Part shown: positions 1 to 57,214 of the stretch, piece after piece
How positions within the stretch are numbered: the stretch's first letter is position 1
Layout: each line of letters begins with the position of its first letter
Translations under genes and position numbers: made by a program
From: Candidatus Nomurabacteria bacterium GW2011_GWB1_43_19
GTDB lineage: Bacteria > Patescibacteriota > Minisyncoccia > Phycocordibacterales > UBA9973
Assembly: GCA_000999465.1 (NCBI GenBank)
Contig: LCGB01000001.1
Location: forward strand, 1 to 57,214
DNA length: 57,214 bases
Direction of reading: 5' to 3'
The notes under the pieces: model-generated
What the model was told of the DNA's origin: nothing
The model's database searches: none
The model's input: the letters and a program-made list of their open reading frames with translations, nothing else

Positions 1-316
1 TGCTGCTTCTCTCCGTATTCTCGGCATGTTCTTGTTTGTTGTGTATGGCATATCTCAATGATATTCCAGTGAGTGGTGCCAAGCTATTGAACCTATACTA
101 TTACCTAGACAGGAGAAACACTTTCTGTTATACTACCTGTGTTGAATTTTACAAATTTTTTGATTAATCTACAGTCGGGTTCGCAGGAATATTCCATATA
201 TTTATTATGACGTTTAAAAGAGAACAAGAAAACTTTCCAATCTTTTCTGAAATCCTCTCTGGGCAACAATAAAACCAAAATATAGAGGTATGTTCTTGTA
301 AGCTGGCAGCAAGCTT

Positions 317-1846
317 ATGAGCATGACAATAATAATTCTAATCGGAGTCGGAGTACTCCTTTTGGGCGTGGGAATCGGATACTATCTCCGTCTGATAATC
401 GCATTAGGGAAAAGAAGGTCAATTGAAATAGACATCAAACAAATGATGGTCGGCGCCAAGGAAGAAGCACAAAAAATCACCGATGAGGCAAAAAAGGAAG
501 CGGAATTAAAACTAGCGGAATTAAAAGAAGAAGAAAAGGAAAAAGAACAGGAATTCAAAGATAAGGAATTAAGGCTGATAAAAAAAGACGAGTTTCTGGA
601 CGCACGGCAAGTTGAAGTGAATAAAGAAATGGAAAATATCAAACTCAAAGTAGAAGAGGTAAAAAAAATCCAAGAAAAAGTATTAAAAATAGAAGAAGAA
701 AAAATAATAGAGTTGGAGAGAGTATCAAAATTGAGCGAAGAAGGAGCAAAAGAGGAACTCTTAAGAGATGTTGAGAAAAAATACGAGGAAGATATTCTGG
801 TTAGGATTCAAAAACTGGAAAATACCAACGAGGAGAAGTTGGATCGCCGGGCTAAAGATATTTTGGCGACCTCCATCCAGCGTCTTGCCTCTAGCACTGC
901 CTCTGAACTGATGACTACAGTAGTGTCCATCCCTAATAATGAAATCAAGGGTAAAATTATCGGAAAAGAAGGCCGAAACATTCGAGCTTTTGAAAGAGCT
1001 TCGGGCGTGGAACTTATCGTAGACGATACTCCAGGATCAATTGTCATTTCTTCTTTTGATCCTATCAGAAGGCAGGTCGCCCGTTTAGCTCTTGAGAACC
1101 TGATACTTGACGGACGCATTCAGCCGGCCAAAATTGAAGAATTAGTGGAAAAAGCCAAAGAAGAAATAAACAAAATAATCAAAGAAAAGGGAGAACAGGC
1201 GGTCTACGAGTGCGGAATATTCAATTTTGACCCGCGCATCATTGCCATCATCGGCCGGCTGTATTTCCGCACCAGTTACGGGCAGAACGTGCTCCAACAC
1301 TCCATTGAAATGGCGCACATTGCCGGCATGTTGGCGGAAGAACTCGGCGCGGACGTGGCCATCGCCAAGGCGGGCGCTCTGGTGCACGACATCGGTAAGG
1401 CGCTAGACCACGAGGTGCAAGGCACGCATGTAGAAATAGGCATGCGTATATTACAGAAATTCGGCGCGGATGAGCGCATCATTATCGCGATGAAATCGCA
1501 CCACGAGGACTACCCTTACGAAACGATAGAAGCTGTAATTGTCCAGACCGCCGACTCAATCTCCGGCGGACGACCCGGAGCCAGAAGGGACTCGGTGGAA
1601 AATTACCTGAAACGCCTGCAGGAACTGGAAGCATTGGTAAATACCTTCCCGGCTGTTGAAAAATCCTACGCGCTTCAGGCCGGACGCGAAATCCGCATCT
1701 TTGTCACGCCGGAAAAGATATCCGACGCCGAAGCCAAACTGATGGCCCGCGATATCGCCATGAAAATAGAACAAGAACTGAAATATCCGGGAGAAATTAA
1801 AGTCACAATGATCCGCGAAACGCGAATCATTGAATATGCAAGATAA
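317..1846 (+). CDS. rny: Ribonuclease Y
   Basis: 509 aa with an N-terminal TM helix, a K/E-rich coiled coil, a KH motif (GKIIGKEGRNIRAFE) and an HD domain (ALVHDIGKA...SHHED). This is the canonical RNase Y architecture. Confidence 0.9.
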   Translation: MSMTIIILIGVGVLLLGVGIGYYLRLIIALGKRRSIEIDIKQMMVGAKEEAQKITDEAKKEAELKLAELKEEEKEKEQEFKDKELRLIKKDEFLDARQVEVNKEMENIKLKVEEVKKIQEKVLKIEEEKIIELERVSKLSEEGAKEELLRDVEKKYEEDILVRIQKLENTNEEKLDRRAKDILATSIQRLASSTASELMTTVVSIPNNEIKGKIIGKEGRNIRAFERASGVELIVDDTPGSIVISSFDPIRRQVARLALENLILDGRIQPAKIEELVEKAKEEINKIIKEKGEQAVYECGIFNFDPRIIAIIGRLYFRTSYGQNVLQHSIEMAHIAGMLAEELGADVAIAKAGALVHDIGKALDHEVQGTHVEIGMRILQKFGADERIIIAMKSHHEDYPYETIEAVIVQTADSISGGRPGARRDSVENYLKRLQELEALVNTFPAVEKSYALQAGREIRIFVTPEKISDAEAKLMARDIAMKIEQELKYPGEIKVTMIRETRIIEYAR

Positions 1847-1847
1847 A

Positions 1848-1963
1848 AATCTTTGCAAATATAGCTTTTGAAGGGGGTTTTGAGCTCGACGGAGCGAAAA
1901 CTTCAGGATTTTTTAAGCTTCAAAAAATCCGTACCCGAAAAAAGCTGATATTTGCAAAGATTT
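1848..1963. repeat. Intergenic structured element: long outer stem enclosing the 80-nt two-hairpin module (copy A)
   Basis: AAATCTTTGCAAATAT-AGCTTTT (1848-1870) pairs with AAAAGCTGATATTTGCAAAGATTT (1940-1963). The enclosed module 1865-1944 recurs at 30990-31069 (67/80 identical). Confidence 0.7.
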
Positions 1964-2104
1964 CCCTCGCTATACACACCCCTTGCCTTAAAAAACCCTT
2001 GCTATATAATACTATGGTACTAGAGAGGTAGTAATTATAAGGGTAAAAAGCCGCCGCTTAGTCGGGGCAAGGTCGAAATATTACAAATTTTATCTAAAAT
2101 TTAT

Positions 2105-2377
2105 ATGAATAAACAAGGATTAGCCGACTGGGTACACGGAAAGCTTGGCGGCACCAAAGTTCAGGCCGAAGAAGTAGTGGATGGAGTATTCGGAGCCATC
2201 ACCGACACCCTGAAAGGGGGCGGTGAAGTTTCAATTGCCGGCTTCGGAATCTTCTCAGTAAAGAGTCGAGCAGCCCGCATGGCCCGCAACCCGAAGACCG
2301 GAGAACAGGTTAAAGTGGCGGCCAAGAAAGTTCCAAAATTCCGAGCAGCAAAAGGTCTGAAAGACACGGTTGCATAG
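2105..2377 (+). CDS. hup: HU-family DNA-binding protein
   Basis: 90 aa with the typical HU/IHF arm RMARNPKTGEQVKVAAKKVPKFRAAKGLK and the size expected for the family. Confidence 0.9.
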   Translation: MNKQGLADWVHGKLGGTKVQAEEVVDGVFGAITDTLKGGGEVSIAGFGIFSVKSRAARMARNPKTGEQVKVAAKKVPKFRAAKGLKDTVA

Positions 2378-2420
2378 TTTCACCTGTCTGCGCAGGCAGG
2401 TCTCGAGATAAAAAATAAAA

Positions 2421-2446
2421 AGCCCCGGCAAGGGGTTTTTTATTTT
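2421..2446. terminator. Putative bidirectional intrinsic terminator
   Basis: AAAAAGCCCC-GGCAA-GGGGTTTTTTATTTT: a short GC stem flanked by an A-run and a T-run, between convergent hup (+) and the 2445-2951 ORF (-). Confidence 0.5.
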
Positions 2447-2951
2447 ATAAATGTAATTCTCGATTGTAAAGTTTTTTATAAATTTCTTTTGATTCTTGTA
2501 TTAATCTAATAATATGTCTCTTTAAATAAATACGGTATTCACCATAGAAAAAAGCGACGTCGTCTTCGTATTCCGCTCCATACGATTTACCATCTATAAC
2601 AATAGCATTAGGAACTTTCCCAACCATTATATTGAACACAAACTTAATTTGAGATTCCTCGTCAAGAATATTTTCATGTGAATCTAAGTGACAAATTGCA
2701 TTACGTACCCTTCTGGTAAGTTCAGTAATATCAACATCTGAGACAGAAATGTCCTCGTTAAATACAATTCTGTGACCTAATCTATCGAACTTTTGTAATA
2801 AATCATTTAATTTCAAAGCAATTGAAACAAAAACTGGCTCACGAAAAACCCTAAGAACATCGGCACCAAACACGCCGGTATTAATGAGTTGAACTATGCC
2901 TCTAATATTCGATTCAATTTGAGATTTTATAAAAAAATTATCTTTATCCAT
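2445..2951 (-). CDS. Hypothetical protein with HEPN-like Rx4H motif, first gene of the AT-rich RM island
   Basis: 168 aa containing RRVRNAICHLDSH (R-N-x-x-x-H as in Abi_2/HEPN RNases). It is co-oriented with and adjacent to the REase/MTase pair. Function is inferred from the motif and context only. Confidence 0.4.
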   Translation of the reverse strand: MDKDNFFIKSQIESNIRGIVQLINTGVFGADVLRVFREPVFVSIALKLNDLLQKFDRLGHRIVFNEDISVSDVDITELTRRVRNAICHLDSHENILDEESQIKFVFNIMVGKVPNAIVIDGKSYGAEYEDDVAFFYGEYRIYLKRHIIRLIQESKEIYKKLYNRELHL

Positions 2952-2989
2952 ATTTTTAGTATTTCCTTATTACCACTTTGACGTCTGCG

Positions 2990-3514
2990 TTAATGTTTTG
3001 GTACTGGCAACCCAAGTTTTTGTAACGGTAAATATTTAAAATAATATTGGCACCCCACAGATATTATATAATCACAAACATCTTTATATGATTGATGTCT
3101 AAACCAATCACTTAATATATAAATATATTCAACTTCTATGTTAAGAGGTGCCATTAATTTTGCATATTGTTTTCTTTTAAAATCACAGGTTTGTAGTTTT
3201 TCATCAACGGAACCCGCCACCTTTTGAAACTTAACTTCAATTATGAAAAGCGTATTATTCACTATCACATAAATGGCTTCATCGGGCAGTAATTTTTTAG
3301 AAAGAATCTTTTTATACTTTACTTTTTTTGACTCAAGAAATTTATATAGGGCATTCTTTTTGAAACTTCTAGCAACCTCTTTTTTCATATAAAAAATAAC
3401 ACTACCTTTTACTTCATAACCCTTCTGTTTTTTAAGTAACGCTAAAATATCACTTTCCCGTTCAAAGTTTAGTCCTGTTATTGTATTTCCGCCTCCTTTT
3501 CCTTTTTCTATCAT
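2990..3514 (-). CDS. Putative type II restriction endonuclease, PD-(D/E)XK-like
   Basis: 174 aa with LLPDEAIYV...IIEVKFQK, which fits PD...ExK. It lies 1 nt downstream of the methyltransferase gene on the same strand, in AT-rich sequence. Confidence 0.5.
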   Translation of the reverse strand: MIEKGKGGGNTITGLNFERESDILALLKKQKGYEVKGSVIFYMKKEVARSFKKNALYKFLESKKVKYKKILSKKLLPDEAIYVIVNNTLFIIEVKFQKVAGSVDEKLQTCDFKRKQYAKLMAPLNIEVEYIYILSDWFRHQSYKDVCDYIISVGCQYYFKYLPLQKLGLPVPKH

Positions 3515-3515
3515 A

Positions 3516-4337
3516 TTATTTTTTCAAATCAGAAAAACGTTTAATTGATAATTCGAGATAATCTTTCTCAGAATCAATACCAATAAATTTTCTTCCATTA
3601 ACTATAGACGCCAGCCCTGTTGTTGAACTTCCTGTAAAAGGATCTAAAACAACATCACCTTTATTGGTGCTAGAAAGAACAATACGCTTTAGTAAATCTA
3701 GGGGTTTTTGAGTTGGGTGTTTCCCAAATTTTTTTTCTTCTGGTTTAGGCGTCCCCATAGACCAAACCGACCGCATTTGAAGACCTGACTTTTTAAGCTT
3801 ATCTTCCGGCCAATTTCCGTCTTTCATTTCTTTGTAATTAAAAGTGTGCTTTGCCTTTTTATCTTTTCTTACCCAAATAATTGTCTCATGGCTGGCAGTA
3901 AAAAAACGACAACTCAAATTAGGAGAAGCGTTGGGTTTGAACCACGATATGTCGTTGAGAATATGATATCCAAGCGACTGCAAGGCGTGTCCACATTGAT
4001 AAATTGAATGGTAGGTGCCGCTTACCCATAAAGTACCATTTGGCTTTAAAACTCGCCTGCAGGCCTGTAGCCATCGGTAATGAAATTCGTAGTCGTCTAT
4101 AAAACCTTTACTTATATCCCATTTTCCTTTGTTTACGCTGACCATTCGGCCCGCATGCACGGTAAATCCGCCATTAGAAAGGTTGTAAGGGGGGTCCGCA
4201 AAAATCATATCTACAGAATCTTCTGGGAGTTGATTTAAAATATCTAGGCAATCTCCATGATATAAAACAAAATTGTCTTTATTGAAATAAGGTTTGTTTT
4301 TAACTATTGAAAGTATTTTTCTGTCGATTACTACCAT
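3516..4337 (-). CDS. Beta-class DNA methyltransferase (DPPY; N6-adenine/N4-cytosine type, DpnA-like layout)
   Basis: 273 aa with FADPPYNL (motif IV) preceding HPTQKP and VLDPFTGSSTTG (motif I), the order typical of beta-class amino-MTases. Specificity cannot be inferred. Confidence 0.9.
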   Translation of the reverse strand: MVVIDRKILSIVKNKPYFNKDNFVLYHGDCLDILNQLPEDSVDMIFADPPYNLSNGGFTVHAGRMVSVNKGKWDISKGFIDDYEFHYRWLQACRRVLKPNGTLWVSGTYHSIYQCGHALQSLGYHILNDISWFKPNASPNLSCRFFTASHETIIWVRKDKKAKHTFNYKEMKDGNWPEDKLKKSGLQMRSVWSMGTPKPEEKKFGKHPTQKPLDLLKRIVLSSTNKGDVVLDPFTGSSTTGLASIVNGRKFIGIDSEKDYLELSIKRFSDLKK

Positions 4338-4356
4338 ATGTCTATTATATCATTTC

Positions 4357-4923
4357 TTAGTATTTCCTTATCACCGCTTTGACGATTGCGTTGATGTTGA
4401 GCGAATGTTCCGGATATATCGGCTGGTAGTTTTTGTTGGCCGGTTCAAGCCACACCTTGCCACCCTTTTTGCGGAGATATTTCATCGTGAACTCCCCGTC
4501 CACTTCGGCGATGACGATATCTCCGTCCTTGGCCTGGTTGGTCTTCTCCACCAGAACCATGTCCCCTTTTTTGATATGGGCGTCAATCATAGAATCCCCA
4601 TCAACTTCCAGCATATAAGTTAGCGGCTTGTTCCTAATAAGCAGGTCGTCCAGGTTGACTGTATCCGCCAATTCTTCCTCCACCGTAGCTGGCAGTCCGG
4701 CGGTAACGGAACCCGGAAAAGGAATCTCGCCAAAGAGTTTGCTCGGAATCAATCTCCCCAGGTGGTCCTTGGCTACCAGTCCTGCATCCTTCAATTTCTC
4801 CACCACCCGAAAAACGGCATTCTTGGACTTGAAGCCGAAAAGCGAGAGCATTTCGGAATAACTCGGCATTCTTTTATTTTTCGAGTAGAATGACTCCAGT
4901 TTGTTCTGGTAAATATTACGCAT
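4357..4923 (-). CDS. lexA: LexA-like SOS repressor (S24 peptidase)
   Basis: 188 aa with an N-terminal wHTH, the cleavage-region motif GSVTAGLP, the catalytic Ser in VDGDSM and Lys in FTMKYL. Confidence 0.85.
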   Translation of the reverse strand: MRNIYQNKLESFYSKNKRMPSYSEMLSLFGFKSKNAVFRVVEKLKDAGLVAKDHLGRLIPSKLFGEIPFPGSVTAGLPATVEEELADTVNLDDLLIRNKPLTYMLEVDGDSMIDAHIKKGDMVLVEKTNQAKDGDIVIAEVDGEFTMKYLRKKGGKVWLEPANKNYQPIYPEHSLNINAIVKAVIRKY

Positions 4924-4939
4924 ACTTGTCCGCCGAAGC

Positions 4940-5167
4940 CTAGGCGAAGGAGGAGCTATTGCTTTTTAAAATATCTTTCCGAAAAAATAAATTGGCAAAT
5001 CTATTCATCAAACTTCTCCGGGTATGATAGCGGACCTTGCGGAGGAGCAATTTGTGTTCCCGGGCCTCTTTGAGGTAATTATCTCCGCGGACGATTTTCT
5101 GGTCTATTATCTTGTTAATCCTTTGAATCTCTTTTTCAATTGATTTTAAGTATTGTTTTTGCGACAT
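4940..5167 (-). CDS. Small basic hypothetical protein, first gene of the lexA operon
   Basis: 75-aa ORF 16 nt upstream of lexA on the same strand and directly downstream of the LexA-box promoter. I recognise no family. Confidence 0.5.
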   Translation of the reverse strand: MSQKQYLKSIEKEIQRINKIIDQKIVRGDNYLKEAREHKLLLRKVRYHTRRSLMNRFANLFFRKDILKSNSSSFA

Positions 5168-5206
5168 AAATTTATACTATTTAAACTTCTAATAATCGAC
5201 TTAAAT

Positions 5207-5236
5207 AGTATAAGTGAACGAGCGTTCACTTGTCAA
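5207..5236 (-). promoter_or_regulatory. Sigma70-type promoter with a LexA (Cheo-type GAAC-N4-GTTC) operator filling the spacer
   Basis: The minus strand reads TTGACA-AGTGAACGCTCGTTCACT-TATACT. The 18-nt spacer (5213-5230) is an 8+2+8 perfect palindrome containing GAACnnnnGTTC. Confidence 0.65.
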
Positions 5237-5303
5237 CTACTCCCTGTGGATAACTTTAGGTGTTTTAAAAATTACTGTCGTTAAAACATATTATAATAAA
5301 ATT

Positions 5304-5822
5304 ATGCGCTCAAAGAAGAAAGGATTTACTCTCATAGAACTCTTGATTGTTGTGGCAATCATTGGAGTGTTGGCTAGTGTGGTTTTGGCATCTCTTAATA
5401 GTGCTCGTGCTAAGGCCAGAAATGCCAACAGAATATCCGGCATCAAACAAATAATTACCGCTTTTAATCTTGCCTATACTGCTGCTTGGCCCATTAATAA
5501 TTCTGGTGCTTGGGCTTGTATTAGCGCTACTTGTTATAACGGCTTTGCTTCATATGTGGCTGTTCCAAACATAGACGCTTTTTTTACGCCCTATATGCCT
5601 TCGAAGCCCATCGACCCTGCCGGCGGATCAACTAATAGATTCGGGGGGGTTATATATAGTCAGTGGGTGGGAGGTACCAGCCCATATGATGGACATATTG
5701 AACCTGCGGGAAATTACATTTATTGGGCGGTTGAACCTCCACTGACTCCGACCTCTTGCGGTCCCGGAAAGATTTGGAATGCGGGAGCGGATTCCGTTAA
5801 CTGTCATTTTAATTTTGAGTAA
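5304..5822 (+). CDS. Type IV pilin-like protein (prepilin N-terminal methylation motif)
   Basis: Internal ATG at 5304 gives MRSKKKGFTLIELLIVVAIIGVLASVVLASLNSARAKAR. This is a class III signal peptide with G-F-T-L-I-E, and I prefer it to the 5214 start in the ORF track. Confidence 0.8.
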   Translation: MRSKKKGFTLIELLIVVAIIGVLASVVLASLNSARAKARNANRISGIKQIITAFNLAYTAAWPINNSGAWACISATCYNGFASYVAVPNIDAFFTPYMPSKPIDPAGGSTNRFGGVIYSQWVGGTSPYDGHIEPAGNYIYWAVEPPLTPTSCGPGKIWNAGADSVNCHFNFE

Positions 5823-5958
5823 ATCCGATTTTGCCGTCTAACTTGTTTCATTTTTGGTGCCGTGCAGTTCCCTTTCAAAATTCCGTTAAGCTGTATCCCA
5901 GGCATGCAATTAATTTGGCTATAAATTCATTTCATTTCCTCAAACTCATTGAAAGTAA

Positions 5959-6135
5959 TCACGGTAATTTTATCCAAATCGTAGCCGTAGTGCCGGAAGA
6001 CCTCCCGTCCGCCGCGTGGAAAATTATTTCTTCCAGTTTTTCCTCTCCCTCGTCGGATGCGCCGAGAGACACAAGCTTCTTCACAAGTTCTTCCTTATCA
6101 ATGTCCAGAAATCTGGTTTCTATTTCCTTTTCCAT
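5959..6135 (-). pseudogene. Possible truncated/frameshifted CYTH-domain (triphosphate tunnel metalloenzyme) remnant
   Basis: A 58-aa ORF below the track cutoff: MEKEIETRFLDIDKEELVKKLVSLGA..., resembling CYTH N-termini (EIExKF). A +1 frame continues with ALRLR. There is no room for a full domain before 5823. Confidence 0.3.
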
Positions 6136-6238
6136 AAGTTTATTTTAACATTTTTTCGCTTTTTTACTTTTTACTTAAAATTCAGCGATAGCAGAAATAT
6201 AAGTATTCCCATACATTCATCCCTCGCCTCGCCCGAGA

Positions 6239-7828
6239 TCACTGCGTGACCTTCGGGCGGTATTGAATGGCTTCCAGGATATGATTGGACTCCACTTCGG
6301 AAGAACTTTCCAGGTCGGCGATGGTGCGGGCAATTTTAATGACCCGGTGGTAGGCGCGGGCGGAAAGACCCAAGCGTTCGGCGCTGTCGTCCAGCAGGTC
6401 CCGCACTTTCAGGGAAAGTTTGACCATGGAGGACAGGTCTTTCACATTCATTTCGCTGTTGGTCTTTTTTCTACCAGAGGCGGATCCACCTTGGGCGGAA
6501 AATCTGTTTTTTTGAATTTCCCGCGCTTGCATTACCCTCGCTTTTATTTTTTCGCTCCGCTCGCCGTTTCCTTCTCCGCCCAATTTTTTATAGTCCACAT
6601 TTCCAACCGATACCCATAAATCAATGCGGTCCATTATTGGTCCGGATAATTTTCTTCTATAGCGGTCTAGGTCGGAGGGCTTACAGACACATTCTTTCTT
6701 TTTACTGCCCAAATTTCCACAAGGACAAGGATTCATGGCCGCGACTAGGATGAAATTGGAGGGAAAAATAGCCGTGCCTTTGGCGCGAGAAATTGAAACA
6801 ATATTGTCTTCAAGCGGCTGGCGGAGCGATTCTATTACCCTCTTTTCAAATTCCGGAAATTCGTCCAGAAACAAAACTCCGCGGTGCGCCAGCGTCACTT
6901 CTCCCGGCTTCGGAAAAGTTCCCCCGCCGATAATCGCCACATAAGACGAAGTATGATGAGGGGCGCGGAAGGGCGGAAAGCAAACGAGTTCTCCTTCCAG
7001 GTTTCCGGCCACCGAATGAATGCCGGTTATTTCAAGAACTTCTTCCATACCCAAATCCGGCAAGAGTTGCGAAAATGCCCGCGCCAGCATCGTCTTACCG
7101 GTGCCCGGCGGACCATACATGGCAATATTGTGCCCGCCGGCCGCCGCAATTTCCAGTCCGCGCTTGGCGCCTTCCTGTCCGCGAACATCGGAGAAATCCC
7201 CGTCTTTTGTTCCCTTTTTGTAACTGATTGCTGTTTTCGGCTGTTGAGGTATTTTCGTTCCCGACGCTCTAACTTTGTTGGAGGTCGGGACCCCGACCCT
7301 TTTGGGCGTCGGGGCAAGATGCTCCGCCACTTCTTTCAAACTGCTGGCTCCGAAAACTTTTATGCCTTCAACCAGCGCTGCCTCTGCCGCATTTTCTTTC
7401 GGCAAATATATTTCTTCAAAACCGAGCCGTCTGGCCTCTTGAGCGAGCGGCAGGGCGCCGCGAATTCGGCGGAGTGTGCCGTCCAACCCTAGCTCGCCTA
7501 GGAAAATCTTTTTCTCCGAATTGAATTTGATGTCTCCCGAGGCGAGCATATACGAGAGCGCGATGCCGAGGTCAAAAAACGGCCCCTCTTTTTTTAAATC
7601 GGCCGGCGAGAGTGATACTATTATTTTCTGGTTCTGCGCTTTGGGAGATTTGTAACCGGAATTTTTTATTGCCCCGCTGACGCGGTCTTTGGATTCATCC
7701 ACCGCTTTATCCGGCAAGCCGACAACATTAAAAGCGTGAAGTGTTCCTTTGGAAATATCCACCTCAATCGTTACGATGGCGCCCTTAAGCAAATTAACTT
7801 GCGCCGAATAAACTTTTGCAAAGCTCAT
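6239..7828 (-). CDS. comM: Mg-chelatase-like AAA+ ATPase ComM/YifB
   Basis: 529 aa with an N-terminal Lon-protease-like domain, Walker A GPPGTGKT, Walker B LFLDEF and a C-terminal Mg-chelatase subunit ChlI-like domain. Confidence 0.9.
   Translation of the reverse strand: MSFAKVYSAQVNLLKGAIVTIEVDISKGTLHAFNVVGLPDKAVDESKDRVSGAIKNSGYKSPKAQNQKIIVSLSPADLKKEGPFFDLGIALSYMLASGDIKFNSEKKIFLGELGLDGTLRRIRGALPLAQEARRLGFEEIYLPKENAAEAALVEGIKVFGASSLKEVAEHLAPTPKRVGVPTSNKVRASGTKIPQQPKTAISYKKGTKDGDFSDVRGQEGAKRGLEIAAAGGHNIAMYGPPGTGKTMLARAFSQLLPDLGMEEVLEITGIHSVAGNLEGELVCFPPFRAPHHTSSYVAIIGGGTFPKPGEVTLAHRGVLFLDEFPEFEKRVIESLRQPLEDNIVSISRAKGTAIFPSNFILVAAMNPCPCGNLGSKKKECVCKPSDLDRYRRKLSGPIMDRIDLWVSVGNVDYKKLGGEGNGERSEKIKARVMQAREIQKNRFSAQGGSASGRKKTNSEMNVKDLSSMVKLSLKVRDLLDDSAERLGLSARAYHRVIKIARTIADLESSSEVESNHILEAIQYRPKVTQ
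6472..6498. repeat. GGATCC-centred double-hairpin element, degenerate copy inside comM
   Basis: TACCAGAGGCGGATCCACCTTGGGCGG, which in gene sense encodes SAQGGSASGRKK. It belongs to the same family as 11183, 21800 and 31497. Confidence 0.75.
7260..7313. repeat. Intragenic alternating CCCGAC/GTCGGG hairpin cluster in the comM linker
   Basis: Units are CCCGACGC (7260), GTCGGG (7284), CCCGAC (7292) and GCGTCGGG (7306), which can form nested or tandem hairpins. The cluster encodes part of the variable linker PTPKRVGVPTSNKVRASG. Confidence 0.5.
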
Positions 7829-7834
7829 GGCCTT

Positions 7835-7917
7835 TAGCTAGTTATAAGGTAAAAAGTTTGTAAAGTTTGTAAAGCATTTTTCTTTATGAACTTGATGACT
7901 TTATGAACTTTTAACTC
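7835..7917. repeat. AT-rich imperfect palindrome built from AAGTTnnTAAAG-type units (site 1)
   Basis: AAGTTTGTAAAGTTTGTAAAG faces CTTTATGAACTTGATGACTTTATGAACTT, between the comM start and the dksA-like stop. Related sites are at 22748, 37564 and 38708. Confidence 0.55.
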
Positions 7918-8267
7918 TCAAGGTGTTTTTTACAGGTTCGGGCGGCCGGATTGGCTTCCAAACGCGCCGTTTCAATATCTTTTTTGCAAATTTCGCATTT
8001 GCCGAAAGAATCCCTATTCAACTTCTTTAAGGCCTTTAAAATATTGTTCAGACGCGGTTCCAGGGTTCTCATCATTGAACTTCTCGCTTCAAAATCCTCA
8101 AACCGGTCTGCCTTGTCATTCTCGTCCGATTCCGGGAATTCTAGTTGTTCCGGAGTCGCTTCCCACTCTCCCGTCTCCGCGTCCAGTTTGCCCATGTCCT
8201 TGAGCTGCTCCAAGAGGATATCCCGTTCGTGTTCCAGATTTTCTTTAATTTTTTTCTTGTCCGGCAT
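7911..8267 (-). CDS. DksA/TraR-family C4 zinc-finger protein
   Basis: 118 aa, acidic coiled coil followed by CEICKKDIETARLEANPAARTCKKH (CxxC-x17-C). Confidence 0.75.
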   Translation of the reverse strand: MPDKKKIKENLEHERDILLEQLKDMGKLDAETGEWEATPEQLEFPESDENDKADRFEDFEARSSMMRTLEPRLNNILKALKKLNRDSFGKCEICKKDIETARLEANPAARTCKKHLES

Positions 8268-8361
8268 CAGTCAATAATAGCATGTTAATTTCCCATAGCA
8301 AGTGCTATACCCTGTAGTAGAATTTTGAAAAAATTTCACTACGGGGTATACTCCATTTGCC

Positions 8362-8431
8362 TGTCCCGTACTAAATTTTTAATTACGGGATATGTAGATA
8401 AACGTTATTAATAAAATTTTAGTACTGGGAT
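8362..8431. repeat. Inverted-repeat pair (24-mer + 20-mer), copy 1, abutting the metK start codon
   Basis: TGTCCCGTACTAAATTTTTAATTA (8362-8385) and TAAAATTTTAGTACTGGGAT (8412-8431). The second copy at 34606-34711 matches 23/24 and 20/20. Confidence 0.7.
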
Positions 8432-9491
8432 GTTTTACAAGCATGACAACTATACGGTTGAGAGTGTTACCTCCGGCCATCCGGATAAAATCTGCGACCA
8501 GATATCGGATGCCATTTTGGACGCGTATCTGAAAACGGACCCGGAAAGCCGGGTGGCAGTGGAGACCTTCGGGGGGCACGGCAAGTTGGTCATCGGAGGA
8601 GAAATAACCTCCCGAGGAAGAGTTGACTGCGTAAAAATCGCCCGCGAGGTCTATAAAAAAATCGGCTACAAAGACAAGCTTAAAATATCGGCTCGTATCG
8701 TTACCCAGTCCCCGGACATTGCCCGAGGAGTGGATTCGGGCGGAGCCGGCGACCAGGGAATAATGTATGGCTTTGCCACCAAGGAGACGCCGGAATTCCT
8801 GCCGAAGGGAGTGGTACTGGCGCATCAATTGGCAAAAAAACTGGAAGAAGTAAGGAAAAGTAAAAAAATAAAATGGCTCCGGCCGGACGGCAAAACGCAG
8901 GTAACTTACACCAACGGAAGATTGGACACCGTCCTGGTCAGCGCCCAGCACGCCCCCCAAGTGCAGTCGGCGGAAATAAAAAAAGAAATCACCAAAAAAA
9001 TAATTTATCCCCTGCTTTCCCCGAGGGAGCGGAAAGAAGTGAAAATCCTGGTGAACCCAACCGGCCATTTCGTACAGGGCGGATTCAAGGCGGATACCGG
9101 ACTGACCGGACGCAAAATTATGGTGGACACTTACGGCGGAATTATTCCGCACGGCGGAGGATGTTTTTCCGGCAAGGACGCCACCAAGGTGGACCGCTCC
9201 GGCGCCTACATGGCGCGTTTCGCCGCCAAGAACCTGGTGGCCGCGGGCTACGGCAAGGAGGTATTGGTATCGGTTGCTTACGCCATCGGCCTGCCCGAGC
9301 CGCTGATGATTGAAGTCATCAACGAAAAAGGAAAAGATTTGACGAAAATTGTCCGCAAAAATTTTGACTTCCGGCCGCTATCCATCATCCGGCGGCTCGG
9401 TCTGCGCAAGCCGGTTTTTTTCAAAACCGCCGCCTACGGCCACTTCGGCAAAAAAAATCTCCCCTGGGAAAAAATTGAAAAGGTTAAATAA
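8430..9491 (+). CDS. metK: S-adenosylmethionine synthetase
   Basis: 353 aa with ESVTSGHPDKICDQISDAILDA, GAGDQGIMYGFA and GGGCFSGKDATKVDRSGAY, the hallmark MetK motifs. Confidence 0.9.
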   Translation: MFYKHDNYTVESVTSGHPDKICDQISDAILDAYLKTDPESRVAVETFGGHGKLVIGGEITSRGRVDCVKIAREVYKKIGYKDKLKISARIVTQSPDIARGVDSGGAGDQGIMYGFATKETPEFLPKGVVLAHQLAKKLEEVRKSKKIKWLRPDGKTQVTYTNGRLDTVLVSAQHAPQVQSAEIKKEITKKIIYPLLSPRERKEVKILVNPTGHFVQGGFKADTGLTGRKIMVDTYGGIIPHGGGCFSGKDATKVDRSGAYMARFAAKNLVAAGYGKEVLVSVAYAIGLPEPLMIEVINEKGKDLTKIVRKNFDFRPLSIIRRLGLRKPVFFKTAAYGHFGKKNLPWEKIEKVK

Positions 9492-9526
9492 ATTATAAAA
9501 ATTAACTTTGTTAAGGCAATGAAAAT

Positions 9527-9871
9527 ATGAAAAAAACTTACTTTAAATTTTTTAAAGATGGCTACAGGAAAGTCCGAGGGGGTTACTCTCGTTTTTTAAA
9601 TGTATATTGCGCCAGCTGTAAAGCACATTTATTTTTATATCAAAAGGACGGCCCTGGTGCCTTAAAACGTACATATTTAGACAGAATCTTAGCTCCAAAA
9701 ATCAAGAAAACAAAAAACGAACTAGTTTGCGAAAAATGTAAAAAAGTTATCGGTACTTTTTTCATCTATAAAAAAGAAAGCCGCCCCGCAGTGCGTTTAT
9801 ATCAGGATTCTGTGATTAAAAAAATCGGACGAGGAATTTACCCTCCGCCATCTTACAATTCCAAGTTTTAG
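9527..9871 (+). CDS. Hypothetical zinc-ribbon protein (cassette ORF 1)
   Basis: 114 aa, basic, with CASCK...CEKCKK (two CxxC pairs). It lies in the AT-rich segment between the duplicated metK ends. Confidence 0.45.
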   Translation: MKKTYFKFFKDGYRKVRGGYSRFLNVYCASCKAHLFLYQKDGPGALKRTYLDRILAPKIKKTKNELVCEKCKKVIGTFFIYKKESRPAVRLYQDSVIKKIGRGIYPPPSYNSKF

Positions 9872-9889
9872 GATAAATTAGACAACATA

Positions 9890-10159
9890 TTGGAGGATAA
9901 AAAACCTGAGCCAATTTTAGTTTCCCGCTTTCTTGATATACGAAAAAAGCCCGAAATAAATCCTACGATGGAGGATTTTCCAAACATTTTGAAGGACGAA
10001 CGGTATCGCAAACATTCTCTAGAAGAAGCAAAAAGGCTTTCCGCAGATAAATTTCATGTTTTGAGGCGATATTTTAGATCATTTTCACATATTGCATTAG
10101 AATTTGAAAAAATTAAGCCTTTCATAGAGAGAGTTTGCGGTTTAACAGAACAGTCCTAA
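9890..10159 (+). CDS. Hypothetical protein (cassette ORF 2; start uncertain, TTG at 9890 or a later ATG)
   Basis: 89-aa ORF with no recognisable motif. It may start at the internal MEDFPN. Confidence 0.3.
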   Translation: MEDKKPEPILVSRFLDIRKKPEINPTMEDFPNILKDERYRKHSLEEAKRLSADKFHVLRRYFRSFSHIALEFEKIKPFIERVCGLTEQS

Positions 10160-10171
10160 CTTTTTAAAAGC

Positions 10172-10218
10172 GGCAAAAAAAATCTGCCTTGGAAAAAAAT
10201 TGAAAAGATGAAATAAAT
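10172..10218 (+). repeat. Duplicated metK 3' end (direct repeat of 9447-9493)
   Basis: 42/47 nt identical to the metK terminus. It would encode GKKNLPWKKIEKMK* versus the genuine GKKNLPWEKIEKVK*. Confidence 0.8.
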
Positions 10219-10279
10219 AGTAAATTACGTAATCGATTACATAATTTACTACGTAATGTTATTAGCCTAGAACCAAAAA

Positions 10280-11167
10280 TTATTGCTTCGTCTGGCTGGA
10301 AGCCAGACGAAGCATAATTTCACGCGCAACTTTTTCAGTATTGGCAATAATAACGGACTCTTCATCGGCAAAAATATACATCATTACTATTTTATTGCTT
10401 CCCGGATTCGGATTTTCGGACGATACCTCCTCTAATCTGTAAAGAATGCGCGCATTCTTATTGCCCACAATACCATCATCAAAATTTCTGGCAAGAAGAT
10501 AACTCGTCTCCGGAGAAATGATCACTCCGAAAAATCCGTGCAAGTCGGAAAACATTTTATTCTCCCAGGCGCGCAAACTTTCAAAAATATCGGCGGTGGA
10601 GCGCGTTTTTATCAGGATAAAAAAATCTTTCGTTTCATTGTTCATGACACCCAGAAGAAAGTTGTCGCTAACAAGCAATATATTGTTGCGCGGAGTGAAA
10701 TTGCCCTTAATAAAGGAGATAAATTTCCTTAATCCGATGATTTGTTTATTTTCAGTAAGATAAATTCCTTCAATACCCCCACTTTTTACCTTAGTGGTAT
10801 TAACTTCATTCAAAACAATTTGCGCTATTTCATCTTTATTAAGCCCTGAGATTTCAAGATATATGGACTGGTCGTTGAAAATAAGAGGGACAAATTGTTT
10901 TTCCACTTCCACCGTATTGATATCTTTCTTAAAGAGAAAAAAAGACAAAATCGCTAAAGCCAACACAAAAAGCGCGATGCCGGTCCACATAAAAATTTTA
11001 TTTTTCATTATCTCGGGAGGCAAACTTCTTTTCCGTATTTCGTATTCTTCCTCCTCATGGATTATTTTTTTTACCAGACCTTCTTCCGTGCCGCTATTAA
11101 TAACTTTCGCTATGTCGCTGGCATAAGTTTCAATAGCTTCATCTTTTGTTTTTTTCTCCGGTTCCAT
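10280..11167 (-). CDS. Membrane-anchored hypothetical protein (single TM), co-transcribed downstream of pnp
   Basis: 295 aa with one hydrophobic helix (IFMWTGIALFVLALAILSFFLF). It starts 5 nt after the pnp stop. Confidence 0.6.
   Translation of the reverse strand: MEPEKKTKDEAIETYASDIAKVINSGTEEGLVKKIIHEEEEYEIRKRSLPPEIMKNKIFMWTGIALFVLALAILSFFLFKKDINTVEVEKQFVPLIFNDQSIYLEISGLNKDEIAQIVLNEVNTTKVKSGGIEGIYLTENKQIIGLRKFISFIKGNFTPRNNILLVSDNFLLGVMNNETKDFFILIKTRSTADIFESLRAWENKMFSDLHGFFGVIISPETSYLLARNFDDGIVGNKNARILYRLEEVSSENPNPGSNKIVMMYIFADEESVIIANTEKVAREIMLRLASSQTKQ
10284..10314 (-). terminator. Perfect 14-bp-stem hairpin overlapping the last 11 codons of the 10280-11167 gene
   Basis: TGCTTCGTCTGGCT-GGA-AGCCAGACGAAGCA. 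On the minus strand it is followed by ATAATTTTTGG, and it encodes MLRLASSQTKQ*. Confidence 0.5.
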
Positions 11168-11172
11168 TATTT

Positions 11173-13368
11173 TTAATTATTTCCGCCCGAGGCGGATCCG
11201 CCTTTGGCGGAGAAGAAATTTTTATCCGCTTCTTTGATGGACAGGCCGATTCTGCCTCTTTCCAGGTCAATATTTATAATCTTCACCGGCACAATCATGC
11301 CTTCTTTTATTATACTGCCAACATTCTCCACGCGCCATGGCGCTATTTCGGAAATATGCACCATGCCATCGATGAAATCGTTTAACCGCACAAAGGCTCC
11401 GAAGTCGGCGACTTTCACGACTTCACCCTTGAGCATTTCACCTACCTGAAATTCGCGGGTCATTTCTTCCACGATTGCCTTGGCTTTCGCGGCCGAATCG
11501 TCCCGGCCAGTCAGATAAACAGTGCCGTCGTCCTCAATGGTTATTTCCGCTCCCGTCCTTTCCTTTATATCTTTGATAGTTTTTCCTCCCCCGCCGATGA
11601 CCAGTCCGATTTTATCCGGATTGATTTTGATTATCAAAATTTTCGGAGCATTGGGGGAAATATTCGCCCGCGGTTTCGGAATTTCTTTTTCAATCCTATC
11701 TAAAATGGCCAGCCGCGCGGATTTCCCCTGTTTCATCGCCTCGCCCAGTATTTTTATCGGCACGCCCTCCACCTTCACATCAAGCTGGATGGCGGTAACG
11801 CCGTTCCGGGTGCCGGCAATTTTGAAATCCATATCACCATAATGATCTTCCGGTCCCTGAATGTCGGTCAAAATTTTATATCTGTCATCGGACTCGTACA
11901 TTAGACCCATGGCAATGCCGGCCACCGGCGCCTTAATAGGCACACCGCCGTCCATCAGAGCCAGAGTAGAAGCGCAGATTGATGCTTGAGAAGTGGAACC
12001 GTTGGAAGCCATTGACTCGGAAACAATCCGGATGGTGTACGGAAATTCCATCGCCGTTGGCAGCACCATCTCCAGTGCTTTTTCGGCGAGGGCTCCGTGT
12101 CCGACTTCCCGGCGGTTAGTAAATCCGGCCCGGCCCACTTCTCCGGACGAGTAAGGGGGGAAGTTGTAATGATGCATGAATCTTTTTTCTTCTTTGAGCT
12201 GCAACCCGTCAACCAAATTCCTGTCTTCCGGTCCGCCCAAGGTCAAAACCGAGAGGACATGCGTCCCTCCGCGGTAGAAAATTCCCGAACCGTGGAGAAT
12301 GCTGGAGAGTTCCCCGGCTTGCGCGTAGAGGTCGCGAAGTTCATCCATCTTCCGGCCGTCGGCGCGCTTGTTTTGCTCTATCGCGCTCTTATGCAGAATA
12401 TCGTTTTCCGTATCGTCAAACAAATCGTCTTCCAGGGCAAAGTCCTCTCGGTCCGGGAATTTTTCGCTGTAGTATTCTCTTGCCAAATTGTTCCAAGTAG
12501 TATGTAAGGCATCTATTTTTTCTTTGCCCGCCTCTGCGTGGCCGAAGCCCGCTTCGGCGAGGCGAAGGCCCGCTTCTCCGAAAAGCGCTTCTTCTATGTG
12601 AGGCAGGATGTTTTCGTTAAATAAAATGACAGATTCGGGAGAAATCGTTTCTTTTTCTATTGCTCTTTTCTCTTTCCCTATTTCAGCCATTATTTTCTTC
12701 TGAAAATCCTCCAGTTTGGCTATTTCCCGGCTGGCTTCTTCCAGCGCCGCTTCCAGTTCCGCCTCGGCGATTTGGTGAGCGGACGCCTCAATCATATTTA
12801 TCTTGCCGTCTTTGCCGCAGACCGTCAGGTCAAATTTATAGGGCGCATCGTCTTCCAGGCGCAAGGACTGTGGAGGGTTGATTTGGAGTCCATTGCCGTC
12901 ATACTTGCCGATACGCACGCAGCCGATGGGGCCATTCCAAGGAATATTAGAAACGGAAAGCGCCAAGGATGCGGCGTTTACCGCTAAAATTGTCGGGTCG
13001 TTATCGTCAACGGAAAGAACCGTCACAATTACCTGTACCGCGTGACGAACCGACTGATCAAAAAGCGGGCGCAGGGTACGGTCTATCACCCGGCTGGCCA
13101 AGATGGCCTCCTCCGACGGCTTGCCTTCTCGGCGGACAAAACGGGAGCCGAGAATTTTTCCGGCCGCGTAAAACTTTTCCGTATAATCAACCGTCAGATT
13201 GAAGTATCCTAAACCCTGCTGTTTATCCTTGGACATGCAGGCGGTGGCCAAGACAATCGTCTCTCCGCATTTCAGGATTACCGAACCATGCGCCTGTTCC
13301 GCTAAGTCGCTAAAAACGGCCGTTAAAGTTTTGCCTCCGATTTCCACGCTATACTCTTTTTTCTTCAT
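11173..13368 (-). CDS. pnp: Polyribonucleotide nucleotidyltransferase (PNPase)
   Basis: Two RNase PH domains, KH (GGGGKTIKDI) and S1 (GEVVKVADFGAFVRL). I prefer ATG at 13368 (MKKKEYSVEIGG) to the TTG at 13389. Confidence 0.9.
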   Translation of the reverse strand: MKKKEYSVEIGGKTLTAVFSDLAEQAHGSVILKCGETIVLATACMSKDKQQGLGYFNLTVDYTEKFYAAGKILGSRFVRREGKPSEEAILASRVIDRTLRPLFDQSVRHAVQVIVTVLSVDDNDPTILAVNAASLALSVSNIPWNGPIGCVRIGKYDGNGLQINPPQSLRLEDDAPYKFDLTVCGKDGKINMIEASAHQIAEAELEAALEEASREIAKLEDFQKKIMAEIGKEKRAIEKETISPESVILFNENILPHIEEALFGEAGLRLAEAGFGHAEAGKEKIDALHTTWNNLAREYYSEKFPDREDFALEDDLFDDTENDILHKSAIEQNKRADGRKMDELRDLYAQAGELSSILHGSGIFYRGGTHVLSVLTLGGPEDRNLVDGLQLKEEKRFMHHYNFPPYSSGEVGRAGFTNRREVGHGALAEKALEMVLPTAMEFPYTIRIVSESMASNGSTSQASICASTLALMDGGVPIKAPVAGIAMGLMYESDDRYKILTDIQGPEDHYGDMDFKIAGTRNGVTAIQLDVKVEGVPIKILGEAMKQGKSARLAILDRIEKEIPKPRANISPNAPKILIIKINPDKIGLVIGGGGKTIKDIKERTGAEITIEDDGTVYLTGRDDSAAKAKAIVEEMTREFQVGEMLKGEVVKVADFGAFVRLNDFIDGMVHISEIAPWRVENVGSIIKEGMIVPVKIINIDLERGRIGLSIKEADKNFFSAKGGSASGGNN
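11183..11210. repeat. GGATCC-centred double-hairpin element, copy at the pnp C-terminus
   Basis: CCGCCCGAGGCGGATCCGCCTTTGGCGG, the exact reverse complement of 31497-31524. It encodes the terminal SAKGGSASGGNN* of PNPase. Confidence 0.85.
12541..12576. repeat. Intragenic tandem hairpins in pnp (GAAGC-CC-GCTTC units)
   Basis: GCCGAAGCCCGCTTCGGC followed by GAAGGCCCGCTTC. They encode LRLAEAGFGHAEAG in the variable inter-domain helix region. Confidence 0.45.
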
Positions 13369-13399
13369 ATTATTCTCGCCCCGGGCCAAGCCGGAGGGT

Positions 13400-13466
13400 G
13401 GTTCGTATCCAGACTACAGTGTTGTTCCATAAAGATGGAACACTACTTTGTGTCCGGGCGCGAACC
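13400..13466 (-). promoter_or_regulatory. Long imperfect hairpin in the pnp 5' leader
   Basis: GGTTCG...AGTGTTGTTCCAT-AAAG-ATGGAACACT...CGAACC, lying 30-100 nt upstream of the pnp start. Confidence 0.4.
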
Positions 13467-13520
13467 CGATTAACTTATAAGCTTTTGTCATAGTAGCACT
13501 TTTATCTAAAAATGCAAAAA

Positions 13521-14030
13521 TTATTTCCCGCCCAGTAGATATTTTCTCGGATTTTCGGAAAGGTCAATAAAGTCGTCCGCCGCTTCGCGTAGTTTTCCGG
13601 AAGTTGATTTGCCGAAGGAAACAACTTCCACCTGCACACCAATCGTCTGCAGATACTCCACCAGCGGAACAAAATCTCCGTCACCAGAGACAATAATAAC
13701 CGAATCCAGGCGCGGGGACATTTTAATCGCATCCACCGCCAGCCCCACATCCCAATCCGCTTTCTTGGCGCCCCCGGCGAATATTTGTAAGTCCTTTGTT
13801 TTGGTTTCAATGCCCAGCTTGGCCAGCGCTTCAAAAAAGTTCTTCTCGTCTCCCGCTTCGGTGGTGATGACATACGCCACTGCGCGTACCAGTTTCCTTC
13901 CCGCCACCGCGTCTTTCAAAACCGCGCCGAAATTAACCCGCGCCTGGTAGAGGTTGCGGGCCGAATGGTATAAATTTTGCGTATCAATAAAAACACCGAC
14001 TCTTTGTTCTTTATGTTTTATTACTGTCAT
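13521..14030 (-). CDS. NYN-domain (LabA/DUF88-like) protein
   Basis: 169 aa with VGVFIDTQNLYHSAR and VIIVSGDGDFVPLVEYLQ, the typical NYN/LabA acidic motifs. Its start overlaps the MTase stop by 4 nt. Confidence 0.8.
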   Translation of the reverse strand: MTVIKHKEQRVGVFIDTQNLYHSARNLYQARVNFGAVLKDAVAGRKLVRAVAYVITTEAGDEKNFFEALAKLGIETKTKDLQIFAGGAKKADWDVGLAVDAIKMSPRLDSVIIVSGDGDFVPLVEYLQTIGVQVEVVSFGKSTSGKLREAADDFIDLSENPRKYLLGGK

Positions 14031-14854
14031 ATTTTAATTAATGTATTATGAATAATATTTTTGCTTTTAACAATATCTTTAAAAAGACCTGCCTCCCCTT
14101 TTCTATTTGAAACCCTTTCATTGATTATTTTATAATAATTCTTATTTATCTCAAAACCAATATAATTTCTCTTTGCATTAATTGCCGCTATGGCAGTCGT
14201 GCCTGTTCCCATAAAAGGATCTAGAACAATACCTCCGACAGGACAACTGGCCTTTATAATTCTTTCAATTATTTCTAGCGGTTTCTGTGTTGGATGATTT
14301 TGTCTCTCGGGAGCTTGCGCATGAATCCGACTTACACTCCATATATCTTTTGGATTATAACCAATCTCAAGCCATTTTTTACCGATGAAAATTGATCTTG
14401 TTCTAGCTTTTTTTGTTTCTTCGTCGTATGGAATTCTAATACTATCAATATCAAAAAAATATTTCTTATTCTTTTTAACAAAAAACCCTATATTGTCATG
14501 CACCGAAGAAAATTTTCTCGTCGATCCGCCCATACTTGGCACCCTTCTATCCCAAATTACTTCATTAATCATCAACATTTTTGTCTTTATGTAAGAAAAA
14601 ATTTCTGGGCTATATTGCCAGCTGAGAAAAACATAAAAACTCCCTGTGTCTTTAAGTTTTGGAATTACCGAATCTATCCATTTATATGTCCACTCTAAAT
14701 ATTCTTTAGAATTAAGCTTATCGGAATTATTTTCATAGTCTTTACCTAAACAATAAGGTGGGTCTGCAACGATTAAATCCAAAGAATTATCTGGTATTTT
14801 TTTTATGCCAATTAAACAATCCTCATTAAAAATTCTATTTTTTATTTTTTCCAT
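14027..14854 (-). CDS. Beta-class DNA methyltransferase (DPPY)
   Basis: 275 aa with IVADPPYCL, then NHPTQKP and VLDPFMGTGTTA. The sequence is AT-rich. Confidence 0.9.
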   Translation of the reverse strand: MEKIKNRIFNEDCLIGIKKIPDNSLDLIVADPPYCLGKDYENNSDKLNSKEYLEWTYKWIDSVIPKLKDTGSFYVFLSWQYSPEIFSYIKTKMLMINEVIWDRRVPSMGGSTRKFSSVHDNIGFFVKKNKKYFFDIDSIRIPYDEETKKARTRSIFIGKKWLEIGYNPKDIWSVSRIHAQAPERQNHPTQKPLEIIERIIKASCPVGGIVLDPFMGTGTTAIAAINAKRNYIGFEINKNYYKIINERVSNRKGEAGLFKDIVKSKNIIHNTLIKI

Positions 14855-15461
14855 ATTTCTTTAATACAATACTTTTTGAACCTATTCTTAATAAATCCAT
14901 AAATCTTTTTCTGGACCTTGTTATTGGTTTATGATTATACAGAGCTTGTATCTTGTCGTTTCTTGGGTTTATATATATAGGTAAAAATTGAGGGGAGAAT
15001 ATTTCTAGATAATCCTTAACAAAAAGTATTTTGATATCTTTAAATTTTATCCCAAAACAAGCATATATTAAATTGTAGTCGCTGTTTGTGGAGTATTGAA
15101 AATAAAGTTTCTCAACTGCAGCTATGTCATTTTTATTTTCCTTACCATCAGTATTGTGAATTTTAACATTCACAAAATATTTTTTACCACCAGCTATTAT
15201 TTCACAATCATGCAGACATGTGTCTGGTAAATCAAAATTTACATCCTTTATCCCCAGATCTTTCGCTCTGAATTTTGTTTGTTGTACTATAACTTGCTCA
15301 ACCAACCACGAAACTGACCTTGTATGTGCTTTTAAACCATAGGGTAAAACCTTCCTATCCGTCACATCAAAACTCGGTAAAATATTTAAAAGTTTTAGAT
15401 ATACCCCCCTTATAAAATCCAAGCCAGCCACAATATTTTGTGATCCATCTTTTCGTCTCAT
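14835..15461 (-). CDS. Candidate cognate restriction endonuclease (by position only)
   Basis: 208 aa, AT-rich, overlapping the MTase start by 20 nt. I could not assign a clear catalytic motif (possibly LPD...VNVK). Confidence 0.4.
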   Translation of the reverse strand: MRRKDGSQNIVAGLDFIRGVYLKLLNILPSFDVTDRKVLPYGLKAHTRSVSWLVEQVIVQQTKFRAKDLGIKDVNFDLPDTCLHDCEIIAGGKKYFVNVKIHNTDGKENKNDIAAVEKLYFQYSTNSDYNLIYACFGIKFKDIKILFVKDYLEIFSPQFLPIYINPRNDKIQALYNHKPITRSRKRFMDLLRIGSKSIVLKKYGKNKK

Positions 15462-15500
15462 ATTGGTTTTAAGTATAGCATAAACAAAAACCCTTCCTAC

Positions 15501-15541
15501 CTCTCCTTATCAGGAGAGAAAAGTCCCCCTAATAAGGGGGG
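15501..15541. repeat. CTCTCC/GGAGAG + CCCCC/GGGGG double hairpin (intergenic copy)
   Basis: CTCTCC-TTATCA-GGAGAG then CCCCC-TAATAA-GGGGG, between the REase start and the rpsO stop. Confidence 0.6.
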
Positions 15542-15551
15542 TTATAGAGGG

Positions 15552-15815
15552 TCAGGCGAGATCCATTTTCTTCATCAGCGCGGCGTAGCGAGGTTTGCTT
15601 TTGCGTTCCAAATATTTTAAATGAGTTCGCCTGTCAGCCACCATTTTGATAAGCCCGCGACGGGAATGGTTGTCTTTCTTGTGCTTTTTTAAATGCTTGG
15701 CCAAAGCGTCAATCTGTGTAGATAAAACGGCCACCTGCACTTCCGGAGAACCCGTATCCGTTTCATGAATCCGGTTTTTCTTAATAACTGCTTGCTTTTT
15801 CTTAGTCGCCAACAT
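15552..15815 (-). CDS. rpsO: 30S ribosomal protein S15
   Basis: 87 aa with HETDTGSPEVQVAVLSTQIDALAKHLKKHKKDNHSRRGL, the canonical S15 sequence. Confidence 0.95.
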   Translation of the reverse strand: MLATKKKQAVIKKNRIHETDTGSPEVQVAVLSTQIDALAKHLKKHKKDNHSRRGLIKMVADRRTHLKYLERKSKPRYAALMKKMDLA

Positions 15816-15849
15816 GTCCGTTATAGTAGCATAAAACCCTTAAAAATGC

Positions 15850-15887
15850 AACCCCGAACCAAAGCGGAGCTTGGTATGGGGCAGGCC
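15850..15887. repeat. 38-nt hairpin repeat, copy A (rpsO/xerC divergent spacer)
   Basis: AACCCCGAACCAAAGCGGAGCTTGGTATGGGGCAGGCC, 33/38 identical to 54338-54375. The differences preserve base pairing. Confidence 0.7.
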
Positions 15888-15941
15888 CCTAAATATTTGG
15901 CGACCCGCCAAAGGACGGGCAGGCGTGGTAAAATCATAAGT

Positions 15942-16928
15942 ATGGCATCGCTCAAACAACTAAAAACCCAGTTTCTGGAATACATTGAGATAGAAAAAGG
16001 GCGCGCTATCAGAACCGTAGAAAATTACGACCACTACTTGACCGTATTTATTGAGCAGACAAAGATTAGCGACCCGAAAGACATTACCGATGTAAAAGTG
16101 CGGGATTTTCGCATTTGGCTCAACCGCCAGACGACCGGCAACAATCGCGCGACGGGAGACACAATAAAAAAGAAAACGCAGAATTATTACCTGATTGCGC
16201 TCAGAAGTTTTCTCAAATTCCTGGCCAAGAGGAATATCGCTTCCCTGCCGGCCGACCACATAGAACTCGCCAAGGTCGGCGAAAGACAGATTGACGTCAT
16301 ATCGCAAGAAGAATTGAAACGGCTCTTGGACGCCCCGAACAAAGAAAAAAATCCGGAAAAAAAATTTCGCGACAAGGCGATACTGGAAATGCTTTTTTCC
16401 ACCGGCCTGCGCGTCTCCGAGCTTTGTTCGCTCAAAAATGACTTGGACTTGCGCCTGGACGAATTTTCCATTCGCGGAAAAGGCGGGAAGGTTCGCGTGG
16501 TTTTCCTGTCCGGCGAGGCAAAAAAGGCGGTGAAGGACTACCTGGCTTTGAGAAAAGATATGTCCGAAGCACTTTTTGTGGAAGTCGGCCAGGACTCTTC
16601 CCAAAAGTCGGACTTAGGGGCAACAAAAAAACAACAAAAATCCCTAAGTCCGACTTTGGGGAACGGCTTCAAGAAAGCCCTCACTCGCCGTTCAATTGAA
16701 AGAATTGTAAAAAGATACGCTACTATCGCCGGCATATCCAAAAAAGTAACTCCGCATGTTATCCGTCATGTTTTTGCCACCGACTTGCTTTCCAACGGCG
16801 CCGATATCCGTTCCGTCCAAGCAATGCTCGGCCACGCCAACATTGGCACCACCCAGATTTACACCCATGTGACCGATAAACACTTGCGAGATATTCATAA
16901 AAAATTTCATAACAAAAAAATAACATGA
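15942..16928 (+). CDS. xerC: Tyrosine recombinase XerC/XerD family
   Basis: Internal ATG at 15942 (MASLKQLKTQFLEY). It has an N-terminal SAM-like domain and a C-terminal catalytic region HVIRHVFAT...LGHANIGTTQIYTHV. Confidence 0.85.
   Translation: MASLKQLKTQFLEYIEIEKGRAIRTVENYDHYLTVFIEQTKISDPKDITDVKVRDFRIWLNRQTTGNNRATGDTIKKKTQNYYLIALRSFLKFLAKRNIASLPADHIELAKVGERQIDVISQEELKRLLDAPNKEKNPEKKFRDKAILEMLFSTGLRVSELCSLKNDLDLRLDEFSIRGKGGKVRVVFLSGEAKKAVKDYLALRKDMSEALFVEVGQDSSQKSDLGATKKQQKSLSPTLGNGFKKALTRRSIERIVKRYATIAGISKKVTPHVIRHVFATDLLSNGADIRSVQAMLGHANIGTTQIYTHVTDKHLRDIHKKFHNKKIT
16600..16661. repeat. GTCGGACTT-GGGG palindromic element inside xerC
   Basis: CCCAAAAGTCGGACTTAGGGG - 21-nt A-rich loop - CCCTAAGTCCGACTTTGGGG. 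It encodes SQKSDLGATKKQQKSLSPTLGN and is related to 45542-45584. Confidence 0.8.
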
Positions 16929-17716
16929 AAATAATTTCCTGGAACGTCAACGGAATACGGGCGGTGCACAAGAAGGGATTTTTCCTGCCTTTTATACAAA
17001 AATACCAGCCGGATATTTTATGTCTGCAGGAAACCAAGGCCGAACAGAATCAAAGCGAGGTGGACTTGCCGGACTACGAGGAGTACTGGAACTCCGCCAC
17101 AAAAAAGGGCTACAGCGGCACGGCTATCTTTACCAAGACGAAATCGCTCTCTATAATCCTGAACTTTCCCGAAAATATTTTAAAAAAATACAAACTATCA
17201 GACAAGTATGGGGACCCGAACACCGAAGGCCGCGTCGTTGCCGCCGAATTCAAGAACTTTTTCGTGGTCAGCGTTTATACTCCGAACGCCAAGGACGACC
17301 TCTCCCGCATCCCGCTACGATATAAAAACTGGGACCCCGCCTTTCTGGAGTATATGAAATCTCTAGAAAAACGGGGCAAGCCCGTCATTTTTTGCGGCGA
17401 TTTGAATGTGGCGCACACTCCTGAGGACCTCGCTCGCCCGAAGGAAAACGAAGGAATGAAGGGGTACACTAAAGAAGAACGCGAGGGTGTAGACAACATC
17501 ATCAAGGCCGGATTCGCGGATACTTTCCGAATTTTTACCAAAGGCAACGGGCACTATAGCTGGTGGAGCCATTTCGCCAATGCCCGCGAACGAAATGTCG
17601 GCTGGAGAATTGATTATATTTTTGTCAGTGAACGGTTAAAAAACAAAGTGAAAAAAGCGAAAATTTTGCCTCAAGTCCTCGGCTCCGACCATTGTCCGGT
17701 TTTACTTGAAATCTAG
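16925..17716 (+). CDS. xth: Exodeoxyribonuclease III
   Basis: 263 aa with MKIISWNVNGIRA, LCLQETK, GDLNVAH and GSDHCPV. Its ATGA overlaps the xerC stop. Confidence 0.9.
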   Translation: MKIISWNVNGIRAVHKKGFFLPFIQKYQPDILCLQETKAEQNQSEVDLPDYEEYWNSATKKGYSGTAIFTKTKSLSIILNFPENILKKYKLSDKYGDPNTEGRVVAAEFKNFFVVSVYTPNAKDDLSRIPLRYKNWDPAFLEYMKSLEKRGKPVIFCGDLNVAHTPEDLARPKENEGMKGYTKEEREGVDNIIKAGFADTFRIFTKGNGHYSWWSHFANARERNVGWRIDYIFVSERLKNKVKKAKILPQVLGSDHCPVLLEI

Positions 17717-17736
17717 ATGTGTGCTATTATTTCGAT

Positions 17737-18399
17737 ATGAGCCACACACGCCTAGATCAGCTTTCCGACGGCATTTTTGCCATCGTGATGACGATTCTCG
17801 TTTTTGAAATCAAGACGCCCCTGGTCTGGGAGCCGATAAACAACATGGGTCTCTGGCTGGAAATTGAGGGCCTGTTGCCGGTATTTTTGAGTTATGTTTT
17901 GAGTTTTTTCCTCCTTTTCACCTACTGGCGGGCGCACCATTTCTTCATTTCCATCTACGCAAAAAATGTGGACACGATGCTGACCAATATCAACGCTTTG
18001 TTTTTCATGCTTATCAGCTTGGTCCCCTTTTCGGCCGGCGTCCTTGGAGAATTCAACCATAATGAACTTTCAATAATAATCTTCAGCGTGCACACAATTC
18101 TAATCGGCCTGACGCTCTACTGGATGCGCCGGTATGTGCTATTTTCTCCCCATATCCAGAATCCGGAAATTACCAAGCGTGAAATCCGCGGCAGCACCAT
18201 CCGCACCCTGGCCCCGGTCGTTTTCGCCCTCATCGCCATTCCCCTTTCCTTTTTCAGCATCAAACTCGCGCTGACCATCCTTACCCTGATGGTAATTTTC
18301 AATCTCTCTTCCTATAGCACCCGCCTCTTTGATAAAATTGCGCAGAAACTCCACCGCCTCATGTTCGGCGAAGACACCAAGGGCCACTTCGCCGACTAG
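17737..18399 (+). CDS. TMEM175/DUF1211-family membrane protein (putative K+ channel)
   Basis: ATG at 17737. LSDGIFAIVMTILVFEI matches the DUF1211 signature, and about 6 TM helices are present. Confidence 0.7.
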   Translation: MSHTRLDQLSDGIFAIVMTILVFEIKTPLVWEPINNMGLWLEIEGLLPVFLSYVLSFFLLFTYWRAHHFFISIYAKNVDTMLTNINALFFMLISLVPFSAGVLGEFNHNELSIIIFSVHTILIGLTLYWMRRYVLFSPHIQNPEITKREIRGSTIRTLAPVVFALIAIPLSFFSIKLALTILTLMVIFNLSSYSTRLFDKIAQKLHRLMFGEDTKGHFAD

Positions 18400-18404
18400 A
18401 TGAT

Positions 18405-20084
18405 ATGCAAAAAAGTTGCAGCAACTGCAAAAAAGAATTCACGATAAGGAAAGAGGATTTGATTTTTTATGACCAGTTAAAAGTTCCGCCGCCTTTGATG
18501 TGCCCGGACTGTCGAATGCAAAGACGGATTGCTTTCCGGAACGAAAGGACTTTATACCGCCGGGCCTGCGACCTGTGTAAGAAAGACGGAATTTCTTTGT
18601 ACACCGAAGGCGCCCCTTTCCCTGTTTACTGCCACCAATGCTGGTGGGGTGACGATTGGGACCCTCTATCTTATGCCTTGGAATATAATCCGCAAAAATC
18701 TTTTTTGAAGCAGTTAAGAGAACTCAGGAATAAAGTGCCGAGGGTCCGGCTGCTTTCAATCAACAGCATAAATTCCGAGTATGAAAACAATTCTTCGGAA
18801 AATAAAAATTGCTACTTGATTTTCGCCGCCGAAAACAACGAGGACTGTCTCTATGGTCGGTTGGTCCAGCACTGCAAGAACTCCATGGATTGCGACTTTC
18901 TTTACGATTCGGAGCTTTGCTATGAATGCCTGGATACCAGAAAGTCCTTCAAGTGCCTTTACGGCGAGCGGCTGCAGGAATGCGTGGACGTCCTGTTCTC
19001 TTTTGATATGCGTAATTGCCAAAATTGCATTTTTTGCGTTAACGGGCGCAATTTGAGCTGTGCCATAGAGAACCAGCCGTGCACCAAAGAAGAATTTGAA
19101 AAGAAAAAAGCGGAAATTTTTAGAAGTTATGAAAGCATAGAGGAAGCGAAGGCAAAATACGGCAAATTAAGGAGTGGGGCCTTGGTAAAATACGCCTTCG
19201 CCACTAAATGCGTGAATGCGACAGGCGACTATGTGTACAATTGCCATGACGGCGTGCGGATTTTTGACGCCTCCAACGCGAAAAATTGTTCCTACATCGC
19301 CGATGCGGAGGACCCAATCGACTGCCAGGACATCAACAACCATTATTTCAAAGGCGAGCGCTGCTACAACGTCATGGGCGCGCTCCAGGACCAAAACTGC
19401 ATCGCGGACGCCTTCGTTTTTTACTGCAACAGGGTGGACTACTCCGACAATACCCGCAATTCTTCCGATTGCTTCGGTTGCGTCGGAATGAATAATAAAA
19501 AATACTGCATCTTAAACAAGCAATATTCTCCAGAAGAATACAAAATTCTAAAAGAGAAAATAGTGGAAAGCCTAAAAAAGGAAGGCGTCTATGGAGAAAT
19601 GATGCCCCCGCGGCTTTCGCCCTTCCCCTATAACGACACCCTGGCGCAGGAATACTATCCGCTGACGGAAAAAGAGGCCAGAGCCCTTGGATACGAGTGG
19701 CAAACCAAGGCCTCCGGCACCTACGGCAAGGAAACAATCGCGGAAAAAGACACGCCGGCAACCATTGGCGAGGTATCGGAAGATATTTTGAATCAAGTTC
19801 TGGTCTGTAAGGACTGCAAAAAGAATTTCCAGATTACCCGGGCAGAATTTGATTTTTATAAAAGGATGAATCTGCCCCTGCCGCATAAGGATTTTGAGTG
19901 CCGGCACCAGGACCGGATGAAAAAGCGCAATCCGCGCAAACTCTGGCCCCGCGCCTGCATGTGCGAACTGAAAAATCACCTTCACGGCGCAAAAAAATGC
20001 CCGAACGAATTTGAAACCAGCTACTCCCCCGACCGGCCGGAAGTTGTCTACTGCGAGAACTGTTACCAGCAAGAAGTTTCTTAG
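18405..20084 (+). CDS. Cysteine-rich hypothetical protein with paralogous N- and C-terminal zinc-ribbon modules
   Basis: 559 aa with more than 40 Cys. CSNCKKEFTI...FYDQLKVPPPLMCPDCRMQRR...VYCHQCW recurs as CKDCKKNFQI...FYKRMNLPLPHKDFECRHQDR...VYCENCY. Confidence 0.6.
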   Translation: MQKSCSNCKKEFTIRKEDLIFYDQLKVPPPLMCPDCRMQRRIAFRNERTLYRRACDLCKKDGISLYTEGAPFPVYCHQCWWGDDWDPLSYALEYNPQKSFLKQLRELRNKVPRVRLLSINSINSEYENNSSENKNCYLIFAAENNEDCLYGRLVQHCKNSMDCDFLYDSELCYECLDTRKSFKCLYGERLQECVDVLFSFDMRNCQNCIFCVNGRNLSCAIENQPCTKEEFEKKKAEIFRSYESIEEAKAKYGKLRSGALVKYAFATKCVNATGDYVYNCHDGVRIFDASNAKNCSYIADAEDPIDCQDINNHYFKGERCYNVMGALQDQNCIADAFVFYCNRVDYSDNTRNSSDCFGCVGMNNKKYCILNKQYSPEEYKILKEKIVESLKKEGVYGEMMPPRLSPFPYNDTLAQEYYPLTEKEARALGYEWQTKASGTYGKETIAEKDTPATIGEVSEDILNQVLVCKDCKKNFQITRAEFDFYKRMNLPLPHKDFECRHQDRMKKRNPRKLWPRACMCELKNHLHGAKKCPNEFETSYSPDRPEVVYCENCYQQEVS

Positions 20085-20117
20085 TTACCAAAAGATTCCT
20101 GACTTGGTTTCGTTCCG

Positions 20118-20612
20118 TTACGGATACAAAACTTCATAGAAGCCGGCCGCAGGAGTAGGCACGGAGCCCCATGTATACGGCGTAATCTGGTAAGCGGCCG
20201 TTTCAAAATATACTCCAAGCTTCGGCGTACCGTCGGGATACCCTGTATAGAAATAAATATCTCCTTGAGGACCCACAAGGCTACAAGTTGAGGAGAGATA
20301 AGGAATAAGACCCCCGTCTCCTCCTGTCCCGCAAGGCGGGTATCCGGTTGTACCGGCATAATTATTGTCACTAATCCAATAGACCGTATCGTAACTTCTG
20401 GCAGGATAATAGCCGTGGTCATTATAATACAATTCTAAAGCATTTTTTATAGACCGGATATCGCCAAGGCGTCGCGCGTCGCGCGCTTTGGCTCGCGCGG
20501 AATTAAGAGAAGCCAAAACCACACTAGCCAACACTCCAATGATTGCCACAACAACCAAGAGTTCTATGAGAGTAAATCCTTTCTTAAAATTTATCTTAAA
20601 AACTGAATACAT
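20118..20612 (-). CDS. Type IV pilin-like protein (second paralogue)
   Basis: 164 aa with KKGFTLIELLVVVAIIGVLASVVLASLNSARAKAR. The N-terminal coding DNA is 82/84 identical to pilin 1. Confidence 0.8.
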   Translation of the reverse strand: MYSVFKINFKKGFTLIELLVVVAIIGVLASVVLASLNSARAKARDARRLGDIRSIKNALELYYNDHGYYPARSYDTVYWISDNNYAGTTGYPPCGTGGDGGLIPYLSSTCSLVGPQGDIYFYTGYPDGTPKLGVYFETAAYQITPYTWGSVPTPAAGFYEVLYP

Positions 20613-20619
20613 TGTTTAA

Positions 20620-22230
20620 TCATGTACTATTTTTTCTTACTCCGTGTTTAGTATGCAACTTCTCAATCTCTTGCTCTTCTAAACTTTCTTTTTTCTCTTT
20701 TCCGCGCTCGCCCAGGGTCCGGAGCTCCGCATCGCCCAGCACATTGAGCGATTTCGTCAGTTCCGAGAGATGCTCTACTGTATTTTTCTCCGGAGCGTCC
20801 AGGATTTCTTCCAAAAGCGCGTGCAAAATCCATCCCATCCTCGGTCCCGGCTTAATCTCTAGTTCTTTTATCATAAATTCTCCGTCAATTTTCAGTTGGC
20901 CGACGGAAATCGGGTCCCGCAAGGCCTCTTCAATCATCGCGAAATACTTGCGCAGGCGGTAGGGCACTTCTTTTTTCTTCATTCCCACCCGATCACATTC
21001 ACGGACATTCATTAAGAGCCAGATATTCTCCACACTGACTTTAGTGATGATCCTCCGCACGGCCGAGAGCGTAATTAACTCCGTGTCGGAGAAGAACATA
21101 TGGTTACGGACAAGCTTTTCCACCAGTTCGGTCTCCTTTTTCGAGAACCGGAGCCGTTCCATTATTTTTTTCGCCATCCGCGCGCCGATAACCTCGTGGC
21201 CGTAGAATGTGTATTTCTTTTTTGAATTTATTTTCGGAGCCGGATGTGCAAAATCGAGTCCGTGTCGGAGCCCGCTTGCGGGTAAAGCGGCGAGATTTTG
21301 CATATCCGACGAAGAATTAGCATTTCTTCTACTTCTCGGCTTCCCGATATCGTGAAAAAGCGCCGATAACCTTATTTCTAAAGGCCATTTCTTGTCCGCC
21401 GCATGCTGGACGGCATGGAGTAAATGCTCCCAAACGTCATAGATATGCTCCCCCAGTTGTTCGCAACCCACCCCTTCCAGAAGCTCCGGAATGGTATTTT
21501 TCAGCAAGCCGAGCTTCTGCAACATAACAATTCCGCTGGCTGGATTGTCCGACATGATTATTTTTACAAACTCGTCCCGAATCCGCTCAAAGGATATTTT
21601 TTGGAGCAAGTCGGCATTTTTTAAAATACTTTCGGTTGTTTCATACGACACAGAAAAGTTAAGTTGGCAAGCCAAACGGACAGCCCGCAGCATGCGGAGC
21701 GCATCCTCGGTAAACCGGTCATCCGGATTGCCTACTGCTTTTAACGTTTTATCTTGGATGTCCTTTATGCCCCCGAAAAGGTCAACTATCTGTCCTTTTC
21801 CGCCTGAGGTGGATCCGCCTTTGGCGGAAGAGTTCAATGCGAGGGCATTAATAGTGAAATCACGTCTTTTAAGGTCGTCTTCCAGCTTGTCGCTGAACTT
21901 TACCTCATCCGGATGTCTAAAATCGCTATATTTTGCCTCAATTCTATAGGGGGTAACCTCAACGACTCTTAATGTTTCTTGTGAAACATCTTCCTGAATA
22001 ACAGCGACTGTTCCAAAGGCATTCTCATATACTGTCTTTTTAAACAGGGAGATAATTTCCTCCGGTTTGGCATTGGTTGCGACATCCCAGTCCTTAGGTT
22101 CTGTTCCCATTACAAGGTCGCGGACGCATCCGCCGACCAGATATGCCTCAAAACCCGCTTTTTCAAGTGTGTCTGTTACATGTGAAACTTCTTTGGGTAT
22201 TTTTTTTATTAAACTGTTGATGTTTTCCAT
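20620..22230 (-). CDS. cca: CCA-adding enzyme / poly(A) polymerase family with HD domain
   Basis: 536 aa with the nucleotidyltransferase motif LVGGCVRD...DWD, RRDFTINA and HD-domain LFHDIGKP. It carries two palindromic insertions. Confidence 0.85.
   Translation of the reverse strand: MENINSLIKKIPKEVSHVTDTLEKAGFEAYLVGGCVRDLVMGTEPKDWDVATNAKPEEIISLFKKTVYENAFGTVAVIQEDVSQETLRVVEVTPYRIEAKYSDFRHPDEVKFSDKLEDDLKRRDFTINALALNSSAKGGSTSGGKGQIVDLFGGIKDIQDKTLKAVGNPDDRFTEDALRMLRAVRLACQLNFSVSYETTESILKNADLLQKISFERIRDEFVKIIMSDNPASGIVMLQKLGLLKNTIPELLEGVGCEQLGEHIYDVWEHLLHAVQHAADKKWPLEIRLSALFHDIGKPRSRRNANSSSDMQNLAALPASGLRHGLDFAHPAPKINSKKKYTFYGHEVIGARMAKKIMERLRFSKKETELVEKLVRNHMFFSDTELITLSAVRRIITKVSVENIWLLMNVRECDRVGMKKKEVPYRLRKYFAMIEEALRDPISVGQLKIDGEFMIKELEIKPGPRMGWILHALLEEILDAPEKNTVEHLSELTKSLNVLGDAELRTLGERGKEKKESLEEQEIEKLHTKHGVRKNST
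21241..21308. repeat. 68-nt imperfect palindrome inside the cca HD domain
   Basis: CGGATGTGCAAAATC...(inner CCGCTT-GCGGGTA-AAGCGG)...GATTTTGCATATCCG. It encodes an extra segment between HDIGKP and FYGHE. Confidence 0.65.
21800..21827. repeat. GGATCC-centred double-hairpin element, copy inside cca
   Basis: CCGCCTGAGGTGGATCCGCCTTTGGCGG, which in gene sense encodes SSAKGGSTSGGKG. Confidence 0.85.
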
Positions 22231-22240
22231 TGAACTTTTG

Positions 22241-22312
22241 TGCGCCCGGCAAGACTCGAACTCGCAACGACGGTTCCGAAGACCGTTGTGATATCCATTT
22301 CACCACGGGCGC
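22241..22312 (-). tRNA. tRNA-Arg (anticodon TCG)
   Basis: Manual cloverleaf: acceptor GCGCCCG/CGGGCGC, D stem GTGA/TCAC, anticodon arm ACGGT-CTTCGGA-ACCGT, T arm GCGAG-TTCGAGT-CTTGC. No CCA is encoded. Confidence 0.85.
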
Positions 22313-22460
22313 AAAAATTACTTAATAATGTATATACTTTACACTATTTAAATATAAATGGCAAATAACCTTTATTTTACAAACTGATTCTACAATTGCA
22401 TTAATTGTTTAAAAATAATATAATAGATAAGCTTTTTTAAAAAAGAAGAATAAAAAAATT

Positions 22461-22534
22461 GCGGTCATGGTTTAGTGGCAGAACAACTGGTTGCCAATCA
22501 GTTGGCGGGAGTTCGATTCTCCCTGGCCGCACCA
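22461..22534 (+). tRNA. tRNA-Gly (anticodon GCC), CCA encoded
   Basis: Acceptor GCGGTCA/TGGCCGC, anticodon loop TTGCCAA, T arm GGGAG-TTCGATT-CTCCC, 3' ACCA. Confidence 0.85.
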
Positions 22535-22747
22535 ACATATGTCCTTTATAACACCACCTCGTTGCTTATTAAATATAAGGATTTTATTTAAAAATGTGGA
22601 TAACTATGTTAGTAATGTTTATAAAGGACATTTTTTAAGATAGTGTTTTGCGAGCTATTTTGTCTAAAATACGTTGTGAAATAAGGATATTTTTATAAAA
22701 GACATCAAATTGACTAAAAAGGTTTCACGTGAAACACTGCATGGTTA

Positions 22748-22836
22748 AAAGTTATCAAGTTCATAAAGTTCTTAAAGTAAAATATTCGTTAACCCAACTT
22801 TATAACTTTCTACTTTATAAACTTTAAAAACTACTT
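22748..22836. repeat. AT-rich imperfect palindrome of AAGTTnnTAAAG units (site 2)
   Basis: AAAGTTATCAAGTTCATAAAGTTCTTAAAGTAAAA faces CAACTTTATAACTTTCTACTTTATAAACTTTAAAAAC, immediately upstream of yraN. Confidence 0.55.
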
Positions 22837-22839
22837 AAA

Positions 22840-23250
22840 ATGCCAAAAGTATTTACATCGGAAACACAAAAGACCGGGGAAATTGGAGAAAATATCGCTG
22901 TAAGGTTTCTCGTGAAACGGGGTTTTTTAATTTTAGACAGGAATTACACTAAAAAATGGGGGGAAATAGACATAATTGCCGAAAAGGCCGATAAAATATA
23001 CTTTGTTGAGGTTAAAAGTGTTTCTTCCTTTAACATATCTCAGAACGTTCCACATGAAACATCCCTTGGTAGACCAGAAGATAATATGCACCCCTGGAAA
23101 CTGAAACGACTGTCGCGCGCCATTCAAACCTACCTTTTGTCTAAGAAAATAGCGGAAGAAAAAGAATGGCAAGTTGATCTTTTGGTTGTCTTTTTGGATT
23201 TAAAAAGCAAGAAAGCCAGGGTAAAAGTGGTAAGAGATATTGTTTTATAG
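22840..23250 (+). CDS. yraN: YraN-family (UPF0102) endonuclease-like protein
   Basis: 136 aa with GEIGENIAVRFLVKRGFLILDRNY..GEIDIIAEK...YFVEVKS, the typical YraN PD-(D/E)XK core. Confidence 0.8.
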   Translation: MPKVFTSETQKTGEIGENIAVRFLVKRGFLILDRNYTKKWGEIDIIAEKADKIYFVEVKSVSSFNISQNVPHETSLGRPEDNMHPWKLKRLSRAIQTYLLSKKIAEEKEWQVDLLVVFLDLKSKKARVKVVRDIVL

Positions 23251-23252
23251 TG

Positions 23253-23323
23253 TGCGGGATAGGGGAATCGAACCCCTGTCCACAGTTTGGAAAACTGTTA
23301 TTTTACCATTAAACTAATCCCGC
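23253..23323 (-). tRNA. tRNA-Gly (anticodon TCC)
   Basis: Acceptor GCGGGAT/ATCCCGC, anticodon arm ACAGT-TTTCCAA-ACTGT, T arm AGGGG-TTCGATT-CCCCT. Confidence 0.85.
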
Positions 23324-23368
23324 CTTCGCTAAAGCTTCGGCGGGCAGGCCCGCTTGGGCTTCAACTTG

Positions 23369-23439
23369 TCGGGCCGCTGGGAATTGAACCCAGTCTAAAT
23401 GCTCCCAAAGCACTTGTACTACCGGTATACTACGGCCCG
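23369..23439 (-). tRNA. tRNA-Pro (anticodon TGG)
   Basis: Acceptor CGGGCCG/CGGCCCG, anticodon loop TTTGGGA, T arm CTGGG-TTCAATT-CCCAG. Confidence 0.85.
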
Positions 23440-23495
23440 TTATGGCTTAAAAACTGAATTATCTTAACATAAAAAAGATAAATATTCTACTTCAT

Positions 23496-23523
23496 TTGAC
23501 AAAAAGTTTTTTTATTGTAGTAT
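23496..23523 (+). promoter_or_regulatory. Near-consensus sigma70 promoter for the small GC-rich ORF
   Basis: TTGACA (23496-23501), a 16-nt spacer, then TAGTAT (23518-23523), about 20 nt upstream of AAGGAGG-N4-ATG. Confidence 0.5.
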
Positions 23524-23543
23524 CAAAAACGAAAGGAGGCACC

Positions 23544-23705
23544 ATGGCAACGTCGTTGTCCGGAGGGGGGCAAGAAACCCCCCCACTGAAACCGCCGTCC
23601 AAATCGTGGACGGTGGCAAAGAGGGTTCTGCTCGTTGTTGCATTCGCGGCCCTCGCGGTCGCTGGGATCCTGGCTGGTGTGGCGATCTACGCGCTGGCTG
23701 GCTGA
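23544..23705 (+). CDS. Small single-TM protein (53 aa) encoded by an anomalously GC-rich mini-cassette
   Basis: AAGGAGG lies 4 nt before the ATG. The product is MATSLSGGGQETPPLKPPSKSWTVAKRVLLVVAFAALAVAGILAGVAIYALAG, followed by a strong terminator. Confidence 0.55.
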   Translation: MATSLSGGGQETPPLKPPSKSWTVAKRVLLVVAFAALAVAGILAGVAIYALAG

Positions 23706-23709
23706 TCAA

Positions 23710-23758
23710 GGGCGGGCGTCGGAAAGAATATCTTCCGACGACCCGCCCATCGCTTTTT
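23710..23758 (+). terminator. Intrinsic terminator
   Basis: GGGCGGGCGTCGGAAAG-AATAT-CTTCCGACGACCCGCCC followed by CGCTTTTT. Confidence 0.75.
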
Positions 23759-23806
23759 ATGGCAAAATTTTGCAAATAATTTTTATTTGGTATACGATAA
23801 GCACAC

Positions 23807-24556
23807 ATGATAACGATTTATATATATGCCTTCGTGAGCGTAATAATAGTAAGCATGGTTTCCCTGATAGGGGTCTTTTCCATTTCGCTCAAGGAAGAAG
23901 TTGTAAAAAAATATGTCAGTTTGTTTATCAGCCTGGCGGTCGGCGCGCTTTTGGGCGACGCGTTCATTCATTTAATTCCGGAGGCCTTTGAAAGTTCTTT
24001 TAGTCCGGCCGTTGTGGGTCTTTTGACAATATCCGGCATCCTTGTATTTTTTATAATAGAAAAATTCCTGCACTGGCACCACCACGGAGAAGACAAAGAA
24101 GAAACACAAATACACCCAGTGGGAAGATTGCTGCTTTTTACCGACGGTTTTCACAATCTGATAGACGGAGTAATCATCGGCGTTAGTTTTTTGGTCAGTA
24201 TTCCAATCGGAATTGCGACAACAATAGCAGTGGTTTTGCACGAAATTCCCCAGGAAATAGGGGATTTTGCGGTTCTGCTTCATTCCGGCTACGACAGAAA
24301 AAGGGCTTTGTGGCTGAATTTTTTTTCGGCATTGACAGCTATTTTGGGAGTGGCTATCGCTCTGTTATTCGGAGGATTGGCGGAGGCCTTTACCCTCTGG
24401 GTCCTGCCGATTGCCGCCGGAGGCTTTATTTATATCGCGGTTGCCGACTTGATTCCCGAGCTTCAGAAAACAAAAAAATTAAAATATTCCGCCTTGCAAT
24501 TTCTCATGGTCATCGCCGGAGTCCTGGCAATGCTGGCTTTGGTTTTAATTGAGTAA
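23807..24556 (+). CDS. ZIP-family divalent metal (zinc) transporter
   Basis: 249 aa, multi-TM, with HNLIDGVIIG and HEIPQEIGDFAVLLHSG, the ZupT-like signatures. Confidence 0.85.
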   Translation: MITIYIYAFVSVIIVSMVSLIGVFSISLKEEVVKKYVSLFISLAVGALLGDAFIHLIPEAFESSFSPAVVGLLTISGILVFFIIEKFLHWHHHGEDKEETQIHPVGRLLLFTDGFHNLIDGVIIGVSFLVSIPIGIATTIAVVLHEIPQEIGDFAVLLHSGYDRKRALWLNFFSALTAILGVAIALLFGGLAEAFTLWVLPIAAGGFIYIAVADLIPELQKTKKLKYSALQFLMVIAGVLAMLALVLIE

Positions 24557-24576
24557 AAAAAGAAGAAAGGGTTTTT

Positions 24577-25743
24577 TTACTGATGAGCCCAACTCCAATC
24601 GGCGCCGGGATTTCTGGCGCCAAAGACTTCAAAATGCAGATGCGGGCCGGTAGAGCGCCCGGTGGAACCCACGTAGCCGATTAGTTCTCCCCGTTCAACC
24701 CGCGCGCCGACTTTCGTCGCTATTCTGGACATATGCGCATAGAGAGTTTTGGTGCCGTTAGGATGCTGGATTGTAACCATGTTGCCATATCCACCATTAT
24801 ACCCGAGGCGAGCGAAGATTACCGTTCCGGGCGCCGAAGCCAGAATACGGGTTCCGGTCGGAGCCGCCAAATCAATCCCGCGCATGCCGGGACCGTGCAG
24901 ACCTTGGCTCTTTCGTTTAAATTCGGGAACCGGATTTATAAAATAGCCGGCAATATTTTTTAGCGTGCTTTGAATCGTGTTGCTTTTCTTCGGTGTGGAA
25001 CTCGGAATGTCGTCGGTCGGCATTTCGGCATCCGGAATTATCAGCTCGTCGCCGATGGCCAGCTTGGCGTCAGCGTCAATTCCGTTGAAACTGGTAATGG
25101 TCAGGGTATCTACTTTGTAGCGTTTGGCAATGTTTGCCAGAGTTTCACCTTTGACTACCGTGTGTTGGATGCCGGATATGGGTAATATAAGCAGAGTGTC
25201 GCCTTCGGCCAGCTTGTCGCTCTTTTTCATGTCATTCGCCCATAGAATCGTGTTAGTTGAAACGCCGAACATGTCAGCTATCTGGGAAACGGAGTCCCCC
25301 TTCCTGACAACATAGACACTCATGTCCTCAACGGTAAAATCAGGGGTGCCCTTGCCGTCAAATACGCCCATCGGGCCGGTTGCGGGCTGAAGAGAGGTGT
25401 CAGAAACAATATTGATGTTAAGATTAGTATCAATACTCTTGTCGGCACCCTCTTTTTTACTATTTTTAATATCTTTATCTTCCAGAATCAAGGCAGAAGA
25501 GACATTAGCCTGAAGGAGTGTGATATTTTGTAAATTATTGGCGGCCGGAACCGAATTTTCCGTTACAGGATCAGCGTTCTTGATATAGGCAGAGTCGCCA
25601 AAAACAGAAGAAAAAAAGCCTGCTTCCACCGTCCGTAGAGGCACAAAAAGGGTCCCAAACAACAGGAAAAAGGATAAGGCAGATCTCAATATTTTGCTAA
25701 CTGTTTTAGTTGGAGGTTTTATAAAACAAACTAAATATCGCAA
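24577..25743 (-). CDS. LysM-domain M23 (lysostaphin-type) peptidoglycan endopeptidase
   Basis: Three LysM-like repeats (YVVRKGDSVSQIA, HTVVKGETLANIA) plus M23 motifs GIDLAAPTGT and GPHLHFEV. The start is uncertain (TTG at 25743). Confidence 0.85.
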   Translation of the reverse strand: MRYLVCFIKPPTKTVSKILRSALSFFLLFGTLFVPLRTVEAGFFSSVFGDSAYIKNADPVTENSVPAANNLQNITLLQANVSSALILEDKDIKNSKKEGADKSIDTNLNINIVSDTSLQPATGPMGVFDGKGTPDFTVEDMSVYVVRKGDSVSQIADMFGVSTNTILWANDMKKSDKLAEGDTLLILPISGIQHTVVKGETLANIAKRYKVDTLTITSFNGIDADAKLAIGDELIIPDAEMPTDDIPSSTPKKSNTIQSTLKNIAGYFINPVPEFKRKSQGLHGPGMRGIDLAAPTGTRILASAPGTVIFARLGYNGGYGNMVTIQHPNGTKTLYAHMSRIATKVGARVERGELIGYVGSTGRSTGPHLHFEVFGARNPGADWSWAHQ

Positions 25744-26043
25744 GAGTTCCTTTTCTGCCCTTTTAAGACAAGGATAGAGTTACAGCACGACCAAAATAGC
25801 ACTGCAAACAAAGGTTCTCACGATGTTACTGTCGGTTCTTTCTTGTCAGTCAACTCATACCGTGCCTCTTTTCGGAACTTCCCATAGGATAGCCCAAAAA
25901 GGACCAATAGTCAATCCGACCGGAGCCATATGTGGAAAACTGTTTGGGCCTTGGAATTTGACGAAATAATAAAAAAGGTGTATAATAAAGGAATCTTTTG
26001 GTGAAAATTGGCAGTAAAAATATAAAAACTATATAATAAAAAC

Positions 26044-27948
26044 ATGACCGAACCTACATTGGAAGAAATACAAAAGAGGTTAGCCGCCGCAAAAGCCGAA
26101 CAGGAACGTTTAAACGAAGCCGAGAGTTTAAGGTTGGCGGAAAAATTTGCCGCGGAACGAACAGCAGCAAAGGCCGCTCTGGCTGAGTTGAGAAAAAAAG
26201 AAATAGAAGATGACAGAAAAAGTAACAGAAGGGCGGAAGCTGACGATTATCGGAGAATAAAAGAAGAACAGGGAAAACAGTGGGATTCTTTCGGCCAAAA
26301 AAGCGAGGGAACGGAAAAAGTTGTCGCAAAAATCCTTCCAAATAATCCGGACCATGTAACCCAAAAAGAAGCAGAAAAGGAAATTGAAAAACTTCCGGAA
26401 GCAGATAAAGAAAAGATTGGTTGGGGACTAAATACTATTGGCTTCAAGGTTGAAAAAATGAAAGACGACCTTCTGGTCGGCGCTCTTAATAAAGCGCTAA
26501 GGCTGAAAAAGATTGACAAAAAAGGAACTGCTGGGAGATTTTGTATAGAAGCGCGAGACTATTTTATACATCGTGGCGCAGAGGCTCTTAAAAAAGCCAA
26601 GGACCAAGGAGTTTTCGTTGATACTAAGCTTGGATTAAATATTAAAGGCAAAAGACGAGGATTGAATATCAGCGGTCAAACACAATATATAGTAGCAAAT
26701 ATCGGCGCTTTTTCTGGAAATGTTTTAAGATACGGAAGATTAGTAGCGGATGCAACCGGACTTTCGCCAAGTTCTATCCCGCGTGTTGTAATGGCGGCCG
26801 GAATGGCAACCGCCTTCGCGTCTGAATTAGGAAAAGAAGTGCGTCTGAAAAATGAGGAAGTTATAGAAAAAACTAGAATCGGGCGAAAAGATATGGCTAT
26901 GGTTGGAAAAAGTCATGAAGAACAAGTGGATTGGTATACTGGATTAAGCCTACAGGATCAACAGGACATAGAGAGGGCACAAGAAGAGGCTATGGCTATA
27001 TACAATAATGCCCTGATAAAAGAAGGTAAGACAGGAGGTGAAAAAGTTTCAAACGCCGAAGCATTAAAGGACGCATACTTAATGCAAATGCCGAAAGATT
27101 TGCAAAAGAGGCTTGAAAATCCAAGTACCACAAACAATTTCATTCAAAGGATAGTAAAAAACGACCTTATGGGTGCAATTTCTAGACTTAATAAAAACAT
27201 AGAAGCAATAGAAGGGGACCCAAAACTTTCAGTTGAACAAAAAGAAAGCCAAAAAGAGCAACTTGTAAAGAGACAAAGAAAAAGTTTGGAAGACTATGAC
27301 CGTATTATCACGCAATACGGCACTGTGGACGAACTTGCGATGGGTTTGCGTTACTCTCAGACTGCCGGAAAAGCCGTTGTAGGGGCATTACAAGTTGAAA
27401 CATTGATTTTGTCGGTAGAAAAAATATGGGGTGCATTATCGCATGCACTTTCCTCATCTGATGCTCCTGCCGATATTACTACCGGAGGACATATCACTGT
27501 ACCTGCGCCAGAATCTGCGCCTATGACAGAAGTCCCGGTTGCACCGTCTGCTGCGCCAGATGTTGCAGAAACTCCAGACACCACGCCACCTACTACACCT
27601 GAACCTGCCGGTGCTCAAATTCCTGTACCCGAACCTGCATTATTTTCCGGCGCACCTCGCAGAGATCCCTTTGTTCCACTTGTGTCTGAATCAACTCCGC
27701 CACCTACGCCAGACACTACACCAGAAGCAGTTGCTCCTGTTGTTCCTCCCGCCGAACTAACGCCCCCGCCTACACCTGAACCCTCCGCTCTCGGAACCGA
27801 AGTAGGCGCGGAAAAATTAACAATAACGTTTGATAAAAGGCAAGGGCGGGCTGCAAGGAGTCCGGGACTTAAGGGCGCAGTTACGGGCGCAGTATCCGGA
27901 CGTTTCCAAAGCACCCGAGTCAGTACAGGATTTCTTGAAAGGTCCTAA
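26044..27948 (+). CDS. Large hypothetical protein, N-terminal part (coiled coil, Pro/Thr-rich linker), probably interrupted by a frameshift
   Basis: 634-aa ORF whose last ~37 aa look like out-of-frame read-through. It overlaps the next ORF by 119 nt. Confidence 0.55.
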   Translation: MTEPTLEEIQKRLAAAKAEQERLNEAESLRLAEKFAAERTAAKAALAELRKKEIEDDRKSNRRAEADDYRRIKEEQGKQWDSFGQKSEGTEKVVAKILPNNPDHVTQKEAEKEIEKLPEADKEKIGWGLNTIGFKVEKMKDDLLVGALNKALRLKKIDKKGTAGRFCIEARDYFIHRGAEALKKAKDQGVFVDTKLGLNIKGKRRGLNISGQTQYIVANIGAFSGNVLRYGRLVADATGLSPSSIPRVVMAAGMATAFASELGKEVRLKNEEVIEKTRIGRKDMAMVGKSHEEQVDWYTGLSLQDQQDIERAQEEAMAIYNNALIKEGKTGGEKVSNAEALKDAYLMQMPKDLQKRLENPSTTNNFIQRIVKNDLMGAISRLNKNIEAIEGDPKLSVEQKESQKEQLVKRQRKSLEDYDRIITQYGTVDELAMGLRYSQTAGKAVVGALQVETLILSVEKIWGALSHALSSSDAPADITTGGHITVPAPESAPMTEVPVAPSAAPDVAETPDTTPPTTPEPAGAQIPVPEPALFSGAPRRDPFVPLVSESTPPPTPDTTPEAVAPVVPPAELTPPPTPEPSALGTEVGAEKLTITFDKRQGRAARSPGLKGAVTGAVSGRFQSTRVSTGFLERS

Positions 27949-28804
27949 TGCCATAGAAGCTGCAAAAGAATTCGGATTTTATGATCCAAATAATTCAGAC
28001 GAAAGCGCACTGATACGGGAAGGTTCAAGTTTGAGATATGATGAAAAACTTGATAAAATAGTATTTCATGATGCAGCTACGGGCCAAGATGTTGAAAAAT
28101 ATGGGGGAAAAATGTTTGACAGCGACAAAAGCGGAGTATTGAGCGAGAATGCAAAACCTTCGATCGCTTCCATCGCCACGGAAAAACCGGGTTCATCCTT
28201 TTACCATCCGAAGGGTCCGGCAAATGACCCTTGGCATAATGTAAAATTTGAACAAACCCATTCGGTTGAAACGCCGTCCGCCGTTGATTTGCCGACTGAA
28301 CATGAAATTATTCCGGAAGCCCCTGCCGCTGAAGAAGCAATCAGGGCAAGGATCGTGGCGGATATGGACTTGGAGCGCCAGCCCGTAGAAACCGTCTCAC
28401 CCCAGGGCGGGACCAGAATTGAAGTATCCGACCACATATTGCAAACCCATCCTGAATTTGCTCACAATCCTTTTCATCTTGACGACCAATCGTTAATAGA
28501 AGTATATAAAGTGAATGAAAACAATCTGAGACACATATTCCCGCCGGATACTTTGGAACACTGGAATACCTTAAAATTATTAAAGGCAAAAGATATTTTG
28601 GCAGATAAAAATTTTGCAGACGACTCTGGTTGGAGATTTATGGTTGGGCATCTGCGCAGATTACAGGAAGTAACCGGGCTTAAACCCAAGGGTGGGGGGT
28701 TGTTCCGAAGAGCCGAAACTCTGGAGAAATATATTATCCGCGCTTCACAAAAAGTAATGGCGACACAAGGCTCGCTTGACAGCATTACTCTCCTGCGAAG
28801 ATAA
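27830..28804 (+). CDS. Hypothetical protein, likely the C-terminal continuation of 26044-27948
   Basis: +1 frame with no ATG start (TTG at 27830). Removing one A from AAAA at 27835-27838 joins ...LTITFDK to GKGGLQGVRDL... Confidence 0.5.
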   Translation: MIKGKGGLQGVRDLRAQLRAQYPDVSKAPESVQDFLKGPNAIEAAKEFGFYDPNNSDESALIREGSSLRYDEKLDKIVFHDAATGQDVEKYGGKMFDSDKSGVLSENAKPSIASIATEKPGSSFYHPKGPANDPWHNVKFEQTHSVETPSAVDLPTEHEIIPEAPAAEEAIRARIVADMDLERQPVETVSPQGGTRIEVSDHILQTHPEFAHNPFHLDDQSLIEVYKVNENNLRHIFPPDTLEHWNTLKLLKAKDILADKNFADDSGWRFMVGHLRRLQEVTGLKPKGGGLFRRAETLEKYIIRASQKVMATQGSLDSITLLRR

Positions 28805-28883
28805 TACGACTTCCCATGCAAGCAAGCATGTTATACCCGCACACTTTTTTTTGATTTAAAATAGGTGTTGGGGTATATTTGGA

Positions 28884-30971
28884 GTGGTGACCGACAACGC
28901 ACATCACTTAAGCGGCTTAAATAACGAACAAAAGGAAGCGGCGCTTCATATGAAGGGTCCGCTTCTTATTGTGGCCGGCGCGGGCGCGGGAAAAACCAAA
29001 ACAATAACGCACCGAATTGTAAATCTAATCAAAAACGGGGTGGCGCCGGAGAAAATTTTGGCCGTAACTTTTACCAACAAGGCGGCCAAGGAAATGCGGG
29101 AGAGAATTGTCTCGGAAATAGAAAAGAACGCAAAAGGACAGGACAGAATTCCATTTATCAGCACTTTTCATTCTTTGGGGGTCCATATTATCAAGGAAAA
29201 TGCCCGGCTGCTCGGGCTGACCAAATATTTCACCATTTTGGACGAAGGGGATTCAACTTCAATGATAAAAGAAATAGAAAAAGAGCTCGGTCTGGACCTG
29301 AAACAATACGACCCGAAAAGGATAAAAAACATAATCGCGCGCGAGAAGGGAAAATTCACGCATCTGGCGGACTATGCGGAAAGAGAGAAGGGGACGCTGG
29401 GCAGAATCGTCAGCCAAATCTGGGGTCCGTATGAAAAAAGAAAAACAAAGGAGAACGCGCTTGATTTTGACGACTTGCTCCTGAAAACGACCAAACTGCT
29501 CCAAGACAATACGGAAATCAGAAAAATTTATCAGGAAAAATGGGAATACATTCACGTAGACGAATACCAGGACACCAACGAAGTGCAATATCTGATGTCC
29601 AAACTGCTTTCCGAGAACAACAAAAACATCTGCGTGGTCGGAGACGCCGATCAGAATATTTATTCCTGGCGCGGGGCAAATTTGAAAAATATTTTAAGTT
29701 TTGAAAAAGATTACCCGGACGCGAAAATAATTTTATTGGAGCAAAATTACCGGTCAACGAAAAATATTCTGGAAGCCGCGAATGTTGTTATTAAAAAAAA
29801 TATCTACCGACCGGACAAGAATCTGTTCACCAATAACCCGACCGGAGGAAAAATCGGATTGTATGAAGCCCTAGATGAAACCGACGAAGCGGATTTCGTC
29901 GCGGCAAAAATTTTAGAAACAGCCGAAGCCGTCCATGAAGGACAAAATGTTTTCGAGCGAAGCATTGCGCAGGCTGGCGAGCCGAGCATAGCAATTCGCC
30001 AGCAGGCGAATATGCGCGCTGAGTCCGAGAATATTTTGTCCGAAATAGCAGTTCTTTACCGCGCCAACTTCCAGTCGCGCGCGCTTGAGGAGGCGATGCT
30101 CCGGCACAACATTCCATACCAGGTTTTGGGAGTAAAATTTTTTGAAAGAAAAGAAATTAAAGACACTTTGGCCTATCTGCGCGCGGCGCTGAACCCGGAG
30201 AGTTTGTCCGACATAAAGAGAATAATCAATTTCCCGGCCCGGGGCATCGGCAAAGTGACCTTGGCGAAAATTTTCGCCAATGATACGGAAAATCTGCCAA
30301 TAAAAACAAAAATCAAAATTAATAATTTTTACGGAGTATTGGAAGAAATAAAAGAAAAAGTAAAAACAGAAAAAGCGAGCCGAGTAATAAAATTTGTGGT
30401 GAAACATTCCGGCATTGAACGGGAGCTTTCAGAAGGCACGGAAGAAGATACGGAAAGATTGGAGAATGTAAAAGAACTGGCAACTCTGGCGCTCAAATAT
30501 GACGACTTGGCAAATGGACTTGGTGTTGAAAGGCTTTTGGAGGACGCATCACTTGCTTCCGACCAAGATTCTTTGATAATAAATTCGGCCAGTTCCGTTA
30601 GAGGCCGCGAGGACCCGCAGCGTGCTCTTGCCTCTAACGGGGTGAAGTTAATGACAGTGCACGCTTCCAAGGGGCTTGAATTCAAATATGTTTTTGTTGC
30701 CGGCCTGGAAGACAGACTTTTCCCCCACGAGCGAAGAAATGAAGACAGCCCTGCCTCCGCCGGTGGCTACGGCGAGGCGCAGGAAGAGGAACGCCGGCTT
30801 TTCTATGTGGCGCTCACGCGCGCAAAAGAAAAGTTGTTTTTGTCTTTTGCCAACTTCCGCACCATTTTCGGAGCGCGCAACATAAATGCTCCCTCGGAAT
30901 TTATTAACGACATCCCTGCAGGCCTGTTAGAAAAAGAAGGCGAGCATGGAGTAAAAACAATTTATATATGA
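28884..30971 (+). CDS. pcrA: UvrD/PcrA-family ATP-dependent DNA helicase
   Basis: GTG start, 695 aa, with AGAGAGKTKTI, VDEYQDTN, VGDADQNIYSWRGA, QNYRST, VHASKGLEF and YVALTRA. Confidence 0.9.
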   Translation: MVTDNAHHLSGLNNEQKEAALHMKGPLLIVAGAGAGKTKTITHRIVNLIKNGVAPEKILAVTFTNKAAKEMRERIVSEIEKNAKGQDRIPFISTFHSLGVHIIKENARLLGLTKYFTILDEGDSTSMIKEIEKELGLDLKQYDPKRIKNIIAREKGKFTHLADYAEREKGTLGRIVSQIWGPYEKRKTKENALDFDDLLLKTTKLLQDNTEIRKIYQEKWEYIHVDEYQDTNEVQYLMSKLLSENNKNICVVGDADQNIYSWRGANLKNILSFEKDYPDAKIILLEQNYRSTKNILEAANVVIKKNIYRPDKNLFTNNPTGGKIGLYEALDETDEADFVAAKILETAEAVHEGQNVFERSIAQAGEPSIAIRQQANMRAESENILSEIAVLYRANFQSRALEEAMLRHNIPYQVLGVKFFERKEIKDTLAYLRAALNPESLSDIKRIINFPARGIGKVTLAKIFANDTENLPIKTKIKINNFYGVLEEIKEKVKTEKASRVIKFVVKHSGIERELSEGTEEDTERLENVKELATLALKYDDLANGLGVERLLEDASLASDQDSLIINSASSVRGREDPQRALASNGVKLMTVHASKGLEFKYVFVAGLEDRLFPHERRNEDSPASAGGYGEAQEEERRLFYVALTRAKEKLFLSFANFRTIFGARNINAPSEFINDIPAGLLEKEGEHGVKTIYI
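29940..30041. repeat. ~100-nt imperfect palindrome inside pcrA
   Basis: Outer arms GGACAAAATGTTTTCG / CGAGAATATTTTGTCC and inner arms GCTGGCGA / TCGCCAGC. It encodes an extra ~35 aa before the conserved IAVLYRANFQSR. Confidence 0.6.
30595..30640. repeat. 46-nt hairpin insertion inside pcrA (CCGTTAGA termini)
   Basis: CCGTTAGAGGC - 24 nt - GCCTCTAACGG (perfect 11-bp arms). It encodes SVRGREDPQRALASNG just before LMTVHASKG. Confidence 0.65.
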
Positions 30972-32059
30972 AACTCGTCGAAGATACAACTTTTGGAGGG
31001 GGTTTGCCGAGCGACGGCGAGGCAACTTCAGGATTTTTTAATCTTCAAAAAATCCGTACCCAGAAAAAGTTTGTACCGAGAAAGAGTTTAGGGCAAAATT
31101 TTTTAAAATCGGAACCGGCTTTAAAAAAAATTATTGAGGCGGGAGAAGTAAAAAAGGACGATATAATTTTGGAAATCGGACCGGGCAGGGGCAAGCTGAC
31201 GGAAAAACTTTTGGAGCGCGCCGGGCTCGTCATCGCCGTGGAAAAAGACCGCGAACTTTTTGAGTTTTTGAAAACAAAGTTTGAGAAAGAAATAGAAACA
31301 AATGCTTTTGTGTTAATTCATGGGGACGTATTGAATTTTGATGTTCGCGAAACAATTCTCAAATTTTTCTCAGGTCCTCGGATTTCCGGGTCCCTATCCC
31401 GGCCAGACCATTCGAAAAATTTAGAATTGCTTCGCTATAAAATCATCGCCAACATTCCTTACAACATTACCGGAGCGATACTTAGAAAGTTTTTGTCCGC
31501 CAAAGGCGGATCCGCCTCGGGCGGAAAAAAATTTCTGACCGCCCGGAACCAGCCGGAGCGGATGGTGTTGATGGTCCAGAAAGAGGTGGCTGAAAGAATT
31601 CTTGGCAGGAGAGAAAATATTTCATACTCAAAACCTAGCCATGGCAGAAAATTGGGTAAGGAAAGTATATTATCTATTTCCGTCAAGGCCTACGGGGAGC
31701 CCAAAATGATAATGAAAGTGCCGGCGCGATATTTCTCCCCGACGCCGCAAGTAGACTCGGCGGTGATTTTGATAAAAAATATTTCTAGGAAAAATTTTGA
31801 AATCCCAGCCCAGCCCTCCCCAAAGGAGAGGGAGAGATTTGGAGCCTCCCCTTTTGGGGGAGGTATGGAGGGGGTAAATGAAGAAAGATTCTGGAAAATA
31901 GTAAAAGCGGGCTTTGCGCACAAGAGAAAAAAACTCTCCGGCAACCTGAAAAACCTTGTTTCTTTGGAAAAAACGAACTTGGCGGTTTTTAAAGACAAAA
32001 GGGCGGAGGATTTATCCCTTACGGACTGGATTTTACTGGCCCGCACACCTAATTTATAA
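30968..32059 (+). CDS. rsmA: 16S rRNA (adenine1518/1519-N6)-dimethyltransferase RsmA/KsgA, expanded by repeat insertions
   Basis: SLGQNFL, LEIGPGRGKLT, IIANIPYNITG and a C-terminal helical domain. It is 363 aa (family members I recall are ~260-290 aa). ATGA overlaps the pcrA stop. Confidence 0.85.
   Translation: MKLVEDTTFGGGLPSDGEATSGFFNLQKIRTQKKFVPRKSLGQNFLKSEPALKKIIEAGEVKKDDIILEIGPGRGKLTEKLLERAGLVIAVEKDRELFEFLKTKFEKEIETNAFVLIHGDVLNFDVRETILKFFSGPRISGSLSRPDHSKNLELLRYKIIANIPYNITGAILRKFLSAKGGSASGGKKFLTARNQPERMVLMVQKEVAERILGRRENISYSKPSHGRKLGKESILSISVKAYGEPKMIMKVPARYFSPTPQVDSAVILIKNISRKNFEIPAQPSPKERERFGASPFGGGMEGVNEERFWKIVKAGFAHKRKKLSGNLKNLVSLEKTNLAVFKDKRAEDLSLTDWILLARTPNL
30990..31069. repeat. 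80-nt two-hairpin module, copy B (inside the rsmA 5' coding region)
   Basis: 67/80 identical to 1865-1944. The hairpin GGATTTTTT-7nt-AAAAAATCC is conserved, and the first hairpin differs by paired substitutions. Confidence 0.75.
31497..31524. repeat. GGATCC-centred double-hairpin element, copy inside rsmA
   Basis: CCGCCAAAGGCGGATCCGCCTCGGGCGG encodes SAKGGSASGGKK. It is 28/28 identical to the pnp copy in gene sense. Confidence 0.85.
31814..31863. repeat. CCCTC/GAGGG + CCTCCCC/GGGGAGG double hairpin inside rsmA
   Basis: CCCTCCCCAAAGGAGAGGG then CCTCCCC-TTTT-GGGGGAGG. It encodes PSPKERERFGASPFGGGMEG. Confidence 0.65.
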
Positions 32060-32220
32060 TTGCGCTTAAAGCGCGTTATAAAACCATCATAAAATAGGTG
32101 TGTGGGCTGGCTGGACAGAAATAAATAGGGTATAATTATCCCATAACTAAATTAGATTGGTTAAAACACAAAAGAACGCTTTGGATTGCTTTTGCGATAG
32201 TTTTTCTTGTTGCGCTTTTT

Positions 32221-33075
32221 TTGTCAAAAACTTCATCGGTATTTAAAAATATAACAAACCCAGAATTGAATAATAATGAAAATCAAGGGCTGGTTTACAG
32301 TAATGCCTTAATAGGAGACCTGGTAAACATGGATACGGACGGGGACGGAGTGCTGGACTGGGAAGAATCTTTGTGGGGAACCGACCCGACCAAAAGAAAC
32401 ACCAACGATGACGGGACATCGGACTTTGTTGAAATAGAGAAGTTGAAAGCCGCGCAGGGCATAAGCGAACCAACCTGGTCGGAGCAAAATAACGAAAATT
32501 TGACGGAAACGGATAAATTTTCCAGAGAATTTTTCTCTACTGTTGTCGCCTTAAATCAGGCCGGAGTAATAGATGCAGCTACCGTGGACAAACTAGGAAG
32601 TACTCTCGCGGATGAAGTTAGTAATTCTGTACCGAGAAAAGTTTTCGCCATAAAAGATTTCAAGACGTCCGGCGATGACAAAAACTCCATCCAGATTTAT
32701 GGAAATGCCTTGGCTTCTATTTTTAATAAACACGCTATAAATATCAACGCGGGCGACATATTAGAAGAAGCTATAACCGAAGACGGGGAAATTGATGTGG
32801 AAGTTTTAAACAAGCTTGATCCTATCATTAAAAATTTTAATGGAATTATAAATGAGATGTCTAAAATAAATGTTCCACCATACTTTTTATCAGTCCATCT
32901 CCAGACCATAAATGGGCTTGAAAAGATAGCTGAAAATCTGGCCGACATAAAATTAATTGATAAAGACCCTTTGGCCGCTATGAGCGCCATGAGTCAATAT
33001 CCTAAAAATAATGAGGAGCTTCAAAGTTATATTGACACGCTGAATCAAAAAGGGGTGGAAAAATTGGGAAATTAA
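32221..33075 (+). CDS. Hypothetical protein with a thrombospondin-type-3-like Ca-binding motif, first gene of the T4SS-like cluster (start unresolved)
   Basis: Contains DTDGDGVLDWEE and TNDDGTSD. The frame stays open upstream to 32125 through a TM-like segment (TLWIAFAIVFLVALFL) with no ATG/GTG/TTG. Confidence 0.5.
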   Translation: MSKTSSVFKNITNPELNNNENQGLVYSNALIGDLVNMDTDGDGVLDWEESLWGTDPTKRNTNDDGTSDFVEIEKLKAAQGISEPTWSEQNNENLTETDKFSREFFSTVVALNQAGVIDAATVDKLGSTLADEVSNSVPRKVFAIKDFKTSGDDKNSIQIYGNALASIFNKHAININAGDILEEAITEDGEIDVEVLNKLDPIIKNFNGIINEMSKINVPPYFLSVHLQTINGLEKIAENLADIKLIDKDPLAAMSAMSQYPKNNEELQSYIDTLNQKGVEKLGN

Positions 33076-33088
33076 AAATAATAATCAA

Positions 33089-34576
33089 ATGATTTTTAAA
33101 AATAAAAGAATACAAAAATTTGTCTCCGGCCTGATGATTCTTTCCGTGTTGATTCCAGCCGTATTTATATCTGCCACCCCCAGGCAAGCCGAGGCCACCG
33201 GCTGGCCGGTAATAGATTTAGCCAATTTGGGTGCACAACTTAAGAAGATAGCTATAGAAATCGTCAAGCAGTACATGATACATATAGCCAGGAGTTTATT
33301 ACAACAAATGACCCAAAATACCGTTAATTGGATTAACAGCGGCTTTCACGGGAATCCGCTTTATCTGGAAAATCCCGATTCTTTCTTTAAAGACATAGCA
33401 AAATATGAAATTAGGAACTTGGTGGATATGTTCGGCTATGACCAGTTAAGATATCCCTTCGGTAAAGATTTTGCTTTAAACGCAATAGGCGCTTATCAAA
33501 GACAACTGGCTGACAATACCCAGTACAGTTTGAGTAAGGTTATTAACGATCCTATTTTTTTGGATAGTTTTAGAAACGACTTCAATGTCGGCGGATGGAA
33601 CGGCTTTTTGATTAATACGCAGTATCAACAAAATAATTATCTGGGGTTCCAGATGCTCGCAACCGAAGAATTGGCCAGACGCGTCCAGGGAACGAGCCAA
33701 ACCGCTACGCAAAAAGTGCAGACAACCTTACAGCAAGGGATGGGATTTTTGTCGCCAAAAACTTGTCCATCAAATCCCCTCTACAACAACGGTAAAAATG
33801 AATTTCTGCAGCCGAGTTTCAACTATAACCAATATCTAAAAGATCACCCATACGATTTTGAGGCGGCAAAAAAAAGTCCAACTTACGACATACTATATAG
33901 TGCCGGTATACAAGCCGCGGAACACGTCTGGAAACAAAAAAATACCTGCCCGGGCGGCCTAGTGGCTACCACTCCGGGTTCGGTGGTAGCCGGCACAATA
34001 ATGGAGGCGCTGGGTTCAAATACCCGTCAGGCAGAGCTTGGTACTGTTTCAGGTTCTATACAGGCAAGTATTGCAACTATTTTGGATGCCTTCTTAAATC
34101 ATTTCCTGCAAAAAGGATTAAATGCTTTGGGTAATAAAATTTATCCGCCCCAGGAAGACCAGACCCTGGATGACTTTATTTTCTTTGGTGATATGATAAA
34201 TACTGTTGGCGATGACATAGATACAAGCGTAACCCCGCTACCGGGTGACGGTATGCAACCACTATCTCTCCTTTCGGATGTTCAAGCCGAACGGGCAAAA
34301 TACGGAGCGATTGTACAAGACGCCGAACTGGGGGCGCTGTTAAATGCGGTGGCATGGAAAAATCGTGATGCGGGATGGGGTTTATCTCGCAAGGATTTTG
34401 GAGAACAATGCTCATCTCCGGTCGGACAGATTGCTTGTGATATCCTCTACCACAAACCGTCAAATACTATTTTTGACGTATTGTATGCCGCCGGTGAAGT
34501 ATCAACGCCAACATGGGACGCCCTCGGTCAAAATACCGACACAAGACGCCCTTGGGTGGCGCCGGTTCAACCATAA
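33089..34576 (+). CDS. Secreted hypothetical protein (signal peptide), T4SS-like cluster
   Basis: 495 aa with N-terminal LMILSVLIPAVFISATPRQAEA. The following WPVIDLANLGAQLKK...Q-rich helix is only weakly reminiscent of VirB5/TrbJ. Confidence 0.5.
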   Translation: MIFKNKRIQKFVSGLMILSVLIPAVFISATPRQAEATGWPVIDLANLGAQLKKIAIEIVKQYMIHIARSLLQQMTQNTVNWINSGFHGNPLYLENPDSFFKDIAKYEIRNLVDMFGYDQLRYPFGKDFALNAIGAYQRQLADNTQYSLSKVINDPIFLDSFRNDFNVGGWNGFLINTQYQQNNYLGFQMLATEELARRVQGTSQTATQKVQTTLQQGMGFLSPKTCPSNPLYNNGKNEFLQPSFNYNQYLKDHPYDFEAAKKSPTYDILYSAGIQAAEHVWKQKNTCPGGLVATTPGSVVAGTIMEALGSNTRQAELGTVSGSIQASIATILDAFLNHFLQKGLNALGNKIYPPQEDQTLDDFIFFGDMINTVGDDIDTSVTPLPGDGMQPLSLLSDVQAERAKYGAIVQDAELGALLNAVAWKNRDAGWGLSRKDFGEQCSSPVGQIACDILYHKPSNTIFDVLYAAGEVSTPTWDALGQNTDTRRPWVAPVQP

Positions 34577-34605
34577 AATATGAAAAAGTTTCTGCCTTAC
34601 ATTCT

Positions 34606-34711
34606 TGTCCCGTACTAAATTTTTGATTAAGTTATATAAAAATGAAAAAGGTTATAAAAGAAAAAAGTAAATCAAGAATAAAAACTAAAAGTAAAATTTT
34701 AGTACTGGGAT
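34606..34711. repeat. Inverted-repeat pair (24-mer + 20-mer), copy 2, bracketing the start of the VirB6-like gene
   Basis: TGTCCCGTACTAAATTTTTGATTA (34606-34629) and TAAAATTTTAGTACTGGGAT (34692-34711). The right arm lies in the signal-anchor codons KILVLG. Confidence 0.7.
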
Positions 34712-36990
34712 TAATACTGATAATCGCAGCCGGATTTTTTATCTCGGTACAAAATGTAAGCGCGCAAGAAGTAAAAAGGGCTTGCTATGATGGAGATTTT
34801 TTCTTTGTTTCAGGAGTCACAGATGAGACAGATTGCAAAAGCAGGGGCGCTGACCATCATTGGTGGACTTCGGCAGAAGCTGCGGCCGCTTTAACGGCTT
34901 CACGACAACGAGACCCTTCAAAGAAAATGTGTTTTGACTCAAAGGGATTTTCTACCAGCGCCACAACTGAAACAGAATGTTTAACTCCCGCGGGAAATGG
35001 AAATGTCTGGAGGACGGCGGCAGAACAAGCAGCGGCAAATGCGACAATATCAGCTAACCAGTCGCCATTTGACGCAGCAGTAAATCTTTCCAAGAACTCA
35101 TGCAATGTCACCCCCGTTGGTGGGGGCAGTTTTGTAGGATGCATATTGCAGTTCGTTTATTGGACTTTCTATACACTTGGAGCTTGGTTGCTGGCTATCG
35201 CTGCTTCTTTTTTCAACTACTTCATAAAAATCACCCTGGGCCCCGAGCTACTCAAGTCGGATTTCGTCTCCCATGCCTGGGGAGTGGTGCGGGACCTTTC
35301 AAATATTTTCTTCATTCTCATCCTGCTTTTTATAGCCATCAAAATTATTCTAGATCTAGGTGGAAGTGAGGCAAAAAAAATGATAGCCAAGGTTATAATC
35401 ATCGCCTTGCTCATAAACTTTTCCATGTTTTTCACCCACATGGTCATTGATTCTTCAAATATCTTGGCATTAATTTTTTACAATAAGCTTAATACGGTTG
35501 ATGAAAAAAATCCCAACAAGGCGGAACAGCTGATTGATTATGCCACTGGACAAAAAGACCTGGCCGGGGGACTGACCCAATCTTTCAACCCGGTATATAA
35601 ACTGGATAACAAATTCTTCACCGAGGCCAAAGAAATAAGAATACCGGGACGGCCCCCCATAAAGGAGCCGGTTTCAACTGGCACCTTGATCGGAATCACT
35701 GTGATAGCCGGAGCGATTATGCTCTTTGCCGCCTACGCTTTATTTATTTCAGCTTTGGCTTTTCTAGGCCGGTTGATTGAACTTTTTGTATTAATCATTT
35801 TTTCGCCCTTTGCTTTTATGTCTTTTGCCGTACCAAAACTAGCTGGTATTGAATACTTGGGGTGGGGGGCTTGGTCTAAGCGCCTGCTTACGGTGTCATT
35901 TATGGCGCCGATTTTCATGTTTTTCCTTTACTTCATATTCTTATTGCTGGGGGAAAGCGAAGGGAAAAACATGTTTACCGACTCCCTAAAGGGAGAAGGG
36001 ATGGTGCGGACACTTTTGAGTATAATAATTCCGGCCATGGTGGTTTTGATTCTGCTTCTGAAGGCAACTGAATTCGCCAAAAAGGGCTCTGGGACGTTCG
36101 GGGAAGCTATTATAAAAGGAGGAAAAATGGTGGCGGGTGTTGCCGGAGGGCTTGCCTTGGGAGCCGCGACCGGCGGAGCAGGGTTCGCGCTCAGGGCCGG
36201 AATTGGAGGCGTAGGGGGAACCCTTGCTAATAAAACAGCTTCGGGGGTAAACTGGCTCGCGAAGAAAGATAGTTGGATAGGCAAGGGAGCAAGAGGATTG
36301 GGAGCCAATAGGATTGCCAGCGGGCTGACATATGCGGGCGCATTGGCGCAAAGGAGCAGTTTTGACCTTCGCGCCGGTGGCGGATTGGCTAGAATGACTG
36401 GCCTTAATATCGGCCAGGCACAGAAGGGCGGAAGAGAACAAGCAAGGAAAGATAAAGTGGAAAAAAGACAAAAGAGGGCAAATATGCTCAAGGTTAGAGA
36501 TGATGAAAGTATAAGCAAAAAGATAAGAGCTAAGGAAATGGACTTGCAAGTAATGTTAAATAAGGTTGCCGGAGATTTTCATACATTAGATGAAGCAATA
36601 AAAGATAAAAGACAAGACAAAAGAGACGAAACAGACCCAGTAGAAAAAAGAAGGATTACCAATGAAATTAAAGAACTATTAGCTGTAAAAAAGACTATAA
36701 AATCAGGAGGGGTGGCAACTCTGGCCGCGGGGAAACTGGGCGCTGGCTCTGCCGCAAGAACCTTTACGGGGCCAACACAGAATGGTGAAACTATCAAAAG
36801 TTTGTCAAATTCTAATAATGGCATAATCACAGAACTAAAAAACAAAAAAGAACTTGAGAGCAGGAGAAGGACGACTGCTTTTGCTAAAAGAACAGGAAGA
36901 TGGTACAAGGGATCGGCCAACAAACAAGCAAAGTATGAAATAATTATGGAGTCAAAAATAGCAACTCCAGGGGAAGACCATTCAACATAA
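34642..36990 (+). CDS. Polytopic membrane protein, VirB6/TrbL-like
   Basis: 782 aa: signal anchor, Cys-rich extracytoplasmic domain, at least 6 TM helices, a Gly-rich segment and a charged C-terminal tail. The assignment rests on architecture and its position next to VirB4. Confidence 0.5.
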   Translation: MKKVIKEKSKSRIKTKSKILVLGLILIIAAGFFISVQNVSAQEVKRACYDGDFFFVSGVTDETDCKSRGADHHWWTSAEAAAALTASRQRDPSKKMCFDSKGFSTSATTETECLTPAGNGNVWRTAAEQAAANATISANQSPFDAAVNLSKNSCNVTPVGGGSFVGCILQFVYWTFYTLGAWLLAIAASFFNYFIKITLGPELLKSDFVSHAWGVVRDLSNIFFILILLFIAIKIILDLGGSEAKKMIAKVIIIALLINFSMFFTHMVIDSSNILALIFYNKLNTVDEKNPNKAEQLIDYATGQKDLAGGLTQSFNPVYKLDNKFFTEAKEIRIPGRPPIKEPVSTGTLIGITVIAGAIMLFAAYALFISALAFLGRLIELFVLIIFSPFAFMSFAVPKLAGIEYLGWGAWSKRLLTVSFMAPIFMFFLYFIFLLLGESEGKNMFTDSLKGEGMVRTLLSIIIPAMVVLILLLKATEFAKKGSGTFGEAIIKGGKMVAGVAGGLALGAATGGAGFALRAGIGGVGGTLANKTASGVNWLAKKDSWIGKGARGLGANRIASGLTYAGALAQRSSFDLRAGGGLARMTGLNIGQAQKGGREQARKDKVEKRQKRANMLKVRDDESISKKIRAKEMDLQVMLNKVAGDFHTLDEAIKDKRQDKRDETDPVEKRRITNEIKELLAVKKTIKSGGVATLAAGKLGAGSAARTFTGPTQNGETIKSLSNSNNGIITELKNKKELESRRRTTAFAKRTGRWYKGSANKQAKYEIIMESKIATPGEDHST

Positions 36991-36994
36991 ATTT

Positions 36995-37555
36995 ATGATA
37001 ACTGAAAAATCAAAAGCAATTATAAAAGAAGAAATGTTGGCCCTGCCAAAAGAAGTACGGGAAGCCGTTGAACTTTCTAATTGGGAAAAAATATCTGAAG
37101 AAATCGGCAAGAAATACCTGCTGGATGAAGATGAAATAGAGACCTTGCAGTTGGAAACGGCTTCTTTCCTGCTCGGCTTGGTAGACGAGGACGCATACCC
37201 GAGAGATATTGAAGACGAGGTGGGCACCAGCCGGGAAGAGGCCGAAAAAATATCCGGGGAAATCTTTGAAAAGATATTTGAGCCGATAGACAGCGCGATA
37301 ACTGAAAATATAAAAAGGAGCGGAAAAGATAAAAGCCCGAAGCCGGACCAAACGATTGATTTCATTCTCTCCGGCGGAGATTATTCCAATTTTCTGGAAG
37401 AGAGGGAAACACAGACCCCCTCTGGCTCCCCCTTAGTAGGGGGAGAGGAATCCTCCCGCCCTACGAAGAGAGGGGTTGGGGAGGGTCAAAATCAAACAAA
37501 TGCGCCGGTCAAACCACGGACAATCACGGACATAAAAAGCAAATTCACCGTATAA
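36995..37555 (+). CDS. Acidic hypothetical protein (paralogue of 37595-38281)
   Basis: 186 aa sharing LQLETASFLLGLVDEDAYPRDIE...EEAEKISGEIFEKIF with the next ORF (EIETELLLCGLVSSQDYPKELE...AEANELVVEMNKEVF). Confidence 0.55.
   Translation: MITEKSKAIIKEEMLALPKEVREAVELSNWEKISEEIGKKYLLDEDEIETLQLETASFLLGLVDEDAYPRDIEDEVGTSREEAEKISGEIFEKIFEPIDSAITENIKRSGKDKSPKPDQTIDFILSGGDYSNFLEERETQTPSGSPLVGGEESSRPTKRGVGEGQNQTNAPVKPRTITDIKSKFTV
37426..37484. repeat. CTCCCCC/GGGGGAG + CCTCCC/GGGAGG double hairpin inside the 36995 ORF
   Basis: CTCCCCC-TTAGTA-GGGGGAG then CCTCCCGCCCT-ACGAAGAG-AGGGGTTGGGGAGG. It encodes GSPLVGGEESSRPTKRGVGEG. Confidence 0.65.
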
Positions 37556-37594
37556 TATTGTAGTTATAAAGTTCATAAAGTAAAAAACAAAAAA

Positions 37595-38281
37595 ATGCAG
37601 GATACAATAGATTTATTGCAAATAAAAATTGAGAGGGCTAAAGCGCAGTTGTCCGAAGACACGCTTGGTGCCATTGCCACCGTTCCGTGGCAAGCGGCTA
37701 TTCTTAAAATGAGAGAAACAAAGGGATACAGCTTTGAGCAACTAAATGATTTGGAGATTGAAACGGAACTCTTGCTTTGCGGGCTTGTATCTTCCCAGGA
37801 TTACCCGAAGGAACTGGAAAATAGGATGAAAGTTTCCAGAGCGGAAGCGAACGAGTTGGTGGTGGAAATGAATAAGGAGGTTTTCTCAAAGATAAAGGAA
37901 GAATTGATTAAAATTACCGAACGAAAAAAAATGTCTGGGAAAAATTCTCCTCTTGAGGAGTACCCGGCAGGGAGAGGTGGACAGAATCCATCCACTCTGT
38001 CTCTACAAGCCACCCCTCAAGAGGGAAATAGACACGACACCACCAAAGAGGAAAAAACAAACACCCAAGTATTGAAATCAGCCGGGATTGAAATAACAAA
38101 CGGGAGAGAAAAAAGCGAAATACACCAGATATTGGCGCGAAAATTATCCGGTCCTTTCCAAATTCCATCGGTAAAAACCGAGCACACTTTGGAAAATATT
38201 ACAAAAACAGGTGTCTCATCTCCTGTAAACACGCAAACCGACAAGCCGCGCTTGGATCCTTATAGGGAAGTGCCTGAATAA
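37595..38281 (+). CDS. Hypothetical protein (paralogue of 36995-37555)
   Basis: 228 aa. The N-terminal half aligns with the previous ORF. The C-terminal half carries the inverted pair CCTCTTGAGG (37948) / CCTCAAGAGG (38012). Confidence 0.55.
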   Translation: MQDTIDLLQIKIERAKAQLSEDTLGAIATVPWQAAILKMRETKGYSFEQLNDLEIETELLLCGLVSSQDYPKELENRMKVSRAEANELVVEMNKEVFSKIKEELIKITERKKMSGKNSPLEEYPAGRGGQNPSTLSLQATPQEGNRHDTTKEEKTNTQVLKSAGIEITNGREKSEIHQILARKLSGPFQIPSVKTEHTLENITKTGVSSPVNTQTDKPRLDPYREVPE

Positions 38282-38285
38282 GAAT

Positions 38286-38714
38286 ATGCAATTCAAAGTT
38301 CCACAATTTTTAGACATAGAAGACAAAATTTTCGGCCCTTTTACTTTCAGGGAATTTGTTTATCTGGCGGGCGGGGCTGGGTTGTGCTTTATTATTTATA
38401 AATTGCTGGGGCTCATTCTGGGAACCATACCGATTCTGATTATTGCCGGTTTTTCTTTGTTGCTCACTTTTTACCGCCCCAATAATAAGCCCTTCGTTAA
38501 TATGATTGGGGCGGGATTCAAATATTTTACGCAAAACAAACTTTATATTTGGAAAAAGGACAAAGAGAAAGACAAAACGAAGCGGCCGCCCGCATCCAAG
38601 GATGAAATTAAAATCAGAATGATGTCGGAGGAAGGATTAAACGGGAGCAAACTTAGAGATTTGGCCTGGAGTTTGGATGTGCTTGATTTGAGTAGGCATA
38701 AAAATGAGTTATAA
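38286..38714 (+). CDS. PrgI-family / VirB3-like small membrane protein
   Basis: 142 aa. MQFKVPQFLDIEDKIFGPFTFREFVYLAGG followed by two TM helices is the PrgI-family pattern found next to Gram-positive VirB4 genes. Confidence 0.6.
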   Translation: MQFKVPQFLDIEDKIFGPFTFREFVYLAGGAGLCFIIYKLLGLILGTIPILIIAGFSLLLTFYRPNNKPFVNMIGAGFKYFTQNKLYIWKKDKEKDKTKRPPASKDEIKIRMMSEEGLNGSKLRDLAWSLDVLDLSRHKNEL

Positions 38715-38799
38715 AGTCATCAAGTAAAAAGTTTATCAAGTAAATATAATAAAAATTCAATGCAACTTTATAACTTTAAGAACTTTATAACTTTCAACT
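38708..38799. repeat. AT-rich imperfect palindrome of AAGTnATnAAGT units (site 4)
   Basis: GTTATAAAGTCATCAAGTAAAAAGTTTATCAAGTAAA faces CAACTTTATAACTTTAAGAACTTTATAACTTTCAACT. CAACTTTATAACTTT is shared with site 2. Confidence 0.55.
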
Positions 38800-38807
38800 A
38801 GACATTT

Positions 38808-39446
38808 ATGGCACTAAAAGCAAAAGCAACACAAGAATTTATACCGATTAAGGAGGTACGGGATGGAGTCGTCGTGCTAAAAAACGGCGACCTGCGCGCC
38901 ATCGTGTTGGCCAACTCAATAAATCTCTCCCTGAAATCTATCGACGAACAGAAAGCCACCATAATGGAATTCCAGAATTTCCTCAACACACTTGATTTTT
39001 CCGTGCAAATATCGGTCCAATCCAGAAAGCTGGATATTCGACCCTACCTTTTGCTTCTGGAAGACAGAATTAAGGTGCAAAACGAGCCCTTGCTTAAACT
39101 ACAAACCAGGGAATACATAGAATTCATCAGAAATTTTACCGAATCGGTCAGCATAATGACAAAAAGTTTCTTTGTGGTGGTCCCTTACACGCACACCATC
39201 TTGAAGTCGGATTCCGGAATATTTGGGAGGATGTTTTCCGGAAAAAGTAAGGAAGAGGCGCGGCTGGCAAAACAGGTGGACTTTGAAGAAAAGAGGTCGC
39301 AGTTGGAAGAAAGAGTGTTGGTCATCCAGCAAGGACTCGGGCGCTGTGGCATCAATTCGGCCCAGCTGGGCACTGAGGAAGTCGTGGAAGTGTTTTATAA
39401 GGTCTTCAATCCGGGGGCGGTAGAAGGAAAGATAAGGTTGGAATAA
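38808..39446 (+). CDS. Stand-alone protein resembling a Firmicutes-type VirB4 N-terminal domain
   Basis: 212 aa. ATQEFIPIKEVRDGVVVLKNGDLRAIVLANSINLSLKSIDEQKATIMEFQNFLNTLDFSVQISVQS matches the N-terminal pattern of TrsE/TcpF-type VirB4 as I recall it. Confidence 0.4.
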   Translation: MALKAKATQEFIPIKEVRDGVVVLKNGDLRAIVLANSINLSLKSIDEQKATIMEFQNFLNTLDFSVQISVQSRKLDIRPYLLLLEDRIKVQNEPLLKLQTREYIEFIRNFTESVSIMTKSFFVVVPYTHTILKSDSGIFGRMFSGKSKEEARLAKQVDFEEKRSQLEERVLVIQQGLGRCGINSAQLGTEEVVEVFYKVFNPGAVEGKIRLE

Positions 39447-39450
39447 ATAT

Positions 39451-41301
39451 ATGATGGATTTTTTCAAAAAATTATTCAAAAAACAAAATGCGGTTTCTGC
39501 GCCGGAAACGCAAACCTCTATCCTGGCGGTTTTGCCGGAAGAAATTTATGAATCCGCTAATCTGGAACTGCAGGATGTCATTGCGCCATCGGCGCTAAGG
39601 ATCGAATCGAAGTCCATCAACCTGGGTGAGAAAATCGCCCGGACTTTTTTTATAATATCTTATCCGCGATTTCTGACCGATAATTGGTTTTCTCCGATAA
39701 TCAATCTGGATAAAGTTTTTGATATCTCAATTTTTATTCATCCGATAGACACCTCGCTGATGCTCCGGCAATTTCAGAAAAAAGTCGCGGAGGTGCAGAG
39801 CCAAATAAATGTACGCGAAGGCAAGGGAATGGTGCGCGACCCGATGCTGGACACCGCCTATCAAGATCTGGAAGGGCTTCGCGACAATTTGATACAAGCG
39901 CAGGAAAAAATGTTTGATGTTGGTGTTTACATTACAATTTACGCGGACAACGAACTGGAGCTTTTCAAAATTGAAAGTGAGATAAAATCAATGCTGGAAT
40001 CAAAACTTATATACATCAAACCGGCGCTTTTTCAGCAAGAAGAAGGGTTTAAAAGCGTTCTCCCGATAAATACGGACTTATTAAATATCCATCAAAAACT
40101 AAACTCGGAACCGCTTTCCAGTATATTCCCGTTCATATCTTTTGACCTGACTTCCAGCCGAGGAATACTTTACGGTATCAATCGGCATAATTCCAGTTTG
40201 GTTATTTTTGACCGATTTTCATTGGAAAATTACAACTCGGTGACCTTTGCCAAGGCGGGCGCCGGGAAATCCTACGCGACAAAATTGGAGATACTAAGGT
40301 CTTTGATGTTTGATGTGGATGTTATTGTGATAGACCCGGAAAAAGAATATGAATTTCTGGCGGAAGCCGTCGGTGGAAGATATTTCAGTATTTCTCTTTC
40401 ATCCGACCACCACATTAACCCTTTTGACTTGCCGATGCCACGCGAGGATGAAACCGCCGAAGATGTTTTGCGTTCAAATATCATTAATCTGGTCGGATTG
40501 TTCAGATTGATGTTGGGTGGCCTAACCCCGGAAGAGGACTCAATGGTTGATCGGGCTATTTCGGAGACATATGCCATAAAAGATATCACTCCGGAATCCG
40601 ACTTTTCAAATATTGAGCCACCGCTCCTTTCCGATTTTGAAATGGTGCTTTCGGGAATGGATGGAAGCGATTCGGTTGTGCAAAGACTGGTAAAATACAC
40701 AAAAGGTTCCTGGGCAACATTCTTAAACCGGCCGTCCAATGTGGATATTAATAAAAAATTCATCGTGTTTTCGGTCCGGGATATGGAAGACGAATTAAAG
40801 CCGGTGGCAATGTATATTATCATGCATTACATCTGGAATGCCATCCGCAAAAATCTGAAAAAGCGTCTGATGGTGGTAGACGAGGCGTGGTGGATGATGA
40901 AGTCCGAGGATACGGCGTCATTTTTGTACTCTATCGCCAAAAGAGGCAGAAAATATTACTTGGGCCTTTCTACTATCACCCAGGACGCGGCTGATTTTTT
41001 GAACTCTCCTTACGGAGTTCCGATTATCACCAACTCCTCCATTCAACTGCTTTTGAAGCAGTCCCCGACCACGATTGATTTGTTGCAAAAAACTTTCAAC
41101 CTCACAGATGAAGAAAAATATCTGCTTTTGGAGTCAAATGTCGGAGAAGGGATATTCTTCGCCGGCTTAAAACATATCGCCATAAAAACCATCGCTTCTT
41201 ACACCGAAGACCAGATCATTACTTCCGATCCTTCTCAGATATTATCCAACAGAAAAGCCAAGGAAGAACATGAAGCGGCCGATATGGCAGGAAAACAATG
41301 A
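39451..41301 (+). CDS. virB4: VirB4-family type IV secretion ATPase
   Basis: 616 aa with Walker A AKAGAGKSYATK, Walker B LMVVDEAWWMM and a C-terminal ITQDAADF motif. Confidence 0.85.
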   Translation: MMDFFKKLFKKQNAVSAPETQTSILAVLPEEIYESANLELQDVIAPSALRIESKSINLGEKIARTFFIISYPRFLTDNWFSPIINLDKVFDISIFIHPIDTSLMLRQFQKKVAEVQSQINVREGKGMVRDPMLDTAYQDLEGLRDNLIQAQEKMFDVGVYITIYADNELELFKIESEIKSMLESKLIYIKPALFQQEEGFKSVLPINTDLLNIHQKLNSEPLSSIFPFISFDLTSSRGILYGINRHNSSLVIFDRFSLENYNSVTFAKAGAGKSYATKLEILRSLMFDVDVIVIDPEKEYEFLAEAVGGRYFSISLSSDHHINPFDLPMPREDETAEDVLRSNIINLVGLFRLMLGGLTPEEDSMVDRAISETYAIKDITPESDFSNIEPPLLSDFEMVLSGMDGSDSVVQRLVKYTKGSWATFLNRPSNVDINKKFIVFSVRDMEDELKPVAMYIIMHYIWNAIRKNLKKRLMVVDEAWWMMKSEDTASFLYSIAKRGRKYYLGLSTITQDAADFLNSPYGVPIITNSSIQLLLKQSPTTIDLLQKTFNLTDEEKYLLLESNVGEGIFFAGLKHIAIKTIASYTEDQIITSDPSQILSNRKAKEEHEAADMAGKQ

Positions 41302-41352
41302 AGCAGGCATTAGATCTAGGCGTTAGACCTTAGTAAATGATATAATTGAAAT

Positions 41353-42339
41353 ATGAGGTTAAAATTTTTATTTATATTTTTAATTACGGGATTTATGGTA
41401 ATGGGAATTATTTTACCGTTAAAGACCAACGCCGCCTCGTCTAGTAGTATTTTAGTGAATATAGCGCCTGAAAATCCGGCTCCAAATGAAAATGTAGACA
41501 TTAATTTGAGTAGTTACGCCTATAATTTGGACAATGTTTTGATATCGTGGTCGGTAGACGGTAAAAATTCTTTGTCGGGGATTGGTAGAAAATCTTTCTT
41601 GATAAACGCCCCGGCCGCCGGCTCGGAAACAAGTGTCGTGGCTATGATTTCTTTGCCGGACGGCGCAGTAGATATAAGAATAATAATAAGGCCCGCTATT
41701 ATGGTGCTACTCTGGCAGGCAAATGACTCGTATGTTCCGCCTTTTTATAGGGGCAAGGCAATGCCGACACCGGACAGTGAAGTGAAAGTGGTGGCTATGC
41801 CGGAAATAAAAAGCGGTTCTACTTTTGTTGATTCAAAAAATATGACTTACGCTTGGAAACAGGATTACAATAATGACCAAGAAGCTTCAGGTTATGGTAA
41901 AAATTCTTTTATTTATATGAATGATTACCTGGACAACTCAAACAACATCTCGGTCACGGCTTCAACCATAGACCAAAAGTATTTCTCGGAGGCAAGTTTG
42001 GATATAGGAACAACCCAGCCAAAGATTTTATTTTACAAAAATGACGCCAATCTGGGAACAATCTGGGAAAAAGCGCTCTCTAACGGACATAAAATAACGG
42101 GTGATGAAATTGTGGAGGCGGTTCCGTATTTTATATCACCAAAAGACATACGGATTCCGATATTAACTTGGAACTGGTTTATTAACGACAGTTTGGTAAA
42201 TATCCTTGGTTCCAGAAAAAATTTGATGCCGCTTAAAATAGAGGCTGGGGTTTCCGGGACAGCAAAAATAAAACTGGAAGTTAATAATACTTACAAGGTT
42301 TTTGAATCGGCCAGCAAGGAAATCAGCGTGGAATTTTAA
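41353..42339 (+). CDS. Secreted hypothetical protein (signal peptide; beta-rich)
   Basis: 328 aa with MRLKFLFIFLITGFMVMGIILPLKTNA, then repetitive beta-strand-like sequence. It is part of the T4SS-like operon. Confidence 0.55.
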   Translation: MRLKFLFIFLITGFMVMGIILPLKTNAASSSSILVNIAPENPAPNENVDINLSSYAYNLDNVLISWSVDGKNSLSGIGRKSFLINAPAAGSETSVVAMISLPDGAVDIRIIIRPAIMVLLWQANDSYVPPFYRGKAMPTPDSEVKVVAMPEIKSGSTFVDSKNMTYAWKQDYNNDQEASGYGKNSFIYMNDYLDNSNNISVTASTIDQKYFSEASLDIGTTQPKILFYKNDANLGTIWEKALSNGHKITGDEIVEAVPYFISPKDIRIPILTWNWFINDSLVNILGSRKNLMPLKIEAGVSGTAKIKLEVNNTYKVFESASKEISVEF

Positions 42340-42349
42340 AATAAAAATA

Positions 42350-43633
42350 ATGAAAAAATATTTTTCTTACATTTTAATACTAATCGCGCTAACGATAGGA
42401 CTGTCGGTTCCAATATTTAGCGTAAATGCACAGTATGCGGGGGCAGGAGTATGTTGGAAATCAGGACTTGTTGTTGACGGAACCCTTGCCCAACCAATGA
42501 ATTCTGTATCAGATTGCAATAGAGTTGGTGGAACTTGGCAAGCTCCGGGAACCTCGGTCCCCCTTCCTCCTAACGGGCCGGCCGCCCCCACAACACCGGC
42601 GCCAACCGAACCACCAAACCCTCCTATGGGCGGGGCATGCCGATGGCACTTGGACAGGTTTCATAGCGAGGGTGAAATTGACACTAGCAACCCCCCGCTT
42701 ACTAAAGAGCAGTGTGATTTGAATTCTCCCCATACTTACTGGGATCCAAGCGCAACGCCGGCACCAAAACCGCCGGCACCACTACCAGGGACACCTATTC
42801 CAATACCATCAGCTCCTCCCTTAACGCCCTATCAGCTCTTGGCCCCACTGCCTTGTGAAAGTGGCCCAGGGTGTGTTGAAAAACAACTTACAACCTTTGA
42901 CACTACGGGTAAAGGTGGGGGAGCTTTGGGCGGATACTTAAACCTAATGATCAAACTCTTCATCGGCATCTGCGCCGTTCTGGCTGTGATAATGATAGTA
43001 ATAGGCGGAATTCAGTATATGACTACCGAACTGATATCAAGCAAGGAAGAGGGTAAGAAAAGAATACTGGGAGCGATTTTTGGACTGCTTTTAGCACTTG
43101 GCGCTTATACGCTTTTGTACACGATTAATCCCAATTTGTTAAAAAGCGATTTGTCAAAATTAATCGATGTAACAGTGGAAGTGGACTTAAATGATAATAT
43201 CGCACAAACATACGACCCAGTAACTAAAAAATACCGGAATGGAGCCGTTTTTGGTGCAAGTTGGGATGCCACCAGAGGGGAGTTTGCTGATTTGGCAGCC
43301 AGTGGCGCAACTATTTACAATTCGCAGTGTACAACAATAGGCCAACAAAATTGCACATCAACCAGGGGGCTTGATCCAAGTGTTTTAAATACGATACACC
43401 AACAATGCCCTGATTGCACACTAATAATCACCGGTGGAACAGAGTTTTGGGCGCATGGCGGCACAACAGGAAGCACTAATCATCAAGTTGGCAATACAAC
43501 AATAGATCTTAGGCTTAACCCTGCTTTAGATGCATATTTATCGGGCGGAAAACCCTTAGTCAAAATGCAAAGATACCAATCACCTGTTGGCTCAGTATTA
43601 TACGAGGGAAATCATTGGCATATCGGCCCATAA
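42350..43633 (+). CDS. Fusion-like protein: signal peptide, Pro-rich spacer, VirB2/TrbC-like TM hairpin, C-terminal LAS/M15-like zinc peptidase
   Basis: ATG at 42350. LMIKLFIGICAVLAVIMIVIGGIQYMT...ILGAIFGLLLALGAYTLLY is pilin-like. STNHQVGNTTIDL and EGNHWHI resemble HxxG..D / HxH of LAS hydrolases. Confidence 0.45.
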   Translation: MKKYFSYILILIALTIGLSVPIFSVNAQYAGAGVCWKSGLVVDGTLAQPMNSVSDCNRVGGTWQAPGTSVPLPPNGPAAPTTPAPTEPPNPPMGGACRWHLDRFHSEGEIDTSNPPLTKEQCDLNSPHTYWDPSATPAPKPPAPLPGTPIPIPSAPPLTPYQLLAPLPCESGPGCVEKQLTTFDTTGKGGGALGGYLNLMIKLFIGICAVLAVIMIVIGGIQYMTTELISSKEEGKKRILGAIFGLLLALGAYTLLYTINPNLLKSDLSKLIDVTVEVDLNDNIAQTYDPVTKKYRNGAVFGASWDATRGEFADLAASGATIYNSQCTTIGQQNCTSTRGLDPSVLNTIHQQCPDCTLIITGGTEFWAHGGTTGSTNHQVGNTTIDLRLNPALDAYLSGGKPLVKMQRYQSPVGSVLYEGNHWHIGP

Positions 43634-43639
43634 TATTTT

Positions 43640-45196
43640 ATGTCAAAAAGAAATTCTACACTTTTAATAATAATCCTGGCTCTAATAATAATCGGGTTTT
43701 TCGGATTTTTATATTTCCAAAAAAGTCCAGCGGCTCCGACGGAAGAAGGTCCGGGCACGAATTTTTTCTCGCAGTTCAACCCGTTTGGAGCAAGCAAACC
43801 GATGCCTTCGCCCGTAACGCCTCCGGTGGACATCTCCGGATATGAACCCGAGCTCGGGTCGGAGATAATAGGTGCAAAATTAATGAAAGTTTCGAGCGTT
43901 CCTGTCGCGGGATTTATAGTATTTCAAAAAGAAAGATTAATAGATGTGCCGATTATTATACCAACAACAACTCCGAGCGCGCCCTACGATTTCGGCAGCA
44001 CTACCCTTAAAAATGGAAGCGTCGGCGGGGCGGTAGAAGAAATTCAAAGGTTTTTAAACGACACGCTTAGTCTGGGCTTGGAGCCCGATGGCGTATTTGA
44101 TACGGAAATAGCTGATGTGATTAAACAATGGCAGAGTGACAACAAACTGGTTGCCGATGGTATCGTCGGCGCAAAAACAAAAGCACAAATGTATTCTTCG
44201 GTGAACCAAAAAATGGAAACGACAAAACCGACTCCGCCCTTGACTGAATTTGTGCCGGCTGTAAGGTATGTTGACAAAGCAACAGGAAATATTTACCAAA
44301 CTTTTACGGACAAAATAGAAGAGAGAAAATTTTCAACAGCGCTAATTCCTAAAGTTTACGAAGCGTTTTTCGGGAGTAAGGGCGAGTTTGTGGTTATGAG
44401 ATATTTAAACGCGGACGGCAGAACAGTTGAGACCTTTGTCGGCAATCTGCCGAAGGAACACTTGGGCGCAGATACGACTCCCGACGAAATAAAAGGTTCC
44501 TTTCTGCCGAAAGACGCAAAAGATGTAAGCGTGTCGGCGAACGCCGAGAGTATCTTCTATCTGTTTAATGTCGGAGATAATATGGTGGGTACCACCCTTA
44601 ACTTGTTAAATAATAAAAAAGTTCAAGTTTTTGATTCACCTTTCGCCGAATGGTTGTCGTGGTGGCCGAACAATAAAATGATTACCTTGACCACCAGACC
44701 CGCGTACGGCATACCGGGATATATGTATGGGGTAGACCCGACGAGCAGCAATAAACATCTGAACAAAATTTTTGGCGGTATAAACGGACTTACCACGCTC
44801 CCAAGTCCCAATGGAAAGTTGGTTCTCTACGGCGATGGCGGTTTGTCACTTAGTGTTTATCACACGGATACAAAGGTTTCGGACTTGTTGGGAACCCGAA
44901 CTCTGCCGGAAAAATGCGTCTGGGACAGAGCAAGTGACGCGGTTTATTGCGCGGTGCCTAAATTTATCGGCGCAGCTCAATATCCGGATATCTGGTATCA
45001 GGGAGAAGTGTCTTTTTCGGACCAACTTTGGAAAGTGGACATAGTGAACGGAAATGCTACCTTGCTTTTGGACCCAATCACAATTACCAACGGAGAAGAA
45101 ATTGACGGCATAAAACTTTCTCTTGATGAAAACGAAAATTATTTATTTTTTGTAAATAAAAAGGACTCCTTCTTGTGGAAACTTAATCTGAAATAA
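43640..45196 (+). CDS. Membrane-anchored protein with a peptidoglycan-binding (PG_binding_1) domain and a beta-propeller-like C-terminus
   Basis: GSVGGAVEEIQRFLNDTLSLGLEPDGVFDTEIADVIKQWQSDNKLVADGIVGAKTKAQM is a classic PG-binding repeat. The C-terminal region is TolB-like and beta-rich. Confidence 0.6.
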   Translation: MSKRNSTLLIIILALIIIGFFGFLYFQKSPAAPTEEGPGTNFFSQFNPFGASKPMPSPVTPPVDISGYEPELGSEIIGAKLMKVSSVPVAGFIVFQKERLIDVPIIIPTTTPSAPYDFGSTTLKNGSVGGAVEEIQRFLNDTLSLGLEPDGVFDTEIADVIKQWQSDNKLVADGIVGAKTKAQMYSSVNQKMETTKPTPPLTEFVPAVRYVDKATGNIYQTFTDKIEERKFSTALIPKVYEAFFGSKGEFVVMRYLNADGRTVETFVGNLPKEHLGADTTPDEIKGSFLPKDAKDVSVSANAESIFYLFNVGDNMVGTTLNLLNNKKVQVFDSPFAEWLSWWPNNKMITLTTRPAYGIPGYMYGVDPTSSNKHLNKIFGGINGLTTLPSPNGKLVLYGDGGLSLSVYHTDTKVSDLLGTRTLPEKCVWDRASDAVYCAVPKFIGAAQYPDIWYQGEVSFSDQLWKVDIVNGNATLLLDPITITNGEEIDGIKLSLDENENYLFFVNKKDSFLWKLNLK

Positions 45197-45209
45197 TAAC
45201 CACCCCTAA

Positions 45210-45279
45210 CCCCTCCTCCACAAGGAGGGGAGGAATTACTGAACCCTCTCCCCCTGCTAAGGGGGAGCGCCCGAAGGGC
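45210..45279. repeat. Triple GC-rich hairpin cluster (intergenic copy of the CCCCTCC/CTCCCCC family)
   Basis: CCCCTCC-TCCACAA-GGAGGGG, CTCCCCC-TGCTAA-GGGGGAG and GCCC-GAA-GGGC, between the convergent T4SS-like operon and jag. Confidence 0.6.
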
Positions 45280-45286
45280 AAGGGGG

Positions 45287-45793
45287 TCAGATTGTTCCCA
45301 CGTATTTAATCACCACCCGGCGAGCATATCCCGTGCCTACTGACTCGGTCTTTAGGTCAATTGCGTCGGATAAAAATTCGTGGATAATCCTGCGTTCAAA
45401 AGCCGACATCGGGTCAACTTCTATGTTGGATTTGAAATATCTCGCCCTTTCCGACATCATGTGAGCCACTGCGCGGATGTTTTCTATGTGTTTCTTTTGA
45501 AAGCCGTTTATGTCAATGAGAAGGCCTAAACCTTGTTGCTGCCGCATGTCGGACCTGGGGGATTCCCCCAAGTCCGACATGCGGGGGGTTTTTGTCTCAA
45601 TAATTCTGCGAACAATGTGGTTTAAGGCTTGCAGGCCTTCGCCGTCCCGTCCCACAAAAAAATGAGGTTCGTTAACTTCCACAGAAACCCATATGTTTTG
45701 AGTTCCGTCTTCGGTAACGGAAATATCATTTAATTTTACCGTGGTTTTTTCAACCAAATCTTTTATTAAATTTTTTATTTCTTCTTTTTCCAT
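45287..45793 (-). CDS. jag: Jag/SpoIIIJ-associated RNA-binding protein (KH + R3H)
   Basis: ATG at 45793 (MEKEEIKNLIKDL), 1 nt after the yidC stop. The C-terminal ERRIIHEFL...GTGYARRVVI is an R3H motif. Confidence 0.8.
   Translation of the reverse strand: MEKEEIKNLIKDLVEKTTVKLNDISVTEDGTQNIWVSVEVNEPHFFVGRDGEGLQALNHIVRRIIETKTPRMSDLGESPRSDMRQQQGLGLLIDINGFQKKHIENIRAVAHMMSERARYFKSNIEVDPMSAFERRIIHEFLSDAIDLKTESVGTGYARRVVIKYVGTI
45542..45584. repeat. GTCGGAC-TGGGGG palindromic element inside jag
   Basis: CCGCATGTCGGACCTGGGGGA-T-TCCCCCAAGTCCGACATGCGG (20/21 arm pairing). It encodes PRMSDLGESPRSDMRQ and shares its core with the xerC element. Confidence 0.8.
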
Positions 45794-45794
45794 G

Positions 45795-46550
45795 TTATTT
45801 TTCCCCGACGCTATAATTTTTAGTAAAGGTCGGGGTCCCGACTTCACGTCGGGACTTAACATAAATCTGTTGTCCCACCATAAAAATGTTACTGGTAATC
45901 CAATAAAGCGCCACGGCACCGGAAATACTGTAAGCGATAAAAGCAACGATAAACGGGAATATATATTTCATTTGCGTATGCATACTTTTGGCAAAAGAGT
46001 CCGAAAAGGAGCCGGTGGAGCCGCTTGGGGTAGGGGCGGGCTTTGGCATAAAGTGGGCCTGTAAATACTGGGACACCCCCGCCAGAATTGCCAAAACCAT
46101 ACTCTTCTGGCTTATATCTATAACCCCCAGGAAAATCATATTTATACTTTCGGGAATATGAATAAAAGAATAGAGAAGCCCGTTTTCAAAACTAAGCCCT
46201 TTGAAGAAAACAAAATACAGAGCAAAAATAATGGGAATTTGGATTAACACCAAGAGGCACCCGGAAAACGGGTTGGTTTTGTGTGTTTTATAAAGTTCAA
46301 AAGTCAGCTTGGCCTGTTCTTCTTTGCTTTTACCGCTTGTCTTTATTTTATTAAGTTCGGGAGCCAGCAGATTCATCTGGGCCTGGCTTTCAATAGATTT
46401 TTGGGAAAGAGGAAAAAGTATGATTTTAACGAGAATGGTGAGAACAATAACCGCGACCCCAACGTCTCCGCCAGGGATAATTGACACCAAAAAGGCCAAG
46501 GCGTTCAATAATGGCTTATATAAAATGGTATCCCAGATGCTTGAAAGCAT
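45795..46550 (-). CDS. yidC: Membrane protein insertase YidC (short Gram-positive type)
   Basis: 251 aa, 5 TM, with conserved ...NPFSGCLLVLIQIPIIFALY... and position upstream of jag. Confidence 0.9.
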   Translation of the reverse strand: MLSSIWDTILYKPLLNALAFLVSIIPGGDVGVAVIVLTILVKIILFPLSQKSIESQAQMNLLAPELNKIKTSGKSKEEQAKLTFELYKTHKTNPFSGCLLVLIQIPIIFALYFVFFKGLSFENGLLYSFIHIPESINMIFLGVIDISQKSMVLAILAGVSQYLQAHFMPKPAPTPSGSTGSFSDSFAKSMHTQMKYIFPFIVAFIAYSISGAVALYWITSNIFMVGQQIYVKSRREVGTPTFTKNYSVGEK

Positions 46551-46649
46551 TGTCCCATTCTACCCCGAAGTAAAATTTTTAGCAAAATTTACCGCCTTAG
46601 GTGTTGGACACCAAGAATTCGGGTGTCCAACACCTGGAATCACCTGAAA

Positions 46650-46871
46650 CTATTTTACCGGATCTATGTGATTCTTTTGCCAAGGGTGGCAACGCAGGAT
46701 GCGTAAGATTCCTAAATAGACACCTTCAAGGACGCCGTATTTTTTTACCGCTTGTTTGGTGTATTCGGAGCAAGTGGGATAAAAAACACAACTGGGCTTT
46801 TTAAAAAAGCTTATTTTTCTCTGGTAGAAATTAATTAATTTTATTAACAATATTTTTAATTTCATTTTCAA
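46650..46871 (-). CDS. yidD: Membrane protein insertion efficiency factor YidD
   Basis: 73 aa with CVFYPTCSEYTKQAVKKYG...LRILRCHPW, the YidD signature. Confidence 0.8.
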   Translation of the reverse strand: MKMKLKILLIKLINFYQRKISFFKKPSCVFYPTCSEYTKQAVKKYGVLEGVYLGILRILRCHPWQKNHIDPVK

Positions 46872-47157
46872 TAATCAAAGCGTCATCCTGATATCTTTTA
46901 AAAACAAAAACTCCAAGCAGTCCGGCAGGGAAGTATTTGATATGTTTTTTTAAAACAGCATATCCGCGCCTCCTTAACGAATTTCTTTTAACGGCCAACT
47001 TGGCTACATCTTTTGGCGCAACGAAGGAAATGCGGGGAGAAATCGGAGTATTGGTCAATATGAACCTAAAAGAAAAGCAGGAAAAATTCAACGTTTTGCC
47101 TTCTTTAAAGATTCTTTCTACGGCTTTTTTATCAACCCTGTTTTTTTTAGAAAGCAT
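46831..47157 (-). CDS. rnpA: Ribonuclease P protein component
   Basis: ATG at 47157 (MLSKKNRVDKKAVERIFKEGK...). 108 aa, basic, 2 nt after the rpmH stop. Confidence 0.8.
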   Translation of the reverse strand: MLSKKNRVDKKAVERIFKEGKTLNFSCFSFRFILTNTPISPRISFVAPKDVAKLAVKRNSLRRRGYAVLKKHIKYFPAGLLGVFVFKRYQDDALIIENEIKNIVNKIN

Positions 47158-47159
47158 AC

Positions 47160-47294
47160 TTAAACGGATAATTTTTTCCTGCCTTTTTGACGCCTTCTCG
47201 CCAGCACATTCCGGCCGGTTTTTGTTTTGGATCTGACTAAAAATCCGTGGGCCTTGGCTCTTTTTCTCTTTTTTGGTTGATATGTTTGCGACAT
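47160..47294 (-). CDS. rpmH: 50S ribosomal protein L34
   Basis: My translation gives [44 protein letters not shown] (44 aa). It is masked in the ORF track by a longer out-of-frame ORF. Confidence 0.9.
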
Positions 47295-47388
47295 GGTGTG
47301 TAGTATATAACATTATCCACAGTTTATCAACATAGTTAATAAGATTTAAAAGATGTCATTCGGTTTTAAAATAGTATAATAAAAAACC
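47295..47388. promoter_or_regulatory. rpmH-dnaA spacer with a perfect DnaA box (dnaA promoter / part of oriC)
   Basis: TTATCCACA at 47313-47321 followed by the near-box TTTATCAAC. The rpmH<->dnaA arrangement is canonical. Confidence 0.55.
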
Positions 47389-48732
47389 ATGAATACAAAA
47401 CAGCTCTGGAAAAATTGTCTGGTTGAAATAGAAACAGGTATATCAAAAGCAAATTTCAGCACTTGGTTCAAGAATACATCTATCATAAAAGAAGATGCGG
47501 GGATTGTTTATGTCGGGGTCCCAAATGAGTTTGTTCGTGATTGGCTTATAAACAAATATCACAAGCTTATTACCAAAACCCTAACGAACGAATATGAGAA
47601 CATGCGCGCCGTAGAATACGTTATCACTAAAATAGAAAACGCCAATCAACAGGAAATTGTCGTGATAACCGAGACAGCAAACAAAGAATTACCCCTAAAA
47701 GATTTATATATAAACCCGGAAGATAATTTAAATCCAAGATATCATTTTAATTCCTTTATTGTGGGAACTTTTAATGAACTGGCTTATGCCGCGGCCCAAG
47801 CAATAATAGAATCTCCGGGAACTAAATATAACCCGTTCTTTATCTATGGGGGCACCGGACTTGGAAAAACCCATTTGATTCAAGCGGTTGGAAACTCAAT
47901 AAAAGAAAAATATCCCGGTAAAAAGGTGCATTATATGACCCTGGAAAAGTTTGCGACAGATTTTATTAACTCTTTGCAAAATAATAAGGCAAACTCTTTT
48001 AAAGAAAAATATCGCAAATATGATCTTTTAATTATAGACGACATTCAATTTATCGGCAAAATGGAAAAAATCCAGGAAGAACTTTTTCATACATTTAACA
48101 CTTTCCATGAAAACAATAAGCAAATTATTTTTTCTTCCGATAAACATCCCAACTATATTCCGGAACTGGCGGACCGTTTAAAGTCCCGTTTTGCGGCCGG
48201 CATGATTGTGGATATTTCCGAACCGGAATATGAATCGCGCCTGGCGATTTTAAAAGTAAAACTCCGCGAACTTAATGTCGATTTAGCGGAGGATTTGACA
48301 GAGTATGTTGCAGGAGCCGTACAGGGCAATATTCGCGAACTTGAGGGGAGTTTAAATCTGATTGTTTGCCAATATCGCTTGAAAAATAAGCCTTTGGTGT
48401 TGTCGGAGGTAAAGAATTTGTTAAAAAACAATATGCGTCCAAAGAAAAATATGGCAATAAAAGATGTTGTAAAAATAGTGAGCGAATATTATAAACTGGA
48501 AGAGATGTCTGTCTATGAAAAAACTAGAAAAAAAGAAATAGTCAAAGCCAGACAAGTTGTAATGTATCTGCTCCGGGAAGATTTTAATATTTCTTATCCC
48601 TTAATCGGGCAGAAATTAGGCGGAAAGGACCATACAACCGTGATGCATTCGTGTTTAAAAATCAAAACAGACCTAAAAAACGACCCACAACTACTCCAAG
48701 AACTGGAACAAATAAGAATTATGTTTAAGTAG
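47389..48732 (+). CDS. dnaA: Chromosomal replication initiator DnaA
   Basis: 447 aa with GGTGLGKTHL, LLIIDDIQF, and C-terminal HTH DHTTVMHS. Confidence 0.95.
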   Translation: MNTKQLWKNCLVEIETGISKANFSTWFKNTSIIKEDAGIVYVGVPNEFVRDWLINKYHKLITKTLTNEYENMRAVEYVITKIENANQQEIVVITETANKELPLKDLYINPEDNLNPRYHFNSFIVGTFNELAYAAAQAIIESPGTKYNPFFIYGGTGLGKTHLIQAVGNSIKEKYPGKKVHYMTLEKFATDFINSLQNNKANSFKEKYRKYDLLIIDDIQFIGKMEKIQEELFHTFNTFHENNKQIIFSSDKHPNYIPELADRLKSRFAAGMIVDISEPEYESRLAILKVKLRELNVDLAEDLTEYVAGAVQGNIRELEGSLNLIVCQYRLKNKPLVLSEVKNLLKNNMRPKKNMAIKDVVKIVSEYYKLEEMSVYEKTRKKEIVKARQVVMYLLREDFNISYPLIGQKLGGKDHTTVMHSCLKIKTDLKNDPQLLQELEQIRIMFK

Positions 48733-48971
48733 ATGTTAATAAAGGGTTAAAAAACAAGGAATAAATAAAGAAAAAGTTGTTGGTAAAAAGGTATAAAAAA
48801 CAAAGTTTAAATTTTATAAACCATAATAGATAAAATAAAAAAAGTTATTAAGTTTATAAAAAACAAAAACAATAAAAAATAACCATATCAAATAAACTTA
48901 AAAAACTTTATCCACTTATAAACACAACTAATATTATTAATAAATTAAATATAAAAGATATAAACAAATAT
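48733..48971. other. Very AT-rich dnaA-dnaN spacer, candidate oriC unwinding region
   Basis: 239 bp made almost entirely of A/T runs, with the near DnaA box TTATCCACT at 48908-48916. Confidence 0.45.
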
Positions 48972-50069
48972 ATGAAAACAGAATGCTCGGTTGAAAAAAT
49001 TAAAAATGCCGTTTCTCAAGTAGAAAGAATAACCGGAAAAAACCTGACTTTGCCAATTCTGAACACAATCTTATTAACTGCATCGGAAAAATCCTTAAAA
49101 CTTAAATCCACAAACCTAAATCTCGGTATTGAAATTGAAATTCCCGCGAAAACGGAAAAAAGGGGAGTTTTGGCGGTATCCGGGTCGGTGCTAAATTCCG
49201 TTTTTGTTAATATTTCTCAAAACGAAAACGTGCATCTTGAAGAAAAAGACGGAAATTTACTGATCAAAACAAAAAAAAGCCAAATAAAGTTGAAGTGTGT
49301 TCCACACGACGATTTTCCCACAATACCCACGGTTTCCGGAACCAGTTTTGAAATAGAGTCAAAAAAACTGGTTGAAGGCATTAAGTCAGTTTTTTACAGC
49401 TCTTCCGTCTCAGATATAAAACCCGAAATTTCTAGTGTTTTTATGTATACCAATAATGATAATTTAATTTTTGTTTCCACAGATTCTTTCAGGTTGGCTG
49501 AAAAAAAGGTTAAAATAAAAGGTCTTGAAGAAATACCGGGGATTTTAATTCCGTTTAAAAACACCGGGGAAATATTAAAAATTTTTGGAGAAATTCCGGG
49601 TGTTTTAAAGGTGTGTTTTAATAAAAACCAAATTTCTTTTTCTTCAGACAATATTTATTTAACTTCACGAATAATTGACGGAATTTTTCCGGATTATCGT
49701 CAAATTATTCCAAAAGATCTGTTGACCGAGGTGGTGGTGTTAAAACAAGACCTATTAAACGCCCTCAAACTCTCTAATGTTTTTTCGGATAAATTTAATC
49801 AAGTTAATTTGAGAATTTTACCCAAAGAAAAAATCTTTGAGTTATCGTCCATGAATAACGATATTGGGGAAAACAGAACATATCTGGATGCGGTTTTAAA
49901 CGGAGAGAATATTGAGTTGAGTTTTAATTATAAATATTTTCTGGATTGTTTTCAGTCAATCACCACAGACAGCGTTTCTATAAAATTATCCGGAACCTCT
50001 AAACCGATAGTCGTTTCTCCTGTTTCCGATTTGTCGTTCACCTATCTTATAATGCCGATGAACAGGTAA
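48972..50069 (+). CDS. dnaN: DNA polymerase III beta sliding clamp
   Basis: 365 aa with a three-domain clamp pattern, C-terminal YLIMPMN-like ending, and position after dnaA. Confidence 0.9.
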   Translation: MKTECSVEKIKNAVSQVERITGKNLTLPILNTILLTASEKSLKLKSTNLNLGIEIEIPAKTEKRGVLAVSGSVLNSVFVNISQNENVHLEEKDGNLLIKTKKSQIKLKCVPHDDFPTIPTVSGTSFEIESKKLVEGIKSVFYSSSVSDIKPEISSVFMYTNNDNLIFVSTDSFRLAEKKVKIKGLEEIPGILIPFKNTGEILKIFGEIPGVLKVCFNKNQISFSSDNIYLTSRIIDGIFPDYRQIIPKDLLTEVVVLKQDLLNALKLSNVFSDKFNQVNLRILPKEKIFELSSMNNDIGENRTYLDAVLNGENIELSFNYKYFLDCFQSITTDSVSIKLSGTSKPIVVSPVSDLSFTYLIMPMNR

Positions 50070-50074
50070 TATTT

Positions 50075-50332
50075 ATGATTGAAATAAAAGATTTACTCGG
50101 CCGGTTCGATAAACTTCTTTTTTCCGAAAAAGAAAAAAAAGAATCGGTTAGAAAAATTATTTCAGAAATCATTAATCTATCCATTAAAAACGAGGACATA
50201 AAGATAAAAAACGGCACAATTTACTTAAACATTAAACCCATATACAAAAACGAAATTTTTCTTAAATGGGAAGAAATTATTTTAAGGTTGAAAGAATCTT
50301 TAGGTAAAAAAACTCCCCGAAATATCATATAA
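50075..50332 (+). CDS. Small DUF721/DciA-like protein
   Basis: 85 aa directly after dnaN. IKIKNGTIYLNIKPIYKNEIFLKWEEIILRL resembles the DUF721 core (L-x-V-x-V...W..EL). The assignment is weak. Confidence 0.4.
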   Translation: MIEIKDLLGRFDKLLFSEKEKKESVRKIISEIINLSIKNEDIKIKNGTIYLNIKPIYKNEIFLKWEEIILRLKESLGKKTPRNII

Positions 50333-50348
50333 CAAACTATGTTTTTTA

Positions 50349-52871
50349 TTACTCCACTTTAAAATTAAGGTTTATTTCATCGCGGTTATATACGGTGTCA
50401 TAGGAAATTATTTTTAATTCATTGTCAGTTTGCAGATTTTCCAATTCCGCGGGTTTAAAGGAAAAGTTAAACGGCGGCTGGACTGCGCCTAAATATATAC
50501 CGTTTATAAAAATATCTATTTTTTGAATAGGAAATATGCCCGAATTGAATATTTTTAAGTTTATTCTTTGATCAGGTGAATAAATCGTTTCTTCGTTCGG
50601 TTCCAGAATTGAAACAACCGGGGCTGATATGTCGGTGTGTATATCATCAAATAGGACCGGCTTTTCACTCCATGTCGTTATGGGATATTTATCCCTATTT
50701 TGCGCCCACCATCTTTGTACCGGAATTTCCCAATGACTGAATTGGGGGTTGCTTTCGGGGTTAAGCGGCGCTTGGCCTGAAATATCGTTTCTATCCACCC
50801 AATAAAGGATAGAATGCACATTTGTTATAACCTTTTCCTGTAAAGTTTCCTTGGGTGTGTTTTCCGTGGCTAATTTTCCAGATATTTTGTCTATAAAAAA
50901 GTTCTCATTTCCCTGCCAAAATCCGCGCAGAATTGGTTTTACTTTAATTGGATCAACTTCCAAATCCGGCTTCTCAAAACTTTCATTCGGTAAATTTTTC
51001 AACGCTTCATTCATAAATTTATTCCAAATCGGTCCAGCCATTGCCGCTCCGCCTTTTTTCATCGGGACATTGTCGTTGTTGCCGGCCCAAACACCCACCA
51101 CAAGAGACGGTGTATAGCCAATAATCCAAGCATCCCTGTTGTTGTTGGTCGTTCCGGTTTTTGCGGCCACACTTCTGTTCGGGATAAAAAGAGCCGAATG
51201 GGCTCCGAAGGTTGGTGTGCGGGCTTTCTCGTCCGACAAAATATCTGAAACAGTCAGAGCGGTATTTTTTGGTAAAATTTCCTGCGGATTGGCCTTAAAT
51301 TCTTCCAGGATTTTTTCGCTTAAATTTTCTATTTTTAAAATTCCCGTGTATGGATTTTTTATACCGCTATTCGCAAAAACTCCGTAAGCCGATGTCATAT
51401 CCAGAAGCGATACTTCTCCACCCCCGATAACCAGGGTAAGCCCGTACCGGCTGATATCCTGAAGCGTGCTGATACCCATACTCTCCGCTGTTTTTAGCGA
51501 ATCGGAAAGCCCGGCCAGGTAAAAGAGTTTTACGGCTATAAGGTTAATTGACTGGCCCAAAGCGTCCCGCAACGACATTGGACCGCGGAATTTTCCGTCA
51601 TAGTTATCCGGCATATAACAATTTGCCTGATTATGTCCCGACAGAGCTCTTCCCGTTGCGTCGCAGGTCGTTTGAAACTCCGTAGGCAGGTCAAAAAGCA
51701 CCGTATCCGGGGTAAAACCCTTATTGAAGGCCGTGGCGTAGATAAAGGGCTTAAAGGAAGATCCCGGCTGCCTGCTCGCTGTTGTCACATTGTAATTTCC
51801 GTCAATGTTTTTATCGAAATAATCTCTGGATCCGACCATTGTCAAGATTTGTCCGGTTTTTGGATCAATAGCGACCAGCGCCGCATTTTTTCCATTCCAA
51901 TCTTTTTCATTTTGAAGCGCGCCACTTTTAACGAATTGCTCCGCTTTTTCCTGTAAATCAATATCAAGGGTTGTGGTGACTTTAAAACCACCTCGTTCCA
52001 CCGCCTCAATTCCGTATTTTTTTTCCAAATAATCTTTAATAAAAAAAACGAAATGCGGCGCCCTGATACCCATGGTTGCCTGCGGAATGAAAGTTACTAT
52101 TTCTTTTTTTGCCTTATCGTATTCTTCTTTAGAGATAAAACCAAGCTCTAACATTCTGGAAAGCACCAAATTTTTCCTGGTTTCCAGTTTATCCCTGTTT
52201 TTTCCGTAAGGAGAAAGAAGAGTCGGAGATTGGGGAATTGAGGCAAGATAAGATGCTTCTGCCAACGTTAGATCTATCGCGTTTTTATTGAAATAGGTTT
52301 TACTTGCTTCTTGTATTCCATAAACATTTCCGCCGTAAGGAACTTCATTCAGATAGTATTCCAGTATTTTTTCCTTCGGCATGGATTTATCTATTTTAAC
52401 CGCCAGAACCCATTCTTTTATTTTTCTTATATATCGGGCATAGCCCTTTTCGGAGGTGAGTAGGGTGTTTTTTACCAACTGCTGGGTTATGGTTGAGCCT
52501 CCACCACCTATTCCAAAATTAAAAAGATTTGAAAAGATTGCTCGAAGAGTGGAAGTTACGCGTATTCCGCTGTGATTATAGAACTCCGAGTCCTCTATGG
52601 CGACGGTTGCGTTTTTTATATTAAAACCCATTTTATCGAACGACACCCCCGTGCGTTTGACATCCTGGTGTATGTCGTAAAGCAAAATTTCTCCGGTACG
52701 GTCATAAATTCGGGTGGAATTGATCACTTTTCTATTCTCAAAAGAATTAAAATCCGGAATCTTCAGGGAAGAAAGCCAAACCAGCGTAACCCCAAATAGC
52801 AAGATAAAAACGCCGGCGAAAAATAATGCCAGATTTTTTAGAAGTCTTTTATTCTTTCGTAATTTCTTCAC
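50349..52871 (-). CDS. Bifunctional penicillin-binding protein 1A (glycosyltransferase GT51 + transpeptidase)
   Basis: 840 aa with an N-terminal TM, GT51 motifs AIEDSEFYNHSG and GGSTITQQ, and TP motifs SSFKP and KTGTT. Confidence 0.9.
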   Translation of the reverse strand: MKKLRKNKRLLKNLALFFAGVFILLFGVTLVWLSSLKIPDFNSFENRKVINSTRIYDRTGEILLYDIHQDVKRTGVSFDKMGFNIKNATVAIEDSEFYNHSGIRVTSTLRAIFSNLFNFGIGGGGSTITQQLVKNTLLTSEKGYARYIRKIKEWVLAVKIDKSMPKEKILEYYLNEVPYGGNVYGIQEASKTYFNKNAIDLTLAEASYLASIPQSPTLLSPYGKNRDKLETRKNLVLSRMLELGFISKEEYDKAKKEIVTFIPQATMGIRAPHFVFFIKDYLEKKYGIEAVERGGFKVTTTLDIDLQEKAEQFVKSGALQNEKDWNGKNAALVAIDPKTGQILTMVGSRDYFDKNIDGNYNVTTASRQPGSSFKPFIYATAFNKGFTPDTVLFDLPTEFQTTCDATGRALSGHNQANCYMPDNYDGKFRGPMSLRDALGQSINLIAVKLFYLAGLSDSLKTAESMGISTLQDISRYGLTLVIGGGEVSLLDMTSAYGVFANSGIKNPYTGILKIENLSEKILEEFKANPQEILPKNTALTVSDILSDEKARTPTFGAHSALFIPNRSVAAKTGTTNNNRDAWIIGYTPSLVVGVWAGNNDNVPMKKGGAAMAGPIWNKFMNEALKNLPNESFEKPDLEVDPIKVKPILRGFWQGNENFFIDKISGKLATENTPKETLQEKVITNVHSILYWVDRNDISGQAPLNPESNPQFSHWEIPVQRWWAQNRDKYPITTWSEKPVLFDDIHTDISAPVVSILEPNEETIYSPDQRINLKIFNSGIFPIQKIDIFINGIYLGAVQPPFNFSFKPAELENLQTDNELKIISYDTVYNRDEINLNFKVE

Positions 52872-52909
52872 TATTCGAATTATAACAGAAAATATGGTAT
52901 TATTCGAAT

Positions 52910-54085
52910 ATGAAAGCGAAGAAAACTGGAGACAAAATTGACGAATTACTGAACCGGGGGGTTGATAAGGTATATCCCTCCAAGGAGGCGTTGGAAAAGA
53001 TATTGCGCTCCGGCAAAAAACTGAAATTATACCAAGGATTTGACCCGACAGGGGCCAAATTGCATATCGGGCATATGGTGGGGCTAAGAAAGCTTGCGGA
53101 GTGGCAGGCCCTAGGGCACCACGTCATATTTCTAATCGGTGATGCCACAGGGATGATTGGGGACCCTTCCGGTAAAACCGAGGCAAGGAAAATGCTCACC
53201 CGGGAGGTTGTCCTAAAAAATGCTGAAAATTATAAAATCCAGGCAGGTAGAATTTTGAGGTTTAAAGGCGAAAATCCGGCGGAAATCAAATATAACAGTG
53301 AGTGGTTAGACAGCCTAAGCGGCTTGGAGTTTCTACAAATCGCAGGCCACCTTTCCTTCCAGCAGGTTATAAAACGGGATTTGTTTCAAGAGAGAACGAA
53401 ACAAGGACAGGATGTTTTTATGAACGAGTTTCTTTACCCTGTAATGCAAGCATACGACTCCGTGGCCATGGATGTAGATTTGGAAATCGGCGGCTCGGAT
53501 CAAATGTTTAATATGCTGATGGGAAGAAAACTTATGCGACATATGCTTGGAAAAGAAAAATTTGTAATGACCCTCCAGCTTCTCACTGATTCCCAAGGTA
53601 AAAAAATAGGCAAAACCGAGGGCAATGCAATTGCCCTAGACGACAGACCAGAAAATTTGTTTGGAAAAATAATGGCTTTTCCTGACGAGGTCCTGACAAG
53701 GTGTTTTGAATGTTTGACCAATATGCCTATTGACGAGATTAAAAAAAAGGATGCAATGACGAACAAAAAACGCCTCGCTTTTGAAATTGTAAAAGATTTA
53801 AATAATGAAAGTGCTGCGAGGCAGGCGCAGGAAAATTGGGAAAATACTTTTCAGAAAAGGCAGATACCGGGCGAGACGGAGGAAATAAAAGGGACCGGCG
53901 GACTTGGGGCGACGCTGGTGTCAGAAAAAATAGTAGCATCCATGAGTGAGTGGAGAAGGTTGGTCGAAGAAGGAGCGGTAAAAAAATTAACCGAAAAAGG
54001 GGAAGAAAGAATCATCAATTTCAAGATAGAGGCATCTTCGGGGGTCTATAAAATCGGCAAACACAGATTTATAAAAATAAAGTAA
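52910..54085 (+). CDS. tyrS: Tyrosyl-tRNA synthetase
   Basis: 391 aa with a class I HIGH motif (KLHIGH), the KFGKT-type second motif (KIGKTEG) typical of TyrRS, and a C-terminal S4-like domain. Confidence 0.85.
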   Translation: MKAKKTGDKIDELLNRGVDKVYPSKEALEKILRSGKKLKLYQGFDPTGAKLHIGHMVGLRKLAEWQALGHHVIFLIGDATGMIGDPSGKTEARKMLTREVVLKNAENYKIQAGRILRFKGENPAEIKYNSEWLDSLSGLEFLQIAGHLSFQQVIKRDLFQERTKQGQDVFMNEFLYPVMQAYDSVAMDVDLEIGGSDQMFNMLMGRKLMRHMLGKEKFVMTLQLLTDSQGKKIGKTEGNAIALDDRPENLFGKIMAFPDEVLTRCFECLTNMPIDEIKKKDAMTNKKRLAFEIVKDLNNESAARQAQENWENTFQKRQIPGETEEIKGTGGLGATLVSEKIVASMSEWRRLVEEGAVKKLTEKGEERIINFKIEASSGVYKIGKHRFIKIK

Positions 54086-54086
54086 C

Positions 54087-54116
54087 AAAAAATCCGCCAT
54101 GTGGCGGATTTTTTGT
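54087..54116. terminator. Bidirectional intrinsic terminator
   Basis: AAAAAATCCGCC-ATGT-GGCGGATTTTTTG: an 8-bp core stem flanked by an A-run and a T-run, between convergent tyrS and the ruvC operon. Confidence 0.8.
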
Positions 54117-54118
54117 TT

Positions 54119-54244
54119 TTACCTATCTCTGTCCGGGTCCTCTTCGTCTAAACCAAAATCATTCATTCCCTCAACCGTATCCAAATCATCATCACCATCC
54201 ATTTTAAAAATACTCTCTTCTATTTCCTCATCCTCATCATGCAT
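54119..54244 (-). CDS. Possible small highly acidic peptide downstream of ruvC
   Basis: MHDEDEEIEESIFKMDGDDDLDTVEGMNDFGLDEEDPDRDR (41 aa) ends right at the terminator. I see no homology, so coding status is uncertain. Confidence 0.25.
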   Translation of the reverse strand: MHDEDEEIEESIFKMDGDDDLDTVEGMNDFGLDEEDPDRDR

Positions 54245-54337
54245 AAAAATACTTATTTTTAGTTTTGTTAAACGACCTACTAATAATTTCCTACTTTGTA
54301 ACAAAAACCAAAAGGATTGGCAATAGAATATGTGGAT

Positions 54338-54375
54338 AACCCCGAACCAGAGCAAAGCTCGGTACGGGGCAGGCC
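54338..54375. repeat. 38-nt hairpin repeat, copy B (abuts the ruvC stop codon)
   Basis: AACCCCGAACCAGAGCAAAGCTCGGTACGGGGCAGGCC, preceded by the perfect DnaA box TGTGGATAA (54331-54339). Confidence 0.7.
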
Positions 54376-54882
54376 TTATTTCAGGTGGGCGAAAGCCGTC
54401 AAGGCAATGGCAATGGCGTCCAGTTCATCGTCGGACTTCTTATCTTCGTCTATATTTACCAATATTTTTACCATTTTTATAATCTGCATCTTGTCTGCCC
54501 GCCCGTATCCGGTAGTGGCGATTTTTATTTGCGGGGGAGAAGCTTCAAAAATTTGGAGCCCGGCCTGGGCGGCTTCATAAATCACAACTCCGCGCGCCTC
54601 GGCGACGCGCATCACCGTTTTCTGGTTGGTGTTTAAAAAAAGAGTTTCTATAGCAAGGACTTCCGGCTTGTATTCTTTTATTATTTTTTTTACCTCTTCT
54701 CCGATTAAACGCAACCTCTCTGAAAATTCCAATTTTGCGGATGTTTTGAAGCACTCCGAAAAGAGCACACGCTCCATCGTCCCACCGTAACTTTTAGCGG
54801 AGGGGGATTTACCACTCTTATTCTTTTCCAGAACCGCTATTCCCAACCTCTCAAATCCCGGGTCTATTCCTAAAATTCTCAT
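54376..54882 (-). CDS. ruvC: Holliday junction resolvase RuvC
   Basis: 168 aa with MRILGIDPG..., internal EVLAIETLF and C-terminal DELDAIAIALT, the RuvC catalytic acidic residues. Confidence 0.85.
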   Translation of the reverse strand: MRILGIDPGFERLGIAVLEKNKSGKSPSAKSYGGTMERVLFSECFKTSAKLEFSERLRLIGEEVKKIIKEYKPEVLAIETLFLNTNQKTVMRVAEARGVVIYEAAQAGLQIFEASPPQIKIATTGYGRADKMQIIKMVKILVNIDEDKKSDDELDAIAIALTAFAHLK

Positions 54883-54958
54883 CCCGTTAGAAACAGGTCG
54901 CGGTCGTACCGTGACTGCCTCGAATTATTTTATAATAGCGACCGCGGTTTCTAACGGG
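54883..54958. repeat. Long bulged hairpin between yebC and ruvC (CCCGTTAGAAAC termini)
   Basis: CCCGTTAGAAAC-AGGT-CGCGGTCG ... 32 nt ... CGACCGCGGTTTCTAACGGG. The stem is 20 bp with a 4-nt bulge and starts 1 nt upstream of the ruvC ATG. Confidence 0.7.
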
Positions 54959-54979
54959 ACTCATAAATAGATTTTAGCA

Positions 54980-55516
54980 TTATTCCGCGTTGGTATATAC
55001 CTCCTGCACATCATCGTTTTCTTCCAAATCTTCCACCAGTTTATCCAAGAGTTCCAGGTCAGTATCCGAAAGGGGGACGAGGGTGTTCGGTTTCCAAACC
55101 AAGCCCTCCGGACTTTTTTCCTTTTGAAAAACCCAAATGACGGAGCCGATGCCTCCGAACGCGAAGCCGTTTTTAGAAAGAATGTGTTTCATTTCCTGCG
55201 CCGTCCGGTTCTTGTTGTCAGTTAATGTTTCAATAATTATACCCGCTCCGCCTGGGCCGTGCGTTTCATAAGTTATCGCGTCCATGTGCGCTCCCGGCTC
55301 GCTCGCTTTCTTGATGGTCCGCTCGATATTCTCCGAGGGCATATTCACCTTTTTTGCTTTTTCAATAGCCGCGCGCAGGCCCGGAGAATCCTTGCCGCCC
55401 GAGAGCTTGGCTTCCACCGAGATAAACCGCACCAACTTGGAAAAGATTTTGCTTTTCTTGGCGTCGGTGATACCTTTTTTATGTTTTATTTGAGTCCAAC
55501 GATTATGACCTGACAT
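54980..55516 (-). CDS. yebC: YebC/PmpR-family transcriptional regulator (short form)
   Basis: MSGHNRWTQIKHKKG..., GPGGAGIIIETLTDNKNRT and C-terminal DDVQEVYTNAE. It is 178 aa, shorter than typical family members as I recall them. Confidence 0.8.
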   Translation of the reverse strand: MSGHNRWTQIKHKKGITDAKKSKIFSKLVRFISVEAKLSGGKDSPGLRAAIEKAKKVNMPSENIERTIKKASEPGAHMDAITYETHGPGGAGIIIETLTDNKNRTAQEMKHILSKNGFAFGGIGSVIWVFQKEKSPEGLVWKPNTLVPLSDTDLELLDKLVEDLEENDDVQEVYTNAE

Positions 55517-55757
55517 AGTTTAATTTTATGGCTTCTAGGCAAAAAGGGCAAATACCCCCCATTTTGGTTATAAAAAAACATAATAAACAAAAACCTATTT
55601 TTTATCCTGTGGATAACTATATTGTTTTCAGAATATTACCCTTCAAAACCCTTATTTTTAAAGCGATTTTAGATTTGGTGATAAAAAGCTTGACAACGTG
55701 AAGCTAATCTGATAAACTCTCTTTATATTAATATTTTATCAGTTTAACTAAAAATAT

Positions 55758-56555
55758 ATGGAAACAGAGAAAAAAGAGGTTGTAAAAGATCCTAAGGCGA
55801 GAAGTAGATCATATCCACGCTACAATCTTGAAGAGGCTATTAAATTTGTCGAAATTGTAAGTAAATTGGGTAGAAAAAATATTTCAGAAAAATCTATTGC
55901 TGCGGAAAACGGCAAATCGATCACGAACTCTGGTTTTATTGGACGCATGAGTAGTGCTAAGCAATTTGGACTTATCTCAAAAGATGAGGGAAAGCTATCT
56001 TTAACACAATTAGGAAATGAAATTATGTTTCCACCGGATGATATCTCAAAGGTGAGGGCTATTAAAAAAGCTTTTACAATGCCGACTCTTTATAAAGAGC
56101 TACTAGATGCTTTTGGAGGAACAAAAATTCCCGAATATAGTTCTCTAGGGAACCGACTAGTAAATGATTATGGAATTGAGACTGGCGCAAGGGGTTTAGC
56201 ATCTAAGAATTTTATCAAATCCGCGGAGTATGCCGAAGTTATCCAAAACGGCATTCTTGTTGTTGATGCTGAACTTACTATGCCAGATTCTAATAGTAAA
56301 GACATGGCAGATACATTTAACAATAATATCAACAAAAACGCTAACCAAAACATAAGACAACCCGCAATACAAAGCGACAATATGGTATTTGAATTTTTTG
56401 GTGGGGTGAAACTTGTAATTCCACGCAGTAAAAAAGCATCAGATGCCGTCATGGATGGGGAACTTAAAATTATTAAGATCGGGTTAAATGAATTTTCAGA
56501 AAAATTTTGTAAAAAGGAAGGATTGTCGGAAGAAACCAATGGAGATAAAGAATAA
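55758..56555 (+). CDS. Hypothetical protein (AT-rich island)
   Basis: 265 aa with no motif I recognise. It is preceded by TTGACA-N17-TAAACT (55690-55718), and the next ORF starts 4 nt after its stop. Confidence 0.5.
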   Translation: METEKKEVVKDPKARSRSYPRYNLEEAIKFVEIVSKLGRKNISEKSIAAENGKSITNSGFIGRMSSAKQFGLISKDEGKLSLTQLGNEIMFPPDDISKVRAIKKAFTMPTLYKELLDAFGGTKIPEYSSLGNRLVNDYGIETGARGLASKNFIKSAEYAEVIQNGILVVDAELTMPDSNSKDMADTFNNNINKNANQNIRQPAIQSDNMVFEFFGGVKLVIPRSKKASDAVMDGELKIIKIGLNEFSEKFCKKEGLSEETNGDKE

Positions 56556-56558
56556 TTT

Positions 56559-57146
56559 ATGTTCAAACCAAAAACAGAGAGGATTGAAAAACTAGCAAAA
56601 CTATTTCCAGAAATCATACTAAGTATGGAGAAAATTTTTAATGGCCCGACGAATATTTATATTGATTGGTCAAATGTTATACACTGGCAGGATAAGCTTA
56701 GATGGAATTTCGATCTCAAAAGAATGAAACAATTCTTTGATTCTTTTGATACTATGCGCTCAATTAAAATTTATACAGGAACACTGGAAGGGAATAGACA
56801 ATCTGAGGATTTTATTCCCGAACTAAAAGCCATGGGATATGATGTTAGTACTAAACCAGTAAAGTTAATGAAAATGTTTATTGATGTATCTAGTATTCCA
56901 AAAGATTCTCCTGTTATACTGAAAAGTTTCATTAAAAAAAGTCTTTTATCTAAATTAGACATAGCGACAATTGAGTATTTAAATAATAAATTAGAAGCTT
57001 TTAATAAACAAGGAATTTTATACATAGAAGAACCAAAATGCAATTTTGATGTTGAAATGGGTAGAGATATGTTGCGGGATTTTGACAATGATGGTGTTGA
57101 GAATTATATTTTATGGTGTTTTAGGCACACACATATGGCGGTTTAA
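56559..57146 (+). CDS. NYN/LabA-like domain protein (tentative)
   Basis: 195 aa. NIYIDWSNVIHW resembles the first NYN acidic motif (hhIDxxN). It is AT-rich, and its 3' end overlaps a minus-strand ORF fragment. Confidence 0.4.
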   Translation: MFKPKTERIEKLAKLFPEIILSMEKIFNGPTNIYIDWSNVIHWQDKLRWNFDLKRMKQFFDSFDTMRSIKIYTGTLEGNRQSEDFIPELKAMGYDVSTKPVKLMKMFIDVSSIPKDSPVILKSFIKKSLLSKLDIATIEYLNNKLEAFNKQGILYIEEPKCNFDVEMGRDMLRDFDNDGVENYILWCFRHTHMAV

Positions 57147-57214
57147 TTAATTGATAATTGGCCAGAAATTCATTTGGTGTTTGTCCGTTTAAACCGCAAT
57201 GTTCTAAATCATTG
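57121..57214 (-). mobile_element. Partial C-terminus of a DDE (rve-type) transposase/integrase, truncated by the window edge
   Basis: The minus-strand frame reads ...NDLEHCGLNGQTPNEFLANYQLIKPPYVCA*. H-x-x-L-x-x-x-TP-x-E is typical of rve-domain C-termini. Only 31 aa are visible. Confidence 0.3.

Follow-up and report, generated by a model that had tools for sequence, protein, structure and literature searches.

The window analysed here is a stretch of 57,214 nucleotides from Candidatus Nomurabacteria bacterium GW2011_GWB1_43_19 (GenBank assembly GCA_000999465.1, contig LCGB01000001.1, positions 1 to 57,214 of the forward strand). It carries two copies of an 80-nt module: copy A (1865-1944), which lies between rny (RNase Y) and hup (HU), and copy B (30990-31069), which lies within the rsmA ORF, downstream of a uvrD/pcrA-type helicase gene (Table 1). 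Patescibacteria have some of the smallest and most streamlined bacterial genomes and almost nothing is known about their non-coding elements. We compared the two copies in detail and gathered related copies from other loci (identified below by L numbers), creating a collection of 120 loci, all of them Patescibacteria, and an alignment (A1) of 117 distinct copies.

Table 1. Features of the window associated with the two copies, with predicted structural elements (P, paired helix; J, junction strand). L123, L124 and L125 are loci compared at rny.
Position (strand)	Feature	Support
317..1846 (+)	rny (RNase Y); copy A lies in its 3′ flank	Pfam RNase_Y_N, KH and HD domains
1847..1963 (+)	Copy A, complete hairpin element, starting 1 nt after the rny stop codon (TAA 1844-1846)	MFE fold −48 kcal/mol, z −8.3; covariance model score 103 bits, E = 5e-32
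1847..1869 (+)	Copy A, P1 5′ arm: locus-specific outer part plus the inner CTTTT	Pairs with 1940-1963: 22 Watson-Crick pairs and 1 bulge
1870..1875 (+)	GAA strand of the 3x3 GAA/GAA internal loop (partner 1937-1939), followed by GGG, which closes P1 with CCC 1934-1936	A1 columns 11-16 and 76-81; G16-C76 invariant in 117/117
1876..1878 (+)	Junction strand J1/2, GGT	Invariant in 117/117 copies
1879..1900 (+)	P2 (hairpin 1): 9 stacked positions, tandem G.A/A.G at 1882-1883/1896-1897, GACG loop at 1888-1891	All 9 pairs covary; 64 haplotypes; loop GACG 77, GTCG 22, GGCG 14
1901..1905 (+)	Junction strand J2/3, CTTCA	YTTCA in 116/117 copies, part of it fixed by the search pattern
1906..1930 (+)	P3 (hairpin 2): GGATTTTTT-AAGCTTC-AAAAAATCC	Compensated variants in copies found by covariance model (GGATTTTTC/GAAAAATCC, GAATTTTTT/AAAAAATTC, AGATTTTTT/AAAAAATCT); type B stems such as GCAAAAATTC/GAATTTTATGC also occur
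1931..1933 (+)	Junction strand J3/1, GTA	Fixed by the search pattern in A1; GTA in L124 and in inverted L123, which were reached through Rny and not through the DNA pattern; GGA or GTG in type B
1940..1963 (+)	Copy A, P1 3′ arm	A homologous right-arm-like sequence is all that remains at the empty orthologous site in L125
2105..2377 (+)	hup (HU) downstream of copy A, with its own promoter-like −35 at 1983-1988 and −10 at 2005-2010	Pfam Bac_DNA_binding; promoter block conserved in orthologous loci
28884..30971 (+)	uvrD/pcrA-type helicase; its stop overlaps the rsmA start (ATGA)	Pfam UvrD-helicase and UvrD_C
30968..32059 (+)	rsmA ORF, 363 aa; the Pfam RrnaAD match begins at residue 38, after the element-encoded part	116/120 homologues lack the N-terminal extension
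30971..31089 (+)	Copy B, complete element with 'class ii' arms (AAACTCGTCGAAG... / ...CCGAGAAAGAGTTT), translated as RsmA residues 2-41	Covariance model score 95.9 bits; arms shared with about 17 other loci
31004..31025 (+)	Copy B P2, with the tandem G.A/A.G shifted to 31009-31010/31019-31020	The same shifted register occurs in 18-19 of 117 copies
31031..31055 (+)	Copy B P3, loop AATCTTC	

Copies A and B are 67/80 identical, and the 33-nt conserved part of the module occurs twice in the window against 0 expected in 100 shuffles. The 13 differences fall at module positions 7, 17, 18, 19, 21, 22, 29, 31, 33, 34, 53, 73 and 74, so that 9 of them lie in positions 15-36, rather than the ten counted in the initial annotation. 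That annotation's pairing register for hairpin 1 (i with 51−i) is right: pairs 17/34 and 22/29 both change from T-A to G-C, the tandem G.A/A.G sits at 18-19/32-33 in copy A and at 20-21/30-31 in copy B, and the GACG loop and its closing C-G pair are unchanged. Hairpin 2 differs by one loop base (G to T). Frames 0 and 2 of the + strand are stop-free in both copies, and copy B lies in frame 2 of the rsmA ORF. The outer stem of copy A (1848-1870 with 1940-1963), initially described as 23 bp, consists of 22 Watson-Crick pairs with one bulged C. Two further points had not been noticed: copy B also has an outer stem, though a weaker one (30971-30989 with 31070-31089), and the two hairpins and the outer stem form a three-way junction rather than two independent hairpins.

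The two copies belong to a large, apparently undescribed family of long hairpins (median length of the whole hairpin 121 nt), scattered through ultra-small Patescibacteria genomes. In each element a long basal stem, P1, of about 25-35 bp, with outer arms that differ at every locus but stay complementary, opens into a three-way junction with invariant junction bases (GGU / YUUCA / GUA, with the limits imposed by the search pattern given in Table 1). The junction carries P2, a 9-position stem with a sheared-type tandem G.A, kept in one of two registers, and a GNCG loop, together with P3, an A/U-rich stem of 9-10 bp. Single-sequence folds give the same three-way junction in unrelated copies, and RNAalifold independently recovers P2 and P3.

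All three helices covary. Across the 117 distinct copies, all 9 pairs of P2 change on both sides, with 348 doubly changed cells against 117 ± 16 in shuffles; 0/500 shuffles reached the observed value and every slid register collapsed. P3 also covaries once copies are found without constraining it, and is compensated in copies found by covariance model and in a diverged type B. These results support the inference, originally drawn from two copies, of selection on a folded single strand and not on coding, although the covariation does not by itself say RNA.

A comparison with Rfam 15 revealed no known family: at gathering thresholds only 4 tRNAs pass in the whole window, while a permissive scan of 1780-2110 gave a best match of 16.6 bits (E = 2.9) to miRNA hairpin models. 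A hammerhead reading, which requires core strands CUGANGA / GAAA / NUH, was rejected, as the junction strands are GGU / YUUCA / GUA on the + strand and UAC / UGAAR / ACC on the − strand, the position equivalent to G8 varies G/A and the would-be GAAA varies. A twister-type reading was likewise rejected on the invariant bases. Nor is P2 a kink-turn in its canonical form, which has a symmetric tandem G.A with no 3-nt bulge, although type B copies have a 3x2 loop (GCA/GA) that could be kink-like. There were 0 hits in 2.9 million viral contigs, and full-text literature searches found no description of such an element in Patescibacteria.

Four orthologous copies downstream of rny keep 88-97% core identity, while rny third codon positions are 38-55% identical, so the core is under purifying selection. 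These orthologues differ by compensatory changes in P2 (CTC/GAG, CGC/GCG, CAC/GTG). The rny orthologue (97% core identity with L076) is more similar to copy A than is the within-genome paralogue copy B (67/80 over the module), which argues against concerted evolution.

These findings bear on the possibility that the family is purely selfish or junk palindromic DNA (MITE/RPE-like) with no host function, in which apparent conservation would reflect recent spread, horizontal transfer or gene conversion, and compensatory changes would come from DNA-level palindrome correction. In keeping with this view, the family is multi-copy with sub-families, shares 'class ii' arms between genomes, inserts into essential genes and shows patchy presence at given sites; in addition, template-switch correction, as in quasipalindrome mutagenesis, can create double changes without selection. 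However, palindrome correction would erase, not preserve, the tandem G.A (kept in about 113/117 copies) and the GAA/GAA loops, and purine-purine mismatches outnumber pyrimidine-pyrimidine ones 154 to 67 (p = 5e-9). Unpaired junction and loop bases are invariant, the one paralogous pair measured (copies A and B) is less alike than the rny orthologues are to copy A, and no viral hits suggest a vector. We consider this explanation unlikely.

Of the 120 copies, 115 are intergenic, and the gap between hairpin foot and stop codon has a median of +1 to +2 nt. Elements sit at the ends of housekeeping genes (rny, rpoD, nusA and genes for ribosomal proteins). Element-bearing gene pairs are 64 co-directional, 32 convergent and 9 divergent, against a background of 476/80/75 (p = 1.5e-5), a 2.4-fold enrichment between convergent genes. 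An A-run on the left and a T-run on the right of the foot, counted at the arm ends, occur in 52 and 44 of 120 copies, whereas the reverse arrangement occurs in 18 and 18. Only 8/100 copies are followed by a separate GC-rich terminator; downstream of rpoD the element lies between the stop codon and a canonical terminator, so there it must be transcribed.

With moderate confidence, in the absence of transcript data and with the choice between RNA and ssDNA and the function of the cap still open, we favour a REP/RPE-like structured repeat that works in cis as a folded single strand at gene 3′ ends. On this hypothesis, the element is transcribed into 3′ UTRs or intercistronic RNA, where the long stem serves as a 3′-end hairpin, acting as a barrier to 3′ exonucleases, a terminator or insulator, or a stop-codon-proximal roadblock, as REP elements do. 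The conserved junction with its G.A motif would be a docking platform for a conserved host protein, while the palindromic arms would be maintained and lengthened at the DNA level by intrastrand template switching and the core inverted by recombination between the arms. Copy A would then be the 3′-end hairpin of rny, and copy B a copy whose arms and core have been co-opted as the first 41 codons of RsmA. However, a plain hairpin would suffice as a 3′ barrier, so this role does not explain the invariant junction, and no binding protein has been identified. An independently transcribed, trans-acting small RNA family, with the cap as scaffold and the variable stem as specificity element, would fit the conserved scaffold with locus-specific sequence, the strong covariation and the lack of a known Rfam family. 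Yet the variable parts are base-paired to each other and so are not free to act as guides, no conserved promoter is present (the flanks are unique and abut coding sequence), both orientations occur and some copies are in frame in ORFs, making this very unlikely.

An RNA selected on one strand normally shows a clear G.U excess, but G.U and A.C mismatches are equally frequent, with 79 against 58 in P1 (p = 0.09) and 8 against 6 in P2, and there is no excess on the strand inferred to be transcribed (44 against 33). In co-directional gene pairs, the strand carrying the G.A motifs is antisense to the mRNA 47 times and sense 17 times (p = 2e-4), so that the usual transcript would carry C.U/U.C mismatches instead. 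Both strands fold almost equally well (−48 against −46 kcal/mol).

An alternative is a single-stranded-DNA element, in which the hairpin and its cap are recognised as folded ssDNA, for example on one replication-fork template, by a HUH/Y1 (RAYT or IS200-type) or other structure-specific enzyme that copies or maintains it, as in REP/REPIN-RAYT systems; the RNA would be irrelevant and the structure selected for propagation or for a DNA-level host role. Besides the lack of wobble asymmetry, this is consistent with conservation of the core in both orientations at one locus (L123 compared with the window), with an orientation bias relative to gene direction (which follows the replication direction implied by the GC skew in this window), with other palindromes nested in the P2 and P3 loops (L040, L061 and L120) and with arms templated from flanking DNA. 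Sheared tandem G.A is also stable in DNA, and in-frame ORF copies are hard to reconcile with a role at mRNA 3′ ends. On the other hand, none of the six window proteins compared with Pfam is a transposase, no target-site duplication is visible by eye at class ii copies, and copies are retained for long periods at orthologous loci under purifying selection, which selection for mobility alone does not predict. In the window, the two copies have opposite orientation relative to the inferred replication direction but the same orientation relative to transcription. We regard this alternative as possible but less likely.

Five copies are in frame in ORFs (RsmA and MiaA N-termini, PepN interior), always in the one orientation without stop codons. 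RsmA in four non-sister lineages, the MiaA N-terminus and the PepN interior all use the same strand and frame, and all three frames of the opposite strand contain stop codons. In RsmA, what had been described as a module inside the gene is really an element-encoded N-terminal extension that replaces the usual MKAKKSL start. Use of the same frame in all five ORF copies, with two + frames open, might suggest a repeat kept because it encodes a useful peptide (FxGGL..DGE..SGFFKLQKIRTxKK). However, in the RsmA copies the peptide varies exactly where P2 covaries (LPSDGEAT, LTSGGEPI, LASDGEPI), use of a single frame is explained by stop codons in the other frames, and this view is effectively refuted by the intergenic majority, which has no ORF. 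For PepN, comparison with solved M1 aminopeptidases confirms that the ORF continues on both sides of the element, but the region is too variable to delimit the insert. For rsmA, comparison of L071 with L121 (85% aa identity) revealed a replacement of about 80 nt by about 125 nt, not a simple insertion, and the window and L122 are not syntenic upstream.

The arms can extend into native coding sequence: in L002 and L091 the arm pairs the native RNY-stop codons of rpoD with an inverted copy on the far side, and RpoD ends in [RKQ]NY in 112/120 homologues. L123 has the core inverted between arms homologous to those of the window. The empty site in L125 can be read equally well as never filled or as a deletion between two A5 runs, the Rny trees being too star-like to polarise the change. 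A more speculative and rather doubtful possibility is that the hairpin is a previously undescribed class of host-maintained structured nucleic-acid element of the Candidate Phyla Radiation, in which a conserved 60-nt junction is bound by a conserved Patescibacteria protein and the stem is not carried by the element but built from whichever sequence flanks it, by fold-back or template-switch copying. This would be a new way for a repeat to propagate and to 'grow' into stop codons and even into coding sequence, and would help explain why CPR proteins such as this RsmA are riddled with palindrome-encoded insertions.

Among known systems, Rickettsia palindromic elements (Ogata et al., 2000, 2002) appear close in behaviour, though the comparison is not one of membership: they appear to be hairpin-forming repeats of roughly 100-150 nt in a reduced genome, found both between genes and in frame inside essential protein-coding genes, adding a peptide the protein tolerates, with old copies retained at orthologous sites. 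In the family described here, a 60-nt three-way-junction core is nearly invariant across a whole class while the stems are locus-specific, the core is under measurable purifying selection and most copies sit exactly at stop codons.

REP, BIME and REPIN elements of Proteobacteria are likewise dispersed extragenic palindromes at gene 3′ ends and between convergent genes, vertically inherited over long periods, recognised as folded single strands and with proposed roles in mRNA 3′ protection, termination and stop-codon-proximal translation effects. However, REPs are simple, species-specific 20-40 nt hairpins with a conserved stem and a 5′ GTAG or CGTC tag, whereas this element has a branched conserved cap, non-conserved stems and no conserved tag at the foot, occurs in dozens rather than hundreds of copies, and has not been linked to a RAYT among the six window proteins examined.

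Bacterial MITEs and structured interspersed repeats (Correia/NEMIS, ERIC, BOX, RUP, bcr1-bcr18 of the Bacillus cereus group) are also non-autonomous repeats of 100-200 nt with stable predicted folds, some showing compensatory changes and co-transcription with neighbouring genes, and some acting as terminators or RNase III sites. MITEs are defined by conserved terminal inverted repeats and target-site duplications, but here the termini are the least conserved part, except in the class ii sub-family of about 17 copies, and no duplication was visible by eye at class ii copies. Intrinsic (bidirectional) terminators share the position right after stop codons and, in about 40% of copies, the A-run/stem/T-run arrangement, but the stems here are long and A/U-rich, with a 60-nt branched cap instead of a 3-8 nt loop. 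Integron attC sites show the opposite arrangement, with conserved outer R/L boxes, a variable centre and cassette arrays next to an integrase, whereas here the centre is conserved, the ends are variable and the copies are dispersed singletons.

If functional, the family points to an unrecognised layer of 3′-end or chromosome biology and to an unknown binding protein in these organisms; if selfish, it is the CPR counterpart of the Rickettsia 'protein-coding palindromes' and a source of the many unexplained insertions in CPR proteins. An unfiltered covariance model search found only the two copies in the window, and a 14-17 bit hit at 50255-50329 does not look like a member. Gene callers extend ORFs through the element, which the covariance model built here would let annotators mask or label.

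The two copies of the module, copy A and copy B, are identical at 67 of 80 positions, and a 33-nt pattern from their conserved half occurs twice in the window, against zero expected in 100 shuffles. The pairing register proposed in the initial annotation is correct: pairs 17/34 and 22/29 change from T-A to G-C, a tandem G.A/A.G lies at 18-19/32-33 in copy A and at 20-21/30-31 in copy B, and the GACG loop and its C-G closing pair are unchanged. Two small corrections are needed: nine of the 13 differences fall in positions 15-36, rather than ten as first claimed, and the outer stem of copy A, described as 23 bp, is 22 pairs with one bulge. Frames 0 and 2 of the + strand are open in both copies. 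A repeat search extended the similarity to 121 nt, and copy B has its own, weaker outer stem. Copy A is flanked by rny and hup, copy B by a uvrD-type helicase gene and rsmA, whose ATG overlaps the helicase stop as ATGA.

Coordinates of the repeat copies and neighbouring features in the window and in loci fetched for comparison (L numbers)
Feature	Sequence	Coordinates	Strand
Copy A, 80-nt module	window	1865-1944	
Copy B, 80-nt module	window	30990-31069	
Extended similarity, copy A side	window	1843-1963	
Extended similarity, copy B side	window	30968-31088	
-35 upstream of hup	window	1983-1988	
-10 upstream of hup	window	2005-2010	
hup leader	window	2011-2104	
Second palindromic repeat family, four copies	window	6465-6511, 11177-11223, 21794-21840, 31491-31537	
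Further hairpin-forming inserts inside rsmA	window	31334-31453 and 31778-31903	
Type B element in frame in rsmA	L122	1446-1533	
Arms of 101-nt inverted repeat	window	5316-5416 and 20485-20585	
ORF within or near which the inverted repeat lies	window	5214-5822	+
ORF within or near which the inverted repeat lies	window	20118-20612	-
Short repeats in intergenic spacers	window	7840-7915, 22743-22783, 38715-38741	
Short repeat in uvrD-rsmA spacer	L121	843-879	
Probable replication origin	window	about 22000-23800	
Head-to-head pair of elements	L123	4903-4992	-
Head-to-head pair of elements	L123	5024-5113	+
A/U-rich insert in rpoD 3' UTR	L129	2782-2960	

To explore the distribution of the repeat, we scanned one genome per species of Bacteria and Archaea with the pattern TTCAGGATTTTTT-N7-AAAAAATCCGTA. 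Every named record was a Patescibacteria MAG (Nomurabacteria, Paceibacterota, Yanofsky-, Vogel- and Yonathbacteria, Minisyncoccia and some labelled Saccharibacteria), often with several loci per assembly. The same pattern had no hit in 2.9 million viral contigs, Rfam has no matching family and searches of the literature found nothing. Covariance models built from the copies found only the two copies in the window, but in the fetched loci they recovered further copies that the pattern had missed—up to five in one 8-kb stretch (L116). Elements can occur in dense local clusters, and also as head-to-head pairs between convergent genes (nusA and the H+-pyrophosphatase gene in L123). Truncated copies exist as well: in L024, just downstream of the rny-associated element, the complete copy is followed by a fragment matching only the 3' part of another element (AAATCCGTACCTGGAAAAA). 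An independently transcribed, trans-acting small RNA is in our view a very unlikely explanation for the family.

Independent single-sequence folds gave the same predicted architecture in unrelated copies: a long basal stem (P1), a three-way junction and two further stems, P2 and P3, which correspond to hairpins 1 and 2 of the initial annotation. The whole hairpin has a median span of 121 nt. The 60-nt core from GGGG to CC(C) is nearly invariant: junction strand J1/2 is GGT in 117/117 copies, J2/3 is YTTCA and J3/1 is GTA. Everything outside the core differs from locus to locus yet stays self-complementary, and even the inner T-run/A-run of P1 can flip, as in CTCAAAAAGGGGG...CCCTTTTTGAG in locus L057. 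P2 carries a tandem G.A/A.G in a CGAG/CGAG context, in one register in 93-96 copies and shifted by two pairs in 18-19 copies, copy B among them, while its loop is GACG in 77 copies, GTCG in 22 and GGCG in 14. Many P1 stems carry a 3x3 GAA/GAA loop, and overall purine-purine mismatches outnumber pyrimidine-pyrimidine ones 154 to 67.

On 117 distinct copies, all nine P2 pairs change on both sides; pair 27/35, for example, is GC in 60 copies, CG in 48, UA in 8 and AU in 1, with none broken. Doubly changed cells number 348, against 117 +/- 16 in shuffles, and 0/500 shuffles reach the observed value, while sliding the partners by 1-3 columns drops pairing from 87% to 31-59%. RNAalifold recovered P2 and P3 unaided. 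P3 was fixed by the search pattern, but copies found with the covariance models show compensated P3 variants (GGATTTTTC/GAAAAATCC, GAATTTTTT/AAAAAATTC and AGATTTTTT/AAAAAATCT), and a diverged 'type B' has the same junction plan but different stems, such as GCAAAAATTC-AGTA-GAATTTTATGC or CTGAGCT-AGCA-AGCTCAG. These cells count sequences, not events; however, there are 64 P2 haplotypes and, in addition, orthologous copies at one locus differ by compensated changes, so the signal is not merely a few sub-families copied many times.

The element lies directly after rny in the window and in the loci L076, L081 and L024. Across these four, Rny is 91-96% identical at the protein level and rny third codon positions are only 38-55% identical, yet the 65-nt core is 88-97% identical. 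Copy A is closer to its orthologue in another genome (97%) than to copy B in its own genome, which is the opposite of what gene conversion among paralogues predicts. The core sequence, and not just the pairing, is therefore conserved by selection. This long-term purifying selection at orthologous loci, acting on unpaired bases, is the main tension for the selfish and mobility models, and we consider it unlikely that the element is a purely selfish palindrome.

Of 120 copies, 115 are intergenic. The gap from the hairpin foot to the adjacent stop codon has a median of +1 to +2 nt, whereas the gap to the adjacent start codon has a median of 17-20 nt. Gene pairs with an element are co-directional in 64 cases, convergent in 32 and divergent in 9, against 476, 80 and 75 for background gene pairs in the same loci (p = 1.5e-5). 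An A-run to the left and a T-run to the right of the foot occur in 52 and 44 of 120 copies, the reverse arrangement in 18 and 18 of 120, and 8 of 100 elements are followed by a separate GC-rich terminator. So the elements mark gene 3' ends. Downstream of rpoD (loci L002, L091 and L130) the element lies between the stop codon and a textbook terminator, so there it is certainly part of the 3' UTR. In one genome (L129), the rpoD 3' UTR holds a different, A/U-rich three-way-junction-like insert at the same place, which could be a further diverged family or indicate a hot spot for such inserts. In co-directional pairs, orientation is biased: the strand on which the initial annotation wrote the module is antisense to the genes 47 times and sense 17 times (26 against 5 in a stricter set, p = 2e-4). 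Both window copies are in the minority, sense orientation.

Five copies lie in ORFs, all on the same strand and in the same frame; the other strand has stop codons in all three frames, as read directly from the reverse complement. Among RsmA proteins, 116 of 120 homologues start directly before the GQNFL motif, typically as MKAKKSLGQNFL, whereas the window protein and the homologues P0010, P0017 and P0045 (the last from locus L071) start M..TTFGGGL.SDGE..SGFFKLQKIRT.KKFVPRK(S/I)LGQNFL. These four are not each other's closest relatives, and P0045 is 85.5% identical to the element-free P0011. No start codon lies between the element and GQNFL, so the element is translated. The peptide changes where P2 covaries. 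The Ser of 'KSL' is AGT in the window but TCT in the one element-free locus read at DNA level that has Ser at this position (L121; L122 has Thr), so it cannot derive from a TCT codon by a single change. Together with the 'class ii' arm sequence ...CCGAGAAAGAGTTT that it shares with about 17 intergenic loci, this suggests that the arm now supplies these residues. Of the other ORF copies, L053 carries one at the MiaA N-terminus, with a perfect 19-bp arm pair starting at the ATG, and L062 carries one at residues 499-526 of an 861-aa M1 aminopeptidase that aligns to puromycin-sensitive aminopeptidase on both sides of the element. That the repeat is a peptide module appears highly improbable.

The window RsmA, at 363 aa against about 275-300 in homologues, carries two further hairpin-forming in-frame inserts, and in a 78%-identical RsmA (L122) a type B three-way-junction element sits in frame at the same internal position as the first of these. 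A second palindromic repeat family (CCGCC-NGA-GGCGGATCCGCC-TTT-GGCGGA) is also present in the window: all four copies lie inside ORFs and in frame, each encoding ..SAKGGSASGG.. in four unrelated proteins, one of them RsmA.

At the rny site the element takes three states: it is in the + orientation in the window, L076, L081, L024 and L124; inverted in L123, between arms clearly homologous to those of the window (AAATTCTTTGAAATAT against AAATCTTTGCAAATAT); and absent in L125-L128. Directly after TAA, L125 retains only a sequence homologous to the 3' strand of P1 plus the right arm, which fits either an unfilled site or a deletion between two A5 runs, and the Rny trees cannot decide between them. 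At rpoD, the hairpin in L002 and L091 pairs the native last codons (RNY-stop) with an inverted copy on the far side of the element; RpoD ends in [RKQ]NY in 112/120 homologues, so the codons are native. At least the outer arm is therefore made from the local flank. Other palindromes are nested in the P2 or P3 loops of some copies (L040, L061 and L120). G.U and A.C mismatches are equally frequent (79 against 58 in P1, 8 against 6 in P2, and 44 against 33 when oriented by the inferred transcript), and both strands fold almost equally well. Judging from the behaviour of quasipalindromes, these features fit DNA-level maintenance of the palindrome by intrastrand template switching and arm-arm recombination. 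Such correction would erase the conserved non-Watson-Crick motifs, so selection must keep those.

These analyses firmly establish a Patescibacteria-specific family of hairpin repeats capped by a three-way junction, selected for structure and core sequence. As to mechanism, we favour, with moderate confidence, a cis-acting folded single strand at gene 3' ends—a 3'-end hairpin plus a protein-docking junction—with arms maintained at the DNA level. Against this model, there is no wobble asymmetry, the G.A-bearing strand is usually the non-transcribed one and a plain hairpin would suffice as a barrier. A single-stranded DNA element recognised by a structure-specific enzyme, as in REP/REPIN-RAYT systems, is a possible but more tentative reading. 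In behaviour, the family is closest to Rickettsia palindromic elements, which are found both between genes and in frame within genes, and to REP/REPIN elements, which sit at gene 3' ends, are vertically retained and are recognised as folded single strands. We assign it to neither: no tag or terminal repeat shared by all copies is present, no duplication was seen by eye and the host range is different.

Between a conserved promoter-like block and the hup start codon, downstream of copy A, lies a leader of about 90 nt that is conserved in orthologous loci (..GGGCAAGGTCGAAATATTACAAAT..) and may be a regulatory 5' UTR of the HU gene. A 101-nt inverted repeat, 91% complementary and with arms 15 kb apart, lies within or near two ORFs that may be paralogous genes. 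The window also contains a minimum of cumulative GC skew that coincides with a switch of gene strand from mostly - to mostly + and a cluster of four tRNA genes, and this is probably the replication origin. Short repeats of the type AAGTTCATAAAGTTATAAAGT recur in intergenic spacers, including the putative origin region and the uvrD-rsmA spacer of an element-free relative (L121), and may be a promoter or a protein-binding motif.

What the first reader, a model, noticed from the sequence alone, without database searches (positions are those of the whole stretch)
8362..8431. Conserved 24-mer/20-mer inverted-repeat pair brackets the translation starts of metK and the VirB6-like gene
Locus 1 has TGTCCCGTACTAAATTTTTAATTA (8362-8385), 26 nt of spacer, then TAAAATTTTAGTACTGGGAT (8412-8431). 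Locus 2 has the same 24-mer (23/24, 34606-34629), 62 nt of spacer, then the same 20-mer (20/20, 34692-34711). The two arms are imperfect reverse complements (CCCGTACTAAATTTT versus AAAATTTTAGTACTGGG). At metK the right arm ends in the ATG (8430), so pairing would occlude the initiation region. In locus 1 the left arm can alternatively pair with the nearby TAATTACGGG (8380-8389), giving mutually exclusive structures. A third related hairpin lies just upstream (8307-8349). At the VirB6-like gene the ATG (34642) lies in the loop, and the right arm encodes KILVLG of the signal anchor. A 17-mer from the same region (ATTTTTAATTACGGGAT, 8375-8391) recurs at 41376-41392 in another signal peptide. This could be a MITE-like element or a shared translational control element.
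Basis: seen in the sequence. Interest (0 to 1): 0.6.

Follow-up and report, generated by a model that had tools for sequence, protein, structure and literature searches.

The report
Mobile hairpin repeats abutting start codons
The two repeats are copies of a large family of small mobile DNA hairpins, found in one group of tiny groundwater bacteria (Candidatus Nomurabacteria), that sit exactly in front of gene start codons and would fold the start codon into the base of an RNA stem.

Summary
The 24-mer and 20-mer are the arms of a 70-120 nt hairpin element. This 623-kb genome holds 12 canonical copies and at least 5 variant copies. A covariance model built from the canonical copies matches 99 of 151 species genomes of the genus, but only 1 of 150 other genomes of the order. 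Of 77 copies examined, 73 end ...GGG|ATG, with that ATG starting a real gene. Downstream genes are unrelated housekeeping genes (ribosomal proteins, metK, ftsA, pilT and others), so this is not SAM control. The arms covary strongly, including G-U pairs on the sense strand. Empty versus filled orthologous sites (metK, rplE, rpsI, ruvC) show precise insertion immediately 5' of the ATG. One subfamily carries 5-bp direct repeats ATGNN. At orthologous loci the arms are 91% identical while four-fold sites are 35% identical. The host genome is largely leaderless. Where a promoter lies upstream, the predicted start of transcription falls on the element's first base, so the hairpin is the whole 5' UTR. 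Best reading: a MITE-like hairpin family that homes to start codons, is co-transcribed, and is kept folded by selection. Its effect on translation is inferred, not shown. No Rfam family matches and I found no paper describing it.

The parts
8359..8429 (+). Canonical element copy (unit GCC-TGTCCCGT...CTGGG) forming the whole predicted 5' UTR of metK. The ATG follows at 8430.
   Evidence: sequence. Covariance-model hit of 95.5 bits. Homologous flanks without the element in G124 and L264.
8362..8379 (+). Left arm (5' strand of the stem).
   Evidence: Pairs with 8413-8431 in the consensus fold. Covariation.
8412..8431 (+). Right arm (3' strand of the stem). Its foot GGG abuts the metK ATG.
   Evidence: Predicted P(unpaired) of G-3..G-1 is 0.00-0.06.
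8384..8392 (+). Proximal box TACGGGATA, complementary to the left foot TGTCCCGTA (candidate alternative hairpin).
   Evidence: minimum-energy fold of the metK leader. Family-wide 76% of cells paired, weak covariation.
8347..8352 (+). -10-like hexamer TATACT. The 7th base downstream (G8359) is the element's first base, the predicted transcription start.
   Evidence: Same geometry in other copies. Relatives have TATACT-N6-ATG, i.e. leaderless.
8310..8346 (.). Separate 37-nt hairpin with a related foot (CCCTGTAG...CTACGGGG), inserted into the metK promoter region between two TATA copies.
   Evidence: Absent from the homologous flank of G124 and L264. Covariance-model echo on the minus strand at 18.4 bits, E=0.64.
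34603..34709 (+). Long-loop copy (locus 2). The arms are 34606-34623 and 34692-34709. It ends GGGATT, not GGGATG.
   Evidence: Covariance-model hit of 51.7 bits. The same layout is found in two other species (L004, L063:394).
34642..36990 (+). 782-aa secreted or membrane ORF whose ATG lies in the loop and whose residues KILVLG are encoded by the right arm.
   Evidence: No Pfam family. Orthologues in 5 species lack the hairpin and start MKKHLSKILIS... or MPRKIKKIIPY....
54883..54959 (-). Variant copy (TCCCGTTAG...CTAACGGG) in front of ruvC, flanked by the direct repeat ATGAG (54960-54964 and 54878-54882).
   Evidence: RuvC confirmed by Pfam. Orthologous sites are empty in G022, G007 and G114. 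G124 is filled with repeat ATGAT. G133 is filled with another subfamily.
54971..54979 (-). Extended -10 TGCTAAAAT, 6 nt upstream of the left ATGAG copy (the ancestral leaderless ruvC promoter).
   Evidence: G022 has TGCTAAAAT-TTAAAT-ATG at the empty site.
41376..41392 (+). 17-mer identical to part of the metK copy, lying inside the signal-peptide coding region of ORF 41353-42339. Possible relic; unresolved.
   Evidence: exact match; only the window's two sites plus one 1-mismatch site in the genome.

Best explanation
The arms belong to a lineage-specific family of short, non-autonomous mobile hairpin elements of MITE or REP-like kind. The canonical unit is about 74 nt: ACY-TGTCCCGT, stem, loop, stem, (Y)GGG. 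These elements have inserted, many times and independently, exactly between the last upstream base and the ATG of protein-coding genes, always in the sense orientation. The host transcribes many genes as leaderless mRNAs. As a result, the element becomes either the entire 5' UTR, with the predicted transcription start on its first base, or the spacer between the upstream stop codon and the ATG. In the transcript the arms form a 16-20 bp stem. The 5' foot of that stem lies within about 3 nt of the 5' end or a few nt after the upstream stop. The 3' foot (GGG) touches the AUG. Shown here: family size, orientation, adjacency to the ATG, arm covariation, insertion polymorphism, 5-bp ATGNN direct repeats in one subfamily, and strong conservation at orthologous loci. 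Inferred: (a) that the pairing acts in RNA; (b) that once inserted the stem must stay intact for the gene to be translated, either because it keeps the 5' end or stop codon next to the AUG or because a terminating ribosome or the proximal alternative hairpin opens it, which would explain the purifying selection; (c) that ATG targeting is a property of the unknown transposition machinery combined with survival of only those insertions that sit at true start codons.
For: G000 has 12 canonical copies, all co-oriented with the downstream ORF, and 10 of 12 end GGGAT|G at the ORF start. Downstream genes were confirmed by Pfam as L5, Map, SDR, sigma-r4 protein, AtpZ-like, PilT-like, FtsW, S2, Sua5/TsaC, S9, MetK and RuvC. 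The covariance model matches 99 of 151 genus genomes with about 500 hits, against 1 of 150 other genomes of the order. Of 77 hits, 73 have ATG at the 3' foot. Covariation: 97.2% of cells are paired and 56 cells have a change on both sides, against 9.9 in shuffles (0 of 500 reach it); slid controls give 28-56% paired. At least 7 distinct stem sequences keep pairing. Empty versus filled sites are clearest for L258 against L259...atatatttt|ATG versus ...atatatttt|ACC...GGG|ATG. The same is seen at rplX-rplE and rplM-rpsI, at metK in G124 and L264 against G000, and at ruvC, which shows three states. Perfect 5-nt direct repeats ATGNN flank 5 copies of the CTAACGGG-foot subfamily. Loop subfamilies are dispersed before different genes. 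Orthologous copies (35 pairs) are 91% identical in the arms, 91% in the inner stem and 75% in the loop, against 52% in the flank and 35% at four-fold sites. The host is largely leaderless: TGNTANNNT ends 6 nt before the ATG in 57 of 517 genes against a background of about 1, and GGAGG occurs in 4 of 519. An extended -10 ends exactly 6 nt before the element's first base in 9 copies. The long stem is favoured by 3-16 kcal/mol over a state with the right arm and start codon unpaired.
Against: There are no RNA data, so transcription and RNA folding are inferred. G-T pairs on one strand would also be expected for a single-strand DNA transposition intermediate. Canonical copies show no target duplication: the fixed 5-mer ACYTG sits where the duplicated ATGNN sits in the other subfamily. 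No autonomous partner was found. No pair of matching ends 200-6000 nt apart exists in G000. None of the 17 Y1-transposase loci examined is flanked by the element. Two of 5 high-copy genomes have no Y1_Tnp match at all. High conservation could come partly from gene conversion among copies rather than selection. A stable stem on the start codon of highly expressed ribosomal-protein genes is hard to reconcile with efficient translation unless something opens it. The ftsA copies have a consensus extended -10 (TGATATAAT) inside the loop. Transcripts from that promoter would lack the left arm, yet the right arm is conserved.
Confidence: 0.65

Rival explanations
1. A host-evolved cis-regulatory RNA, i.e. 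a translational operator or switch shared by a housekeeping regulon. The long stem would hide the AUG. The proximal hairpin (left foot with the ACGGGA box), a protein or a small RNA would free it. Mobility would be incidental.
For: The start codon lies at the stem foot in 73 of 77 copies. Arms and part of the loop are conserved far above neutral sites. A proximal complementary box is present in many copies, with 76% of cells paired. Predicted occlusion of G-3..G-1.
Against: Loops range from 26 to about 80 nt and are unrelated between subfamilies, so there is no common ligand or protein pocket beyond the foot. The gene set differs from species to species: metK carries the element in 1 of 80 metagenomic loci, and rplE, rpsI and ruvC are filled or empty by species. 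Fifty-two of 151 genus genomes have no match, and the element is nearly unseen outside the genus. Covariation for the proximal hairpin is weak. The ATGNN direct repeats indicate transposition.
Confidence: 0.2
2. A REPIN-like element mobilised by one of the genome's RAYT-type Y1 (HUH) transposases through a single-stranded DNA hairpin. The conserved TGT 5' of the foot would act as a guide that recognises ATG.
For: G000 encodes 4 Y1_Tnp proteins (3 over the Pfam cut-off), each flanked by its own palindrome. Canonical insertions lack target duplication, as in IS200/IS605 (the IS200/IS605 property is recalled). TGT is wobble-complementary to ATG (read from the sequence). Mini-hairpins with the same foot occur elsewhere in the genome.
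Against: None of the 17 Y1_Tnp loci in 4 genomes is flanked by the element. The two nearby copies lie about 0.9-1.4 kb away. G048 and G054 have 18 copies each but no Y1_Tnp match. The palindromes flanking the RAYT genes are GC-rich and unrelated in sequence. One subfamily makes 5-bp direct repeats, which HUH single-strand transposition does not do (recalled).
Confidence: 0.1
3. A DNA-level site: two half-sites for a dimeric regulator bracketing a promoter, or a mobile promoter cassette with a -10-like (C/T)ATAA(A/T) 17 nt after the left arm.
For: A -10-like hexamer lies at a fixed distance from the left arm in many loops. It is a consensus TGATATAAT in the ftsA copies.
Against: Different stem sequences with compensatory changes coexist in the same genome. 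This fits pairing, not recognition by one protein. G-U pairs are tolerated on the sense strand only. Canonical loops lack the TG of the extended -10 that real promoters of this genome carry. The element sits inside ribosomal-protein operons.
Confidence: 0.05

Closest known systems
Correia elements (CREE/NEMIS) of Neisseria (properties recalled, not tested here)
   Same: Short non-autonomous inverted-repeat elements in many copies. Often inserted just upstream of genes and co-transcribed. Fold into long hairpins in the mRNA and can alter expression.
   Different: Correia elements duplicate TA and land at variable distances from the start codon. Here insertion is flush with the ATG, with either no duplication or 5-bp ATGNN. 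Sequence, size (70-120 nt) and host (Ca. Nomurabacteria, Patescibacteria) are unrelated.
REP/REPIN elements with RAYT transposases (properties recalled; RAYT-like genes seen)
   Same: Imperfect palindromes with a conserved foot and bulged bases. Many copies. The same genome encodes RAYT-like Y1 proteins with their own flanking palindromes.
   Different: REPINs are extragenic in either orientation, mostly 3' of genes, and flank their RAYT. This element is strictly sense-oriented at start codons and flanks no Y1 gene.
Rickettsia palindromic elements (RPE) (recalled)
   Same: Palindromic repeats that can become part of coding sequence. In locus 2 the loop supplies the ATG and the right arm encodes KILVLG.
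   Different: RPEs insert in frame within genes. Here coding use is the exception (3 of 77, one orthologous group).
Start-codon-occluding leader hairpins used in translational coupling and RNA thermometers (general mechanism, recalled)
   Same: The initiation region is paired with an upstream segment, so initiation needs the stem to open.
   Different: Those are locus-specific, evolved structures, usually built around a Shine-Dalgarno sequence. This is one portable sequence family in a genome that hardly uses Shine-Dalgarno.
SAM-I riboswitch (RF00162)
   Same: Occupies the metK leader in related species (5 of 20 loci scanned; also seen by eye in G114 and G012).
   Different: No Rfam match in the window. 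The element has no conserved aptamer and precedes unrelated genes.

Membership tests
MITE (miniature inverted-repeat transposable element) | Short, non-coding, many dispersed copies | tested here: met
   70-121 nt. 12 canonical plus at least 5 variant copies in G000. About 500 hits in 99 of 151 genus genomes.
MITE (miniature inverted-repeat transposable element) | Terminal inverted repeats | tested here: met
   The arms are inverted repeats from the foot TCCCG...CGGGA inward. 97.2% of cells are paired across 77 copies.
MITE (miniature inverted-repeat transposable element) | Target-site duplication | tested here: inconclusive
   Perfect 5-nt direct repeats ATGNN flank 5 copies of one subfamily. 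None is present in the canonical subfamily (L258 against L259).
MITE (miniature inverted-repeat transposable element) | Presence or absence at orthologous sites | tested here: met
   Seen at metK, rplE, rpsI and ruvC.
MITE (miniature inverted-repeat transposable element) | Autonomous partner with the same ends | tested here: not met
   No matching ends 200-6000 nt apart in G000. Other genomes were not scanned for this.
REPIN/RAYT system | A RAYT (Y1_Tnp) gene flanked by the repeat | tested here: not met
   0 of 17 Y1_Tnp loci are flanked. G048 and G054 have many copies but no Y1_Tnp match.
REPIN/RAYT system | Extragenic, no fixed orientation to genes | tested here: not met
   73 of 77 copies abut a start codon in the sense orientation.
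Riboswitch (SAM or other) | Conserved ligand-binding core upstream of functionally related genes | tested here: not met
   No Rfam hit. Loops are unrelated between subfamilies. Downstream genes are unrelated.
Translational operator or occluding leader hairpin | Start codon region base-paired in the mRNA, with opening needed for initiation | not testable with these tools
   Only predicted: G-3..G-1 P(unpaired) is about 0 in 8 of 10 copies. No RNA data.
Intrinsic terminator | GC-rich stem followed by a U run | tested here: not met
   The stem is followed by AUG and coding sequence, not a T run.

The most novel reading that the evidence does not exclude
The family may be a start-codon-homing mobile element whose target is defined by the initiation codon itself, as suggested by the ATGNN duplication and by a conserved TGT next to the foot that is wobble-complementary to ATG. 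In a leaderless, Shine-Dalgarno-poor host the hairpin may work as a structural bridge. It would keep the mRNA 5' end or the upstream stop codon next to the AUG, so that 70S leaderless-type initiation or termination-reinitiation still works across 70-120 inserted bases. In effect this would be a bacterial counterpart of ribosome shunting, now fixed by selection in dozens of housekeeping genes.
Probability: 0.22. Interest if true: 0.85.

Novelty: new variant of a known kind. Interest (0 to 1): 0.66.

Why it matters
Small mobile hairpins are common in bacteria, but I know of none that sit flush against start codons genome-wide. If the targeting is real, it points to an insertion mechanism that recognises ATG in context. 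If the stem is needed for expression, it bears on an open question. How do genome-reduced Patescibacteria, which here show almost no Shine-Dalgarno signal and a strong leaderless signature, initiate translation on internal or leadered cistrons? The family also gives a ready-made natural mutagenesis series for testing RNA-structure effects on leaderless-type initiation: many stems, loops and genes, with both empty and filled sites. Practically, it explains a recurrent conserved non-coding block in Ca. Nomurabacteria assemblies. It also warns against reading it as a metK riboswitch.

Tried and rejected
RNA evidence: the look-up of sequencing runs listed no RNA holder of window 7900-9500. The six listed runs hold next to none of its words.

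Rfam: no family matched at gathering score in the window. Only sub-threshold noise appeared at E-value thresholds.

Shine-Dalgarno idea: GGGA sits 1 nt from the AUG and the genome hardly uses GGAGG (4 of 519), so I rejected it. A search for the 16S 3' region in G000 with a short conserved motif found nothing. Pairing to the organism's own rRNA tail could therefore not be checked.

Internal sigma-70 promoter in canonical copies: no acceptable -35/-10 pair by eye, and the -10-like hexamer lacks the TG typical of this genome's promoters. I kept this only as a minor rival.

Proximal alternative hairpin: counted. It gave 76% paired against 74% in shuffles, which is inconclusive because the left strand hardly varies.

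Upstream-stop distance as evidence for coupling: 44 of 61 operonic copies have the stop 4-16 nt before the CCC. This follows automatically from insertion next to the ATG in short spacers, so I do not count it as support.

An upstream reading frame running through the ruvC copies to a TAA 4 nt before the AUG is open in G000 and G124 (read). Three other copies of that subfamily stop early, so it is not a general mechanism.

RAYT link: tested and not found.

Autonomous partner in G000: not found.

Strain-level empty site for the window's own metK copy: the metagenome scan found no relative above 83% identity.

Literature: searches for 'leaderless'+'Patescibacteria', 'Nomurabacteria'+'hairpin', 'Candidate Phyla Radiation'+'leaderless', and 'miniature inverted-repeat'+'start codon'+'leaderless'+'bacteria' returned nothing on such an element. 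I read only matched passages of PMC12641178, PMC12641261 and PMC6851277, and none bears on it. Subscription-journal papers and supplementary files were not searchable.

Structure prediction, protein-homology searches and complex prediction were not used because they do not bear on a non-coding element.

Full report
OBSERVATION. The sequences are as described. The left arm lies at 8362-8385 and 34606-34629 (23/24 identical). The right arm lies at 8412-8431 and 34692-34711 (20/20). The metK ATG is at 8430, and the ATG of the 782-aa ORF at 34642 lies in the loop. Each arm occurs twice in the window against 0.00 expected in 100 shuffles. MetK is confirmed by Pfam. The 782-aa protein has no Pfam hit, so 'VirB6-like' is unverified.

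A FAMILY, NOT TWO LOCI. The window belongs to a 623,370-bp assembly of 24 contigs at about 43% G+C. The right arm has 12 sites at <=2 mismatches and the left arm 11 at <=3 mismatches. Together they give 12 arm pairs, typically 70-72 nt. All are co-oriented with the downstream ORF, and 10 of 12 end GGGAT|G with that ATG opening the ORF. Pfam confirms the downstream genes as L5, methionine aminopeptidase, a short-chain dehydrogenase, a sigma-70-region-4 protein, an AtpZ-like protein, a PilT-type ATPase, FtsW/RodA, S2, Sua5/TsaC and S9, besides MetK. A structure-independent scan found further variant copies with other stems. These lie before ruvC (window 54883-54959, minus strand), an aminoacyl-tRNA synthetase, a superoxide-dismutase-like gene, a ComF-like gene and murJ. 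Apart from RuvC (Pfam), these gene names are my reading of the N-termini.

DISTRIBUTION. A covariance model was built from 11 G000 copies. It matches 99 of 151 species genomes of the same genus at E<=1e-3, with 1-20 hits each: 150 listed plus 351 more. This tally includes G000 and one unpublished genome, G076, whose sequence I did not use. In a sample of the order it matches 1 of 150 other genomes. A pattern search had shown four long-loop relatives in one other family, G029. An exact 25-mer of the element occurs in at least 116 stretches of the species-genome collection. Their titles read Candidatus Nomurabacteria, Paceibacterota or Patescibacteria, and some are labelled Saccharibacteria by their depositors. 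No Rfam family matches. Four literature searches found no description.

ANATOMY AND PAIRING. I collected 77 non-redundant hits from G000, six well-assembled relatives and a few others. The invariant parts are (T)AC(C/T)-TGTCCCGT at the left and (C/T)GGG-ATG at the right. Between them the stem sequence changes in blocks while staying complementary. Examples are GTACTAAATTTT with AAAATTTTAGTAC, GTTAGAAATT with AAATTTCTAAT, GTATGAAATTTT with AAAATTTTCATAC, GTATCAAAAT with ATTTTTGATAC, and GTAGTAAATT with AATTTTACTAC. On the model-fitted alignment, 97.2% of pair cells are standard pairs. Fifty-six cells carry changes on both sides, against 9.9 in shuffles (0 of 500 reach it). Sliding one strand drops pairing to 28-56%. 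The alignment is fitted to the structure, which favours it, but the compensations are plain to the eye. G-U pairs are frequent on the sense strand (GU 15 and 59 cells at two positions). They would be A-C mismatches on the other strand. This fits RNA, or one specific DNA strand. Loops are 26 to about 80 nt and fall into unrelated subfamilies.

POSITION. Of the 77 hits, 73 have ATG directly after the GGG foot. The three ATT cases are one orthologous group, the locus-2 type. The one ATA case (map) has an in-frame ATG 6 nt upstream, inside the right arm (my reading). Sixty-one of 77 follow a same-strand ORF of >=70 codons ending within -45 to +80 nt. For 44 of those the stop lies 4-16 nt before the CCC. 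In the ftsA copies the upstream ybeY-like frame (named from its HG.LHL motif, my reading) runs through the left arm. Its TGA stop lies inside a consensus TGATATAAT in the loop.

HOST CONTEXT. Among 517 crude gene starts, TANNNT ends exactly 6 nt before the ATG in 108, against about 15 at other offsets. The extended form TGNTANNNT does so in 57, plus 19 at 7 nt, against about 1 elsewhere. GGAGG occurs upstream of 4 of 519 starts. By established practice this is the signature of leaderless mRNAs. In copies not preceded by a gene, the same extended -10 ends 6 nt before the A (or G) of ACY in 9 copies, and 7-8 nt before it in 4 more. For metK the layout is TATACT (8347-8352), 6 nt, then G8359. The predicted transcript therefore begins on the element's first base and the hairpin is the whole 5' UTR.

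MOBILITY. Two metagenomic metK loci have nearly identical flanks. L258 reads ...atatatttt|ATG. L259 reads ...atatatttt|ACC-TGTCCCG...CTGGG|ATG. This defines a 74-nt unit that includes ACY, inserted flush with the ATG and with no duplication. Only 1 of 80 metK loci carries the element. Among the others, G124 and L264 have leaderless promoters with flanks homologous to the window's. G059 has a short leader. A SAM-I riboswitch is present in 5 of 20 loci scanned and in G114 and G012 by eye. The rplX-rplE spacer is empty in 5 species and filled in G000 and G124. The rplM-rpsI spacer is empty in G124, G114 and G007 and filled in G000 and G133. ruvC shows three states. It is empty and leaderless in G022 and G007, and empty and operonic in G114. 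It is filled with a CTAACGGG-foot copy flanked by ATGAG/ATGAG in G000 and by ATGAT/ATGAT in G124. It is filled with a different, ACTTG-type copy in G133. Perfect 5-nt direct repeats beginning ATG also flank L055, L057 and the murJ copy. One copy not at a gene has a 4/5 repeat. Loop subfamilies are scattered before different genes. For example, the AATGACCAC loop precedes map and genes I read from their N-termini as holA-like, ftsQ-like, pilC, tgt and fpg. No pair of matching ends 200-6000 nt apart exists in G000.

CONSTRAINT. I compared 35 pairs of copies at orthologous genes. These pairs are not independent, and the sets were chosen by downstream protein identity. Arms are 91% identical, the inner stem 91% and aligned loop columns 75%. 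The 30-nt upstream flank is 52% identical, and four-fold degenerate third positions of the adjacent genes are 35% identical. Locus-specific marks, such as the C bulge of the sigma-gene copies in three species, persist. Simple homogenisation by gene conversion is therefore unlikely to be the whole story, but I cannot exclude it. One orthologous pair (L068 and L050) carries different stem subfamilies behind the same promoter.

FOLDING. Single-sequence folds give -16 to -23 kcal/mol, with z-scores from -1.6 to -4.5. For transcripts starting at ACY, the long stem is favoured by 3-16 kcal/mol over the best fold that leaves the right arm free. The three G before the AUG have P(unpaired) of about 0 in 8 of 10 canonical copies. 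It recurs across stem subfamilies but has only weak covariation support.

INTERPRETATION. Taken together, this is a MITE- or REP-like mobile hairpin family with an unusual and very precise habit. It sits in the sense orientation, flush against start codons, in a host that mostly makes leaderless mRNAs. The element is then necessarily transcribed with the gene. I infer that the stem forms in the mRNA and that selection keeps it. One possible reason is that a folded insert leaves the 5' end or the upstream stop codon next to the AUG. Another is that the stem gates initiation and is opened by a terminating ribosome or by the proximal hairpin. The cause of ATG targeting is unknown. The ATGNN duplication shows that the cut site includes the start codon. 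Survival only at true starts probably sharpens the pattern. A link to the genome's four RAYT-like Y1 transposases was tested and not found.

LOCUS 2. Three species share a copy in which the ORF starts in the loop and the right arm codes KILVLG, ending GGGATT. Orthologues in five other species lack the hairpin. Two of them read ...SKILIS... at the homologous place. The right arm there therefore overlaps native signal-anchor coding sequence. How this copy arose is unresolved.

LIMITS. Genome samples are draws, not censuses. Copy counts from the model miss divergent stems. Gene names outside searches are my reading of N-terminal sequences. The properties of Correia, REPIN, RPE and IS200/IS605 elements are recalled, not tested.

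Noticed in passing
G000 C13:1649-2293(+), C6:24593-25279(+), C5:15900-16595(+); C4 match at 8851-9117(-): Four Y1_Tnp (RAYT-like, HUH motif PNHFH) ORFs of 214-244 aa in a 623-kb genome. Three score over the Pfam cut-off. Each is bracketed by its own GC-rich palindrome. Relatives hold 0-6 such genes.
   Followed up: partly
whole G000; example window 41338-41355: Strong leaderless signature. The extended -10 TGNTANNNT ends 6 nt before the ATG in 57 of 517 genes, and there is almost no Shine-Dalgarno signal. At 41338-41355 the layout is TGATATAAT-TGAAAT-ATG.
   Followed up: yes
L268, L269, L271, L273, L275; also G114 and G012 metK loci (L092, L091): Related species carry a SAM-I riboswitch (RF00162) and a terminator upstream of metK. 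G000 has none.
   Followed up: partly
G000 C5:4135-4163, C5:5337-5365, C10:5334-5362, C8:13244-13292: Mini-hairpins of 29-49 nt with the same foot (TGTCCCGTAG...CTACTGGGA) but short GC-containing tops. They lie just after stop codons and antisense to the flanking genes. They may be a minimal or ancestral form of the family.
   Followed up: partly
window 8310-8346: A 37-nt hairpin with a related foot splits the metK promoter region between two TATA copies. It is absent from the homologous flank in G124 and L264. I found no second copy in G000.
   Followed up: partly
window 6465-6508, 11177-11220, 21794-21837, 31491-31534: A family of GC-rich palindromes (TTTTCCGCC..GGATCC..GGCGGAAAA) at gene ends. 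A copy also lies between rplM and rpsI in G000 and G007. These look like bidirectional terminators or REP-like repeats.
   Followed up: no
window 5316-5416 and 20485-20585: A 101-nt inverted repeat, 91% complementary, with arms 15 kb apart.
   Followed up: no
window 9446-9499 and 10171-10224; 1843-1963 and 30968-31088: Direct repeats of 54 nt (87% identical; the first covers the 3' end of metK) and 121 nt (75% identical).
   Followed up: no
G000 C2:27059-27130 (L022): In the copy before map, the foot reads GGGGATA. An in-frame ATG lies 6 nt upstream inside the right arm, so the start codon appears to have moved into the stem.
   Followed up: partly
L072, L064, L007, L080, L042, L005 (ftsA loci of six species): The upstream ybeY-like frame reads through the left arm. 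It stops at a TGA that is part of a consensus extended -10 (TGATATAAT) in the loop. One DNA stretch therefore serves as coding sequence, stem and probable promoter.
   Followed up: partly
window 34642-36990 and 33089-34576: Two large neighbouring ORFs (782 and 495 aa) have no Pfam family at E<=1e-3. The N-termini of the 782-aa protein's orthologues diverge strongly between species.
   Followed up: partly

What the first reader, a model, noticed from the sequence alone, without database searches (positions are those of the whole stretch)
11183..11210. 28-bp GGATCC-centred double-hairpin element inserted in-frame in four unrelated housekeeping genes
There are four copies: 6472-6498 (comM), 11183-11210 (pnp C-terminus), 21800-21827 (cca) and 31497-31524 (rsmA). 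In gene sense the element reads CCGCC-AAA-GGCGG-AT-CCGCC-TCG-GGCGG. That is either two tandem 5-bp-stem hairpins or a 12-bp perfect palindrome (GGCGGATCCGCC) with outer arms. The pnp and rsmA copies are 28/28 identical, including synonymous positions, although the host proteins are unrelated. This argues for a DNA-level element rather than a conserved peptide. All four copies have the same orientation and the same reading frame relative to the host gene, giving S-A-K/Q-G-G-S-A/T-S-G-G/R-K. I checked that all six frames of the element are stop-free, so frame uniformity is not forced by stop avoidance. The naive chance that three further copies match the first is (1/6)^3. The concept matches Rickettsia palindromic elements (in-frame, translated repeats), but the sequence and size differ.
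Basis: partly seen in the sequence, partly recalled or inferred. Interest (0 to 1): 0.85.

Follow-up and report, generated by a model that had tools for sequence, protein, structure and literature searches.

The report
Translated 30-bp double-hairpin DNA repeat
A 30-base GC-rich DNA repeat that folds into two small hairpins sits, exactly ten codons long, inside essential genes of this Nomurabacteria genome and of about a hundred uncultivated bacteria from several phyla, where it is read through as a flexible Ser-Ala-Gly loop. It is a miniature bacterial counterpart of the palindromic elements of Rickettsia and mitochondria, and I found no published description of it.

Summary
The window holds four copies and no decayed extras (0 expected by chance).

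- **Unit:** the true unit is 30 nt, TCCGCC-nnA-GGCGGA|TCCGCC-Tnn-GGCGGA.
- **Insertion:** empty and filled orthologous sites show clean 30-nt (10-codon) insertions with no target duplication, at YT|AAA junctions. This holds for cca, uvrC, comM, ksgA and an Omnitrophota gltB.
- **DNA, not peptide:** a search with wobble positions left free returned 120 metagenomic hits. Stem wobble bases were canonical in 110-120 of 120, while the loop wobble base was free.
- **Structure:** covariation supports two separate hairpins, not one long palindrome.
- **Spread:** the element occurs in about 108 MAGs (many Patescibacteria classes, Omnitrophota, PVC, Ignavibacteria and others). It is nearly absent from viruses, plasmids and isolate genomes.
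- **Translation:** codon-aligned phase, K/E...S loop codons and the absence of stop codons in genic copies show it is translated.

Best reading: a minimal, non-autonomous hairpin repeat of the REP / RPE / mitochondrial GC-cluster kind, tolerated in protein loops. The mobilising mechanism is unknown. Stems are far more conserved than neighbouring synonymous sites, so maintenance by selection, conversion or re-insertion remains open. I rate it a new variant of a known kind.

The parts
6470..6499 (-). Element copy in comM, partly decayed (3 mismatches in 26 specified positions). Reads S-A-Q-G-G-S-A-S-G-R.
   Evidence: There is a clean 10-residue gap against Legionella ComM 8rxd. The copy is unchanged in the 7 species-level variants that cover the site.
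11182..11211 (-). Element copy at the extreme C-terminus of PNPase. Reads ...NFF-SAKGGSASGG-NN*.
   Evidence: It lies after the S1 domain. Its 28-nt core is identical to the rsmA copy in gene sense.
21799..21828 (-). Element copy in the CCA-adding enzyme (1 mismatch). Reads NS-SAKGGSTSGG-KGQ.
   Evidence: The empty orthologue reads AAT TCT|AAA GGA, so this is a clean 30-nt insertion without target duplication. In the AF2 model, 137-144 of the element's residues 135-144 have pLDDT below 50, at the tip of a beta hairpin.
31496..31525 (+). Element copy in ksgA/rsmA. Reads FL-SAKGGSASGG-KKF.
   Evidence: There is a 10-residue gap against B. subtilis KsgA 6ifs. The copy is unchanged in the 10 species-level variants that cover the site.
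6239..7828 (-). Host gene comM (Mg_chelatase / ChlI domains).
11173..13389 (-). Host gene pnp (polynucleotide phosphorylase). The likely start is the ATG at 13368.
20620..22230 (-). Host gene cca (PolyA_pol head plus HD domain).
30968..32059 (+). Host gene ksgA/rsmA (RrnaAD). The first ~35 codons overlap a separate ~100-nt repeat and may not be coding.

Best explanation
The feature is a minimal, non-autonomous, GC-rich repeat of 30 bp. It consists of two tandem 15-nt hairpins, each with the 6-bp stem TCCGCC/GGCGGA and a 3-nt loop. It belongs to the same kind as REPs, Rickettsia palindromic elements and mitochondrial GC clusters or double-hairpin elements.

**Shown**
- It enters DNA as an exact 30-nt block without target-site duplication, at T-rich|A-rich junctions (typically YT|AAA), and strikingly often inside short tandem heptamer repeats.
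- It has entered the same few nucleotides of the same gene repeatedly in related lineages.
- It is present in many bacterial phyla with identical stems and free loops.
- Because it is 10 codons long it never shifts the frame.
- In the codon-aligned phase both orientations encode a small flexible peptide, S-A-x-G-G-S-A-x-G-G.
- Surviving genic copies lie in loops, linkers and termini of even essential proteins, in that phase, without stop codons, and preferentially with K/E and S in the loop codons.

**Inferred**
- It is translated rather than removed from the mRNA.
- It spreads as selfish DNA through a step that needs each hairpin to form in single-stranded DNA. This could be a hairpin-specific enzyme supplied in trans (HUH/Y1-like or other), or copy-choice at T-run/A-run microhomology.
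- Its peptide is a tolerated passenger, not a functional motif.
- Cross-phylum spread is by horizontal transfer among co-occurring uncultivated bacteria.
For: **Reality and excess**
- 4 copies in the window against 0 in shuffles.

**Clean 30-nt insertion, no TSD**
- cca: empty TCT|AAA against filled.
- uvrC: empty CTT|AAA TCT|AAA, with at least 3 independent fillings within 10 nt. These differ in site, loop orientation and phase; one reads PPKADPPLAD.
- 10-aa gaps against solved structures for KsgA, ComM and an Omnitrophota GltB.

**DNA-level element**
- In a wobble-free search, stem third positions were canonical in 110-120 of 120 hits. The loop third position was C45/T32/G28/A15.

**Two hairpins**
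- A-T compensation occurs within each hairpin (Fisher p = 9e-4 and 3e-3). There were 0 co-variant cases for the long-hairpin pairing.
- Sibling elements carry hairpin-specific compensated stems.

**Structure matters in DNA, not in sense RNA**
- G.U-type and A.C-type single changes are equally common in the sense strand, 9 against 12.

**Target**
- Flank positions -3 to -1 are T in 59/83/62% of copies, mirrored by A downstream.
- An independent metagenome sample gave the same pattern.
- Flanks show lag-7 and lag-14 periodicity, z = 8.2/7.7 and 7.6/7.2.

**Translation and selection**
- 71 of 81 long-ORF copies are in the codon-aligned phase. Genic loop 1 never reads TGA, against 10 pooled occurrences in intergenic copies. 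Loop 2 encodes Ser in 47 of 71.
- Sense against antisense codon-aligned copies: 62 against 18.
- T|AAA sites are equally frequent in two phases of the window's genes.
- The element forms a low-confidence loop at a beta-hairpin tip.

**Hosts and decay**
- Hosts are unrelated housekeeping genes: RpoC, DnaE, DnaG, UvrB/C, Mfd, aaRSs, GltB and others.
- Decayed copies exist, for example P0044 with 9 of 30 changes, GC to AT.

**Analogues**
- The same stem/loop conservation pattern is published for the yeast mitochondrial cluster GC42 (PMC4478555).
- Translated fungal double-hairpin elements are reported in PMC2800124.
- Intragenic REPs concentrated in replication and repair genes are reported in PMC3733652.
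Against: - **No mobilising enzyme.** None was identified. Pfam finds no transposase among the window's 50 ORFs.
- **No recent movement seen.** The comM, cca and rsmA copies are present and unchanged in every species-level variant that covers the site; the pnp cluster holds only the window's own protein, so that copy was not tested.
- **Stems too conserved for a decaying insertion.** In cca orthologues carrying the element, 4-fold sites differ at 50-65% outside it but at only 0-2 of 8-9 inside it. A passively decaying insertion would not show this. It needs re-insertion at a hot spot, ectopic conversion, or host-level selection.
- **Heptamer association unexplained.** I have no account of why the element is so often embedded in tandem heptamer repeats.
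- **Vector unknown.** It is rare in viral contigs (3 hits) and absent from plasmid and phage collections, so the route of cross-phylum spread is unknown.
- **Taxonomy not re-derived.** Several MAG labels come from record titles only.
Confidence: 0.6

Rival explanations
1. Domesticated or functional cis-element. Under this reading the double hairpin is kept by host-level selection because the DNA structure does something, such as replication or recombination pausing, or binding of a nucleoid or topoisomerase-type protein as proposed for REPs. The encoded peptide would be only the price of carrying it inside genes.
For: - Stem 4-fold sites are about 5-fold more conserved than flanking 4-fold sites in orthologues at saturated divergence. 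The loop 4-fold site drifts freely, and one lineage (P0044) has let the element decay.
- Stems are identical across phyla.
- Compensatory changes occur within hairpins.
- The comM, cca and rsmA copies are fixed in the species-level population.
Against: - Copies arrive as insertions at hot spots in different positions, orientations and phases. They do not evolve in situ.
- Hosts and positions are unrelated.
- Density is low and variable: 1 per 14 kb in the window, about 1 per 60-75 kb elsewhere.
- Decayed copies are common among unbiased second copies.
- The same stem/loop pattern is expected if only intact copies can be copied.
Confidence: 0.2
2. Transposase-free copying. Under this reading the element spreads by template switching (copy-choice) or short-patch illegitimate recombination. 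A nascent strand ending in a T-run pairs next to another copy, either in the genome or on DNA taken up by these competent bacteria. It copies the 30 nt and returns through the A-run.
For: - There is no target duplication, and T-run|A-run microhomology flanks the element symmetrically.
- Slippage-prone tandem heptamer repeats are about 25-fold enriched as sites.
- No transposase was found in the window.
- The window encodes ComM and type IV pilins, which are competence components.
Against: - Microhomology of 1-3 nt is very short; the cca site is TCT|AAA.
- The idea does not by itself explain why each hairpin must stay paired.
- There is no direct evidence, and it rests on inference from flanks only.
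Confidence: 0.12
3. The segment is removed or skipped at the RNA or translation level, like an intron or a mitochondrial 'byp' element, so the peptide is never made.
For: - A 30-nt removal would keep the frame.
- GGA, TCC, GCC and GGC codons recur 15 nt apart, which could in principle serve as take-off and landing codons (sequence).
- The hairpin is strong, -21.7 kcal/mol.
Against: - If the segment were removed, all phases, orientations and loop codons would be equally tolerated. Instead genic copies are about 85-95% codon-aligned, avoid TGA and Phe codons, and favour K/E...S.
- There is no stop codon after a take-off site.
- Fungal double-hairpin elements in genes are reported not to be removed from transcripts (PMC2800124).
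Confidence: 0.04
4. A conserved functional peptide motif (a Gly/Ser linker) inherited from a common ancestor or evolved convergently, rather than a DNA element.
For: - The peptide resembles flexible linkers.
- It recurs in loops and in an E2 acyltransferase, a protein with flexible inter-domain linkers, 84 codons into the reading frame and next to its first lipoyl domain.
Against: - Stem codons are invariant at wobble positions, 110-120 of 120, while the loop wobble is free.
- The sequence is a palindrome.
- Intergenic copies exist, and one copy is read in another phase as PPKADPPLAD.
- Presence and absence vary among orthologues of 70-80% identity.
Confidence: 0.01
5. A sequencing, adapter or assembly artefact peculiar to metagenome-assembled genomes.
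For: Every real hit in the genome collection is a MAG, and none comes from an isolate. GGATCC is a common cloning site.
Against: - The element is found in assemblies from many studies and assemblers, including Mb-scale contigs (L016, L036, L087).
- It always preserves the host reading frame.
- Its loops are variable, and it shows compensatory changes and graded decay.
- The same copies occur in 39-47 independent contigs of this species.
Confidence: 0.01

Closest known systems
Rickettsia palindromic elements (RPE), including the short RPE-4/RPE-6 classed as CGTC-REPs
   Same: Palindromic repeats inserted in frame into functional, often essential genes and co-translated. They are also found in intergenic DNA (PMC3733652, background and Figure 7 text).
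   Different: - RPE-1-type elements are several times longer (from my own knowledge, about 100-150 bp), and RPEs are confined to Rickettsia.
- The short RPEs carry a CGTC tag. This element has neither a GTAG nor a CGTC tag.
- This element is 30 bp and occurs in many phyla.
REP / REPIN elements with RAYT (Y1 HUH) transposases, including the intragenic REPs of Di Nocera et al. 2013
   Same: - Both are 20-40-bp GC-rich hairpins, often found as dimers.
- Some REPs lie inside genes, notably replication and repair genes (PMC3733652). The hosts here include DnaE, DnaG, UvrB, UvrC, Mfd and ComM.
- Neither shows a target duplication.
   Different: - No GTAG or CGTC tag.
- Mostly genic rather than extragenic.
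- The two hairpins abut directly, in tandem, with no spacer.
- The same sequence occurs across phyla, whereas REPINs are lineage-specific and vertically inherited (10.1101/2022.05.22.493013).
- No RAYT gene was seen in the window.
Yeast mitochondrial GC clusters (e.g. GC42) and fungal or sponge mitochondrial double-hairpin / repetitive hairpin-forming elements
   Same: - Short GC-rich hairpin modules in AT-richer genomes.
- Stems conserved below the synonymous rate and loops variable (PMC4478555), the same pattern as.
- 15-18-nt hairpin modules occurring in tandem as double hairpins.
- Copies inside genes are not removed from transcripts (PMC2800124).
- The mobilising mechanism is unknown in both.
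   Different: - Those elements are organellar. GC42 is flanked by AG/ACT direct repeats (PMC4478555), and most copies are intergenic.
- This element is bacterial and chromosomal, shows no duplication in the resolved sites, is mostly genic, and has an unrelated sequence.
MITEs
   Same: Non-autonomous, with an inverted-repeat architecture. Formally the element is two 15-bp inverted halves with no interior.
   Different: - MITEs are 70-300 bp with 15-30-bp terminal inverted repeats (PMC3733652) and make target-site duplications (own knowledge). Here the length is 30 bp and resolved insertions show no duplication.
- Covariation points to two hairpins rather than to paired terminal repeats.
IS200/IS605-type single-strand transposition and its miniature derivatives (PATEs)
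   Same: Hairpins at both ends, no target duplication, and dependence on structure in single-stranded DNA. This is a resemblance of mechanism inferred.
   Different: - In IS608-type elements the cleavage sites lie some distance from the hairpin feet, and insertion is 3' of a specific tetra- or pentanucleotide (own knowledge). Here the hairpin feet are themselves the ends, and the flanks are symmetric T-run|A-run.
- No TnpA gene was found. Membership was not tested.

Membership tests
Rickettsia palindromic elements (RPE) | In-frame insertion into functional ORFs, with the element co-translated | tested here: met
   Clean 10-codon insertions. Phase and codon bias in genic copies imply translation.
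Rickettsia palindromic elements (RPE) | Sequence family and size of the described RPEs; restriction to Rickettsia | tested here: not met
   The unit is 30 bp. Hosts are Patescibacteria, Omnitrophota, PVC, Ignavibacteria and others. There is no CGTC tag. A direct alignment to RPE consensus sequences was not possible because none was on hand.
REP / REPIN-RAYT | Short GC-rich imperfect palindrome of 20-40 bp | tested here: met
REP / REPIN-RAYT | Conserved GTAG (or CGTC) tetranucleotide at one end | tested here: not met
   Each of GTAG, CTAC, CGTC and GACG occurs within 8 nt of the ends in 2-5 of 269 copies, against about 12.6 expected by chance for each. The flanks are T-run / A-run instead.
REP / REPIN-RAYT | Predominantly extragenic location | tested here: not met
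   71 of 134 copies and 80 of 120 copies lie codon-aligned inside long ORFs.
REP / REPIN-RAYT | A cognate single-copy RAYT gene in the same genome | not testable with these tools
   Only 57 kb of the genome is available. Pfam finds no Y1/HUH or other transposase in it.
REP / REPIN-RAYT | Lineage-specific sequence, vertical inheritance | tested here: not met
   Identical stems occur in MAGs of many phyla.
MITE | Target-site duplication flanking the element | tested here: not met
   Four sets of empty and filled sites show none. The 7-nt flank repeats seen in about 6-8% of copies were pre-existing in the one case that could be checked.
MITE | Length of tens to hundreds of bp, with an interior between terminal inverted repeats related to an IS | tested here: not met
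   The element is 30 bp with no interior. No related IS was found.
Mitochondrial GC clusters / double-hairpin elements | GC-rich double hairpin, stems conserved, loops variable | tested here: met
   Compare PMC4478555 and PMC2800124.
Mitochondrial GC clusters / double-hairpin elements | Resident in fungal or sponge mitochondrial genomes; sequence relatedness to those families | tested here: not met
   Hosts are bacterial chromosomes; the window carries dnaA-dnaN, rnpA and yidC. Sequence relatedness was not tested.
IS200/IS605-derived miniature elements (PATE) | Mobilised by a Y1 HUH TnpA that recognises subterminal hairpins in ssDNA, with insertion 3' of a fixed short target | tested here: inconclusive
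   Consistent features: no duplication, hairpin covariation, and no sense-strand G.U preference. Against it: the flanks are symmetric rather than one-sided, and no TnpA gene was found.

The most novel reading that the evidence does not exclude
The element may be the smallest known horizontally spreading mobile DNA: 30 bp, nothing but two hairpins. On this reading it is copied either by a ubiquitous host function or by an as yet unknown hairpin-specific enzyme shared by episymbiotic and ultra-small bacteria of several phyla. Its stems would be actively maintained, by selection or concerted evolution, inside essential genes. In effect it would perform natural 'linker-scanning' of proteomes, with a distinctive preference for tandem heptamer repeats.
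Probability: 0.25. Interest if true: 0.85.

Novelty: new variant of a known kind. Interest (0 to 1): 0.7.

Why it matters
- **Annotation.** If confirmed, identical 30-bp DNA parasites (or symbionts) cross phylum boundaries among uncultivated bacteria and settle inside essential genes such as RNA polymerase, DNA polymerase III, primase, excision repair genes and aminoacyl-tRNA synthetases. Anyone annotating or modelling CPR and Omnitrophota proteins should recognise these 10-residue S-A-x-G-G-S-A-x-G-G loops, and the other insert families seen here, as DNA-level insertions rather than lineage-specific protein features.
- **Horizontal exchange.** The element gives a sequence-defined marker for tracing horizontal exchange between episymbionts and co-occurring bacteria.
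- **An old question.** What mobilises and maintains hairpin repeats such as REPs, RPEs and mitochondrial GC clusters becomes testable on a very small substrate with clear empty and filled sites and hot spots.

Tried and rejected
**7-bp target-site duplication: rejected as the general rule.** Flanks showed a significant 7-nt direct repeat (10 of 125 copies against 1.0 expected). Empty orthologous sites then showed clean insertions, and the uvrC heptamers are present in empty orthologues. The heptamer association itself is real and was replicated, but remains unexplained.

**A 36-nt unit including TTT...AAA: rejected.** The cca empty site keeps TCT|AAA.

**One long hairpin or cruciform:** favoured by free energy but not by covariation.

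**Sense-RNA structure:** no G.U over A.C preference.

**Searches that found nothing relevant**
- Rfam: no family other than 4 tRNAs in the window.
- Literature searches for the DNA string, the peptide, and CPR/Omnitrophota in-frame palindromes gave only primers, linkers or analogues.
- Phage vector: 3 IMG/VR hits only and none in INPHARED phages. Plasmid vector: none in PLSDB plasmids.
- Larger parent element with the 15-nt halves as termini: isolated halves are rare.
- Transposase in the window: none by Pfam.

**BamHI-type restriction link:** GGATCC is not avoided, 8 observed against 7.1 expected.

**Recent mobility within the species:** every variant covering the comM, cca or rsmA site carries the copy; the pnp cluster has no other member to compare.

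**Single ancestral insertion or recurrent insertion in cca:** the NJ tree was too star-like to decide.
Full report
**1. Observation**

One hundred dinucleotide-preserving shuffles gave no match. The central GGCGGATCCGCC, allowing one mismatch, also occurs only at these four places, against 0.08 expected.

The four host ORFs are ComM, PNPase, the CCA-adding enzyme and KsgA/RsmA by Pfam. All four read the element as S-A-K/Q-G-G-S-A/T-S-G-G/R. A profile built from 134 copies finds no further copy in the window, intact or decayed.

The organism is a Candidatus Nomurabacteria (Paceibacterota, Patescibacteria), judged from names attached to near-identical and related proteins. The window includes rnpA, yidC, dnaA and dnaN at 46-50 kb, so it spans the chromosomal origin region.

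**2. What the unit is**

One of these (L108, Streptomyces) is a chance hit in a GC-rich repeat. The other 119 come from about 108 different MAGs.

Pooling 125 copies shows that the base before the 28-mer is T in 119 and the base after it is A in 120, although the pattern did not ask for either. The loops are mostly RRA and TYY. The conserved unit is therefore the 30-nt quasi-palindrome TCCGCC-nnA-GGCGGA|TCCGCC-Tnn-GGCGGA. This equals two tandem copies of a 15-nt hairpin, and ten codons.

Outside the unit, positions -3 to -1 are T in 59, 83 and 62% of copies. The downstream flank mirrors this with A. An independent sample gave the same result.

**3. It is an insertion, exact to the nucleotide**

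*CCA-adding enzyme.*
- Among 120 orthologues at 70-80% identity, most read NALAL(D/N)S-KGH at the site.
- The window reads NS-SAKGGSTSGG-KGQ.
- At the DNA level the empty allele is AAT TCT|AAA GGA CAT.
- The window has AAC TCT[TCC GCC AAA GGC GGA TCC ACC TCA GGC GGA]AAA GGA CAG. That is 30 nt added and nothing duplicated.

*UvrC of Doudnabacteria.*
- The empty allele is AAT CTT|AAA TCT|AAA ATC.
- Two orthologues are filled at the first bar.
- One is filled at the second bar, with the loops in the opposite orientation.
- One is filled one nucleotide away, so it is read as PPKADPPLAD.
- These are at least three independent, clean insertions within ten nucleotides of one gene.

*Comparison with solved structures.* The same exact 10-residue gap appears for KsgA (6ifs), ComM (8rxd) and the GltB of an Omnitrophota MAG (7mfm).

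*Structure model.* In an AlphaFold2 model of the window's CCA enzyme the element occupies residues 135-144. It lies at the tip of a beta hairpin, and residues 137-144 have pLDDT below 50.

**4. DNA element or peptide motif?**

I searched the metagenome collection with the peptide-level pattern TCNGCNAARGGNGGNTCNGCNTCNGGNGG, leaving every third codon position free. Among 120 hits:
- The seven stem wobble positions carry the canonical base in 110 to 120 cases.
- The wobble position of the loop codon is C45, T32, G28, A15.

The nucleotide sequence of the stems is what is conserved.

**5. Which structure?**

Free-energy minimisation prefers one long hairpin with a 2x2 internal loop (-21.7 kcal/mol as RNA). 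The two-hairpin fold is close in energy as DNA.

The search pattern left one pair per stem free to vary (R and Y), which allows an unbiased covariation test:
- Within hairpin 1, 3 of 9 A-variants are compensated by T (Fisher p = 9e-4).
- Within hairpin 2, 3 of 8 are compensated (p = 3e-3).
- For the pairings required by the long hairpin there is no co-variant case.

Rarer sibling elements have entirely different but hairpin-specific stems, for example CTCGCCAAAGGCGAG|TGCGCCTCTGGCGCA and CCACCCTACGGGTGG|CCACCCGTAGGGTGG. The double-hairpin reading is therefore the supported one.

In gene sense, G.U-type and A.C-type single changes are about equally frequent, 9 against 12. This argues against selection on the sense mRNA fold. 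It fits a structure needed in DNA.

**6. Census, frame and orientation**

In the genome sample of 134 copies with up to 4 mismatches:
- 71 lie in ORFs of at least 150 codons in the codon-aligned phase.
- 10 lie in long ORFs in another phase; most are at ORF edges or in GC-rich DNA.
- 53 lie in short ORFs, meaning intergenic DNA or gene ends.

In the independent metagenome sample:
- 62 are sense and codon-aligned.
- 18 are antisense and codon-aligned.
- 16 are in another phase.
- 24 are in short ORFs.

Features of genic copies:
- Loop 1 never reads TGA. Pooled over both orientations, intergenic copies carry the TGA/TCA loop 10 times.
- Loop 2 encodes Ser in 47 of 71 copies.
- Loop 1 encodes mostly K, E, G or Q.
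- The residue before the element is Phe in 35 of 71, and the residue after is Lys in 39 of 71.

T|AAA sites in the window's genes occur equally in two phases and never in the third, where they would form TAA.

Together these facts explain the uniform frame and sense of the four window copies. The target excludes one phase. The proline-rich reading of the second phase is mostly purged, though P0149 shows it can survive. The palindrome makes both orientations read S-A-x-G-G-S-A-x-G-G, with a roughly 3.4:1 preference for the K/E...S sense. The same facts imply that the segment is translated: if it were removed from the mRNA, phase and loop codons would not matter.

Hosts are unrelated, mostly housekeeping proteins. 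They include RpoC, two DnaE, DnaG, UvrB, UvrC, Mfd, PIF1, PheT, other aminoacyl-tRNA synthetases, MurA, GltB, an E2 acyltransferase and HsdR. Many copies lie near protein termini. Di Nocera et al. noted the same concentration of intragenic REPs in replication and repair genes (PMC3733652).

**7. Target and the heptamer puzzle**

Flanks joined across the element show excess identity at lags 7 and 14, with z = 8.2 and 7.7. The metagenome sample replicated this with z = 7.6 and 7.2.

In 6-8% of copies the element sits between tandem heptamers. Examples are aatttct x5, aactttt x4, caatttc x4, aggattt x4 and aaatctt x4.

I first read this as a 7-bp target duplication. In the one case with empty orthologues (uvrC), the heptamers encode the conserved NLKSKILNL and are present without the element. 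At least there, they are a preferred target, not a product. Why slippage-prone A-rich/T-rich heptamer arrays attract the element is unexplained.

**8. Age and maintenance**

*Between cca orthologues that carry the element.*
- 4-fold degenerate sites differ at 50-65% outside the element but at only 0-2 of 8-9 inside it.
- The loop 4-fold site reads T, T, T, G, A in five sequences.
- One orthologue (P0044) has a copy with 9 of 30 changes, all towards A/T.
- For P0018 against P0049, 0 of 9 differences where 51% is expected has a probability of about 0.002 (my arithmetic).

*Possible causes.* Either the stems are constrained or homogenised, or the site has been refilled independently. The uvrC hot spot makes refilling conceivable, and the NJ tree was too star-like to decide.

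*Within the window's species.* The variants that cover the site (13 for cca, 7 for comM, 10 for rsmA) all carry the copies unchanged. This includes the decayed comM copy, so there is no sign of current movement at these three sites. The pnp cluster holds only the window's own protein, so that copy could not be compared.

*Density.* It is 1 per 14 kb in the window. Around other carriers it is about 1 further copy per 58-75 kb.

**9. Distribution**

By record titles, carriers include:
- many classes of Patescibacteria
- Omnitrophota
- Kiritimatiellae, Lentisphaerae, Verrucomicrobiota and Planctomycetes
- Ignavibacteria, including 1.6-Mb contigs
- Melainabacteria, Cloacimonadota, Chloroflexota and a Desulfotomaculaceae MAG
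- MAGs labelled Gammaproteobacteria

All are MAGs. Host genes such as GltB and a 2-oxoacid dehydrogenase E2 support non-CPR hosts for some loci. That reasoning rests on my own knowledge that CPR genomes generally lack these pathways.

Only 3 of 2.9 million viral contigs carry the element. PLSDB plasmids and INPHARED phages have none.

In Kiritimatiellae and Verrucomicrobia the element is one module of a roughly 170-nt mosaic of small palindromes. In L090 it sits in the TTT|AAA loop of another hairpin repeat. Both recall the mosaic BIME organisation of REPs.

**10. Mechanism: what is shown and what is inferred**

*Shown:*
- exact 30-nt insertion without duplication
- a T|A-rich target
- hot spots
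- conservation at hairpin level
- cross-phylum identity
- selection on the translated product

*Inferred:*
- Copying needs both hairpins to form in single-stranded DNA.
- The copying machinery is supplied in trans or by the host.

A hairpin-specific HUH-type enzyme and transposase-free template switching at T-run/A-run microhomology both fit the flanks. I rank a selfish, trans-mobilised repeat first (0.6). Host-selected DNA structure is second (0.2) and copy-choice third (0.12).

**11. Comparison with known systems**

The element works like an intragenic REP or RPE, and like mitochondrial GC clusters or double-hairpin elements. GC42 of yeast mitochondria shows the same pattern of stems conserved below the synonymous rate with variable loops, and its mobilisation is likewise unresolved (PMC4478555). 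Fungal double-hairpin elements in genes stay in the transcript (PMC2800124).

It is not a member of any of these families:
- It has no GTAG or CGTC tag.
- It is not extragenic.
- It is not lineage-specific.
- It is not organellar.
- It makes no target duplication.
- It is only 30 bp.

Nine full-text searches found no description of this sequence, peptide or phenomenon in CPR or Omnitrophota. That library is incomplete, so prior description cannot be excluded.

**12. Verdict**

This is a real, statistically overwhelming and biologically coherent feature.

I class it as a new variant of a known kind (translated hairpin repeats). Its unusual properties are minimal size, presence in essential genes across phyla, nucleotide-level maintenance of stems, and a preference for heptamer repeats. 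Interest: 0.7.

Noticed in passing
window 31802-31864 (rsmA residues 279-299): A 21-codon GC-rich, hairpin-forming segment (IPAQPSPKERERFGASPFGGG) is present in the window. It is absent from a relative whose RsmA is ~95% identical over the aligned residues and sits in the same 90% cluster (P0265, Nomurabacteria OGI74830.1). This is a presence/absence polymorphism of a different in-frame insert family, so such inserts are dynamic in this lineage.
   Followed up: partly
window 12525-12580 (pnp), 21240-21300 (cca), 7291-7328 (comM), 31386-31409 (rsmA): Further GC-rich, hairpin-forming islands lie in frame inside the same four host genes. Their peptides are EAGLRLAEAGFGHAEAG, LPASGLRHGLDFAH, APTPKRVGVP and SGPRISGS. 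They fall where solved homologues have gaps (rsmA, comM) or the model is low-confidence (cca residues 300-341); the pnp island was not checked this way.
   Followed up: partly
P0001-P0120 (CCA orthologues), alignment: Orthologues at 70-80% identity differ by many short insertions with recurring peptides: AKALAGKHKGH, SPQPSPLQGEG, LDKGEWPKAEGV, GKGPDRKAGA, RTSNLEPNF and QILNEVEGE. This points to a whole set of in-frame insert families in Paceibacterota. One beta-turn loop has been hit by at least two families.
   Followed up: partly
window 1843-1963 and 30968-31088: A roughly 100-nt repeat (75-78% identity) lies after the RNase Y gene and at or before the start of rsmA. It contains a GGATTTTTT...AAAAAATCC hairpin. 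The first ~35 codons of the rsmA ORF lie in it and may not be coding.
   Followed up: partly
L003, L006 (two copies), L034, L060: In a Kiritimatiellae MAG the 30-nt element is the last module of a roughly 170-nt composite intergenic repeat. This repeat is built from several small GC-rich palindromes, in a BIME-like mosaic. A Verrucomicrobia MAG (L034) shares only the element and its immediate flanks.
   Followed up: partly
L090 ~4955-5005: The element sits between CTCCCCCTTT and AAAGGGGGAG, in the TTT|AAA loop of another hairpin repeat. This looks like nested insertion.
   Followed up: no
L078 755-784; L096 2306-2335; L106 2008-2037; L062 6892-6921: Sibling double hairpins share the 15+15-nt architecture but have different, hairpin-specific compensated stems (CCACCC/GGGTGG, TCAGCC/GGCTGA, CTCGCC/GGCGAG, CCCTCC/GGAGGG). 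This suggests a wider superfamily.
   Followed up: no
L157 2951, L179 3922, L204 139, L195 3704, L041 1191, L071 2465, L079 4219 and others: The element is embedded in tandem heptamer arrays (aatttct, aactttt, caatttc, aggattt, gaagatt, caattta), about 25-fold more often than random positions. The cause is unknown.
   Followed up: partly
L131 10001-10120 (UvrC P0149): A copy inserted one nucleotide off the usual point is read in another phase as PPKADPPLAD within a real UvrC N-terminus. The other reading frame can therefore survive.
   Followed up: yes
window, whole: GATC is strongly under-represented: 71 observed against 161 expected from a Markov estimate. GGATCC is not under-represented (8 against 7.1). 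Two N6_N4 DNA methyltransferase genes (3516-4337 and 14027-14854) each have small unknown neighbours, one with a weak PD-(D/E)XK hit. These are probably restriction-modification systems.
   Followed up: no
window 5316-5416 and 20485-20585: A 101-nt inverted repeat (91% identical) is simply the shared N-terminal (N_methyl, FTLIELLVVVAIIG) coding part of two type IV pilin paralogues.
   Followed up: yes
window 45795-50069: yidC, rnpA, dnaA and dnaN lie together, so the window spans the chromosomal origin region. All four element copies lie 16-41 kb to one side of it.
   Followed up: no
window 2953-2997 and 4354-4398: A 45-nt direct repeat (87% identical) flanks the first methyltransferase gene and the gene next to it.
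   Followed up: no
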